Of a stretch of 64,000 nt of DNA, positions 1 to 64,000 are shown piece by piece. A program made the position numbers and the translations under genes. Within the stretch, counting starts at the first letter, position 1; each line of letters begins with the position of its first letter. This stretch comes from Stegostoma tigrinum (lineage: Eukaryota), in contig NC_081363.1 in the NCBI RefSeq assembly GCF_030684315.1, forward strand, positions 47,443,540-47,507,539, in the 5' to 3' direction. Below the pieces are notes generated by a model, which worked only from the letters and a program-made list of their open reading frames with translations, searched no databases and was not told where the DNA came from.

Positions 1-3
1 TAC

Positions 4-86
4 CACAAGGGCTAAAGAATATAAAGCACAATGGATAGGAGACCCTTCCATCAGTATGCTTATATCTGTAGCTGTAGACCACAAAT
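4..86 (-). CDS. GMFB: Glia maturation factor beta, exon 5 (83 nt; gene continues beyond window start)
   Basis: Reverse strand reads (R)[27 protein letters not shown](G), matching the GMF segment [29 protein letters not shown]. It is preceded by an AC intron terminus at 88-87 and followed by a GTA donor at 3-1. Confidence 0.95.
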
Positions 87-1399
87 GTGATTAGAGTTAA
101 GGAGTAAAAACAAGTTTCTTAGTTGCCATTACTTAAAATAAGCATTTAACCACACTAATGTATTGCATGAAAACATTTAATAATCAGGTATACTGATGCA
201 ACAGGGATCTGGCTGGCAATCTCATTTCTCACCTGCAGGACAGTTCTACAAGAAATCTACCCCAATGTTTTTGATTTTAAAAAAAAAGAGGAGGGGGCCA
301 AGGACAGTAATTAGTGGGATTCCTAGTCTGGAGACACAGGAAACCAATGGGAGTTTCAATATTGTACAGCTAACCCAAGACAGGGAGTACCTAGAAAACA
401 TTTCATTTCACATCTCCCTTTTTCAAATTCCTTCAACTACAGATACTCTGTCAATTTAGTTAGTTTGTTTTCAAACTTTGAAAATAAATACGAGTATAAG
501 CTTCCTGAGAAATTAGTCTACATTTAAATGGATGGTTAAAGATTTGTTAGCATAAAGTTTTATGAACATGATCATTACTTTGTGTCATACCATATTTTTA
601 TACAGCAAACAGAAAAGGTCGGTGACTGATTGATTGATGCTGAATTGAATATTTCACATTCAAGGATGAGGATGGAGGAGAGATTGAAACACCACAAAAG
701 TAATTCCTAGTTGGTACTTTGCGATTCCTACTTGAGAGAGGGCATATGACCATCAGGAAACTTAGTTATCAGTGTCAGGTCCAAAGTCACTTCCAAACTT
801 TAAGGTGAAAGGGACCAACAGTTGTGGTCCTTTCTTGTTCACTACAATGCAAGCTGCTGGGTACCCAACACAAGCAGGGCTGCAAGACAGCAAAGTGTGG
901 AGCTGGATGAACACAGCAGGCCAAGCAGCATCTCAGGAGCACAAAAGCTGACATTTCGGGCCTAGACCTGTCTCACTATTCCCAACTAAAGAATAAACTC
1001 ATAAGCCACTGATTCAGTAAAAAAACAAAGTGGCTTATTTTAAGAACCAATGAATAAGTAGACAGGAATGATAAAGTATTTTGTTCCAATTAGGATTCAT
1101 AATTGGATCAACAAAGGTTCTCTGTTAGAAGATCTGCTAGTTACACTGGAAACTAAATTGCATACTAAACTAAATCAGAATAATTTAGACTGACCAAGAT
1201 GTGTGTCTAGTAACAAATGGCTACTAAATATTTCCCTCCTTTCAGAGGGAGTCCACTTTAATTTCTACTCCAACATTTTTCAATCACAAAATCAAAAGAC
1301 AAATACTGAAGATATTCACAATTGTTATTTTAAACAAGAGTGATCTGGAAAGGTCAGACAAGAAAGATTTATTAAAATCTAAAAGCAAAAGAAGGATAT
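87..1399 (-). other. GMFB: U12-type AT-AC intron (GMFB intron 4)
   Basis: 5' splice site ATATCCTT at 1399-1392, branch point TCCTTAAC at 103-96, terminal AC at 88-87. Splicing joins AG|A to give the Arg of QPRF in frame. Confidence 0.95.
885..970. mobile_element. Truncated Penelope-like terminal-repeat fragment (family A)
   Basis: gtgtggagctggatgaacacagcaggccaagcagcatc...aaagctgacatttcgggcctagacc is shared with copies near 26540, 42470, 47955, 54390, 55000 and 62906. Confidence 0.7.
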
Positions 1400-1449
1400 C
1401 TGGGTTGATGTTCAGGGAGCTCATTCTTGAGTTCTTCTGGGGAAATATC
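1400..1449 (-). CDS. GMFB: GMFB exon 4 (50 nt)
   Basis: tttttag acceptor, then DISPEELKNELPEHQP(R), then the U12 donor ATATCCTT. Confidence 0.95.
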
Positions 1450-1645
1450 CTAAAAAGACAGTCAAACAGCATACTTTTTTTTCAATGAATTTGTTGGTCT
1501 ACTGTTAACCTACAATTAATTTTGACAATTTGAACACATTGAATTATTTTTCTGCCTCCCACTTATATACAGCTCTCATCTTCTCCCAACTTATGATATT
1601 GGTCTCCGAACCCTGCTAGAAACTTCGAGCACCTAAGTCAGACTC

Positions 1646-1970
1646 AACATAGAACAATACAGCACAGAACAGGCCCTTCAGCCTTCAATGTTGCGCCGAC
1701 TGTGAACTAATCTAAGCCCAACCCCCTACATTATCCCATCATCATCCATATGCTTCTCCAAGGACTGTTTAAATGCCCCTAATGTGGCTGAGTTAGCTAC
1801 CTTGGCAGGCAGGGCATTCAACACCCTTACCAGTCTCTGAATAAAGAATCTGCCTCTGACATCTGTCTTAAATCTATCACTCCTCAATTTGTAGCTATGC
1901 CCCTAGTACAAGCTGACGTCATCATCCTCGGAAAAAGACTCTCACTGTCCACCCTATCTAATCCTCTAAA
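1646..1970 (-). mobile_element. CR1-like LINE 3' end fragment
   Basis: Reverse strand resembles the CR1 ORF2 C-terminus (RGRFFIQRLVRVLNALP-like) plus 3' UTR, ending in an (aacatag) tail. Similar copy at 17005-17245. Confidence 0.75.
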
Positions 1971-2127
1971 AGAATCTCAATCCTGCCAAATCAAAGCCAC
2001 CACAGGACCACACGTGTTGTGGTGTCAGTAACATCTTTATATAGTGGTCAGTTTGTCCACCAGATCATACTAGACATCTTACATTTTAAACTAAGAACCA
2101 CCTGCCCCTAATTAATAAATGACTAAC

Positions 2128-2177
2128 CTCATACTCTTCATCCAGAATCACCATCTGTTGCTCCTGATCAATCTTCA
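2128..2177 (-). CDS. GMFB: GMFB exon 3 (50 nt)
   Basis: ttttgtcacag acceptor, (M)KIDQEQQMVILDEEYE, GTTAGT donor. Phases match exons 2 and 4. Confidence 0.95.
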
Positions 2178-4158
2178 CTGTGACAAAAAAAAGTGTTCTT
2201 AATTGTTTTTTAAAAAGTCAGTTATTTTGATTATTACAAATGTTCATTTGTCACAAGTTTAAACTTCCACTCGTTTTAATAAGTTTAGTGCTTCAAGCCT
2301 GTTGTTGGAAAGCTTTACCCTAGTAAACATATTTAAAAGCAGTTACTAAGATTTGTTGATATTATTACTCAAGTTGACATTTATGAATTATACCCATCTT
2401 CAGCCCTCCTGAAGCATTTCCAAAGAAAACAAGATATAATTCAACAACTTTTATATAGCACTTCACAAATGTCAGGAGGCACTTCACAGGAGCACTAGAA
2501 ACTAAAGTCTTGCACCAAGCCACAGCAGAAGACATCAGGTCAAAAGACTGGAAAAAAAATTATCAAGAATCTTTAAAAGAGAGACACAAAGGACAAGAGG
2601 AATTCCAGAGTCTGGGGCTAAGGCAACTGAAGGCACAACCACAAATGGTCAAATATGTATAAATCTGGAATGCTTAAGTGGCCGGTTGAGAGAACTTAGA
2701 ACATCTGATCTTTCAATGGAAGAAATTCTCTTGACCACAACCCACCAAAATTATTCAAATCCATGACTGAGTTTGTAGCCTCACCTCAAGCCTTTGTATT
2801 TTGTTATAGAAATGCCCAATTTTTTTCAAGAAGGCAGCACCAAATTAATTATTCCACCTTTTCTATTTTGTGTACTGTAGCGCTTCATTTTCTCCCGCAA
2901 CCGAGAACCAACTATAGCCTTTCAAAGGCATGTCACTGGACTAGCCACAGTAAACTGGGGACCATGAAGGCAAAGATTTCACAAAATTATAGATTCACAA
3001 ACAAGATTTAGAATAACAGGAAGGCTAGTCTGCTACCAGGTAATTTAGCCTTTTAAAAAATTTGCAATTTGAGACTCTTTCCAATAGCATGCAAGTGCCT
3101 GAGTGTTTTCCATAAAAGGCATGATCAGACAAAGATCTATTTCATTTTCAGGTAGTTAAAAGCTGGAGGGAAGAAAACCAAAACTGAAGGTGGTCACTGG
3201 ACCAAAAGCATGAATACTGTTTTCTGTTCACAGATGCTGCCAGACAGCAGAGTCTTTTTCCAGCTATTTCTGATTTTCAGCATCTGCAGTACTTTGAGTT
3301 TTTTGGAAAATAAAATTCCACCAATTAAAATCAAATTCTACATGCTGAAAAACAAATGGACCATATTTGAACATGATAGCAAATGTTAGAATAACAGCAT
3401 TCACTGTTACCTTAGCACAAGCAAGCTAGCAATTTTCAGCAAGTGTACAAGCACAATTAAACCAAATTTCAAAAAGTTGCTCCGGGAGATGTCATTCTCC
3501 TGCAAGTGGAGACATAAAAGCTGGCTTTCTCCAGTCGCGTGTACTGAACAGTGCTAGTTCATGTTAGAATGGTCAACAGACTAAACTTGACGTAAAGGCT
3601 TGAATCAACAAATCCTATGTTTTAAAAGTGACATTTATGGCCAAATTACTGCAAAACAACTAGCGTGGGAAGAAGAGTTATTTGTGGGAAGAAGAGTTAT
3701 TTTCTGCAAAGCACGACGTCTTTATTTCTTCAGCTTTTGACGATTGACAGTTTTTGGAAGACATTATTTGTACTATCCATGACTCTTACTTCTCTCCTTA
3801 AATGCAATCTTTTCCTCTCTACTTCACTTCTTGTACCTGATAATGATGTGGAATTTACTAGTCTGCCATTAGTGATCCTTCAAGTGGGTTCGTAAAGGAG
3901 CTACACAGTTGTTCCTTGTTCACATTAATCCCCTACATCTTGGCACTGTGCTTTTCAGTCGTCGTGCTCACTGCAGCTCGCCGTGCAAACTAAACCACCC
4001 CCACCAAGGCAAGGGGGAGGCTTTGTGCAACAGGCGGCTCTCAATCAACGGTGAGCGGCTCAGCTGGCCTTGGGCACTGTCGTGAGGGTGGGGTTCGTTA
4101 GCGCCGACATTTAAACACTGGACCGAACCGTTCGCCATCCTGAAGATGTTTCACTCAC

Positions 4159-4255
4159 TTATCAGGGCGGCATTCGTGGTTTCTTTGCGAAAGCGGAATT
4201 TTTTAAGCTTTTCCAGCAGCTGTTCGTCGACACCACACAAACTCACTGGACAACT
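4159..4255 (-). CDS. GMFB: GMFB exon 2 (97 nt)
   Basis: ctcag acceptor, SCPVSLCGVDEQLLEKLKKFRFRKETTNAALI+A, GTGAGT donor. Contains the GMF signature EKLxKFRFRKETxNAA. Confidence 0.95.
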
Positions 4256-4419
4256 CTGAGATTTGTTTTGGTGTGGTGGGGTGGGGGGGGAGGGGAGAAG
4301 AAAGGAGGGAAGGAAAGACGAAGACAGCCCATTTAAAACAACACAAAAAAAAGCTAGACTTTGTTCATGAAAATAAACCCTCCCCCCGGCTAACTATATA
4401 TAAATCACCGTGTTTTATA

Positions 4420-4800
4420 GACGGCGTCTCCGGGTTTTAACGCAGATTCCCCCCCCGAAATCAGAAACAACCCTCCCAACCAACTGAAGGAAACAACGGA
4501 GGAATGTTTAGGCCGCACCCCGCCGCCACCGGCCATCTCCCCGGTGATGGAGTTCTCCCCCACCCCGCCGCCGCTAACACTCGATCAGGTCCGCGCGCGC
4601 GCCTCCCTCACCATTCCCAATGATTCTCTTCCCAACACTTTTCCAAACGCGGCGGCTCCTGCTTTTTTTTCCCACCCCCTTGCGGCTCTACCCACGCTCG
4701 TGATCCGGGCGAGAACCAATCAGCCCCCGCCCTCCCCACTGACATCATCGGGAAGAGCACCGGGATCTGAGGGAGGCGTCGCTCAATCTCACCCACTCTG
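4420..4800 (-). promoter_or_regulatory. GMFB: GMFB CpG-rich promoter / 5' exon region
   Basis: High CpG density. CCAAT box near 4716-4720, GC box ccccgcc near 4724-4730 and CRE-like TGACATCA at 4740-4747, about 100-130 nt upstream of the ATG. Confidence 0.7.
4612..4614 (-). CDS. GMFB: GMFB exon 1 coding part (start codon only)
   Basis: Reverse strand gggaATG|gtgagg within a CpG-rich region. An ATG-only first coding exon gives a phase-0 join to exon 2, as in mammalian GMF genes. Confidence 0.85.
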
Positions 4801-5359
4801 TACCGCTGCCGTCCAGAGTCTTCAGACAGAAGCATTGGAGTTGTTGGGACATGCCCGAAATAGCTTGTAATTGTCTTCCAGAACAGCTTTGGGATTTCTT
4901 CTCCCCACCCCCTCCCCCCAAGGTGGATTCACACTGTGAAAGGTAATTGGATTACATGGATCGCTTAATCAGAGCACAAAGATTGGCCTTCTCTTCCTTT
5001 AAAGTCAAGCTGTTTTCAGAGATGTTATTGCATACCTTTGGAGTAGGTGGGGCTTGAACCCTGGCTCCCAGAGAGGGACACTCCCACTGCACCGCAAAAG
5101 CCCTTGGAGAAATTGAACACTTTTTAAGTTTGAATGTAAAATGAAAGAGTGCAGAAAAGACTGGTGAAGAGGTTTATCAAATGCTCACAATCATTGTGAA
5201 TGAGTCATCGGAACAATAGCACAGGATATTTTCATTAATATCGCCTCTAAACTCCAAAGGGATACAAGTGCAACCTGTCTAATGAGTGATGTAACTCTGA
5301 AATGCAGACTTTGTTCATCCTTAAGTAAGGTTACCAGATTTTGTGTCGCCAACACTGTA

Positions 5360-6770
5360 AGACCATACAGTGTGAGAATATAAGTTGGCCATTTGGCCCA
5401 TCAAGTCTGCTCCACCATTCAATGAGATCATGGCTGATCAGAAAATTTTCAAGTCTATTTTCCTGTTTTGTCTCCGTAACCAAGGATCTCTTTTTTGATT
5501 AAAAATCTATCTCAACCTTGAGTATGCTTAATGACCCTGCCTTTGAAGATTTGGATAGTTTTAGTAAGACTTAAAAATCATTTTATACTCTTTGAAATAA
5601 AGGCTGACATTGCATTTGTCTTCCCTATTACCTGCTGAATGTATACACAGATGTTTTGTGATTTATGCACAAAGATCCCAAATCCCTCTGTGCTGCAACT
5701 GCTGGAGTTTTTGTCCACCTATGTAATATTCAGCTCATCGGTTCTTCCTGCCAAAATGCATAACCACACATTTTCCCACATTATATTTCATTAGCCAAGG
5801 ATTTGCCACTCATTTATTTCAGCGACTCTTTGTGTCATCCTCCCCACTTGCCTTCTTAACTATTTTGTGTCATCCACAAACTTAGCTGTGATAAATTCAC
5901 TCCCTCATCTGAGTCATTGATATACTGTAAATATCTGTAGCTCCAGCACTGATCCCTGTGGTACTTGACTAGTAACAGGTTGCCTAGCTGCAAATTCCGC
6001 CCCCCCTTTCCACACTCTCCGTTTCTATTCGTTAGCCAATTCTCTATCCATGAGCTGTTATAATTAGCTTAATGTACAGTAACTTTATCGAATGTTTTTT
6101 GGAAATCCAAATATATTACATAGACTAAAAATTCTTTATCTATCCTGCTTGTTACCTCTTCAAAGAATTCTAATAAATTTGTCAGGCATGATTTCTCTTT
6201 AATGAAGCCTCTGCTTGATTATATTATGTATTTCTAAGTGGTCTGCTTTCTTTTTCCATCACAGGATGAGAGTGTCACTAGTTAGGTAGCATTTATTGCC
6301 CCTCCCATATTACCCAGAGGGTAGTTAAGAGTCAGCCACATTGCTGTGAGTCACATGTAGATCAGACAAGGTAAGAATGGCATTTTCCTTCCCTAAAGGA
6401 CATTGGCAAACCAGATGGGTTTTTCCTGACAATCAACAATGTCATCATTAGGTTCTTAATTCAAGATATTTAATTGAATTCAAATTCCACCATCTGCTGT
6501 GGCAGGATTTGAACCTAGTTCTCAGGAATGTTGTCTGGATTAACTATCCAGTGATAATACCATTAGGCCATCGCTTTGTAGTGGATGCTAGCGTTTTCAC
6601 AGTAATATATGTTAAGCTAACCAGTTTATAGTTATCTTTCTTTTGTCTCTTTCCCTTATTGTACAAGGGTGTTACATTGCAGTTTTCCAATCCTCCAGGA
6701 CTTCTCCAGAATCTAAGAATTCTTGACAGATTTCTACCAATGTATCCATTTTCTTTGTGGCTATTTCCTT
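5360..6770 (-). mobile_element. Decayed CR1-like LINE with nested SINE
   Basis: Reverse-strand RT remnants (NVTPLYNKG..NYKLVSLT, VPQGSVL-like), interrupted by a SINE at about 6250-6570. Confidence 0.7.
6250..6570 (-). mobile_element. tRNA-derived SINE sharing a LINE 3' tail
   Basis: Reverse complement is homologous to 40008-40340 and 34345-34645 (B-box GGTTCAAATCC, body atggtggaatttgaattcaat, tail ggcaataaatgct). Confidence 0.75.
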
Positions 6771-7697
6771 TAAAAGGAACACCTCGCACAACTGTAGCGT
6801 AACTTTCCTACTTTTAAATTGCATTGTGCTTCCCAGCTTGTGATGTACAACAACATCCAGATGCCTGTACTACAGAGTTCTACAGTCTCCCTCGATTTAA
6901 ATAACATACTGCTTTTTTTAATCTTCCTGAACTCATCCTCAACAAACAACCTGTCACAAGTGGATTTGTCAATTACAGTATCAATGGGAGTGACAACTAC
7001 ACAATGTTTGTGAAGACAAAGTCCAATCTCCACTCTGAGGATACCCTCCATATGTTGTGTGTCACTATCACCACTCTGAATGGGACTTTAAACAAATCCA
7101 GCAATTCAAACTGGCACATCAGGCTTTAGCAGTAACAGAAATATATTCAATCATTACCCTTATTGTTACTGTCCCGCCATGCCTTGTCCTTTCCTCTCAA
7201 TTAAACACATCTTTTCACATGTGATCTCTGGCCTTCTATTCAGTTTAAGACCTGTTAGAATACTGGTGAACACAGTCCCAGTAATGCAACTTCCACCTTT
7301 CCCCACACAGTGCCAGTAACCAATGAATTGACACCCATTTCGCCCCTATCAGTCTTTAAGCCAAGGATTTAACTCCGTCATTTTATACAGCCTTTATCAA
7401 TTTCCTAAGGGCTTAGGTGACAATCCAAAGATTATTATCTTTGAGGCTCTGCTTTATCATTTAAACCTAGCTGCTCATACACTCTAAGCATCACTCCTTT
7501 TCTCGTCCAAAGTGTCTCATTGGTATTTATGTGAACCACAACCACAGGAATCTCTTTCTCCCTCTGCAAGTTACTCCCCAGCACAAGCAGAAGTCCTGAA
7601 CACTAGCACTGGGTAGGCAACACACTTTTCAAGACTTTTGTCTCTGCTACAGGGAATTGTGTCTGTCTCTATGACTATACAATCTCCTATTGCCACT

Positions 7698-7880
7698 AGG
7701 AGATAGCAAGAACTGCAGAAGCTGGAGTCGGACTCAATACAATGTGGAGCTGGAGAAACACAGTGGGCCAGGCAGCATCAAAGGAGGAGGACTGATGAAG
7801 GTTGTGAACCCGAAACTTTCCTGCTCTTCTGATGCTGTCTGGCCCGCTGTATCCCTCCAGCTCCACACTGTATTGACTCC
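7698..7880. mobile_element. Palindromic Penelope-like repeat with hammerhead-like centre
   Basis: Inverted arms (gtggagctggag...cagcatca / tgatgctg...ctccagctccac) around CTGATGA-aggttgtgaaccc-GAAAC at 7792-7816. Confidence 0.65.
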
Positions 7881-8679
7881 TACTGTCACTGCCTTCTTAT
7901 TTAATCCCCCTGTTGTAATAGTTTTCTGTTCAGTGTCATAGTCAGTTGACTCATTCACACTGCAGCTCTTATCTCCATTCTCTGATTCTCCACCCCTGAA
8001 CATGATCCATACAAGCTGCAAAGAGCTGACTCGTTGGACAATTGCAAAGGCTGAAGCTCCTCAATTTCTATCTCTTGATTGCCATATGAAGCTAACTCAC
8101 AGTGACACCATCCTGTCCCTGACCATGAGCCAAACCAGAAGACCTTAGTGTAAGGAGTGTAATTACCTTCTGGAAGAAAGTATGCAGGTAATCAAGTCCC
8201 AAAGCTCAGATACCAGCTCAGTAACTCAGAGTTGAAAACTATAAAAATACCTCCTATTCTGACATTGTTATTGTGTTTAATTAATGAATTAATTAATAAT
8301 TTTCTTAATTAAATTTTAAAAAGTCCTCCTAGTCTTGTTTTCACTTATACTCACTTTATTTAAATTGCTGTTCTCTACGCCTGATTGAAAATCCCTTTAG
8401 ACATGTAGGAAATGTTCACCAATCAATCACCAATCTACTGTCCTGTGATTTCCCACCTCGACATTTTCATTCCCAGTACATATCCTGACTAATGGTGATA
8501 TTTCCTGCCCCAAAGCTTCACTATTTCCTCACTGGTTTAAGCTTCGAGGTGTCGCTGTTTTACACTCCAAAGCCCCAAATATGATAAATTTATCCTATCA
8601 ATGTAGCCTGTAACTAAATATTATAACTTTATAACTATAAAATGCTGTTGATTGGACCAGGAAATATTTGTATCGACTA

Positions 8680-9690
8680 TATTAGACCAAGCAGACCATT
8701 TTCACTGTTGAATGTAGATTACAAGATCTTGTCTAAAGTTATCCTCACTAGGTCAGGTCCGCTCTCGGACTGGTGATTCACCCCAACCTAACCTGTGCTG
8801 TACCAGACAGGAAGATATCTGAGAGCCTTGTGCTCCTCAGGGATACAATCACCTATGTGCAGAATGGGGACTGGACACCTGCCTCATCAGCCTGGACCAG
8901 GAGAAGGCCTTTCAGAAGATATTGCACATCTGCATGAGGGATGTGCTGTCCAATATGGGCTTTGGGGAGGGAATCCGCAATTTGATGAATGCCATACACT
9001 AATATCATTAATACAGCCTCAATCAATGGAGGGGAATCAGAAAGTTTCCAAAACAGATCTGGAGTCAGGCAGGGCTGCCCACTTTCTCCAGCTTGTCTGT
9101 ACGTTATATAGAGCCTTTTGCAGAGTCCATTGTGAAGGATACGAGTCTGAGAGACGTGACTATTCCAAGCAGCAGAGGACTGCAGATCAAAGCCTCGCTA
9201 TACATGGATGACATTGCCATTTTTTGCGCAGATCCACTATCAGTGCACAGGCTCCTGAGTGTCGGGAACTGGGCTGGCCAATCCTTTTTCCCTTTCACCA
9301 TCAGGACAGATTACTTGGAAGTGCTGGGAATATGATTCAGAGAGACTGGGACATGCCCCAGAACTTGGGAAAAGCGTGTTGCCAACATCAGGCAGAAACT
9401 AGGCAGATGGGAACATATCTCCCTCTCCATCGTGGGTAAAAATGTGATTATCATGTTGTATGTGGCATAGGTCTGGCATATTACATGAGCCTGCATCATT
9501 GCAGTCACCTAAACCATTTTCAACTTCATCTGGGAGACAAAGACAGACCGCATTTGCAGGGACATCATATACAAAGCTCTGGATAAGAAGGGAAAGACAT
9601 ACCCAAAGCTGCCTTCATCCACATGGCCACCTTTGTGTTTGGTTCCATCAACTGTGCGTAGACTTTCAGTTCACAAACACCAGCTTGATC
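8680..9690 (+). mobile_element. Tx1/L1-clade non-LTR retrotransposon RT remnant
   Basis: Frameshifted motifs ISLLNVDYKILSKVI, LDQEKAF, SGVRQGCPLSP and LYMDD, typical of L1/Tx1 reverse transcriptases. Confidence 0.75.
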
Positions 9691-9739
9691 CTAAACACCT
9701 GCTTTTGCCTTCAAATCCATGACTAATATGGGCAAGTAT

Positions 9740-11180
9740 CACATCTGTTTTCTTGACTACCTTACCTACCTGTCCTGCTACCATCAAGGATATATGGATT
9801 TGCACTCAAATATTCCTCTGATCCTTTGAAATTCCTAGGGTCCTACCATTCAACAAGTACTTCATTGCTTTGGCAGTTCTCCCAAAATGCATCACTTCAT
9901 CTTTTTCAGGATTAAATCCCATATGCCACTATTCATCCCATCTATGTCATCTTGTAGCCTGTTGCTTTCCTCCTATTTACCCCACTATCAAGTTTTGTGT
10001 CTGCTGTACACTTACTGATCATACCATCACAATTTGCTTGCTGGCACTAAGCCAATTTTGAAACCAATTTGTCAAATTGCCCTAGGTCCCAAAGGCTCTT
10101 AGCTTTTCGACCTGTCTGCCATATGAGACCTTGTCAGAAGCTTTACTGAAGTCCATGTAGACTGCATCATCTGCACTTCATGGATGCACCCAGTAACCTC
10201 CTTAAAAAATTATATTAAATTTGTTAGACATGTTCTCCACTTGACAAAACCATGCTAACTGCCTTGATTAATTCTTCTCTCTCCAGGTAGAGATTAAGTC
10301 TGTATTTAAGATTTTTTTTTCTAATCATTTCCCTACTGCTAATGGTAGACTCGCAGCACTATAGTTTCACATTTATCATCTTTCTTGAATGATGGCACCG
10401 CATTAATTTTCAAATTCGCTCCCTGGCCACTTGGGTTCTCTGCCACCCAAGTGGCCAGGGAGGGTATTTGAAAATTAGTGTCAGAGCCCCTGCAATCATC
10501 TCCCCTGCCTCCCACCGTAGCCTGTGATACATCTCATACGGGAAGATCCCCCAACACAGAGTGAAATAAACATGTATAACAAACTGAAGTGAAACAAATA
10601 ACTTGCATGCCAAAGCAGACAAGGTTACAAACGAAGTATGGAAAATGAGATTAGAATAATTAGGGGATTTATCCACTTTGAAGCCTGCTGAAACCACTAA
10701 TACCTCCTCCATCTCAATGTTAATCTGTTCAAGTATGTCACAGTCCCTCTCCCTGATTTCTGTACCTACATCGTCCTTCTTTATCATGAATATTTGTAAA
10801 AAGTTGAGGCTCCACCTCAAACTCTTGGGGGACTCCAATCATCACATTTTGCAAATCAAACAAAGACCATTTCGGCATACTTCATTGTTTTCTCCCAGCC
10901 CAACAGCCAGTCTTTTATCCATGGTAATCCCTTTACACAATGACCGATGATGTGACACCTTATCAAATGTCTCCTAGAAATCCAAGAACTGTACGCCTAT
11001 AAGCTCCCCCTTATCCACGACGTTACTAATTCAAAAACCCTAATAAATTGGGAAAACATGATAAAAACTATGTTGGCTCTTTCCAATTATTTTCAGTTTT
11101 ATTTCTAAGTGCCCTGCTATGTCCTCTTCAATGATTAAATTAAACTCTTCCCCACAATAGATATTGAGCTCGCTACATTC
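9740..11180 (-). mobile_element. CR1-like LINE fragments
   Basis: ORF 10410-10838 contains KVDKSP and EAGEMIAGALTLIF; nearby remnants of DFSKAFDKV. Confidence 0.7.
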
Positions 11181-11494
11181 TTGTAGCAATTGCATCATAG
11201 AGTACAAAAGCAAGCGAATTAAGATGAGCCTTTTACAAACTCTTGTTCAACAACAACTGGAGTGTTGTGTTCAATTCTAACACGGCATTTTAGGAAAGTT
11301 GTGATGCTTTTGGAGGGGATACAGAAAAAAAATCCAACTAGTTTCGGGACGAGAGACTTAAGTTACATGATAGATTGAAGAAGTTGGGCTTGAAGGGAAG
11401 TTTAAGAAGAGATTGAATAGAAGTGTTGAAAATCCCAAGATGTCTCTAGACAGAGTAGATTGAAGGAAATTGAACTCATTTGTGGAAGGGTTGA

Positions 11495-12215
11495 TTGTTG
11501 ATTTTATTTGATTTATTATTGTCACATGTACCTAGATCCAGTACCTAGTGAAAAGTTTTGTTTTGCATGCAGGCAAAACATAATATTCAAAGTGCACCAG
11601 GCTAATAGAGCAGAGCGAAGAACACAATGTTATAGTTGCAGAGATGTTGCACAAACAGCAAGATCAGCATTAAGATGCTGCTTGGTCTGCTGTGTTCATC
11701 CAGCTCCACATTTGGTTATCTAAGGCCAACATTAAATTCAGATTTTGAGAGATCCAGATCAGAAGTCTAATAACAACATGGAAGAAGCTGTTCTTGAATC
11801 TGTTGGTGCATGTGTTTAAGCTTTTGTATCTTCTGCCTTATGGAAGAGGATGAAAGAGATTATGACCAGGGTGGGAGGGGGTCTTTGATTATTTTGGTTG
11901 CCTTCCCAAGGCAGCAAGAATTATAGATGGAGACAGTAGATGGAAGGTTGGCTTGTGTGATTGACTTGGCTGTGTTCACAACTCTCTGTAGTTTCTTGGG
12001 GGGTGTGGGGAGATCAACTGCCATACAAAGTTGTGTTGCATCAGCATAGAATGCTTTCTATGGTACATCTATAAAAATTGGCAGGAGACTTTATGGACAT
12101 GTCAAATTTCGTGAGCATCCTCAGGAAGTAGAGGCATCCTTGTGCTTTCTTGACCATAGCAAAAATGTGAATGGACCAGGATAGATTGTTGGTGATCATA
12201 TTTCCTCGGAACTGG
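11495..12215 (-). mobile_element. Rex1-like LINE 3' fragment nested in a plus-strand CR1 3' end (about 11240-12410)
   Basis: Reverse complement is homologous to 36390-37157 (KKAQ..LYFLR..., RFKNSFF, aataaatcaa tail). A small Penelope-like piece is inserted at about 11673-11722. Confidence 0.65.
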
Positions 12216-12379
12216 AAAATAAGATGTTTAACGAAGGGTAGTCAACATTTTTTTTGCACAACTTGCAAGTCGAATGTGATTTAGGTAAAATTCGACAGGG
12301 CCTTGACTAAGTAGCTTATGGAAAAATATTGCAGAGCATGGGAGCGGGATTAGTTAAAGAGCTGTTGCAGTGAGCAGAC

Positions 12380-12636
12380 ACTGACACGACAGGCCGAATG
12401 GCCTCTGCACCACTCCCCCCCGACAAATTCTGTGATGATGCCTCAAGCAGGGTTTGACCTCACAGCCTAACCGAGAGGCCGGTTAACCATTTAGCTAGAA
12501 CTCTCAGGGCGTCGAAATGCAGTTGCCGCTGGTCAGAGCTGAAGGAAACGCGTTTGGTTGTGTCTGACTCTCTGTGCTTGCCGTCGGGTCGCTGCTGTCA
12601 GGAGCCGGTAGGGGTGGGGGCAGGTGGCGGAGCCTG
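12380..12636 (+). promoter_or_regulatory. CGRRF1: CGRRF1 promoter / 5' UTR
   Basis: Locally CpG- and G-rich sequence immediately upstream of the ATG. The TSS cannot be determined from sequence. Confidence 0.5.
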
Positions 12637-12740
12637 ATGGCTGCGGTCTTCCTGGTGATGTTGTATGAATACTCGCCACTCTTCTACATAACCCTCATCT
12701 TCTTGTGCTTCTTTGTAACCACCGCCGTCATACTGGGATG
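12637..12740 (+). CDS. CGRRF1: Cell growth regulator with RING finger domain 1, exon 1
   Basis: MAAVFLVMLYEYSPLFYITLIFLCFFVTTAVILG(W), closely similar to the human N-terminus with its TM segment. GTAAGT donor. Confidence 0.95.
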
Positions 12741-12833
12741 GTAAGTGTCGCCAATAAGGCGCCCCGTGGATAAAAGTTGCTGGTCCCGGCGTCCTGATAG
12801 CCGTGAAGATGTCACTTTTATTCTCCAAAACAG

Positions 12834-12973
12834 GTTTGTTTGGGATATTCCCGTTATTATCCGGAATTCGGAGGAGACCGAGTCCGGGGCCACAGTGCAA
12901 AAAAAACGCATGGTGCAGGTGAAAAACCCATTCGCATTGGAGGTTTTGAACACCGATACTGCATCAGTTATAG
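12834..12973 (+). CDS. CGRRF1: CGRRF1 exon 2 (140 nt)
   Basis: cag acceptor, FVWDIPVIIRNSEETESGATVQKKRMVQVKNPFALEVLNTDTASVI, GTAATT donor. Confidence 0.95.
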
Positions 12974-15619
12974 GTAATTACTTTGTCTTAAATGGTATCT
13001 GAGTGTGTAACGCTGCAAGAAACATTTGGACACTTGCTTTGTGTTCAAAACATTGGCTGATGAGTAACCAGAGTCGATATTAATATCCACTTTCTCTGAT
13101 CGATTCTAACTGAGTTGATGGATTTTGTTCACACACACACTTTACTTTCTTAAAACCGGTTAAAAAGGAAACATCCCATCTATTATGTTGAAATATTAGT
13201 CTTTGTTATTGGAATGTCTGTCAGTGCCGCCACGTTTTGCATGTTGTTTCCCAATTCTTCTTGGATAAATATTTGCACCATACATCAAACCTGTTGGAAA
13301 TAGTTTTGCAGCAGTTTGTATTTCAATTTAAGATAGTAATTTGGTCAGCCAGGTTCTTGAGCTCCACCCCAATCATTGTTATTGTTTACCTCCAGACTAG
13401 CCGAGAACTGTTTAGGGCGGTTGATAGACCTGCAATAGCATGTTAATATTGTGACACAAGAGTTAACCACTTACAGTGGCTGAAGTTTTTGGAATGTAAT
13501 GATGCATATTGGTTAGTAAAATATTCAGGGATTTGTGGTAAAGAGTTGTGGCATGAGTTCTGATTTTCCACACATTGCTGGAGATCTTTACTGGATGATC
13601 TTTTGCCATTAGCTTTAGCAAAATTAGTCAAGTTCCCATTGTAACACAAGACTATTGAAATTCATTGCATGCCATAAAATATTTTGATTTATGTATTTTG
13701 TCGTTGCTGTTTAGGGTTGATAATTAATGTTGTAAGGACTATGTTAATAATGTGATTTAAACCTTGATGAGACACTCGTCAAACCAATAAGTAGGGCAGT
13801 GAGGCTGTAGGCATCACTAATAAGTTTAGTGAATTATACCGAGACAGTTTTACATTTTTTTATCAGCCTTGACAATATTTTTGTGCCAATACTCCCAATA
13901 TGCATGCCTGTTATTGTGGGAGGAGCTGTGTAAGCACAGAATACAAAATAAGCACCTTCTTTAGAAAATAATTTTGCAACATATTGTATGTAATGAAGGT
14001 TCATTATCATTCTTCGAAAAATTGGGTTCTAAAATGGACAGAGCCGTGCGTGGCTTTAAAGTGGATTTGTACTTCTTTGGCGTGTTCAGCAGGAGGTAAA
14101 TAGTTTTAGTTTAATCTTTTAAGTTCTGTTGAATGACACTGGCTTGACTTGAAATCTGATTACATCCATTGAAATCAGGCTTTTAATTTTTTGAGGGTGA
14201 ATAGATCAGTGCTCGGAAAGAAGTAGAAGAGCTGCAAATAAATGTGCTATTGTCTAGTGCCAGAGTGTCCTCTAAATGAGGGAGACAATTAGAAGGACAG
14301 AACCACCCAGAAAGTTAATGTGTCTGCAGATTTCTTTCAGAGCAAGGCATTTCATGACAGTATTGGCCAGTATTAACAGAAATGCTCATTTAACAGTTTG
14401 CCAAACAATCAGAGCAGTATTAGTTAAGCCCTGTGTGGTTCAAAGTCAGAAGCAGAAGGCAGTTTAAGGAACCCATCATAATAAATAAATGAGTTGTGTT
14501 AGCTGTTTGTTTGAGGGTCTGAACTGCAGCTTGCCCACTGAACAAGGAAATTCAAAGTGGAAGGGTATCTCTTCACAAATTTGAGTATCTGTAAGAATGT
14601 TGTTGGGAGTAAAATGTTTGAACCTTCGTTTGTAATCTAATAAAAAGCATTTTAAATAATTCTTGCATAGTGTAAACAGGGTTCATTTTTAACTTGTATC
14701 TAATAAACTTTTGTTCTTTTCTGAAAGGTACATTGACAGCACGTTGTGAAAATGTTCAATGGCTGACCATTATGAGCAACAAATTGTAACAATAAAACTA
14801 AAGTTAAAATAAAAGCTGTGTTTCACTCTGGAACCTAACATGTCCAGAATTACTACTGGCTGGAATCATAATACATATGACTAGTTTGTAACAAATAATA
14901 AGTAACATAATATGATAGTTGTAGAATGAGTGAAAAGAAGTGACTTTGAATCTGTTGTTCCTCAAAATACCCACTGGAATTGTCTTAGCCTCATGTTTGG
15001 GTATGTTGTGAACTAATTGATAGAGGTTGACTGCTAGCAATCACATTATCATTTTATGATAATACAGCTGTTAGGATTTAAGTTTATTTCCAGGTTTATT
15101 TTGGTGGAAGTTTATTAGCATGTGCCCCTTTTTTAAGAACCTCCATGTAAGTGACTGATTTGAAACCTGTCATTGTTGGTTAATAAATGATTTTGAAGGT
15201 GAACGCGATGGACCTTGACCTAGCAATTCATTTCAATTTCTGCATTCACATTAAAATAATTCCTGTGATTCCTAACCATGAGAGATACCTGGAGCCACTG
15301 GTCCTGTGTATCACGGGTAAAAAATGTTAGACATTTTTCATTCCTACCCTTTGTTCATTAACTGCTGATGAACTAAAGCATCAATTCCCAAACATTACTG
15401 GACTGCAATGACCTCTTCTGGTTATTCTATTTGATTTATGTTTCTCCCTATTACCTCTCTTATTTTTGTCTGTGCCTGTCTCAACCTGCTTTCGTCTTGT
15501 GGATTCTTTATTTCTATTATGTCTAATTTTCCTCAAAATCACCTCCTTTCCCTCTGTTGTTGATTATTGTTCCTTTCTGCATTAGTTTTTCATTGGTCAA
15601 GGAGATTTATTTTATTGTG

Positions 15620-16310
15620 CCAAACAGTTTAACGCAGCACAGGAACAGATCCTTGGGCCCACCAAGCCTGTGCTGATTCTAATCGTTATTTAGACCTGCT
15701 ATTATTGCCCTTGTGCATGTCCTATCCCACTGTTCACTTCCCATTCATGTGCCTATCAAGATATGCCTTAAATATTGCTAACAAGCCTGTTACCACCACC
15801 TCCACTAGCAGTGTGTTCCAGTCACTCACCACCCTCTTTGTCAAAACATTTCTCTCCTAAACTTGTCCCCTCTCGCCTTGAACCTGTGTTTTCTTGTAGT
15901 TGACCTTTCCACCTTGGGGGAAAAAAGCCTCTGACTATCCAGCCTATCTATGCCTATCATAATTTGGTAGACGTCTATCAGGTTGCCCCTCAACCTCTTT
16001 CCAGCGAAAGCAATGAGAGTTTACCCATCTTCTCTTCGTAACTAAAACCCTCCAGACCAAGCACCATCCTGGTAAAACTCCTCTGCACTTCCTGCAAAAC
16101 ATCCATGTCCTTCTGGTAGTATGGTGAATGGAACTGCATGCAATATTCTAAATGCTGCCTAACAAAAGTTTTGTACAGCTAACCTAACTTGCCATCTTTT
16201 ATATTCAGACACCTAACTGATGAAGGCAAGCGTGCTGTATGCTTTCTTGATCACCTTATCCAGCCACTTTCAGGGATCCATGGACCTGTAAGCTCAGATC
16301 CTTCTCTGTC
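15620..16310 (-). mobile_element. CR1-like LINE 3' fragment
   Basis: Reverse strand resembles CR1 ORF2 C-terminal coding sequence (LEYCMQF.SPYYQKD, RVVSDWN) and 3' UTR. Confidence 0.7.
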
Positions 16311-17004
16311 GAAATGTTCACGCTGTCTCAGATTTGTCATTCATGTTGCTGTACTGTTCATGTTTCAGTGGCCAATAAATTTTCAGTTTAAAATATAATC
16401 CAGTTTCTACAGAGACATAGAAAGTCTAGTTCACCACAAAACATAGCATTACAGCAATTTCTTACGGAAGGATAAATTTTAGGCATAGCCTTACGCAGTA
16501 CCCAACAGTGGTGAAATTAAAATAAAATTCATTTGAGGCTCCCAACTGATCATAGTTTTTTTTTAATCCAGTTATCACTTGGAAGCATTTTTGGGTCTGT
16601 AGCATGAATTGGATTCATTAGTCTTTTTAAATACAAGAGCAGTTGTCTGTTGAATCTCAGCGCTCAGCAATTCTCTATAATGATGGCCAATGTGTATAAA
16701 TTTCGCCCCTGCCTCCTTTGGTATCTTAGGGTTTACGTACTGCTTGGGCATTGGAATTGTTTGTTTGTTGATCCATCTGATTTACCTTATTTAATGATAC
16801 ATCCAGATTAAATCAATTTGATATTTAAATTATTTTACTTTTTTAACTTCTGTATATTTTCACTTTCTAACTTCTACACTCATTTTATTGTAATAGTGGA
16901 AGAATTTTTCTGTAATATGTATAACATTCTTAGCTTCCTTTAATCTCAAGCCTTTGTTGCTTTCACAATATTTTTCAGCTACTTTGGTAAATTCATGTAT
17001 AGTA

Positions 17005-17245
17005 CATAGAACATTACAGGACCTTCGGCCGTCGAAGTTGTGCCGACCTGTCATACCGATCTCAAGCCCATCTAACCTACACTATTCCATGTACGTCCAT
17101 ATGCTTGTCCAATGATGACTTAAGTGTACTTAAAGTTGGCGAATCTACTACCGTTGCAGGCAAAGCATTCCATTCCCTTACTACTCTCTGAGTAAAGAAA
17201 CTACCTCTGACATCTGTCCTATATCTTTCACCCCTCAATTTAAAG
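17005..17245 (-). mobile_element. Relatively intact CR1-like LINE 3' end
   Basis: [29 protein letters not shown] in ORF 17077-17307, with an (acatagaac) tail. Confidence 0.85.
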
Positions 17246-17390
17246 CACACGACTCCAGCCAATATGACCTGATGAAGGAGCAGTGCTCCAAAAACTTGTG
17301 ATTTCAAATAAACCCGTTGGAATATAGCCTGGTGTCATGTGATTTCTGACCTTGTCCATACCAGTCCAATACCAGCACTGCTACATCATA
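17246..17390 (+). mobile_element. Penelope-like repeat (family B) with degenerate hammerhead core
   Basis: CTGATGA-a-GGAGC-agt-GCTCC-aAAA at 17269-17293. Downstream sequence is homologous to 29430-29555. Confidence 0.65.
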
Positions 17391-20300
17391 CAGGTTGTAT
17401 GGCAGTTTTTAAGGCTCAATGCACCATTTTAAAAAAGTCACTTACAATTGAATGACAAGCCTAACTTTTTCTGGGGTTTCTGGTGTTTGAGGTTTGTTTA
17501 ATTATATGTATAACAGCTTCATACAACAGCTTGTTAGTAAATGCCAAATATTTTAAAATCAGTACCACAAAGCTTTTGGAGGAACAATCTCCTGACTTTG
17601 ACATGTAACTACATTTGTGTGGAAGCCAGAAATTGTTGTCAATTTACTGCTTAGTAACAGCAAGTTCTGCCAAGGTTACAAGAGCTGTAATTGGGATGAA
17701 TTGAAGAAATTAATATTGAATTCTTAAGCCTGGAATACAAAATTGTTCACAATTTGGTATAAAGGTCAATATAACTCAAAATAGGTTCGTTAGTTTAGAA
17801 AATGGAAAATTCAAATAAGTGCAAATAACTTAAGAAGTGAGACAAACACAAGAAACAATGGGGCAAGTTAGCAGGTCTCGCAGCACCTATGGAGGGAAAA
17901 ACAGTGTTTTTGTTTTGGAATTCCAGCATCTAATGCTTTTCTCTAATGCACTGAATTTTGTGTAAACTTCTCATATTTCTCCCACACTTTGTAGATTTTG
18001 AGTTATTTCCTTTGTATTTCACATTTTTAACTGTTGTCATTCAGATTAGGGAAATTGTATTTAACTTAAATTTATTTTGATTGTAGGCTTACTGCGTTCA
18101 TGGATGTGACTTTGTACAAGGACCCTCCTCATTTCATTTTGACTTCTCTGCAGCCTTTGACTTGGCTGATTGCAATAGCCTGGTCAAGCAGACCTTCTTT
18201 ATTGTTCAGAGAGTGAAAACTTCTTATAATTTTGTTTTCACTGATGCTGTCATAGCCAGGGAGACTTCTGCAATGCCTCTTTCTGTCCCTGCATTGTTGC
18301 TCCAAAGGTCTGTGCTTGGGAGCGTCCTATTACTCATACATGTTACCATTCAACAGCAACATCCAGTGACGAGGTGTCATGCTCTACATGTGTGGTGACA
18401 ATACCCAACTCTAGTCACCACCACTGCTGTTGATCTTTCTGCTCCCTCTGCTGTTAGACAGCTTGTCGGACACAATCCAGGATGAACCAAAGTTTTCTGC
18501 AACAAAATGTTGGGCAGACCAATGGAGCTGTCTTCAGGCCCACTGCAAACTCTGTTTTCCCATGCTCTTGCTATTTCTGTTATTTTTGCCTTTTCCGTCA
18601 TACACATACACTGAGCTCTTTCTCAAAATACATCTGCTTAACTGTCAATTATCCAAAATACCTTTGCTTTACTACTACTGTCTGGAGGGAGAAGGCTTCT
18701 TGCTTTTAATTGATCTTATTTTCTTAGCTTCACGTTTTTTAACCTGGCCATGTCATCTGCGTCCTATTCTTTTAACATTGTGCTCTCGGATTTTTCTGTT
18801 TTTGTTTCTATGAGACCACTAAAGCTGGAACTGAGGCACTTTTAGCCAAATATTGTAATTTGCTTTGGAAAATATAAATCATATCCAAAGATCATAAAGT
18901 AAAAATGCTGGAAGTTGGCATGCTAGCTGTGGAATAGGTTTGACAACATGTCTACCATGTTGGAAGCAGGGCCTGGGAGGAGACGACAAAGGTTGACAAA
19001 ATTAAAGTACCTAATTAGTAGTTCGGCGTCTTTTTACTGAATAGTTTTTTTTCTACTTTTATATTTTATTAAATTCTCCTAATAGTTTGGGAATGAAACT
19101 TGAGAGGTCTCAAAAATGATAACTTTGAATTAAGTGTGGCATGGCTAAAGTTACTGCCTGGAGATTAAGATCTTAAGCAGAAGACGAGAGCATCATGCGT
19201 GTTTCTTAAGTAAAGTTTTGGCTTGAAAACAGAGGTAAGGTAAATGTGTATCCTCTTCTCAACCAATTGGATGGAATTTATGTCCAAAATTAAGCTTGAC
19301 AGTAGGCTATCTTTTCTCTTCTATTTTGAATCTAAAGTTCTTCAGACTGACTTTGCTTGCTTACCTGAAATGAGTCTGAAAAGTTTTCAAAACATGTACT
19401 ACTATGAAAGCCACGCTATGAAAACAAAATGCCATTCAGCACTAACTGCAACTTTAGTTCTGGGGATGTAAAGATTCATAACAAATAGACATGCTATGTG
19501 AGCAGTTGAAGATTCGCTTCTGCTTCTGGATTAAGTACATTGTTTGAGTCATGCATAAGGAAAATAACCACAAATCTAATTACTGACAATGAAATTCTTT
19601 CTTGCATCTTAGGAGCATAAAAAGCTGAACCATCCCCAGAATGAAATTGTACCAACTCAGTATCTGTTGGTTCACAAATTGAACAATTATAATCTCAGGT
19701 TACTTGGCTGTAGTTGCAAGGAATTATTGAATTTTATGATATACATAATTAGATGCAAAATTGCACTTGGATTCTTCTTAGGCAGCCCTTTGGGAGCAAG
19801 GATGACTTTCTTCCACTTCATTGTTGTGGGTGCTGAGGTGACTAAATAATCTAATACGCAGCTTGATCTGCACGTGCTGCTACAGACTGGGCAAGTGGTG
19901 TTTGCTGAAGCGGGTGGGTGGAATGTTCAGGATTTCACATTCAAATTGCTACTAGATTTTATAATGCAATCGCTGGCCTTCAGATAATGAGAAGTGTATC
20001 TCTTCATGACTGACACCTTCAAGGAAGAAGAGTGAAAAGTAGGAGGGGAGGCTGAAGAAAGTATATGTTCTCATACTAGCAAGAGATACTCCAGAGTCAA
20101 CGTTTTGCTGAGTTCCGGGCCTTGGTTGTGTTGCTTATGAAGTGGGGGAAATTTGCCATTGATTTACTGTCATGCTTGCCTAAAAGTTGGCCCTGGAAGC
20201 TTTATCACATCTTCTGTGGAGAAGAGAGGAAAAAGCTGAAAATGCAGGTTAATTAAAGAGGTTAAAATGCAATCAAAAATTCCTGTGCATCCACAGCTTG

Positions 20301-21473
20301 TTTTCTGAAGGTACAGGTAAATTTCTTGCTCGTGTGCTTATTTGTTACTTGGTCAGATTATTTCTTTTCAGCTGTGGAATTTCTGCACTTCTAAAAGTAG
20401 TAAAGTATTTTCAAAAGTTTGGCAAGGAGCTTGTTCCTTTTTTTAATAATATTGCTCATTTGAAGAGTAAATATGATCATACCGGCATTAAAACTGTCTT
20501 GTTTTTACAGCTAAAAGGGATGTGGTCCTTGTTTAAATCAATATTCTGTACTTTATAATAAGACTAACATTGAAGGTTTTAACTCCGGGATACAGACTTA
20601 GAAATATACAATTTTTATTCTCAATTTTTGGGGTTGTATGAATTTTTAAAGAATAATTACTGTGGAAAACCTCTGTGTTTTGAATAGTTTAACATCATTT
20701 TCATTTGAACTAACCAGCTTTGTCTTGCTATCAATTCTCACTTGCAAAACTTTGTTGTAAATTTATTTAGTTTCTAAATCCTACCTATTTTCTAACATAC
20801 AATGTATTTACTGGACAGTAGATCATAAATACCAAGTTACATGGCTCAACATAACCTTAATACTTCAGAGTTTTGTGATGTCTGTCTGTCTTTCTTTCTT
20901 TTGGTTTATGAGATGCTTTTCTTTGATTGGATAACGAGATAAAAATCTAAGTCACAGTCTCTGTGGCCAATTACTGCCATTGCTGTTTTCTACTTGTGTC
21001 CCTCATTCTGCTTCTGGCCTTTATTTTATTTCCTTTGCCATTAACATGGATACTTGCCTCACTTTCCTTCAGTCTCACCAAGAAACTATCATTACTTCCT
21101 TATTCCTATTGTATTTAAATTTGTTTCTGCTACGTCAAGGTATAGTGTTGTATTTACCTGAAAATGCAATAGCTATGGTCAATGTGAACGAATCAACTGA
21201 CTGCAGTGCGCAGGAGATGATAGTGTTGGAATATGCACAAGAAACACACAAACTTATTTTCACTTTGTGGTAGTGGAAAGAGGAATAAGGTTCACCAGTT
21301 CTGTTACTAAATCAAATCAGTTTTTTTGCAAGGTACTAACTTTATAAGTCCTGTTGAAAAATTAATTTCTCAGTAACTGTTTTTAATGTACTACTCAGCA
21401 AGCTTGTCTGTGTTCAGAATGCTTTGGACATAATTTGCTACCTCTGCAAAAAATTTCTACATTACCTTTGCAG

Positions 21474-21651
21474 GTGGAGTAAGTCTCAAATCTCATTGCA
21501 TAGAGAAATGCATTTTGACTGTCTACTGGGGATGCAATGTTCATAAACTTCATGACGGATTACAAAAACATGTTTACAGCTTCAGAATAAAGGTGCCCCA
21601 GAAACTAGAAGAAGCCATAGATCGAGAATATCTCCATAAAGAGACATTTCT
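21474..21651 (+). CDS. CGRRF1: CGRRF1 exon 3 (178 nt)
   Basis: tttgcag acceptor, GVSLKSHCIEKCILTVYWGCNVHKLHDGLQKHVYSFRIKVPQKLEEAIDREYLHKETF(L), then GTATCCTTT. Confidence 0.95.
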
Positions 21652-22940
21652 GTATCCTTTTCCTGAACTTCTGATGGACAAGTCAGAATCTGTTACGTAC
21701 CTATCAGAGTTATGAATAATGTTAACTAATGTTAGATGGCATGCAGAAACAACAACTGACTTGCATAATGTTTTCAATGTAATAAAATATTTTTCACAGA
21801 AGCTCATATAAAAAAAGTGTGACACTGAGCAACGTGCAGATATTAGTTTCGGATTACCAAAGTTTGGTCAAAGAAGTAGGTTTTGAGAAGTGCCCTAAAG
21901 AAAGAAAGTCAGGTAGAGAAGCTGAAAAGCACAGGGAGGGTGCCCAAACCTGGAAGTACAGGCAACTGAGGGGATGTACAACAGGTCAGAATTAGATGAG
22001 TGCATATATCTTTCGGATTTATGGGGATAAAGGATATCATAGATTAGGACTGCATACAGGAGTCATGAAGTCTTGCTTCAGTTGAAGTCACCTTAGACTT
22101 TGCTTGAAGTATTGTGGGTAATTTTGGTCTCCTTACCAGGAAAGATGGTTCCATAGAGGGGGTGCAGTAGAGGTTGACCAGACTTGTTCCCAAGATGATG
22201 TGGCTGGCCAATGAAGGAAATTGTGTAAAGTGGGCTGAGATACTCCAGAGTTTTGAAGAATGAAAGGTGATCTAATTGAAATTTACAAAATACTTCAAGG
22301 AATAAACTGGGTTAATGAATGCAGGATGATTTCCTTGGGTGGGGTGTCTGGAACTGGGGGTGCTGGTGGGGTAACAATTTCAAGTTATGGGGGGGGGGAT
22401 ACCATTCAGGACCAAGATGAGAATTTCCTTTTTACTCTGAGAGTGGTGAATCTTTGGAATTCTATACTTGAGGGCTACAGAAGCTTAGTCTTTGAATGTA
22501 CGTAAAGTAGAGGTGGATAACTCTCCATGCCATTGATAAATAAAAATTTATGGGCTAAGTGCGGATGTAAGACAGTGAAATATTCAATCAGCCGTGACCA
22601 CGTTCAGTGGGAGAACAGGTTTGATGGTCCAAATGACCTACTATTTTGCTATATTTCTGCAAGTTAGACTATTAAACCACCCCCACCCATCCCCACTTGG
22701 GACCCGAAAGCTCTGCATTTCTGAAGGATCGCTGACTGGAATCTCCTTTTAGAAATGCAGTGCTCTTTCTTCACGTTCCTTTAAAAATGTGGAGTGGCAA
22801 CCACACAGATTGGAAAATCATTCTAAACTGTTTGCTTTAAAATAAACTGGAAAGTCAAATAACAAAGAATTTGTCTTACAACATTACAATTAGAACTCAT
22901 AATATATTTCAGAATTAATTTCTTTATCATATTGTACTAG
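21652..22940 (+). other. CGRRF1: U12-type GT-AG intron (CGRRF1 intron 3)
   Basis: 5' splice site GTATCCTTT matches the U12 consensus. Degenerate branch point TTTCTTTATC at 22919-22928, 12 nt before the end of the TAG acceptor, with no strong polypyrimidine tract in between. Confidence 0.85.
22040..22660 (+). mobile_element. CR1-like LINE 3' fragment inside the U12 intron
   Basis: MKGDLIEIYKILQG and FTLRVVNLWNS in ORF 22260-22505. Confidence 0.75.
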
Positions 22941-23088
22941 CATTGAGAAACAAAATGACGATGAAAAATTCTCTCAGCTACCTAAATATTTAGCAGTAAA
23001 AGATTTTGGGAATCTGCCTCGAACACGATATCCACTAGTAGCATTGTTAACTTTAGCAGACGAGGAAGACCGGGATATTTATGAAATT
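22941..23088 (+). CDS. CGRRF1: CGRRF1 exon 4 (148 nt)
   Basis: IEKQNDDEKFSQLPKYLAVKDFGNLPRTRYPLVALLTLADEEDRDIYEI, GTAAGT donor. Confidence 0.95.
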
Positions 23089-23624
23089 GTAAGTATCTTT
23101 ATTTTTATAAAGAAAAAGGGTTAAATGCTAACTGAAAAATATTTTTGACTGCTAATCTCCTCAGCAGATGGCAACATATTCTGAGCTATTGTAACACTGC
23201 TTCAGAAGTCTGTGATGATTTGCTGAAGTAGTAACATTGAGCCTAGCCTTGGTGTTAGCAGATTATTCAAACCACAATTTGATGCTTCGTTTTTCAAACC
23301 TTCTTTTTTTTTCCCCCCTCCCTTATCTTTTTCTGCTCTAGTTAGTCTGAGACTGAAAGTCAGTTGTGCCATCCTGCAACCTTGGAGTGAGAGAACATAG
23401 TGTTAAATTGTATTAGTTTAAATTTTGTGTTCAGAACACAGTTTTAAAAATGCTTACAAATATTTCAGGCTTTCTAGTGGTATTACTCAAACTTCAATTT
23501 GATACAATTTAAGAAAAATATGCATCAGACTACCAGAAGAAATTCAACCTGTTTCAATATTTTTGTTGCTGTGTATACATTTAATCAGAAAATTTCACAA
23601 TATATGTGGATCCTATATTTTCAG

Positions 23625-23732
23625 GTTTCTATGGTCACAGTAATTCATGTTCCAGATGAGAAATACAGACTCACCTGCCGGATCTTATACCAGTATCTGC
23701 TGACTGCACAAGGTCACATATATGACCTTAAG
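23625..23732 (+). CDS. CGRRF1: CGRRF1 exon 5 (108 nt)
   Basis: ttttcag acceptor, VSMVTVIHVPDEKYRLTCRILYQYLLTAQGHIYDLK, GTAGGT donor. Confidence 0.95.
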
Positions 23733-24319
23733 GTAGGTCTGTGAGTTGTAGTGATTGTAGGAGAATGGAATCAACAATGTGTGCAAATATTTCTCATACG
23801 TTTGATTACAATGAGTACTCAAGAGTAAAATGCTGACATAACAATGGTTTACATGTGTAAAGATTATAGCTAACATTTTCAGCTTGTTTTCTCTGCTCTT
23901 TCCTGAGGAGAGATTGTTATTAAGCAGTTTGATTATGGAGAGAGAGGAAGAAGCATTATTGCTGATTCCCAAGATAAATAATAAAGACGTGAGCGAGTTT
24001 AGAAATAAGGTAAAATAACAATTAAGTCTGTGCAGTTCCTTATCAATATCGCAGTTAATATTGTGGGAGACTGGCATTCAGTTCCCTAATGGGGAGAAGA
24101 CAATGACTTAAAGATTTTGACTCCACTGTGGCTCAGTAGAGAACCCTTTCACCTCCGAGTCAGCAGGTTTTGGGTTTAAGTCCTGCTCCAGGGAATTCTT
24201 AAAATCTACCTCTTTTTTTTTTGTCCCCTAACAATATATCCTTGTTGTGCAGTATCGAAGGTTGGAAATAAATAGCACAAATTTCAGCTCAGTGAGGTTT
24301 TAAACAAAAAAAAAATTTA

Positions 24320-24960
24320 AGGGGAGGTTTTTTTGCCCTTTTCTAATTGCCCTTGAGAAAACAATAGTGTGCCGCGACCATGACCCATTACAGTCTGTGT
24401 AGCTTAGGTACACCGAGTGTTGTTCAGAAAGGAATTTCAGAATTTTCATCCAGTAATAGTGAGAGAACAGGTTTATATCATGAAGTTGTATAGCCTGGCA
24501 GTTTACAGTGTTCCCATGTCTCCCTTGTCCTTCTCGGTGGTAGAAGTTGCAGATTTGAAAAATGCTTTCAATGGAGTGCAGATAAAATGGGCTGTTCTGG
24601 AGCCACAGTCATCTATGAAAGTGGACAATATTCCAGTATCCTATTACGTTCCTGACATGTGCATTACATGAGTTACTTGCCTCAATTCCCAGACAGTAAC
24701 CTCTGCTTCTTAGCCACAGTAATTATATTGTTGGTCCATTTGAGTGTCTGGTCAATCGTAATTCCCAGGTTGTTGATCATAATGAATTCAATAATAATGA
24801 TTCTATTAACTATCAAAGAGAGGTGGTCAAATTCTATCATGTTACAGGTGGTCATTGGCTAGCATTTGTGTGATGCAAATGTTGCTTATTTGCTATAAGT
24901 TCAAGCTTGACTGTTGTCCAAGTCTTGTTGCATTTGGACGTGGACCGTTTCAGTATCCGA
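24320..24960 (-). mobile_element. Decayed L2/CR1-group LINE 3' fragment
   Basis: Reverse complement resembles 46390-47160. Confidence 0.55.
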
Positions 24961-26507
24961 AGAGTGTCGAGTTCTCATGAGATGCTCAACAGAATATGTA
25001 CAGATAAAGGTGAGAAGCTAATAAGCTCATAAGACATAGGAGTGGAAGTAAGGCCATTCGGCCCATCGAGCCCACTCCGCCATTTAAATCACGGCTGATG
25101 TTTTGAGTGTAGGTGACTCTTCATTAGAGCTCTGAAGAGTCATCCAGACTTAATTTTAGCTTGCTGTCTCTCCATAGATGCTGCCTGACCTCCTGTGATT
25201 TCCAGCATTTATTTTGTTTTCAGTACAGATTTTCAGCATCTGCAGTGATTTGTCCTACATTGCAGCATGCTCCCACAGGGAATGGTTGAGCCAAATAATA
25301 TAGGTGTGTTTATGGAGGTAGACAAGCATATGAGAAAGTTGATGATAGATTGTTGCCATGGTAGTTTTAAGGTGAGGGTTTCGTGAAGAATTTTCAAGCA
25401 TTGTATAAACACCACAATAGACTGGGTGACTGGCTTTTATCTGTGCCGCATATCCCAAGTAAAACCATTCCTGGCTTCCAAATCACCCTCTTCTAATCAG
25501 GGATTGCCATATGAACATTTGAAGCATAGCAATATGACACTGAGAATACAGGACAATGGGTTTAGTTTTGGTTGTTTTATTGAAGGGCAGACACAGATGT
25601 GACAGGCAAAATAGTTGATGTTGAAATCAACTACAGTGTTATAAAACTAATTATATTCGTACTCCTGCTCCAGTTGAGATAAATCTGAGCAGTCTAGGAT
25701 TAGAGCCTGTGATCTTGGTTGTGTGTATGATTCTGTCCTTATTTACTGAGCTGTTGGGCACCAAATAGTTTTAAATGTATTTTTTAAAATTAGGCATTTA
25801 ATTAGTGTATTGAGGTCGTCTTAGATTATCAAGAAACTTGACAGAGACTGATTTAGATTATTCAGGGGCTTGCTTCCATGTCTTTTTCCTTTTAAGTGGT
25901 TGTTTGAGTTTATATATAAACGCTAAAACTTGAATATTTTGAAATTACCAAAAAACACATCTCATGAATGCTATATTTGTTAAATTACTTATTTTGACCA
26001 TCATGGCCTTTAGAAGGTGGATGGGAGATTTAATCCGTTAAAACTGTTAAGAGTTGCTGTGAATCAGTTTGAGGCCTAACTGAGCAGCCTGGTGGTACCT
26101 TCTCTTTTGTGAGGAAGTATTTGGCCACCATTGTGATTAAGAAAAGATTTGGAGCTCATTGGTATGGATATCTGTAGGTAAAATCATGTTGTTGCATTAT
26201 GCATGATGGCTTCACAATTCTATTTCAACATAGGCATAGTTGCATTTCTAAAATGAATCCCTCTGCAGTGCTCACTTTGCACCCTGCCTTTATAAGTCTC
26301 CCAAAATCATTTGCAGCTATTTTTCCTTTGCCTGTCCACAAAGTTCACTTTTCTACTTAATGTTCATCTTTTTATTTAGTCCTGTAAAAACAGTTTTGTT
26401 TTCAGTGAAGGGCATATAATTTACTACCATTGCTCAGCAACTAGTTTTAGTATTTATCTCTCTCCCTTTATCCAAGAAGTTTCCAAATGCAGTTATTGCA
26501 GTTGTTG

Positions 26508-26689
26508 GGAACTGCAGATGCTGGAGAATCCAAGATAACAAAGTGTGGAGCTGGATAAACACAGCAGGCCAAGCACCATCTCACGAGCACAAAAGCTGAC
26601 GTTTCAGGCCCGAAACGTCAGCTTTTGTGCTCCTGAGATGCTGCTTGGCCTGCTGTGTTTATCCAGCTCCACACTTTGTTATCTTATAC
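26508..26689. mobile_element. Near-perfect palindromic Penelope-like element (family A) with 11-bp TSD
   Basis: Inverted arms of about 75 bp centred near 26609. Direct repeats TGCAGTTGTTG at 26497-26507 and 26690-26700. Confidence 0.85.
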
Positions 26690-27202
26690 TGCAGTTGTTG
26701 CTCTGTTTCTGCTTCTTATTTCTTCTTCCCATTTCTTTGCACTCCTCCTGTGAAACACTTCTTAATATAAACAACTGAAAATTTTGTCAAAAGCCCAATA
26801 ATTTAAAACATTTCAGTGTAAATACAAAAGTCAGTTAATACATATACATACACAAACAATACAATAAACAATTGATATGTATCATTTGTGGCACAGTAGA
26901 TGTGAAACCTGTTGAGAGAGTGATGCATTGATATCGACGGCATGTTTCACCAAATGCCTTCATGTTCAGCAAGGCATAAAATGTCTTTTTGAACGTCAGT
27001 GAATTATTTAGGGTGTCCTAAATTTATCTAGGAAACAAAAGTGACTGCATATGAAGTTTTTTGGAAATTTTTGCAATTGATTTAGCCGTTTGGCTCTGGC
27101 TGTTTAGCAAATGCAGTGATTAGTTTACAGTAATTGTACTACATATCAAGCTGTATTCTGCCTTTTTTATAAAGTTTATCTTGCTACATTTTAATTTCTC
27201 AG

Positions 27203-27598
27203 AGACTGTTTGTACCTGTTGATGAAACCAGTTTACCTGCACACCTGCCTTCAGAAACTAGCCTGGACAAAAAACTCCTGGAAAAATTTGGCACCACAGA
27301 AGAGCAGCTTGACTCTCAAAATGAAAGCAGCAAAGATTGTGTTGTGTGTCAGAATGCTGCTGTGAACTGGGTTCTGTTGCCCTGCAGACATGCCTGTCTA
27401 TGTGACTGTTGTGTGAATTACTTCAATCAATGCCCCATGTGCAGAGAGTTTGTTGCAGAATCTTTTGCCCTCTTACGAACAGAAGAAGAAGTTGGTGCAG
27501 TTAAAGGTGACACTGATAATCAGATATTTGAAGACATCTGGGAAGAATCAGATGAGGAAAACATTCATACTGATGTAAATGAACAGCTTGACCTTTAA
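27203..27598 (+). CDS. CGRRF1: CGRRF1 exon 6 (C3HC4 RING finger, stop codon)
   Basis: tttctcag acceptor, RLFVP...KDCVVCQNAAVNWVLLPCRHACLCDCCVNYFNQCPMCREFVAESFAL...EQLDL*. Total CDS 1074 nt = 357 aa. Confidence 0.95.
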   Translation, partial: RLFVPVDETSLPAHLPSETSLDKKLLEKFGTTEEQLDSQNESSKDCVVCQNAAVNWVLLPCRHACLCDCCVNYFNQCPMCREFVAESFALLRTEEEVGAVKGDTDNQIFEDIWEESDEENIHTDVNEQLDL

Positions 27599-27763
27599 TG
27601 AAAAAGGCAAATTAAATTTGGCACATACAGCTTTTACAATATCAAAGGTCTGTGTGCAATCCACAGGTATAAACCTTGATGAAGGATTATGTAAGATGTT
27701 TTGTAATTAAGTTATTTGCGACATCGTTATTTCTGAGTAGTTTAAAACAGGAATAACATTTAC

Positions 27764-27783
27764 GTGTGTGTGTGTGTGTGTGT
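27764..27783. repeat. (GT)10 microsatellite in CGRRF1 3' UTR
   Basis: Read directly from the sequence. Confidence 0.9.
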
Positions 27784-27817
27784 CAGTGGTGCGGGATTCA
27801 AAAGAATTATATTAACA

Positions 27818-27823
27818 AATAAA
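27818..27823 (+). terminator. CGRRF1: Candidate CGRRF1 polyadenylation signal
   Basis: First AATAAA downstream of the stop codon, about 220 nt away. Confidence 0.5.
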
Positions 27824-28374
27824 TCAATAGTTTAAACTTCTCCAGAAGCACAATAACATCTGTACAGCTTAACTTGAGTAAATTAGACTTTGACTTTTTT
27901 AAACATCAACTTATTCCTACACTATAAATTGTTTCAGGTTCTTGCAAGCTTTAGTGGTAATTATATTCAGATCTTCACTTCTGTTACTTTTTGTGGAACA
28001 AGTCATAACCTTTCTGTATCTATCTCAAAAATTTTCAGTGATTTATGCCTGTTTTTACAAAACTCATCATAACGGGACATTAATTTAAGGACCTGTTTAG
28101 AATTTTTTGTCTTAGTTTCCCAGCTACAGTCAGCCATGGTTTGAGAGTCTGGCAAGCAGGTAGGCCTTTGGCTTGGGAAGTGGAGAAGAGGGAGGAACTG
28201 TTAAAAAGTCTGGGTGTTTGGAGTAAAAATCAGAGACCTTCCTGGGGCAGACCAGAATGTTGTAGAGGAGATCACGCAAGTTAGTAGTAAATCAGGAGTT
28301 ATGATTGTGAGAGGTGGATAAAACAAATGACTTAAAGACGTTTGCTTTCCAGCAGTCCTCCCCACCTTTTAGTC

Positions 28375-30400
28375 AACAGATTCATAAAATGGTTACAGCG
28401 CAGAAGCACGTTAGTCAGTCTGTTGTATCAGTGTTGGCTTTACAAAGAACCAAATTACCCATTGTCTCACTGTAACCTTTTCTTTTGTAGCCTTGCAGAT
28501 TCTTACTTTTTTGGATAATAATTCAGTAGCATCATAACTGCATCAATCAACCCTGCCTCCAGCACACTCAGGCAGTACTTTCCAGATTCCAAAACCATTC
28601 CATATATGAGAATTTTTTTTTCATGGCTCTGGCGCTTTTGTTAGTTATCTCATTTGTACTCCTGCTCCCATTGACGGAAGGACCAAGAATATTTTTCCCA
28701 TCTATTCTGTAAGACCCCTCATGATTTTGTACGCTTCTACTGAAATTCCTCGCAAGCTTCTTCAACAGTCCCAAGCTGACTAGCCTATCTACATAATGAA
28801 GTTCCTCATCCCTGGAACCATTGTCATTAACAATTTCGACACTCTCTCTTGTGCACTAATGTATTTTCTGAAGCATAGTACCTACAACTGGATGCAGTAC
28901 TCCAGTTGACACCAAACTAGGGCTCCATACAAGCTTAATGTAACCTGGTAAAAACCAAAAGAACTGCTGGAAATCTGCTCCATTCTGAGGAAGGGTCACT
29001 ATGTCTGAAATATTAATTTCTCTCCACAGATGCTACCTGACCTGCTGAGCTTTTCCAAAAAGTTATTTTTGTTTAACATAACCTCCTTGCTTTTGCACTC
29101 TATGCTCTTTTTGATAAAACCATACGTTTTATGAACCACTCTCTTAACTGGCCCTGCTCTTTTCAAACACGTACCTACGCATACACTCAGCTCCTGCTGC
29201 TTCAGTACTCCTTTACAATTGTACCTTTTTTAAGGTTGTCTCTCCTCGTTCTTACCACTAAAATGGATTGCCCTGCAATTTTCCACTTGTCTGTCATTCA
29301 ATCAACTTGTTTATGTGTGCAAATTTATCCTCCTCACTGTCAGAAGTCACACGACATCAGGCTATAGTCCAACAGGTTTATTTGAATTGACAAGCTTTCG
29401 AAGCGTTGCTCCTTTGTCAGGCGATGCAACTTCACCTGACGAAGTAGTAGTGCTCCAAAAGCAAGTGATTACAAATAAATCGTTGGACTATAATCTGGTG
29501 TCATGTGACTTCTGACTTTGTTCACTCCAGTCTAAACCCAGCACGTCCACATCATGGCTCCTCAGTGTTGATAATGCTTTCAAAATTTATCATATTTGAA
29601 ATTATGCTCTATTCACCAAGGTCTGGACCATTAATGTATGTCCTGAAGAACAGTGCCCCTTACTCCTCCCTGGGGCACCTCATTACACATCTTCCTCCAA
29701 TCCAAATTGACTAATTATGATTGTTTCCAGTTTCTCAGCCAATTTTGTATCTACATCACTATGTTCCCTTTTTATTTCATGAGTCATAATTTCATTCATC
29801 CAGTGTAAAATCACATTATATTTATAAATCCGTATGCACTATGTCAGCAGCATTACCTTCATCAACCCTCTCTGTTGCCGCATCAATAAACTCCAGAAAG
29901 TTAGTTGAATGTAGTCTGCCTATAACAAATTTATGCAGGCTCTCGTTAATTAACCTGCATTAACCCAAATGATTAATTTCTCCTAAATTAATTGTTAGTG
30001 GAAGCTTTCCTGCTGTTAAGGTTAAACTGACTGCCCTGTAATTTCTGGGTTTGTCTTTTTATCATTTTTGTAACGGAGTGTAAGTTTTGCAATTTTCAGA
30101 CCTGTGGCACCATTCCCAAGTCTAAGGAAGCCAGGAGAATTGCGTCCAGTGTCTCTGTAATCTCCACTTGCGCTTCCCTCATGTATGCTTCAGCGTATTA
30201 TTGTACTTGGTCCTAGTAGCAAGTCAACAGTAATACAGTTAACCTATCCAGTGCTTTCATCTTAGAAATTTAAGATGGTTCAGGTGTATGAACTATCACT
30301 TCTTTTACCACGACTTGTGTGGATCATCTTCTTTGATTAACTTGGATGCAAAGTATTTTTAAAAATACCTCAGCTATGCACCCTACCTTCTAACCCACTC
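28375..30400 (-). mobile_element. Decayed CR1-like LINE with nested Penelope-like inserts
   Basis: Reverse-strand CR1 ORF2 remnants, interrupted at about 28947-29072 and 29341-29558. Confidence 0.65.
29341..29558. mobile_element. Palindromic Penelope-like element (family B) with two inverted degenerate hammerhead cores
   Basis: Inverted arms cagaagtcacacgacatcagg... / ...ctggtgtcatgtgacttctg. Cores CTGACGA..gctcc-aAAA (+, from 29436) and CTGACAA-aggagcaacgcttc-GAAAGCTT (-). TSD tcctcactgt / tcctcagtgt. Confidence 0.75.
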
Positions 30401-31324
30401 CTACTCTTAGCATCTATTTTACTATTTATATCCCTGTTGAAGGCTTTTGGATTCCCCTTGTGTTCACTGATGGTCTCTTTTCATTTCTTTTATGAAACAA
30501 AGACCTGTGAATGCTGCAGATCTGAAACAAAAACAGAAATTGCTGGAAAACCCAGCAGGTCTGGCAGCATCTGTGGGGAGAAGGCAGTGTTAACGTTTCA
30601 ACTCTTTATCAAAAGATTTTTTATTTGATTTTTCACTTTGTCTGAAGTTTATATATTTTAACCCTGTAGATTGTGTATTAGCCACCTGACATATATCATA
30701 AACATACTTTTTTCTTCATCTCTACTTTTTCATCCTTCAGAGCACTTTGAATTTGTTTGGCCTATTTTTCCCCTTGAAAATACACTATGCCTGTATTCAA
30801 ATCATCTCCAGTCAACTTGTACCCATTCCTGCCCTTCTTCGAATCAGGTCTCTGATATAGCCAGGATGTCATATTTCCACATGGCATTCCTTGTCTGCTT
30901 TCTTACTAATCTTGTTTACTGAGAGAAATGCACTCTCATGCATGCATAGTAACCCTAATGAGGACTTGATTACCTTTTCCCCCAATCTAAACCCATGTAA
31001 TACCTCTTTCCTATTGCAATCTTTCTCCTCCAGAATTCTGTACATCTTGGTGTTTCTCTCTGATGTTAGCTGCTGTCAGTCCAGTCATTATCCTATTAAA
31101 CTTCCTTTAAGAGTACTAGCAAGTTGTCCCTCAAGCATATCTGTTAGGTGCACCTTGCCTGTACGTCTTTTATGTTTGCCCCAGAATTTAATCTCAATGT
31201 TCCAGGAATCACACGGTGCTCTTATCCAGTGTTTCCAGCTGTTGGCACGTTTGTATTATCTTCCAATTTCTATATTCACTTGTGCACAAACTGGTAATAG
31301 TCTGTAGATTACCACTTGCATGGG

Positions 31325-31790
31325 TACATATGAATTAGGGTCAGGTGTAGGCCATTCTGTCCCTCGAGCCTACAGTGCCTTTTGACAAGATTGTAGCTGA
31401 TGTGATCGTAACCTCAACCCTACTTTCCCTTTTGACTTCCTATTACTCCAGTAAATAAGCATCTCTGCCTCACTAATATTTAATGATGCAGTCTCTCCTA
31501 CTGTCTGGGAAAGAGAATTAAACAAACTCCTGTCCCTCAGTGAAAACATTTCTCTTCTTTTCAGCCTTAAATGGGAGACTCCTCTCATTTTAAACTGTTC
31601 TGTGGTTCCTATTTCACCCACAAGGAGAAAACACCTTCTAGCATCCACCTGGTCAAGTTCACTGGATCATGTGTGTTTCAGTACGATCACCCTCCGAAAA
31701 TCCAATAGATGCAGGTCCAATCTTCCACCCACCCCCGCAATCCCAGGAATCAGTCAAGTGAACATTCTGTGAAATGCTCCGATCTGAATC
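31325..31790 (-). mobile_element. CR1-like LINE 3' fragment
   Basis: ORF 31370-31648 resembles the CR1 ORF2 C-terminus and 3' UTR. Confidence 0.6.
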
Positions 31791-32473
31791 AATTTTGATG
31801 ATGAGTCACTCAACCTGAAAAGTTAACTCTGTTTTGCTGTGCACAAATGCTGCCTAACCTGCTGAAATTTTAAAATAAATTTTGTTTTTCATTTAAAATT
31901 TCCAGTATTGCAATATTTTGCTTTTGCTTTTAGCACCTTAAATTTGATTATTGCACTGGATTTCCCCCACAATTGTTCTGCCTATATCATTGGTACCAAT
32001 GTGGACCAGTGGCTCTCGCTGTTTACCAGCTTGGCCCTCTGCAACCACTGAATGACATACTTGATCCTCGTACCAGGAAGACAATATACTATGCTGGATT
32101 CAGTTGCTCAAGACTCATGGCTGCAGCAAGGTTGATCTGGATATTTTATTTTCCTTTTGTTTCTGTTTCTTTAACTTCTGCTTTTGTTTTTAATTCTGAC
32201 TATTGTATTCTAAGGTGGTGCTGGAGGGTGGTTGCTGTGTACACTTTTCACTGTACTCCTGTACTCTGGAACATGTGACAATAAAATCTGATCAAATCAA
32301 GCAGTCAATTTGAGCATGCTGCCTAAATATAAGGCACACTGCTTCTTTCCGGCCCACTTTTGTTAAAGCCAGATAATAGATATTTAATATTTTCACAGGT
32401 TTTCAGGAGCTAAATTTCCCTCATTTATTTCTGAATTTTGAGAGTCTGTAGTGCTGTGATGCAATGCTGCTCA

Positions 32474-32476
<3 letters not shown>

Positions 32477-32532
<56 letters not shown>
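32477..32532. repeat. (TG)23(TA)5 microsatellite
   Basis: Read directly from the sequence. Confidence 0.95.
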
Positions 32533-34344
32533 CTTTTAAAAATGAATTTATATTTTATGAACCATGGGTAATTAGTCTCTGTTTATTACCATCATTTAGC
32601 CAATACTGACAGCTAAGAAAGTGGGTTCTTTGAAATTGTAATATAGGTCAACATTCCAACAGAATAGTAAACATATGGTGCATATCTTACGATTTTTATG
32701 CCAAGCTATGGATTACTTGTACAGTGCCTGAAATGTAACATCAGGTTTTCTAGGTAGTCTCATGGAAAAAAAACTGAACACTAAGTTTCCTTTTTATACA
32801 TCATATACAGTTATATTTCTATTTCCACTTCCAAGTTACTCTAATACCTCCTTTTTAAAATACACACAGCTTCATTAATCATTTTAAAATTGTAACTCCT
32901 CGGTTGTTTAGCAGTACTGTTTTGATATTGATTCTCAAGGGTGTTAACTTTCAAGACAAAAATGTGTAATTTTATTTGATTGCCCACAGTAGGACACATT
33001 AAATGCACAGAGTTCATTTTGCCTTATGCTTCCGGGAAATGTTGAGGTTTTGCTATGTAAGTGTATTTTTTTACAACAAAAGCAACACAATGATTGGAAT
33101 TATAAGTAGGAGCCTTGAATGAAAACAGATCAAAGGTTATTAACCATCCAGATCACTCAGTACAACCAATTACAGCTGTAGCTCCATACATATCACTGGG
33201 TTTTCTTTGCAGACTGTAATGAGGAACAGTCTTGAGCATCTCCTGACATTCAATAATTGTTCTGTAATGACCAGAATATTCAAGATGTCAAGACAAATAA
33301 GTTTGCTATTTTATATTTTAAGTGATCATGATAATTATAACATTTCTCATCTGAAGAAACAAAACAAATTGGAGAATGCTATAAATAATTAATCATCTGG
33401 TAAGCAACACATTTGAATATTAATTTTCCAAGAGAAATCCCATTTATAGCTATCTTCTATTTTTCAGAGATTTCTAGTTCTACTGCTTACTTGCACCGCT
33501 CAATATGTTGGGTTTTTATGAAATGCTCAAGGTTTGTGAAAAGGATGATCTGGCTTTAGTCAGGTTCTCATATGTTTAGAAATCCGTGTGCTGTCCATCA
33601 AATAACTTGTACAGGAGACCTGTCATACTATCTCAAAAAGATTGAAGTCTACCTTTTCTGTGTGGAGTTCAGCCTATTTGTGTGTAAAGTGTAATTACTT
33701 ATTGCATTGATGGGCTGTAAATACCAGTGGGATAGTTTGGTCCTCTGTCAGCCTGAGCACTGCTCTTCTGAACAATTACTTTGAAGGATCCAGATTGATA
33801 GCTGTTCTGAGACTAATGAAGGGAGTCGGAGCATAAAGTCTCATTTAGGTTTATCTGCTAACATGTATTGAAAGCAAAATAAAATCAGCAGTTGTGCCCG
33901 CAATGGTATGGCATTTCAATTTCTGGCTAAAGTACCTGAAACACCTCAACTACAGGTCATTGTTAGCCCTTTTCGTCTACAGGCCCACCTAAGGCAACTT
34001 TCACAGCTAATTCCCATTGGCAAGCTGAGGACTTACTTTCCATGCCTACATGAATCCTTCCCCTACTCCTTTTAAATTGGTAAAGGAAGCTCTGCACACC
34101 TTTCAACAACAAAAGACCAAAGAGTTGGCAGAACTTTGTTTTTGTCAGCTTGGTCCAACAAAATCCAAAAAAAAGGGCTGGTCCTGAAATTAATAAAGTG
34201 GCTAAGATTGAATCCTGGTCCATTTCCAAAACACTGTAACAGTTTTTAGAGGTGAATTTCATTGTGAAAAGACAACTGTCCCTTTTATGTCAGTTACATA
34301 CAACTAGTACTTTTAATCTGTAAGGTTGACAAAGTGGGAGGCAA

Positions 34345-34645
34345 CGACCAAGTGCTATTTTCATGAAACTGTCATTCCAGAGACCTAAGTTTGAATCCCA
34401 TCTTGGCAGATGGTGAAATTTGAATTCAATAAAGATCTGGAATTAAGAGTATTGATGACAGTTGTCAGTTGTTGTAAAACCCAACCGGTTCGCAAATATC
34501 CTTCAGGGAAGGAAATTTGCCATCCTTACCTGGTCTGACCTACATTCAACTCAAGCCTCACAACAATGTGATTGACACTTAACTGGTCTCTTGGAAATTA
34601 GGACTGGGCAAGCCAACAATGCTGTCAATCCATAAATGAATTAAA
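34345..34645 (+). mobile_element. tRNA-derived SINE
   Basis: Homologous to 40008-40340 (gtttgaatccc B-box, gatggtgaaatttgaattcaataaa body). Confidence 0.7.
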
Positions 34646-35399
34646 ATGAAATGATCAAGTCACGTTATATCTAAAGTTTTAAAAACAACATTTCATGGTC
34701 AAAAAAACAGCCAAATTAGTTACATCACACAGACCAATTTAAAGAAAACCTACAGCTCTTTTTTTTCTAAGACTTCAATGCAACGTATATTTTGTTTCTC
34801 GAAGATTCTTCATTATCACTGTGTTTTGGATCTGTGCAGTAACGATTCTAAACTCTTTAAAACTAAAATCTTATAGATAACTGAATTTGGTCGGTCTCTC
34901 CTCAAAGTAAGCATTCCATGTCCCTTCTTCTGTTACTCCCAGACTTTAGGCCAAAACCCATAATAGTGTCTTGCAACTGCTTTCGTGGCACAAATTTCTG
35001 TGAATTCTTGTAATCAACTAAAATGGGGCCGCCTTATTCCAAGTGCTCTCTAGAGACTTCAGCACTATGTGAAAGAGCAGTTAGAGATGTTATCTTTCAG
35101 ATAAGAAATTAGATTGAGATTCTGTCTGAGTTTGACATAAAAGATCCCACAGCACTGTTTTGAAGAAGAGCAAAAGATTTCTAGCCAATAGTGTGATCAT
35201 TATTTGAGACCTCAACCAACTTGATTTGACAGTACATCCACCATCAATACACAGTAGCAGCAGTGTCTGCCATCTACAAGATGCACTGCAGAAATTTACC
35301 AAGGTTCCTTAGACAACACCATTTAAAATGACAACTTTCATCCAGAAGGACAGCAGATACAAAGGTATGGTACCACCTGCAAGTTCCTCCCTAAACCTC

Positions 35400-37830
35400 T
35401 CTTATGTAGCAAAAAAAAACTCACAAAGATAGATGTCGATCCATTACAGGCAGAGACATGAGAATGTATAATAGCAAATAGAGAAATGGCAGAGAAGCTA
35501 AATAAGTACAACGCATCTGTCTACAAAGAAGAAGTCACAAGAAGGCTTCCTCAAATAATTAAGATCCAAGGCTCTAGTGATAAAGTGGAACTAAAAGAAA
35601 ACAGAATTAGCAGAAATGTAATATTGGGGAAATTATTGGAAGTGAAGTTAACAAATCCCAGATCTTTTACACTAGAGTTTTGAAAGAGGCAGCAGAGATA
35701 GTGGGTGCAATGTCTCTAAAGCTTCTATTAATTCTGCAAGGGTGCCCGCTGATTGGAAGTTTGCTGATGTAACCACCCCTGTCCCCGCCAAGCATTGGCA
35801 GACCTATTAGCCTGACATCAATAAGAGGGAAAATACTTCAATCTATCTTAAAAGATGTTATCATTGAACATTAGAAAATAATTGCATGCACTGACTCAAA
35901 TCATGTTCAAAAAAACTGATAGAATTTGTTGATGTCGATGAGGTAGAACCAGTGAATGTGGTATATTTGTGCTTTCAGAAGATGTTTGATAAAGCCCCAC
36001 ACAGGAGGTTAGTAAACAAACTAAAGTGCATGGAAATGGAGGTGGTAATATCCGAGCATGAATAGAGGATTGATCAACAAGGAGAAAGAAGACAGTAGGA
36101 ATAAACAGGTCATTCTCAGGTTGTCTGATGTGCTCATAGGCTACCATAAAGATCAATGTTTGGGACCACACTGTTCACAATCTATATCAATGATTTCAAT
36201 GTGGAAACCAATTGTGATCATGCCAAGTTTGCGACTGATATAAAATGTGGAGGAAATATAAATTGTAAGGAAGATGGAAAGAAACTTCAATTGGCTTTAG
36301 TCAGCTGGTAGAGTGAGCAAGAACATGGGGAATAGAATATAATGCGGATAAATGCAAAATCAAACACTTTGGTAGGAGGAACAAAAGTATAAGGGAGATA
36401 GAGGGCTTGATGATGTGCTGCGATGAAAACAATCCGTCTCTCAATGTCAGCAAAACTAAAGAACTGATCATTGACTGCAGATAGAAAGGAGGAGTACATG
36501 CCCCCATCTACATTAATGGAACTGAGGGCGAAGAACATCAAGTTTGGAGTGACGATAACTGACAACCTGTTCTGGACTTGCCATGAACTTGCAACAGTCA
36601 AGAAGGCACAACAAAGCCTCTTCTCCCTCAGGTGGCTCAGGAAATTATGCATGTCCATAAGGCCCCTCACCAATTTTTTACAGATGCACCATTAAAAACA
36701 TATTGTCCAGGTGCATAATGGCCTGGTATGGCAACTGCAGAAGGTGGTGTGCGCTGCCCAGAGCATCATGGAAGCCAGCCTTCCATCCATGGACTCCATT
36801 TATATGGCTCGCTGCCGTGGAAAGGCAGCCAACGTCTTCATAGACCCTTTGCAACCTGGGAATGATCTCCCTCCATCAGGCAGAAGATACAGAAGCCTGA
36901 ACACGTGCACCAGCAGGTTCAGGAACAGCTTCTTCCAGTTGTTATCAGCCTGATGAATGGATTCTCTAACCTCAAATAATGATTGATCTTGCTAACATTG
37001 ATCTTGCCTACCACATGTCCTGCAATGTAATCTGTATGTCTCAAAGTCTTTTTTGATCTGTACATCCTTTGCATACTGTGATCTGTCGGTACCACTCGTA
37101 AACAAAGCTTTTTACTGTATTTCGGTACACGTGACAATAAATAAATCAATCAATCAAAACAGTGAGATATTGGAAAATGTTGATGTCCAAAAGGACTTTG
37201 GTGCCCTTGATCATAAGTCACAAAAAGCTATCATTTGCAGCAAGCGACTTGGAAAACAAGAGATTTTGAATATAGGAACAAAGAAGTTTCAATGGTCTAA
37301 AACACTGATGTGCAGTTCTAGCCCTCTAATCTAAGAAAATTTACACTTGCAATGGAGAGAATGCAGTAAGTTTCACAAGAATGATTATTCGGATTGTCCT
37401 TTGAGGAGATATTGAGGAGACTGGGTCTGTGTACTCTGGGGTTTAGAAGACTGAGAAAGTGGTGTCATAGAAACTTACAAAATTCTTAAAGGGTTTGACA
37501 GAATCAATTTAGAAAGGATGCTTCCTCTGTTTGTAGGGTCTAGAACCAAGGGAGACAGTTTCAGAATAAAAATAAAGCCATTAGAACCGAGATGAAGAGG
37601 AATTTTTCACGGAGAGCAAGGTGAATCTTTATAATTCTCAACTCCAGAGGGCTGTAGAAGCACAGTCATTATGTAATTTCAAGACAGATTGATCGATTTC
37701 TATATACTAATGACTTAAACAGATATTGGGATAGTGCAAGAATGTGGTGTTGACAAAGGTGAGCTGCGATGATCTAGAACGACCAGCAGGTTTGAGGGGC
37801 TGAATGACTACTACTCCTCCCATGCTTACC
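35400..37830 (+). mobile_element. CR1-like LINE (RT to 3' end) with nested Rex1-like element
   Basis: RT remnants (RPISLTS, FQKMFDKAPH, AKFA) and 3' end gagggctgaatgactactactcctccc, interrupted at 36390-37157. Confidence 0.75.
36390..37157 (+). mobile_element. Rex1-like LINE 3' fragment
   Basis: ENNPSLNVSKTKELIID, KKAQQSLFSLRWLRK and LPPSGRRYRSL..TSRFRNSFF motifs, ending in an aataaatcaatcaatcaa microsatellite tail. Confidence 0.75.
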
Positions 37831-38269
37831 CCCAATATTATTAGGCTTACAACTTTGCAAGGAAAATCCACTGTGTCAACATGTTCTGTATTGTCATCAC
37901 AATTAAACCTTGTTTTGCAGTTCAATCTGTTACAGGTAATGTTGATCTCATCATTTAGACTGATCTTAGTAATTTATTGTGTCAGGCATTTGTACGTTGC
38001 TATTTAAATTACTTTGGAAACATACTTGTGGCAAAATGAATCACAGATAATAGAAATGTAAGAATGTATTTTATGAGTTCATTTGCTGACAGGATATCCT
38101 GCAGGGGGCACCAGGAATCCAACTTGTCAATCAGCCATTCTATCCAATAGCCATATTCTCATTATATTGTTCAGTTCTAAAAATACAGCAAAGTTAATTG
38201 TGGGCTGTAATATTGTAAATTACAGTAAAGCCTACCAGTTGTATAGTTCCAATTCCTTTTTGTGAGTGG

Positions 38270-38930
38270 TTGAAAGTTACAAGAGAAATCAAATACACAA
38301 AAAAAAATGCCTAGGTCTGCATCCCAGGGTCTAGAAGAAAGCGGCTTTTGGAGGTGGTCGTGCATTGGTGATTATCTTCTAAAATTATATCAGTTCTCAA
38401 ATGAATTGTACAATCTGGAATGTAGGACATGTCACTTAACTTTTTAAGAAAAAAGTGAGAGAGAAAACAGGGAATTACATACCTGTTATCTTACATTAGT
38501 CATAAGGAGAATGCTAGACTCTATTATAAAGGATGAGATAAATTGACATATCACTGATCATTGATGTGGCATGGCATGGATTTGTAAATGGGAAATCATG
38601 TTTGATGAACTTGGTGTTTTTTGAAAATATTACTAACAAAATTGATAAAGGAGGATGGATGTGTGACACTTAGATTTTCAGAAGGCTTACGATAAAATCC
38701 CCCATAGGAGGCAGGTTAGAAAAATTATAGCAAATGAGATAGGAGGTAATGTACTTGCATGGATTAAGGATTGACTAACTGGCAGAAAAGAGAGGCTAGG
38801 AATAACAGGTCATTTGTGCATTGGGAAGCAGTGACGAGTAGGATACTGCAAGGATCAGTATTTGATCCCTAGTTTTCACTGTACATACATATATATGTAC
38901 ACATATAATTGATTTGAACATGGAGACTGA
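38270..38930 (+). mobile_element. CR1-like LINE RT fragment
   Basis: Remnants HGFVNGKSCLMNL, LDFQKAYDKIPHRR and QGSV. Confidence 0.7.
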
Positions 38931-39404
38931 GTATAACTGTTGGAGATAGAATTTGTACAGTGCAGATAGAGGCTATTCAGCCTGTCTAATCTGTGCCAAC
39001 CATCCAAAGTGCATCTGATCCAGATCCAAACCCCCACCCCATCTCATTGCTAAGAATTCTTCATTTGTCCAATGTTGACTTCTAATGTAATCATGTCCCC
39101 TCCCAATCTTCAGTCTATCATTTGTGTCCACTCGCTTTGCTATTTAGGTGCCATGTGTTAGAATTTCCTTCTTAAAACCCATTGTTTGCCCACAAGATCT
39201 TCTTTAAAACCCATTTTTTAATGCAAGCGTTGTTGCTTATTCTTTGTTTCAGCATCTACTTTCATATGATTAGCTCTTGCTAAATGTGCTTGAGTGTTTT
39301 CTGCATTAAAGGTACTGTGTAACTATGAAATTGTTATTACATATTTTCCAATTTCCTGCCCCTTTCATTTCAAGCCATTGATCTGTGAATCTGCTCCTTA
39401 GTCA

Positions 39405-39940
39405 TTGAATCATATAGTATAGAAGAGGCCCTTCAGTCATTGAGTCTGTCCCACCAAGAACTTACCAGTACCTACACTATTCCACGTACCCACACTAGAC
39501 CCATAGCCTTGAATATTATGACATCATAAAGCGCTCATCCAAGTACTTTTTAAAGGTTGTGAGGTTATCCTCGCAGGCAATGCATTCCAGACCACCAACT
39601 AAATGAAATAATTTGTCCCTCTAGTCCCCTTTAAACCTCCTCTTTCAAATAAGGTAAACAGTTGCTTTCTATTCGCCCCATTCATGGTCCTCATAATCTT
39701 TTATACTGCTATTAGGTAATTCCTCAAACCTCTGTGCTGCTGAGCTTATACTCTCTTCTGCTGAAATGCTCCGTGCCAGGCAACATCCTGGTGAATCTCC
39801 TTCGTACCCCCTCCAGTGTAAGCACATCTTTTCTGTAGTAAGGTGACCAGAACAGCACACAGTACTCCAGCTGTGGCCTAGGCAAGGCTCTGTTATAGCT
39901 CCAACATGATCTCCCTGCTCTTATAATCCATGCCATGATT
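39405..39940 (-). mobile_element. CR1-like LINE 3' fragment
   Basis: RPQLEYCVLFWSPYYRKDVLTLEGVRRRFTRMLPG in ORF 39724-39936. Confidence 0.85.
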
Positions 39941-40007
39941 GACTCTTACAGAACTTAATTGTTCCATCCCTTCCCAATTCCACAACTCAAGATATTAGTC
40001 TTCAGGC

Positions 40008-40340
40008 AGTAGCCTAGCGGCATTATTGCTTGACTGTTAATCCAGAGATCCAGATAATGTCCTGGGGACCCAGGTTCAAATCCCACCATAGCAGACAGTA
40101 AAATTTGAATTCAATAAATATCTGGAATTAAGAATCTACTGATGACTGAATCCATTGCCAATTGTCAAGAAAATCCCATCTGGTTCACTAATACCCTTTC
40201 GGGAAGGAAACTGCCATCCTTACCTACATGTGACTCCAGACCCACAGCAATGTGGTTGACTCTTAACTGCCCTATAGGCAGTTAGGGATGGGTAGTAAAT
40301 GGTGCCTAGCCAGTGACACCCACATCCTGTGAATGAATTT
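40008..40340 (+). mobile_element. tRNA-derived SINE, near full length
   Basis: A-box-like tagcctagcgg, B-box GGTTCAAATCC at about 40073, and a 3' tail shared with the LINE end at 47090-47160. Confidence 0.8.
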
Positions 40341-41639
40341 TTTAAAAAAGTGTTTGTGCAATGAAACTCCATTTTGTATCCAGCACTTGTCAATGTTATA
40401 AGTGGCCGAGTCCTGGTCTATATGAATTAATTGGAAATTAAAACCTGATTTGCTCCTCCAAACCCATTCCATTGCTAATCATCAATAAAGCAGTTGTACT
40501 TTATGAAATAGAGTGGGATTCTCTGCCCCAGTGGGATGTGCTTGTTAATTGTTCTTTTAATTAGTATCAGGTGATTTGGTGATGGGGATTCAAACATAAA
40601 GCTGGGTGCTACCCTTTCAAATCCTAGTTTGATTTAGCCCGTCCTTCATTCCCTGCTATTCTCGATTTTTGTTGATGTAGTGTGATTTTTTTTTTCTTTC
40701 AAAGATCAATGTGCTCAGTAATCCATTTACACTTCTCTGGAGCAGGTTGGGCTGTCTGGCCTAGAGATAGGGACATACCACTACACCACAAGAGCTCCTT
40801 GGTTTTGTTGTTATGCCATCCTTGGTCGATGGCTTGCTAATTGTTATCTTAACAAGTGGTATGGGTGATTTGGTGATGGGTCACACAAAAAAAAGCTGTG
40901 TTTTTGGTGGGCTTTTATGGTGCCCATAGCTCTGGTCTAGAAGGTCCTGGTTCCAGCAGAGTGTTGTCACATGTCTAAGCAAGCTGGTTAAAATAAACAC
41001 ACTCTGAATAAAAATAGTTTCTATTGTTTGAAGGCATCAGAGACATACACGAAAGACAGTTCCTCGGGTTGAGATCACTGCAAAATGTTCCTGGAATTTG
41101 TTGTTTCTGAAAATAGAAAAAATGTTGAATTTTTGGAATGCACTTTATGGTGCAGCGGTAGTGTCCTTAGCATTGTGGCAGAAGCCCTAGTTTCAGGTCC
41201 AAGGGTTTTATTATGACATATCTGAGCAGGCTGATTATATTTTTTTTGAGAAAGTGCTGGATTCTTGAAAAGAAGTGTATGATATTCATCAGAACGCTCA
41301 AAGCATTTAGAGAGAAGTGAGGGCTGGAGTGAATTATCCACCCTCCCAATGCTATTTTGATGTAGTCTGTCCTTGCTTCTCCACCTCTTTAGTTTGTATT
41401 ATTGTTAAACCACCTATTTATTGGCAGTGATTTGTTATTTAATCATTCTTAAATGGGGGTGAAAGAAAAGAAATGGGCTCTTCCCCAGTGGAGTTGAAAA
41501 TGTATATGTGCTAACTTTAATTTCTTTGAATGGAAAGATGAGGATGGTAGAAAGTAAATTGCTGTTTCTGGTAGAAATAAAGCTCCTGATGGCCTTTAAA
41601 AGTGAAATGATTGATCCATGCGGCAGGAATTATGATTGT

Positions 41640-42410
41640 TCACTGGTGTTTTTGGGATTGAAGCCATACAAACAGAAGATGAATGAGCTGGAGATGTGGA
41701 CTTGGGTCAGTTAGAGATTCTAATACGAGTAATGGAGAGATTTTAAAGAAAAGCTGACTTGTTGGAAGCTGATGAGTCAATATTTTAAAAATCTAATAAG
41801 ATAGACAATTATGCCATTGAAGAATATCTTATGGAGTTTGAAAGGATGTGTAAAAAGTTAGAAATTCAATCTAGAAATTCCAAAGACTAGTCCTGATGTT
41901 TAAACTGTTAGATTGCAGACATATCTTGCACAAAATATTTGACTCTGACAGTTGTTCAGTTCTATGATAGCAAAGGGTTCCTGCCCTAAAAGTCTTTTTA
42001 GCGAGGCAATTGTTTCCAGAAACCTTTACATACATGTTGGGAGCTCTGTAGTGATACAGAGAATGGCAAACTCTATAATTACTCACTCTGTACAAGGGGC
42101 CTACTCACAGGGACCCATCTTAGGATAGAATTTCTGGAAAATTTTTGAAGAAGGCTGTGCCTTTAATACCTTTCTGAATGAAGAAAAAAGACAGGATTGG
42201 GATGATAGCCAACAATGAATGAATCCCAGAATCCATAGAGAATAATTGGAAATATTTCTGCTGTGACACTATCACTGTCAGGAATTGTCCAAGGATGAGG
42301 AGTGAAGTTAATTTTTCAATGAAAAATTTAAAAAAGAGAAAAAAACTGGAAATGGAGGATAAAAATGTACTTTTAATTTGGTAAAATGATAAACGCAATT
42401 TAGGGAATTC
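41640..42410 (+). mobile_element. Possible decayed LTR retrotransposon gag-like remnant
   Basis: Fragments YKQKMNELEMWT, IEEYLMEFERMCKKL and VLMFKLLDC. Similar sequence at about 48880-50550. Family uncertain. Confidence 0.35.
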
Positions 42411-42424
42411 AGTCATTATTATAG

Positions 42425-42622
42425 AGATAGTAGGAACTGCCATGCCGGAGAATCTGAGATAACAAGGTGTCGAGTTGGATAAATACAGCAGGCCAAGCAG
42501 CATCAGAGGAGCAGGAAGGCTAACGTTTCGGGTCTAGACCAGGCCCGAAACATTAGCTTTCCTGCTCCTATGATGCTACGTAGCCTACTGTGTTCATCCA
42601 GCTCTACACCTTGTTATCTCAA
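42425..42622. mobile_element. Palindromic Penelope-like element with imperfect TSD
   Basis: Inverted arms centred near 42540, flanked by tcattattatag / tcgttattatag. Confidence 0.8.
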
Positions 42623-42700
42623 TCGTTATTATAGTTTGTTTAGGAAACCAGGAGTTTCTGGTCAAGAAATACAAACAGATCACAGTGCAATGTGAGAACA

Positions 42701-42835
42701 TTCTGATGAAGGGTCTAGGCCCGAAACATCAGCTTTTGTGCTCCTAAGATGCTGCTTGGCCTGCTGTGTTCATCCAGCTCCACACTTTGTTATCTCGGAT
42801 TCTCCAGCATCTGCAGTTTCCATTATCTCTGATCC
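42701..42835 (+). mobile_element. Penelope-like terminal repeat (family A) with hammerhead-like core
   Basis: CTGATGA-a-GGG-tctagg-CCC-GAAA-ca-TC at 42703-42730, followed by the family A arm. Confidence 0.75.
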
Positions 42836-42839
42836 TAAA

Positions 42840-45080
42840 TAAATCTGTCCCTTTTGCCAAGATCCCTCTAAACCCTTCCTATTCATATACTCATCCGGAT
42901 GCCTTTTAAATAATGTAATTGTAGCAGCCTACTCCACTTGCTTTGGCAGCTCATTCCAAACATGGACCAGCCTCTGCATGGAAGGGTTGCCCTGTAAATC
43001 CCTTTTTAAATCTTTTCCCTCTCACCTTAAATCTATGTCCTCTAGTTTTGGACTCCCACCACCCCTGTGAAAAGACCTTGCCTATTCACCCTGTCCATAG
43101 TCCTCATGATTTGATAAATCTCTGTAAGGTCACTCCTCATGCTCCAATGTTCCAGGGAAAATAGATCCAGCCAATTCAGCCTCTTCCTATAGCTTGTACC
43201 ATCCAAACCTGGCAACACCTGTGTAAGTCTTTTCTGAACGCTTTCATGATCCCATCTATCTGCCATGCCACTTTCAAGGAACTGAGCCTGCACTCCAAGG
43301 TCTTTTTGCTCAGTAACACTCCCCAGGACCTTCCCATTGAGTGTATAAGATCTGCCCTGATTTGTCTTACCAAAATGCAGCACCTTTATGTTTTTCTAAA
43401 TTAAACTCCACCTGCCGCTCCTCGGCCTATTGGCCCATCTGATCAAGATCTCATTGTACCCTGTGGCTATCTTCTTCTCTGTCCAATACACCTCCAATTT
43501 TGGTGTCACCTGCAAACTTACTAACCATACCTCCTATGTTCACATCCAAATAATTTGGATAAATGACAAAAAGCAGTGGACCCAGCAGCGATCCTTGTGG
43601 CACACTGATCACAGGCCTCCAGTCTGAAAAGCAGCCCTCCACCACCACCCTCTGTCCTCTACCCTTGAACTAGTTCTGTCTCCAAATGGTTAGTTGTTCA
43701 TGTATTCCATGTGATTGAGCCTTACTAACTAGTCTACCATACAGAACCTCGTCGAATGCATTATTGAAGTCCATATAGATCATGTCCACTGCTCTGTCCT
43801 TATCAATCTTCTTTGTTACTTCTTCAAAAAACTCTATTAAACTAGTGAGACACAATTTCCCATGCATAAAGCCACATTGACTATCCTTAATCAGTCCTTG
43901 CCTTTCCAAATACATGTAAATCCTGTTGCTTAGGATTCCCTCCAACAATTTACCCACCAACAATGTCAGGCTCACCGTTCTACAGTACCTTGGCTTTTCC
44001 TCACCCGCTTTCTTAAATAATGGCACCGCGTTATCCAACCTCCAGTCTGCTGGCACCTCAAGTTTGGCTATTGATAATACAAATATCTCAGAAAAGGGCC
44101 TAGCAATCCCTTCCCTAGCTTCCCACAAAGTTCAAGGGTACACTTGGTCAGGTGCCAGGAATTTATCCATTGTTAGGTGTTTTAAGACATCCAGCACTTC
44201 CTCCTCTGTAAAATGGACACTTTTCAAGATGTCACTTTTTATTTCCCCACGTTCTCTGTCTTCCATATCCCTCTCCACAGTAAACATTGATGCAAAATAC
44301 TCATTTAGTATTCCGCCCCCTTCCAATCTCCTACAGTTCACACATGAGTGACCTTGCCGAACTTTAAGAGGCTCTATTCACTCCCTAGTTATTCTTTTGT
44401 CCTTTATCTATTTATAGAATCCCTTTGTATTCTCCTCAACTCATTTTCCAAAGTTATTTCATGTCCCCTTTTTGGCCTCCTGATTTACCTCTTCAGTATC
44501 TTCTTATTACCTTTATACTCTTTTGGGGATTCATTGATTTCTGCTGTCTATACCTGACATATGCTTCTCTCTTATTAACCAAAACCTCAATTTCTCCAGT
44601 CATCAGCATTCCCTTCACCTACCAGCCTTGCCCTTCACCCCAACAGGAATATACTTCTCTGGACTCTTGTTATCTCAATTTGAAGGCTTCCTATTTTCCA
44701 CCCACTCCCTTATCTGCAAACATCTACCCCCATCAAATTTTGAAAGTTCTTGCCTAATACCATCAAAATTGGCCTTCCTCTTACTGAGAACTTGTAACCT
44801 TTTATATCAAGTCTATCATCTTCCATCACTCTTTTAAAACTAATACTGGCCCTGAGGGTTCTCCTCCACTGATACCCCAGTCACCTGCCCTGCCTTATTT
44901 CCCAAGAACAGGTGAAGGTTTGCACCTTCTTTTGTATGTCCATCCACATGCTGAACCAGAAAATTTTCCTGTACACACTTAACAAATTCCTCTCCATCCA
45001 AGCCCTAAACACTGGCAGTTCCAGTCTATGTTTGGAAATTAAAACCCACTACCACAATCACTCTATTATTCTACAGATAG
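42840..45080 (-). mobile_element. CR1-like LINE ORF2 remnant, about 2.2 kb
   Basis: Frameshifted ORFs 43042-44341 carry RT motifs (PLFKK, DFNNAFDEV, WRPVISVPQGSLLGPLLFVIY, SKFAGDTK, LHFGKTN). Confidence 0.9.
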
Positions 45081-45679
45081 GGAAAGAGGCCAGAAGGGAA
45101 ATGTGAAAGCTTATGTTTGTGTTAAACTACCGATTTACGATACAATATTTCTAAATCTCGCAGTCTTTTGATGCATAATTCAACATATGATATAGGTTTA
45201 TAATGCAACTCCAACACACGATGAGTCCAAGACATTTTTCCCTTCATTTATGTTGGACTTTTGCCCTTTAAATTGTTGATTTAAAGAAAAAAAACATTGT
45301 AATTCTTTTTGTTCTAAATGTATTTATGTCAGCTATAAGAGAATATATATGCTTGTCTCACTACATGTGTCGTTAAATTATTTGTTCTCATTCTGATAGT
45401 GCATAGAAAATAATGCGGGCCCAAGGCTGAAATAGACATGTAAAAATGTTCATTGGATCGGTTTTGATTGTTGCAAATGTGGCTATGTTATTCAAGTGCA
45501 TACTGGCCCAAATCCAATTTTAGAATACATATACACATCTACAAATCACTATCTACTTGCTAAAATTCATAAAAATCTGCAAAAAAGTTTTAATTTGAGT
45601 CAAATAACTTTTCCTTTCAGTTAGTGCAAGTAGAATATGTATTGTAGGAGAAGATTATATGTTCTATAGTGGTGTCGAA

Positions 45680-47160
45680 CATCACAAATGCTGGTCTTCA
45701 GCCAATTTAATTCACTCCATGTGATATCAAGATTGGAGGCATCGCATACTGCCAGGTCTATGGGTCCTGATAACATTCTGCCTTACTCCAGAGATTGCTG
45801 CTCTCCTTGCCAAGCTGTTCCAGTACAGCTACATCCCTGACATCTACCCGGCAATGTGGAAAATTGCCCAGATATGTCCTGTGCGTAATAAAGCAGGACA
45901 AATCCAACCTGGCCAATTACTGCCCTTTCAGTCTACTCTTAATAGAATGTGATGGAAGGTGTCATCAACAGTGCTATCGAGCAGCACCTGCTCAGTGATG
46001 CTCAGTTTGTGTTGTACCTAGACCACTCAGCTCCTGACCTCAGTACATGGACAAAAGAGTTGAATTCCAGATTTGAGGTGAGAATGTCAGCCTTTGACAT
46101 GAAGTCTGCATTTGATTGTGGCATCAAGGAATCCTAGCAAAACTAGAATCAGTGGAAACTGGAGGGAAAACTCTCCACTGATTGGAGTCATACCTGGTAC
46201 ATAGGAAGATGGTTGTGGTTGCTGGAGGTCTGTCATCTCACCTCTAGGATGTCTCTGCAGGAGTTCCTCACGGTACTGTCCTTGGCCCAACCATCTTCAG
46301 CCTCTTCAACAATGACCTTCCCTCCATCATGAGGTCAGAAGTGGGAATGTTTGCTAATGATTATGTAATGTTCAGCATCATTTGCAATTCCTCAGATACT
46401 GAAGCAGTCTGTGTTCAAATGCAACGAGATCTGGGCAATATCCAGGCTTGGGCTGACAGGTGATAAATAGCATTCATGCCAGGCAATGACTATCTTCAAT
46501 AACAAGCCATGAAACAACTACTCCTTGATGTTTAATGGCGTTACCATTAATGAACCTATCCCAATATCAACATCCTGGACCAGAAACTCAACTGGACTCT
46601 CAAGATTGGATCAACTGTTAGGAATACTGCAGTGAGTAACTTGCCTACTGACTCCCAAAACCTGTCCACCATCAATCATGAGTGTAATTCACTTCACTTC
46701 CCTAAATAATCGCAGTTCCAATATTCAAGAAGCTTGACACCATCCAGAACAAAGCAGCCAACCTTTTTTGCCACAAACATCTCCTCCATCCACTAGCAAC
46801 ACTCTGTTGGTAGTACACACAGCTGCTACTATGCAGAAATTTGCCAAAGATCCTCAGACAGCACCTTCCAACCCCAGAACCATTTCCATCTAGAAGGACA
46901 AGGGCAGCAGATACATGGGAATGGCACTGCCTGCAAATTCCTCACGAAGCCACTCACCACCCTGACTTAGCAATGTATCACTGTTCCTTCACTGCTGCTT
47001 AGTCAAAATGATGATATTCCCTACTTCGCAGAATTGTTGGTCTACCTCCAGCACATAGACTGCAATGGTTCACGAGGGCAGTTTACCAAAGGGCAAGGAG
47101 GGATGAGCAGTAAATGCTGGCCCAGCCAGCTACACTCACATCTACAAGTGAATTAAAGAA
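45680..47160 (+). mobile_element. L2/CR1-group LINE RT remnant with 3' tail
   Basis: MGPDNI, LAKLFQYSY, QDKSNLANYCPFSLL, GVPHGTVLGPTIF and MFANDY motifs; 3' tail gcagtaaatgctggcccagccag. Confidence 0.8.
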
Positions 47161-47524
47161 AGCAATTTAAACCCTCACTGTCTTAGCTCATCAAAACTCT
47201 TAATCAAGGTCAGATGTTATTTATAGTAAATACTCGTCTTACAGTATGCAAAAATAGAGGCATTTTTGCAAAATCACAAAACTGACTGAAGAATTGTCAT
47301 ATAACTTCATTTGTACTAGTTATTAAGCTGCTGAATCAATTACAACACTGTTTTCGTACTGATTGTGTAGAAGTTCATTTGAAATGGAATATCAAGGTGT
47401 AACATATTGAAGGACAATTTTTCATTGTCTATTTATATTGAGCACAAAAGTGCCTACCACTTGCACACAATTAAACAAAATAAATATAGAATTAATAATG
47501 AAGGAAATTAAAAATGGATACAAA

Positions 47525-48600
47525 GGACCCTCTTGTGGCACAGTGGTAATGTCCCTACCCCTGGACCAAGAAGCCCAGTTTTATGTCCGAACTGCTCCAG
47601 AGTTGTATAATAACATCTCTGGACATATTGGTAAGAAAAATAACTTAAATTTTAAAAAAAATTAAAAACAAAAGACAGCGGCCCTCTTACTGCACAGTGG
47701 TAGTGTCCCTTGAACCAAGAGGACTGGTTTCAAGTCCAGCCTACCCAGAGGTTTTTAATAACATCGCTGAACAGATCAATTAAAGAAATAGGTTAAGTAA
47801 AAGAATTAAAACTACAAACAGGGAAAGAATTAAAAGTAGACACACAGACTCTTGTGGTGCAGTGGTAGTGACCCTACACCTGGACTGGGAGGTCTAGGTT
47901 CAAGTCCCACCTGTTCTAGAGGTATGTGATAACATCTCTGAACATAAGTAACAAAGTGTGGGGCTGGATGAATACAGCAGGTCAAGTAACATCATAGGAG
48001 CACAAAAGCTGACGATTCAGGCCTCGACCCTTCATCAGAAAGATCTCTGAACATGTTGGCTAGAAAAATAGGTTAAGCTTTAAAAAAATAGAAAGGACAC
48101 AAGTGAATTGCCCTTGCTGGGCATTGCACACAGTGTGATTAATTGGAAACATGGGTGATTCTTTTAGCTGTGGCTGGTAAAAAGTAGCCTAAATAAAATC
48201 AAAGAGCTCTTGTGGTACAGTGCTAGTGTCCTGACCTCTGAGCTAGGAGTCCCAGGTTCATGTCCCACTTGCTCCAAAGTTATGTCATAGCATTTCTGAA
48301 CAGGTTGGTCTGAAAATACCTATAAATAGACACAAAGGCCTGTTGTGGTGTAGTCGTATCCTTGATAGTGGTAGTATCTTCAAGTCAGAAAGTACAAGTT
48401 TGAGTCCCACCTGATTTGATTTTGTGCCGTAACATGCCTGAACAGGTTGATTAAAATAGATGGAACGGTTCTGGTGTTGCAGTGGTAGTGTCGCTGCTTC
48501 TGAACCAGGAGGCCTAGGTTCAAGTCTCATCTACTCTAATACGTGTAATAACATCTCTGAACAAGTTGGTTCAAAAGTATCTATAAATAGACACAGCCTA
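47525..48600 (+). repeat. Tandem cluster of about six tRNA-derived short SINE units
   Basis: Units of about 115-125 bp starting near 47529, 47684, 47848, 48207, 48340 and 48470. Each has tgtggyrcagtggtagtgtc (A-box), ggttcaagtccc (B-box) and taacatctctgaaca. Confidence 0.8.
47946..48042 (-). mobile_element. Penelope-like fragment (family A) inserted in a SINE unit, 12-bp TSD
   Basis: ATCTCTGAACAT at 47934-47945 and 48043-48054. Minus-strand core CTGATGA..GAAT (mutated). Confidence 0.8.
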
Positions 48601-48879
48601 AAAGTTTGTTTGTAAGTTATTTATAATAAATAACTCTAAATAAATATTAAAGTGCGTAAAACTCCAGTTTCGTTGTTTAGCAACTCACTTTCTGAATTAC
48701 AACATAGTGCAAGACAAACAACTTTGACATTGTTGTCTTCTTAGCATTACTTAGAACAAAGTAGCAGAGAATGTGTACCTAAAGATGAAGCTTGGAAGCA
48801 ACTAAAAAGATCAGACAGCTACAATCTTAGTAGCCATTGTGAGAAATGTCAGAAATCATGTGTAAATTGTCAGATTGAT

Positions 48880-50550
48880 TGTTCTCTGATCACATGGTTT
48901 AGATTTTATGAAATAAAAAAGTGGATATGTGGACATAGGTCATGCCTTTACTAAAGAGGAAAAGGAAAATGGCCTCTGTTGTTTCCTATCAGAAGTAATT
49001 TGTGAGCTGGATGACTATGAATTAAATAGTGATGAGCATTTCAACCTTGTATTCTAATTCTAATTATTGACTGAAATTTACAAGAAAGATGAGCTGATAA
49101 ATAGACATAGGAAGAACTGCTGATGCTGGAGTCAGATAGAGATAAGTGTGGAGCAGTAGGTGCAAAGTGGGCCAAGCAGCATCAGACGAGCAGGAAAGTT
49201 GACTTTTTGGATCATTTCTGAAGAAGGGTCCCAACCTGAAAAGTCAACTTTCCTGCTCCTCTGCTGCCTGGCCCACTGCTGTTCCAGTTCAGCACTGTGT
49301 TATCTATGAACTGATAAATACCAACTGTATGGTCAACCTTTGATAATTTTTGGAAAATGTTCAGTGAAAGTATGTTTCAGGACTTCGACACATTGGATTT
49401 TGTCAGTTCTTTATACAATATGGTGTGCCCTGGATTAGTATTGGTGGTTAAATGCAGACATTTCTCAGGAAGGCATACCATGTTGGATCAGATGCTTGTT
49501 GTCTTTAATAAAATTCCAAAATGGAACAAATGGGACATTATGCAGGAACACAAAGATTCAATGACTGTAAGATTTTGACAAGGTCTAAATACTGCACTCG
49601 TGTCAATATATTAGAATGGTTAAAAACAGGAAGAATGCAGATGAATGCATCTTTGGAAAAGCTGTCTCTTACAGCAGAATACTGAATTGGAGCAACAATG
49701 AAAGACAAATGGATACTGAAAATAGTAAATAGATGCTTCATGTGTGGTTCAAACTATTATTATGGAATAAAATGCTCACAGCAGAGAGACATGGCCTCAA
49801 ATGACAGAGGATGATGATATTGATGGATCTAAACAAATTATACCAGTCACAAGGGATTTTATTCTTCTGAAGAATGTGTTATTTGCAGACTAGTTTAACT
49901 GTGCAGTGCTAGATAGTACTTGCATTTTGGTGGCAAATGGAATATTTCTCTTAAAATGTTTTCTTGATTCACAAAGTAATGGGGATGTGCGCACACTTAT
50001 GGAATATAAAAGTACTAATTGTTTCATATTTGGCAATAACAACACATTGAGGTAATTTACGAGAGTATATCTTTCCATGTAGAATAACTGGAATGAGTCA
50101 TCATATAGATATTGATGTTTTTAGTGAGATGCCAATGCTGCTGAGTAAACCTATGAAAAAGACACCAAAGAAGTTTGATGATTTTAGAACATCCATAAAA
50201 CTGGAATGTCTTCATTGTGAACAATCTTTTTGAGAAACTTACTAATCGCAATGTCAGCAAGTCTTGTTGGCGTGTGGTTGATAAGGATTAGAGAGAAAAC
50301 AGTAAAATGTCTTACAATTACACAGATAATTTGTTCACATTACATATTAAAGCTTGACAGCTTGATAAAAGATGCAGGTGTGGTGAATGGAGAGTTAACA
50401 AGGTTGATAAATCTGTTGGCACATGACCTTTAATGAGGCAATTGTCATGGAGTTAAGGGTATGGACAATAGTCATCCACATTTTACACACCCAAGAACCA
50501 GACTCTCTAGTAATATTATTAAGGGCAAATGAGTTGAAAAGGTCATGGAG
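48880..50550 (+). mobile_element. Possible decayed LTR retrotransposon gag/protease remnant
   Basis: VDMWT, ELDDYELNSDE and YKKDEL fragments, plus an aspartic-protease-like AVLDSTC near 49903. Heavily degraded. Confidence 0.35.
49104..49305. mobile_element. Palindromic Penelope-like element with 15-bp imperfect TSD
   Basis: Inverted arms; core CTGAAGA-a-GGGT-ccca-ACCT-GAAA-ag-TC at 49218-49245; TSD atgagctgataaata / atgaactgataaata. Confidence 0.75.
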
Positions 50551-53500
50551 AAATGGAACAAGGATCAAACATTTGCATACTAGCAGTTTCTGACTGTTAT
50601 TGGCAAATTCCCCTAGATCTAGTTCACAGGCATATTATAAAATATAAACACTTAGTCTTGTATCCTGCATTTGAAAGGATTTTTAAAAACTATTTTATGG
50701 GAGTGAGCATCACTGGCAAGTCCAAAATTAGTTGCTCACTCTTAATTCCCCTTAAGGTGGTCACAGAAAAAGACACTTTCTTGATGTGTTCCTGTCCATT
50801 TGGTGTAGGTCATTAGGAGTACCAGGACTTTGATCAAGTAACAGTGGAAAAAATAGTAACGTAGTTCCAAATCAAGATGATATATGCCTTGAAGGGGAAT
50901 TTTCAGGCAGTGTAATTTTTTTGCAACTGCTGCTTTTGTCTCTGTAGTTGATAGGTGTCACAGGTTGGATGTAGCATAAATAGATTCCTGAGGAGTTTCA
51001 GCAGTGCACCTTGTTTATAAGCATACATTGCTGCCCCTATGTATCAGTGGTGAAGGAAATGAATGGTGAATGGGATGCTGATCAAGCCAGTTCATTGGTT
51101 GAGTTTCTTGTCATCATTAGAACTGCATTCATTTAGGCAAATGGAGAGTATCCCATTTGCCACCCATTTCTACCTTGTAGATGGTAGATTGGATCTGAGG
51201 GAGTCAAGAGGCAAGTTGTACTTTACAAACTCCCAGCTTTTAAGCTGTTGTTGTAAACTTAGATTTTATATCATAGAGTCCTGCAGCACAAAGCAGGCCT
51301 TTCGGCCCAAGCAAGTCTGTGCTGACTGGAATGTCCATCCACGCCAACCGCATTTCCCTGCACTTGACCCATATCCTTCTGAGCCTTTCCTATCCATGTA
51401 TTTGTCCAAATGCTTTTTAAATGTTGTTCATGTATCTGCCTCAACCACTTATGGTCTTATGCTGGCAGCTCATTCCGTATGCATATGATCCTCAGATTTC
51501 CATGTATTTTTCCCCTTCTTATCCTGAACTTTTGTGCTCTAGTCTTTGATTTCCCCAACCCTGGGAAAAATACTGAGTACATTCATCTAGTCCATGCCTC
51601 TCATGATCTTGTACACTTCTATAAAGTCCTCCCTCAGTCTCCTATGATGTAAAGAGAAATGTCCAGGCTGGTCCAACCTCTTCCCTATAACTCAGTCGCT
51701 TGAGTCCTGGCAATGCCCTTATAAACTTCTTCAGCACTCTTTCTAGTTTAATAACATCCTTCCTGTAGCAAGGTGACTAAAACGGTGCACAATACTCCAA
51801 GTCTGGCCCTCCCAACATCCTGTGCACCTGCAACATAACTTCCCAACTCCTGTCCTCAGTGCCTCCTGACTGATGAAGGTCAGTGTGCCAAAAGCCTTTT
51901 TCACTGCCTTGCCTACCTGTGGCTCCACTTTCAGAGGATCATGCACCTGAACTCCAAGGTCCCTATGTTCCATTACACTCGTTAAGGCCCTACCATTCAC
52001 CATGAAATTCCTACCTTGATCTGACTTTCCAAAATGCAACACCTCTTACTTATCAATTATTAAACTCCATTTACCATTTCTTAGCCTAATTCCCCAGCTG
52101 ATCAAGATCCTGCTGCAATTTCTGATAACTTTCCTCACTGTCCATGAAACTGCCTTTGTTCGTGGCATCTGCAAACTTACTAATCATGCCTTGTACATTC
52201 TCATCCAAATCATTGATACAGATAACAGCAATGTGCCCAGCATTGACCCCAAGGCATACCACTAGTCACAGACCTGCAGTCTGACAAGCATCCTTCCACT
52301 ATTACCCTTTGCTTCCTACTATCAAGCCAATTATGTACCCAATTTGCCAGTCCTCCCTGGGTTCCATGATTTATAACCTTTCAGAGCAGCTGACATGTGG
52401 AACCTTATCAAAGGCCTTACTGAAATCTACGTACTGCCCTGTTCTCAACAACCTTACTGGTCACTTCAAAGAACTTCTAACAAATTTGTGAGGCATGATC
52501 TCCCACACAGGAAGCCATGCTGACGACTACTAATCAAACCCTGTCTTTCTAAATGCATGTATATCTTAACCCTTAGAATCTTCTCAAGTAACTTACCTAC
52601 CACAGATGTTAAGCTTATCGATCTATAATTCACAGGTTTTTCTTTGCAGCCCATCTTGAATAAGGGCACCACATTCACTACCCTCCAGTCTTCCAGGACC
52701 TCACTCGTGGCTAATGACGCTGCAAATATATCAATCAGCCAGGGCCCCTGCAATTTCTTCTCTAGCTTCATGCAGGGTTCTTGGATATAACTTATCCGGA
52801 CCAGGAGATGCCCTGTAGTTCTAGAACCCCCAACCAATGGAAATAATTTATCTTTATCTACCCCATCTTTTCATGTTAGTATCTTGAAGACTTTGACCAG
52901 ATCACTCTGTAACCTTCTAAATTCTATAGAATACAGGGCTAATTTATGTCATAGCTTAACCCCTTAGGTTTACAAGAATTATACCTGAACTTAAGTTGTA
53001 CTTCCTCCGAGGCCCTTATATCCACTCTAACGTGTGGTTCTGAGATCTGCCCAATATTCCAAATGGGGTCTAACTAGGGTTTTGTATAACCATGCAGCAT
53101 AACTTTGATATCCATGTACTCCCATCTCTCGATGCAAAAGCCATAATTCTATTAATTTTTTAATTTATTTTCTGCATCTGTCTGTGACATTTTTAAGATC
53201 TATATACCTGAAACCCCAAGTCTCCTTGGATGTCCACAGAAATTAACTTCATACCATCAACAACGTACCCTGACCAATCCTTTCTTGGCCCAAAATGGAT
53301 AGTTTCAGACTTGCTTATGTTGAACTCCATCTGCCAGTTTGCCCATTCACTGAGTCCATCAATATGCCTTTTTTACTTTGTTATCATCTATACCATCAAC
53401 AATACTACTTTGTGCCATCAGCAAATTTGGATATATGACTTTCGACAGGTTATCCAAATCATCAATAAATAACATGAATTATTGAGACCCTAACACAGAT

Positions 53501-53708
53501 CTTTTGGGACAACACTGGTCACATTCCGCCAGTTTGACCACTTGCCCATGATCCCTACTTTCTGTCACTTGCGACTGAAACAATTTCCCAGCCAAACAAG
53601 TAATTTGCTATCAATCCCGTGGGCTTCTACTTTACTTAACAGTCTTGTATATGGAACTTTATCAAATGCCTCCTGGAAGTCCACATAAACAATATAGATA
53701 GACATTCC

Positions 53709-53942
53709 ATAAAAACTGAAAGAACTGCGGATGCTGTAAATCAGGAACAAAAACAGAAGTTGCTGGAAAAGCTCAGCAAGTCTGGCAGCATCTGTGAAGA
53801 AAAAGTCAGAGTTAACATTTCAGGTCTGGTGACCAGTTCTGAGGAAGGGTCACTGGACCCGAAATGTTAACTCTGATTTTTTTTTTCTTCACCAATGCTG
53901 CCAGGCCTGCTGAGCGTTTCCAGCAACTTCTGTTTTAGATCC
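53709..53942. mobile_element. Palindromic Penelope-like element (family C) with 11-bp TSD
   Basis: Inverted arms of about 95 bp; ATAGACATTCC at 53698-53708 and 53943-53953. Confidence 0.8.
53835..53872 (+). ncRNA. Minimal type I hammerhead ribozyme-like motif
   Basis: AGUU-CUGAGGA-A-GGGUC-ACUG-GACCC-GAAA-UG-UU-AACU: 4-bp stem I, 5-bp stem II, intact core, vestigial stem III. Activity is not demonstrated. Confidence 0.6.
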
Positions 53943-54374
53943 ATAGACATTCCCTGTCCACTAACTTAGTGAACCTTTTGGTGGCTACCAATAAATCTGA
54001 AGATAAACAAAGAAGAGGGACAAAAGAAAGGAAGGGTCACTGGACCGGAAACATTAACTTTGATTTCTCTGCACAGATGCTGCCAGACCGGCTGAACTTT
54101 TCCAGCAACTTCTGTTTTTCGTTCCTAATTCACTGTTCTTTCTGTTTTTATAAAGGAAGTTAGATTTTTGGAGTTTATTCTTGCAAACCAGATCAAGGTA
54201 ATCAGCCTTGGCACGTAAATGGATCAGTGCTGAAAATGTCTTTGCTGATGGGGGCTTATGAGGCTGAAGTGAGGCTAATTGCAATGAGGGGTATGCAAAT
54301 AATGTTGAACTCCTAATAAGTATATAAAGGTGGCTCCAGTTTTATCCTTCTTCAACTGGGTTTCTGGAGGAGAA

Positions 54375-54468
54375 TCCAAGATAACAAGGTGTAGAGCTGG
54401 ATGAACACAGCAGGCCAGGCAGCATCAGACGATCAGGAAAGCTGGTGTTATGGCCCTCGACCCTACTA
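54375..54468. mobile_element. Penelope-like fragment with 14-bp TSD
   Basis: TTTCTGGAGGAGAA at 54361-54374 and 54469-54482. Confidence 0.75.
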
Positions 54469-54957
54469 TTTCTGGAGGAGAACACATTATTGTGGCTTGC
54501 AATGCCATTTGCACCCTTGACATTGTGTTGCTGTTTTCTTGTAAGATTTAAGATGTACATTTATCACTGTAAATGCACCCTTATATAACAAATGCAAGAT
54601 GATATTGTCTTGTATTGTTAATTAGCATGGCATTTTAATTGAGTAGCAGGTTTCCCAAACATGGCAATTTACTGTTTCAAATAGATTGGTTTTTTTTTAA
54701 GCTTTCCCTAGCTTAACTTGGTACATACATGATGTATTTGCTCCTAAGCCATTACAGGAAGATTCCAGAAACTGACTCGTCCAAGGCTCTTTTCAACACT
54801 CTGCTGCCCACATGGGAAAGCTCAGTAGCTATTATAACCTGGAGAGGCTAGCATGCTCTTTACAATTTTTTTTGTACATGTAATTTAGACTTTCTCATCT
54901 CTTCCTGACCTGAATGCTGGTATCTTGTTCTTAAATCAGTAATTCATTTATAGTATT

Positions 54958-55081
54958 CAGAAATAATGGGAACTGCAGATGCTGGAGAATCAGTGTGGAT
55001 CTGGATGAACACAGCAGGCCAAGTAGCATCTTAGGAGCTTGGCCTGCTGTGTTCATCCAGCTCTATACTTTGTTATCTCAG
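54958..55081. mobile_element. Internally deleted palindromic Penelope-like element with 16-bp TSD
   Basis: ATTCATTTATAGTATT at 54942-54957 and 55082-55097. Confidence 0.8.
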
Positions 55082-55589
55082 ATTCATTTATAGTATTGTT
55101 CTTTTTCAGCCATGTTGATACATTCTGCTTTTATTTTTCTCACATGAATTTACAGTTACTTTGCCTTCACTTTACATGCAAAGATATTGTGCTGTATCAC
55201 ACTTACCGCGGCATACAGAACACAACCTTGAGAGGGTGGTGCTCCAGCTGGTCCAGTAAGATATCCGTTTTAGCCAAACGCCCAGAAATACTGGATGTGT
55301 TCTGAATTTTAAAACTGGCCAAATTCTGTTATTTTACAGCTGCTGACATTACAAAAAACATTTATGTAGATAGATTTAGTTAAATAAAATTCAAGTCTGC
55401 CTTACAATTAAATCTTATTTATCAAAGCTTCTGAAGCATTCAGAATACTTAAGGAAAACTAAATCATGCTTTGACAGGACACACGTAATATGTATTTTTT
55501 TCTGGGCATCGGTTAGAAAAGTCACCGTATCCCTACTAAACCATGGCTGCAGCTTCTTAGACTGGTCTTCTGGTGTTTAACCAGTCCAC

Positions 55590-56350
55590 AGTACCATGAC
55601 CACACCGCAGGCACAACGACCATTCCGCCTCTCTCTTTGTGGGGTTGACGAGCCCTGGGTCACGTGCCGAGACACCGCGTGCTGGGAACCGATAGGCCGC
55701 GCTCTTCTGAGCGGCGGCGGACAGAGCACGGCACCCGGGCCTGCTGCCTTCTGAATCTCGACCGCTCGGCAGTTGGGGAGCGGGAAGGACAGCAGACAAA
55801 TTAATCGCTGCGGAAACTTCAGCTTCGGTTACGACTGGAAACGACGTCTGGCTGCGTGCGCGGCGAGCCCTTAGCAACGAAGCAGCCAGCCAGCCCACCC
55901 TCCCTCGGCAGAGGGGCGGGGCACAGGGCGCTGCGGCAGAGCCGGTAAACGTGTGGGTTTGTTGGGTGGGAGCTGGGTGCTGAGGGGCGGGGCGGCACCC
56001 GAAGCCCCGCCCGGTCTGTAATCGGAGGGGGGTGGGGTGGGAGTTGGGGAATGGCCTCCTCCGCCCCCGCCCCCGCTATTCCTGGCCCTCCCATGACGTA
56101 ATGCTGAATGTTAATAACTCACCGGGAGGGGGAAGGGCACTACTGGCCTAAAAATAAACTCAACTTTGTGGACACTGCCGCCGCTGATACAGCTATCACG
56201 GCCCCAGGGAGCGGCACTAACTGAAGCACCACCATTACACTTCCCCCCCCCTGAGCGGAGGCTGCAGTTAGCGGCAGGTCGGTGTGTAAAGCTCCTGAGC
56301 CCCTGGAAAGTGCGTCGGCCGCTGCAGCTGAAACGGGGAGGAGTCTGAGT
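55590..56350 (+). promoter_or_regulatory. SAMD4A: SAMD4A CpG island promoter / probable non-coding first exon(s)
   Basis: High GC and CpG content, E-box GTCACGTG at 55659-55666, several GGGGCGGG boxes, TGACGTAA at 56094-56101, about 1 kb upstream of the coding-exon acceptor. Confidence 0.75.
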
Positions 56351-57200
56351 CATATTTATTAATAATCTTCACACATGCTGTGCCTTTCATGTTATTTTTA
56401 GCCGGTTTCAGGATTCGCTTTCTGTTTTGATGATAACAAATGTTTATTGGGGGCGGGTGAGATTAATGTTTGGGATTTAAATTTTTTTTGAAAAGGGGAA
56501 ATAACCGATGCTTTACGTATTCGGCTTTTAAAACCCTGCCAATACCACAGGCCGATGGAGCTAACTTTTCTATAGTTTTTATTCGCTATATTTTTTTAAC
56601 ATCCCAATTTTAAGCTTGGCCTGTTTTTTTTGTGGAGGAAATTGTTCCAGTTCTCCTGAGATAGACAGATGCCTGTGGAGTTACTGTGAGTTTCCGCAGT
56701 GTTGAACGGGGCAGGGCAGCGTTCATACCAACGTGGTTAAAGGTCCATCCTGCGGGTTCATTCTTTTAGACTGACATGGAAAATCCCAGTCAAGGCGATG
56801 GCTGCAGACGGTCGCGTATTTGAGGTTTGGGTGGATAGTTTATTTTAGTCTCAGTCGTTCCGCATTGGGTCTAAACCCAGAGGAATTGCGTTGCTCTGCA
56901 TTGCTTTTGGAAACGTTTAAACATCGTCTGCTGGCTGACTAGCGGCTCTTCCAGTTTCTTGAATAATGAGTTGCTTCAAAGCATATTATTTTATCATTTC
57001 GGAACCATTTGTGGACTGTTTGAGTGCTTTGAATGCTTAATTATAAACCTAAAAGAGTTGCTGCATTATAATTTGCAATGAATGACTAGTTGCTGCAGGC
57101 AGAGGGAGGGGAAAGCAGATCCATCGCTTCAACGTAAAGTTTGGACTATTAGTCAATGACAGTAATTTCAACGGCCGTTTTCTTTTGGTTTCCTTTCCAG

Positions 57201-57532
57201 TTTTGACCACGTATGGGAATGCGGGCGTTGAGGATTAATATTGATATCGTGGCGAGAGAAGATCTAAAATTCCAGCTCTGTTAATTCTGACAGGTGATAT
57301 ACTTGTTGTGCCTATTACATTTTTGGCCCACTGTTGATTGCCTTAGAGGAAGAGGGAGCGTGTCAACAGTGACGTTATTCTACAGAAAAGGAAAGAAAAA
57401 AATCGCAACTCGATCCACACAAAATGTGACAACCCCTCCTCTACATGCATGTGAGCTTGATTTTTTTGGGTGCCTTGCATCGAAGAATCCCAACGATATA
57501 AACTCGCCTGGCGCTGAGGCTGTTCCTTAATC
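57201..57532 (+). other. SAMD4A: 5' UTR part of the first SAMD4A coding exon
   Basis: Strong acceptor ttcttttggtttcctttccag ending at 57200. The exon boundary is inferred. Confidence 0.6.
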
Positions 57533-57728
57533 ATGATGTTTCGAGATCAAGTCGGCGTTCTTGCAGGATGGTTTAAAGGGTGGAATGAATGTGAACAAAC
57601 TGTAGCTTTGTTGTCTCTATTGAAACGAGTGAGCCGGACACAGGCTCGTTTCCTTCAGATTTGCCTAGAGCATTCTTTGTCCGATTGCACCGAGCTTCAT
57701 ATTCTCGAGGGAGAGGCAAATGATCCCG
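57533..57728 (+). CDS. SAMD4A: Protein Smaug homolog 1, first coding exon (196 nt; gene continues beyond window)
   Basis: [65 protein letters not shown](G), GTAAGT donor. GVLAG, RVS, ELH and PG residues plus CGRRF1 synteny favour SAMD4A over SAMD4B. Confidence 0.95.
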
Positions 57729-60700
57729 GTAAGTTTCATGTAACTAATAATTTTTACGCTGTTTATTCAAACTCATTTCCGAGACTGATGCGAAATTGTT
57801 CCAATTTAATAATTTAGTTCAAAATACACATGTATTTGGTAACATTTTAAATTTGACAATTGGTGTATTTCATTGCTGTGTGGAAGGAACATCACACCAA
57901 CGTAAGGAGTAAAACGCTTTGATGCATCTTGTTCTGCAATTTCCTGTACAATAACCCAGTCATGTCACGTAGAGTCTGGGTATCCTGTGCTTTCTGGACA
58001 ACGTGGCTTGGTCTCTTTTCCGATCATTTCGCTACACGTAGCTTCCTATTTCAGCGATAAAAATATCGATCGCAGTAACTGAAGATACCTTTTTTCAGTC
58101 TGCTTACGAATACCGCAATTCAATATCTATTTACACTCAAACCAAAAGGTTTGACATTTATATTGTCATGGGCACTGTAATCCGATTTTAGGAAAATAAC
58201 CTAATTTTCTCCTCTGAGTACGCAGAAGTGAAGGCCAAAAGTCTGAGACGATTTGTGTATTAGAAATAAAATGTAAATAGGACCTTTTGTAAAACTTGGA
58301 GAATGTAGCATGCAGTCGCCGTTTACGGAGAGGCACATCGTCATATTTGTGCTGAAGCTAAGGTTGACATAATATGTGAACATATTTGTACTGTACTGTT
58401 TCACCCTGGCCTATGCAGCAGACAGAATGTGGTCGGATTGACGGGAATATTCGAGTGTGGAAGAATTCCGCACAAATAGTTACTTAAAAATGACACAGTT
58501 GCAGCACCAGATAAAATCATGTATATCTGCACTTTTCCTTCGTAGGAATACAAAGGGTGTATTGGGGAGAAGTAATAGAAGTCAGTGTGTTCACTGGTGG
58601 AATTCTTTAGGCTTGATTGCAGTAGGATACTGAACAGAGCCCTTAGTGTTTACTCAGAGAAAAGAATGCACAGTCCTCTTCCAGCTGTTCCATATTAGAG
58701 CACGGAGCCTGCAAGACTTGGCAGCTGTCTGTACTGCCATTTGCTGACAGCCTCCAGTACTGTGCTCTGCTGTTAGGATATTCATGCATGGTTTCAGCAA
58801 GGAGAAAACTATTCTAGTCCATGAATCTGAGCTCATGTTGGGGGATGGGAATTTAAATATTTGAATGTACTGTTTGATTTAGGCACAAAAAAATGGTTAT
58901 ACTTAGTTTCAAAAATAATACTAACAAGACTGCATTGGTACAGTGCAAGTTGGGTGTGGAGTCAGAAGAAATACATATGTGGTGTATGGAATGGGTGGGA
59001 GAAGATTGATATTAATAAGAACATTCAGTGAAGTATCGACTCTGAATTTTTTTTTGAAACTATAATATCAGTTTTGAAACTTAAAAGACAAATGCCTTGC
59101 TTCAAGCACACATCCTTATTGGAAGTTGCATTAGCTGGCAACAGCTTGTTGACTCATGGATTCTTTTCCACGGATCATCTTTTTACAATCTGCACTAGGA
59201 AAGGGAAACACCACCATGGAAGGTTACACTTTTTTAACGTTCCATACTACTTTCTTGTATTCATTGTGTATTGCAGGATGATAATTCATAAGGAATAGGT
59301 GCTGTTTTGTGTCAAGTCAAACATGTACGTCGTTTATAATTGCATTTCCTATCCCAAATCTCAGCGATTGTATTCCATGTTATCATGGTTTTTGACTACA
59401 ATGGTGCTTAGTTCTGTGAATTGATTTTAAATTAGAATTAGGAAATAAACTAGGAAACCTTTTTTGTGCAAATTTGAAAATCAATAATTACGCCTATAAA
59501 CAGATTCTTTCAAAATGCCAACCTGTTGAGCTGTGTATAAAGCTATTTAAAGAATATAATTTATGTACCGTAATGTGGTTAGTACTTGGAAAAGTAACTA
59601 CAAATAAACATTGGCTGAAATAGTAATTGATGGTCTTAAGCAGCTAGGAAAAGTGTTTACTTCAAAATGAACTTGTAATATTTAAAGTAGCATAGTTCCT
59701 TGACTTTAAACTTCTCTAAACAATCTTAAGTCTGGAAAAATAAGTTTCCAAATCTAAAAGTGAATAAATGTGATTGCATAGTAGAAACTGTGGCATTCCT
59801 TCCTCACCTTGGGGCTAATTTGGAAATAGGATGTAAGCTCTTTTTGATTATGGATAATTTGGACCCTCGCTTCATTGCCATTTTTTAACATATCCTTTTG
59901 TACCAAGATACGTGGCCTTTTGGGAGGGAGAGTGTTTCATGTTAATATTGCACTTTGTGGGAGAGAAAAGTGGCCTAACTCTAGTTTGCCCATGTTCTGG
60001 ATTCCTCCATTAAAGGAAATAGCTTCTCCAGATTTGACAGGGTAAATACACTTTTATTCATTTAAACACTGATTTCATCAACTCTCAGTCTTCAAAACTC
60101 AAGGGGGTAAAACAGGTTTAGGTAACATGTCTTCTATAATTCTTTAATACTAGAGCTTATTCTGGCAATTGGTGTCTTGCCCTTTTTCAGAAACCAACAT
60201 ATCCTGATGTTCCGTTCCCAAAACTGATGCTGTGCATTATTTCAGAAATGATTAAAGGCTTTCTACAAAAGAAACATTATTACTTTATCTCGAAGGAATT
60301 GGCAATGTAAAATTCAGAATTCTATTATTAAGTTTCTTTTATTACTGTATGCATATGTGCACTTGGCTGTTTGAATAGAATTCTCACCACACCAGCTCTC
60401 CTGTTCAGACCCCTTTTATCTTTCATAGAGTAGATTGTTCTGAGAGGCAGTGAGGCTTATACAACTGAGGAGAAATCACAACCTAGAACTTTAGCCATAA
60501 CGTGCTGTTTGGTCTTCTAAGCTTTGTTTGAATTCTAATCTGGATTTTTCTCGTTTTGAGATTTTATTCAAAATAGGGACGCTATAGTGTAATGGGGCGT
60601 ACTCGCTTTTCTGTCTTGATAGCATGAAGGTTAAAAAAAATTGTACGAGCCCAATGGCGACCATGTAACCAATGTCAATTGTCTTAAAAACCCAGCGAGT

Positions 60701-62329
60701 TCAATCATGTCCATCAGGAAAGAAAACTGCCATCTTTACCTGGTCTTGCCCACACTTGATAGTCTCTGGATCTTTAAGGATGGCTAGGAAGTGCTGGCCA
60801 GGTCAGCGATGTTTATAGAATTTAGACAATGTAAAATAAAATGTCAGAAACATGGTTGGTGGTCCAAGTTATTGGAGAGAATGGTAGGCAAGTGGCAGAG
60901 GTATTGTCATGTGTAACGGACCAGGGAATAGTTAATTGCCAGATTGTGTGTTTAAATTTAAACACACAGCTTAACTCTGCATATGTTGAGGAGCTAATCC
61001 ATGGGGAATATTGCAGTGACTACTATTACAATGAACATACTATCAAAGTTTAAATTTGCAATGCAAAAGGTAGTAATTGCTTGTGTAAAATATTCAAGTT
61101 TTTCTAGCTTTGTGAATATGACAGAAAAGAATTACCTGTGACCTTTGTCGGTAATGTTTAGCATGATGGAACTTTGCCTGTAGGTGTACATGTCAGTTAT
61201 TTTGGGGAACATATCTTTAGTCATATCTATTTTAAATACTGTGGTATCTAAGATATTAATGCTTTCTTTAGGTGTTGTGACTTTAATGGTGTTGATTTTA
61301 ATTTTTTTTTTGGGCAGGGCTTGACAAAAACATTACCTGCATGTGTTGACAGACAATGTTACTACATAACAATGTCACACAATTTTAAAAAATAAAGTAA
61401 GAATGAAAAAGCAACCCCTGAATTCAGGGAAAAAGAAGCACTTGAGGACCCTTCTAAAACTTAAAAAAAGCCTTGCTTTATCGTGACAACACAAGTGGTG
61501 TTCTCCACTAATGGGATGCTGCAATCAAGGTAAAAAAGATGTTTTCCCTGCCACACAATACATTATATGGCAAATCAGTTTCAGTGGCAGTTTGATGCAA
61601 TGTACATAGGCTGTACATGTTAACAATTGATGGATTACATTAAACAGCAAATCCCTTCTTGTTGCTTACCAGGTAGAGTACTAACCATGCTCAACAAATC
61701 CTTGCTAAATTCAGAATTTAGAGCTTAATTTTACCAAAACTTGGCTAGGTGTCTGTTTCTCAGTGTCATGGCGGGTTTCACTCTGAATCTAGCAAGTTAT
61801 CCCACGCAATTCTCTGCTGTTCGTTTCATTTATATGTGCCCTGTGTTTTTACAGTGCTGTGCTCACACTCTTGTACACTTGCCAGCAGTGGAAGAAGTAC
61901 TTGCCACTTTTAGACTTTTGCCCATCCATGCATCAGGTCAAATGCTGCCAGCCACAAATGGCTCACCACGGAAATGAGTGGCCATTTGATGACATCACCT
62001 ATCTGAACAACTGTCATTTGTGACTGCAGTGGCAATCCATCATTAGTACCATATCATGTTAGAATCCTGTCAGATAGAGACAACTCTTAATGCAGATTGA
62101 AGAACGACAAGGTGTTGTGCTGCAATGTGGGAGCACTATGTGTTGTAAAGTCATCAGTTATGTTAATGTTTGCACTTGCCGTTGTTGAATAATAATTCAG
62201 GAACGACAAACAAAAAAAAACTAATTTTTGGTTTTGGGACAAAACAGTCAGATCTTCTTGTTTAAAAGACTTTGATAAACAACAGTACTTTGGGAGCAGT
62301 TTAATTTAGTTACTCAAATGCAAAACACT

Positions 62330-62525
62330 TTGGATGCTGGAAATCTGAAATGAAAACCAAGTGCTGGAGAAACTCAGCAGGTCTGGCAGCAGCTGTGATG
62401 AGACACGATTGTTGTTTTGAATCAGTTCTGATGAATCCTATTGAACTCTATGTTAACTTTGTTTCTGTCTCAACGCTTGCTGCCAGACCTGCTGAGTCTG
62501 TTCAGCACTTTCTGTTCTTGTTTGT
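62330..62525. mobile_element. Palindromic Penelope-like element (family C, degenerate)
   Basis: Inverted arms aagtgctggagaaactcagcaggtctggcagc / gctgccagacctgctgagtctgttcagcactt, with a central agttCTGATGA...gttaact. Confidence 0.7.
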
Positions 62526-62905
62526 TCATTGTTAAACTATTCAGTCTGGTGTTTTACTTGGACTGACATTAATGTATTTATTCAATCTCTTCAATTTTTT
62601 AATCTTTTGTATACACAATCTAAAGAACTGTACATGAACTAACCTTGCAAATACTACAGACTAGTGGTAGACTATTTTAAAAGATGTGCAAGTATTGAAA
62701 GTATTATGGTGGCGCACTGTGAAAGTATCAACCAATTAATAGCACACTGAATCAGCATGGTTCAACCCCATTCCATGGCTTAAATATGTCAGTTTTCTTT
62801 TAAACAGTTCACTACTGAGAGTGCACCTATGTTGAAAGAACTGCTGTTTGAGATATAGTTTGAGTGATCACAGAATTGATTCGAAAAAGCCTGAAATGTA
62901 GAAGA

Positions 62906-63187
62906 ACACAGCAGGCCAAGCAACATCTTAGCACAAAAGCTGACGTTTCGGCCTAGACCCTTCATCAGAAAAGGGGGAGGGGGAGAGGGTTCTGAAATAT
63001 AGGGAGAGAGGGGGAGGCAGATCGAAGATGGATAGAGGAGAAGATAGGTGGAGAGGAGACAAGAGAGTTGCAGTGGGAGACAGATCCCATGAGGTTTGTC
63101 TCCTGAGATGCTGCTTGGCCTGCTGTGTTCATCCAGCTCCACACTTGGTTATCTCGGGTTCTCCAGCATCTGCAGTTCCCATTATCA
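62906..63187 (-). mobile_element. Truncated Penelope-like element with inverted terminal repeat, hammerhead-like core and 15-bp TSD
   Basis: CTGAAATGTAGAAGA at 62891-62905 and 63188-63202. Minus-strand CTGATGA-agggtctaggcc-GAAA-CG-TC at 62968-62942. Purine-rich internal segment at 62969-63110. Confidence 0.8.
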
Positions 63188-64000
63188 CTGAAATGTAGAA
63201 GACTTTTTTTTTGTTAGAGATGCCTTAATGATCCTTTTTTTTCCCCCAAAAGGACATGTAAACATGTATAAATTTGACTCCACAATTCAATGAAGTCTTC
63301 TCTCTCTAGGAATATGTGATAGCTGAAACTATACTTGACAGATTTTAAGGCAAAAACCTTTATTAGCTTTTATGAAAAGATCAGTTTGAGATTCTTGCAT
63401 GTGATGTTTACGTATTGATAATAGCTAACAGGTACAAATGTTTTGCACTTTGTAGTTACTGCAACTAACTGTGCTTTACAAACATAATTAATTGCACATT
63501 ATTGTATGTAAGCCAAATTTTTATCATTTGAAATCTTTGTAACTTCATGAAAATAGCATCAATAGGGAATCAGAGATAGTAAGAACTGCTGATGCTAGAA
63601 TCAATAGGGAATCGTTGTGCAAAGGAAAAACTTATGTCATTAACTTGGGCAACGAGAATGTGGTTGTGTATTTTTATATAATACATGTTTCTGATATGTG
63701 GTCAGCTGTCTCATTCAATGAATGACAAATTTTAAAGGAAAAACTGAAATTGGGACTTCATTGGTTGAAACCCCCATTTTAGGTTTTTGGATTTTACAGT
63801 ATGAGCGAGAGAGTGGTCTTTAAATTGGTTTAATTTTTAATTGAATAAGTCTATTACTAACTTGATGTCCAACTAATAGTTTGAATATTCATTCTGACAT
63901 ATGATTCAGGGCATCTACCAGTGGAATCTGTAGGGAGGGAAACTGTGTTAATGGTTCAGGTCTACAACTGTTCACTGGTTCTGAAGGGTCATAGGCTTGA

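Follow-up and report, generated by a model that had tools for sequence, protein, structure and literature searches.

The window analyzed here, a 64,000-nucleotide stretch of the Stegostoma tigrinum genome, carries CGRRF1 exons on the plus strand at 21464-21631, 22918-23112, 23613-23732 and 27185-27598, along with CpG islands at 4001-5000 and 55501-56500. A coding exon at 57518-57814(+) contains a Vts1-like domain according to Pfam; synteny suggests that this exon belongs to SAMD4A, with the 55501-56500 island as the likely start of the gene. Weak RVT_1 fragments at 43454-44377(-), 52469-52870(-), 53568-53819(-), 9012-9332(+) and 46248-46460(+) are presumably LINE relics with no tie to the hammerhead repeats described below. 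Related repeat fragments at 12044-12241(-) and 36468-36692(+) match ALKBH8_N, and four copies of another repeat of ~90-100 bp, which resembles the head of a tRNA-derived SINE, lie ~260-360 bp apart at 47514-48595, one of them interrupted by the hammerhead copy at 48038. If CGRRF1 starts at the 4001-5000 island, the plus-strand copies at 7792, 17269 and 25132 would be intronic to it in the sense orientation.

At 53835-53872(+), a family C hammerhead reads stem I AGTT/AACT, CTGAGGA, a bulged A, stem II GGGTC/GACCC, GAAA, TG and TT, so that both stems and the core claimed for this site in the preliminary description were found again when we re-read the sequence. It is the sole complete copy in the window, with 13 of 13 core positions, 5 of 5 pairs in stem II, 4 of 4 in stem I and a self-complementary AUGU that includes a wobble. 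A sequence check found the CUGANGA box at all nine loci that had been named, and the claim of at least ten loci agrees with our hand count of 15 arms in 13 insertions that retain the box, intact or decayed, within the window (3184, 7792, 17269, 25132 and the inverted 25127, 28985, 29436 and the inverted 29420, 31795, 42703, 48038, 49218, 53839, 62428 and 62968). The proposed density of roughly one copy per 5 kb was close to the measured value of one box-bearing insertion per 4.9 kb. The insertions and arms are collected in Table 1.

Table 1. Hammerhead-bearing insertions and related arms in the window
Feature	Position	Strand	Remarks
Whole family C insertion	53711..53942	both	Tail present on the inverted arm (53711-53834), absent from the direct arm (53835-53942); flanked by an 11-bp target duplication (53698, 53943)
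Second family C arm	54029..54133	+	190 nt downstream of the first; 5'-truncated within the CUGANGA box
Family A solo arm with tail	42699..42832	+	Intact core; palindrome now ACAU through decay; stem I of 2 bp
Family A insertion	62901..63191	-	C3 at 62968; inverted tailed arm 63095-63191; 15-bp target duplication; upstream element sequence, rich in pyrimidines, continues for at least 93 nt in the hammerhead arm
Family A tail-less solo arm	47949..48042	-	GAAU for GAAA; 15-bp target duplication
Inverted pair of the older A-like type (A2), within a CGRRF1 intron	7699..7884	both	Arm 7792(+) without cleavage triplet
A2 inverted pair	49103..49305	both	Hammerhead arm 49218(+); 15-bp target duplication
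Decayed family C copy with short inverted arm	28955..29073	+	C3 at 28985
Family B solo arm with tail	17264..17389	+	G12 to A
Family B head-to-head pair	29339..29555	both	Cores 29420 (minus) and 29436 (plus); one tail; borderline 11-bp target duplication
Family D copy, stem II of GAGTC type	25107..25250	both	GAAA box deleted; short palindromic inverted arm shares AGCT centre
Decayed family C copy	31790..31900	+	
Decayed family C inverted pair	62322..62522	both	Box at 62428; tail on left arm only
Decayed family C copy with tail	3184..3292	+	
Family A hairpin insertion	26506..26685	both	Arms truncated in stem II; one tail; 14-bp target duplication
Family A hairpin insertion	42423..42620	both	Arms truncated in stem II; one tail; 16-bp target duplication
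Family A arm truncated in stem II	54369..54464	-	14-bp target duplication
Family A hairpin insertion without hammerhead	54959..55085	both	16-bp target duplication
Tail-only insertion, ~30 bp	63572..63603	-	Target duplication up to 18 bp
Family A arm truncated in stem II	885..968	-	
Family C arm starting at GAAA box, tailed	30499..30600	-	
Family A fragment downstream of core	11660..11721	+	

A strict descriptor, requiring an exact core, at least 4 bp in stem II and UH, gave four matches in the window (28985, 42703, 49218 and 53839) compared to a mean of 0.05 in 20 Markov shuffles, and allowing one core mismatch gave 15 matches compared to 3.8. The type I order of the CUGANGA/GAAA/UH core was kept at 11 to 13 of 13 positions in 10 anchored arms, with the extra A after position 9 and the G10.1-C11.1 pair also present. 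A sequence-only model built from 10 training copies mostly recovered, as its best further matches, truncated arms that were already known. An Rfam search of the window (E up to 5) returned 18 matches, none of them to a hammerhead; those to microRNA families were below the gathering score, reflect the inverted arms and were set aside. A CUGAGGA...GAAA look-alike at 12124(-), inside one of the ALKBH8_N-matching fragments, failed the stem II test. Judged by its sequence, the motif repeated across the window is a genuine minimal hammerhead-ribozyme pattern.

Parts of the family scheme in the preliminary description needed revision. Family B proved to be a composite of two damaged copies, each showing only part of the claimed stems: stem II is GGAGC/GCTCC at 17269, where stem I (TGAC/GTGA) forms only 3 of 4 pairs; at 29436, stem I is TCAC/GTGA but stem II reads GTAGT/GCTCC; and AAAA replaces GAAA in both, with loss of G12. 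For family A, the box stands at 42703, 62968 and 48038, but 62968 carries a 1-nt deletion in stem II and 48038 reads GAAT. Stem I of family A is only 2 bp long, while it pairs at 4 of 4 positions at 53839 and 29436, and the 7792 arm is missing 6 nt over the cleavage triplet. Homology among families A, A2 (7792 and 49218), C and D extends past the core, so that only family B provides an independent comparison.

In that comparison (21 pairs of B with A/C copies drawn from 10 copies), core identity was 0.85-0.86 and stem identity 0.17-0.19, while the next 60 nt downstream were 0.46-0.52 identical compared to 0.49-0.50 when shuffled, which upholds the view that the core is more conserved than its flanks. 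Stem II was paired in 41 of 46 cells across the 10 copies, with compensated changes between B and A/C from G-C to A-U at pair 3 and from U-A to G-C at pair 4. All four pairs of stem I differ between family C at 53839 (U-A, U-A, G-C, A-U) and family B at 29436 (C-G, A-U, C-G, U-A). These pairs were counted on anchored positions, as a MAFFT alignment shifts family B by one column. The claim that the stems vary while keeping their pairing is therefore supported by compensating pairs in stems I and II, amounting to a handful of independent changes in few independent families. The palindrome in place of stem III was also recovered, as ACGU at 62968 and AGCU at 29420(-); in the least damaged arms positions 15.1-16.1 read ACGU, AGCU, AUGU or AUAU, and ACGU appears in the loose-end majority letters of sequence runs X1, X5 and X15.

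Most arms have CpG-type changes at C11.1-G12 and 15.2-16.2, the two CpG sites where changes concentrate; these changes remove the general base (G12) or the palindrome, as neutral decay would. In family A, the commonest of the families, CUGAUG is predicted by folding to pair with the strand around the cut site, and since this family also has a 2-bp stem I, even its parent may be a poor ribozyme. The copy at 53835 is predicted to be trapped in a hairpin of ~100 bp with its inverted arm (-139 kcal/mol, z -16.6). The copies are probably inert where they sit.

The intact copy at 53835 could instead have been co-opted as an active ribozyme near the SAMD4A promoter with the 54029 arm as its cleavage partner, since it is the only complete copy, lies ~1.7 kb upstream of the CpG island and SAMD4A-like exon, and carries an AUGU that complements ACAU in the 54029 arm exactly, with matching stem I, so that a cross-copy site can be drawn. 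However, this complementarity with 54029-54060 follows from CpG decay on opposite strands of neighboring family C arms, and one complete copy in 15 is expected under random decay. The cross-copy fold would moreover cost +13.6 kcal/mol without the inverted arm and +34.5 kcal/mol with it, and the predicted pair probability of stems I and III is 0. We therefore give co-option next to no credence.

The motif carriers are short insertions of 30-290 bp. With element edges set by hand and compared to random intervals, target duplications of 11-18 bp were detected at p <=0.02 in 9 of 22 elements, while 3 were borderline (p 0.05-0.07) and 10 had none. By eye, 11 insertions in the window consist of two arms joined head to head. 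The 3' ends lie at about +92 and +128 from C3, forming two ends ~35 nt apart, and the extra ~35-nt tail was present on one arm only in all nine well-formed two-arm insertions inspected by eye. In sequence run X1, contig ends (2021+1372+827) pile up at the tail-less end at 63153-63155, and inverted joints of the same form also occur. The segment 63060-63095(-) within 62901-63191 is repeated elsewhere and differs from the usual sequence after 63061 in runs X5 and X15, which suggests a template jump or an internal deletion in the element.

Long inverted repeats flanked by target duplications, with no retroelement ORF linked to them, are also what MITE-like DNA-transposon derivatives or hairpin elements would present, in which case the hammerhead appearance would be incidental. 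However, the arms join at variable points and are unequal by one tail rather than forming fixed symmetric terminal inverted repeats, solo arms and the tail-only insertion carry target duplications as well, and the core is kept between otherwise unalignable families whose stems compensate. We consider a DNA-transposon origin very improbable.

On the other hand, 5' truncation, a head-to-head inverted 5' copy and an optional tail of 30-40 bp at one end are described for Penelope-like (EN+) elements (excerpts of PMC8557442, including Fig. 2, and PMC3846280), which also share the junction palindromes and target duplications seen here. In comparison with those elements as excerpted, the copies in the window are nearly all shorter than 300 bp and none bears an ORF, and the target duplications are 11-18 bp rather than the 8-10 bp given for rotifer elements (PMC3846280). 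Pfam detected no GIY-YIG domain or Penelope reverse transcriptase among the window ORFs of at least 60 aa (260 of 261, with the CGRRF1 exon searched separately). Protein searches for a parent ORF with repeat-derived frames gave 0 of 199 candidates, no matches, or 2 of 2 candidates, both short whale shark models. We rejected the RVT_1 similarity of one of these models, P0070, as a Penelope link; it probably comes from the second half of the model, which resembles the LINE-type fragment 43673-44131. Since the defining ORF was not found in the window or by protein searches, membership rests on architecture. The Penelope-type minimal hammerhead reading is nonetheless supported by the descriptor, core conservation, stem pairing and the features reported in the literature, and the carriers are likely fragments of Penelope-like elements as far as their sequences tell.

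Minimal hammerheads in the pLTRs of metazoan Penelope-like elements were described by Cervera and de la Pena in 2014 (PMC4209133). In the parts of that paper considered here, they share with our copies a type I topology without a real stem III, the palindromic 15.2-16.2, the G10.1-C11.1 pair, an extra nucleotide between 9 and 10.1, several families per genome, and a prevalence of solo copies tied to truncated elements with some opposite-strand pairs. They differ in a stem II of 7-8 bp compared to 4-5 bp here, and in the 2-bp stem I of our family A. The same parts give counts of ~4,000 in the coelacanth and ~9,000 in Xenopus, whereas the density here implies far more relics, and no shark is among the genomes they describe. 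In the published outline of the anole Poseidon element PAc (PMC11167929), the hammerhead likewise lies at the start of the pLTR/ORF junction, with an ATG at the core/stem II boundary as in family A and two 3' ends, located ~85-120 nt beyond stem II, that delimit the tail; neither there nor here does any insertion end at the cut site. In the anole element, the tail falls between two internal sites where reverse transcription starts, extension takes place on both target strands, the template is mainly uncut RNA, and the hammerhead needs protein. The activity of PAc was demonstrated with protein assistance.

To examine how the copies arose, we assigned the starts of 30 arms by hand, leaving out 17269, 3184, 31795 and a fragment at 19604; in families B, C and D, the 5' ends are bounded by the inverted junction. 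Eleven arms start at -15 to 0, 12 at +1 to +25, six further down and one further up, so that 23 of 30 begin in or just 5' of the hammerhead (p 6e-5 against a crude uniform null) within an overall scatter from +95 to -93. Among the joints mapped on the 62880-63200 interval, 11 of the 15 shown (of 409) also leave at 62968-62969, where upstream differences between subfamilies could pile up joints. Insertion from self-cleaved RNA is not supported, as 0 of 30 arms begin at the cut site. No shared spliced exon was seen upstream of the short copies, and our literature search found no paper on the clustering of arm 5' ends at a hammerhead. The upstream element sequence at 62972-63060 is strongly C-rich in sense, with G-runs on the other strand, and a candidate splice acceptor lies near 62992; the C-rich sequence could affect where copying stops.

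The clustering may reflect run-off to an RNA start just upstream, or stalling at stem II or the C-rich tract. It may alternatively reflect later deletion of hairpin centers, although this would leave the solo arms unexplained. In Drosophila virilis Penelope, the start is reported to lie ~120 nt upstream, and helix I is where an intron ends (excerpts of PMC2377424 and PMC4209133); this weighs against an RNA start right at the ribozyme. We tentatively propose, at somewhat less than even odds, that most copies are run-off cDNAs: reverse transcriptase would prime at the upstream pLTR tail and copy uncut RNA back to just 5' of the hammerhead, at a start site or structural stop, and primings on opposite strands would fuse into hairpins.

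The same 5' ends bear on whether a hammerhead-plus-tail unit of ~135 nt is itself a mobile non-autonomous element, akin to a solo retrozyme or a SINE, mobilized in trans by Penelope proteins. Most arms are short, 11 of 30 begin within 15 nt upstream of C3, the copy number is very high, and non-autonomous Penelope derivatives, including retrozyme monomers, are described in the portion of the retrozyme preprint used here (Li 2026, 10.64898/2026.07.22.740005). According to that portion, vertebrates, one chondrichthyan among them, also have non-LTR retrozymes whose type I hammerheads derive from pLTRs. However, retrozymes are defined as head-to-tail tandem repeats (10.64898/2026.07.22.740005), while the copies here are dispersed, solo or inverted, and no head-to-tail array of the hammerhead unit was among three TRF rows for the window. 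The 5' ends are moreover scattered rather than fixed, the cores decay at CpG, and the upstream part is itself high-copy, so that longer templates exist. The short copies also lack the post-tail sequence required by the anole protein, which needs the first 172 nt of the ORF in the account available (PMC11167929). The earlier characterization of the copies as non-autonomous repeats is not supported if it means a family that moves independently, and we regard a mobile short unit as unlikely; the variable 5' ends, inverted arms, optional tail and CpG decay of G12 or the palindrome fit truncated, dead insertion products.

The idea of a very large population, on the other hand, was borne out by contig and read counts. 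Contigs aligned to 62880-63200 (321 bp) numbered 119,726 in X1, 24,930 in X5 and 5,136 in X15, under three organism labels, and the repeat was found in at least three organisms of other sequence runs. Many of these other copies retain the stem II base missing at 62968, and the majority letters keep ACGU. Among 12.8 million raw bisulfite reads (X21), 33,980 matched the same interval, and the C-poor upstream part was covered to a depth near 25,000. These raw reads give a rough estimate of 40,000-130,000 copies reaching the upstream part if the genome is assumed to measure 3-5 Gb, with the caveats that the stretch is purine-rich and that bisulfite biases mapping; one such copy per 64 kb, as in the window, would give 47,000-78,000. 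Shorter fragments outnumber upstream-reaching copies by ~18 to 1 in the window.

The family A repeat translation matched only two proteins, the whale shark gene models P0070 and P0071, which appear from their sequences to be spurious translations of the hammerhead repeat; in one of these models, an inverted arm and a direct arm both appear to be present. DNA scans found no match in metagenomes to the exact family A pattern and none in viral contigs, and one bacterial and 31 metagenome DNA matches were rejected as chance, since none of the 32 aligned beyond 21-36 nt. Our literature search found no paper counting shark hammerheads, though motifs from sharks may be listed in the supplements to PMC4209133 and to the retrozyme preprint. 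Since Penelope-like elements are already reported to have expanded in whale shark introns (10.1101/443036, as excerpted), the suggestion that the population is probably unannotated is doubtful at the level of the repeat.

Together, these findings suggest, with a probability of about 0.85, that the copies are short 5'-truncated insertions with target duplications, likely the pLTR ends of several Penelope-like families, each with its own minimal hammerhead, and probably inert. By analogy with published Penelope biology, two hammerhead copies of one parent transcript would build stem III by pairing their 4-nt palindromes, and cleavage 3' of GUC/GUU would be weak and probably protein-assisted. Reverse transcription by the element's enzyme would begin at one or the other of two internal sites, giving tailed or tail-less ends, and nicks on either DNA strand would give one arm or two head-to-head arms. 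Copying would proceed mostly from uncut RNA and end in or just 5' of the hammerhead, after which the inserted copies would undergo neutral decay.

This kind of element was described in 2014, and what sharks contribute is several further families in very many copies; since the class has been known since then, the value of the finding is modest. With their exact ends and target duplications, so many dated insertions offer good material for studying Penelope-like integration and the role of the hammerhead, and the long intronic hairpins could yield double-stranded RNA. If the run-off reading is true, it would explain the solo minimal hammerheads that flood animal genomes, of which sharks would hold about a million.
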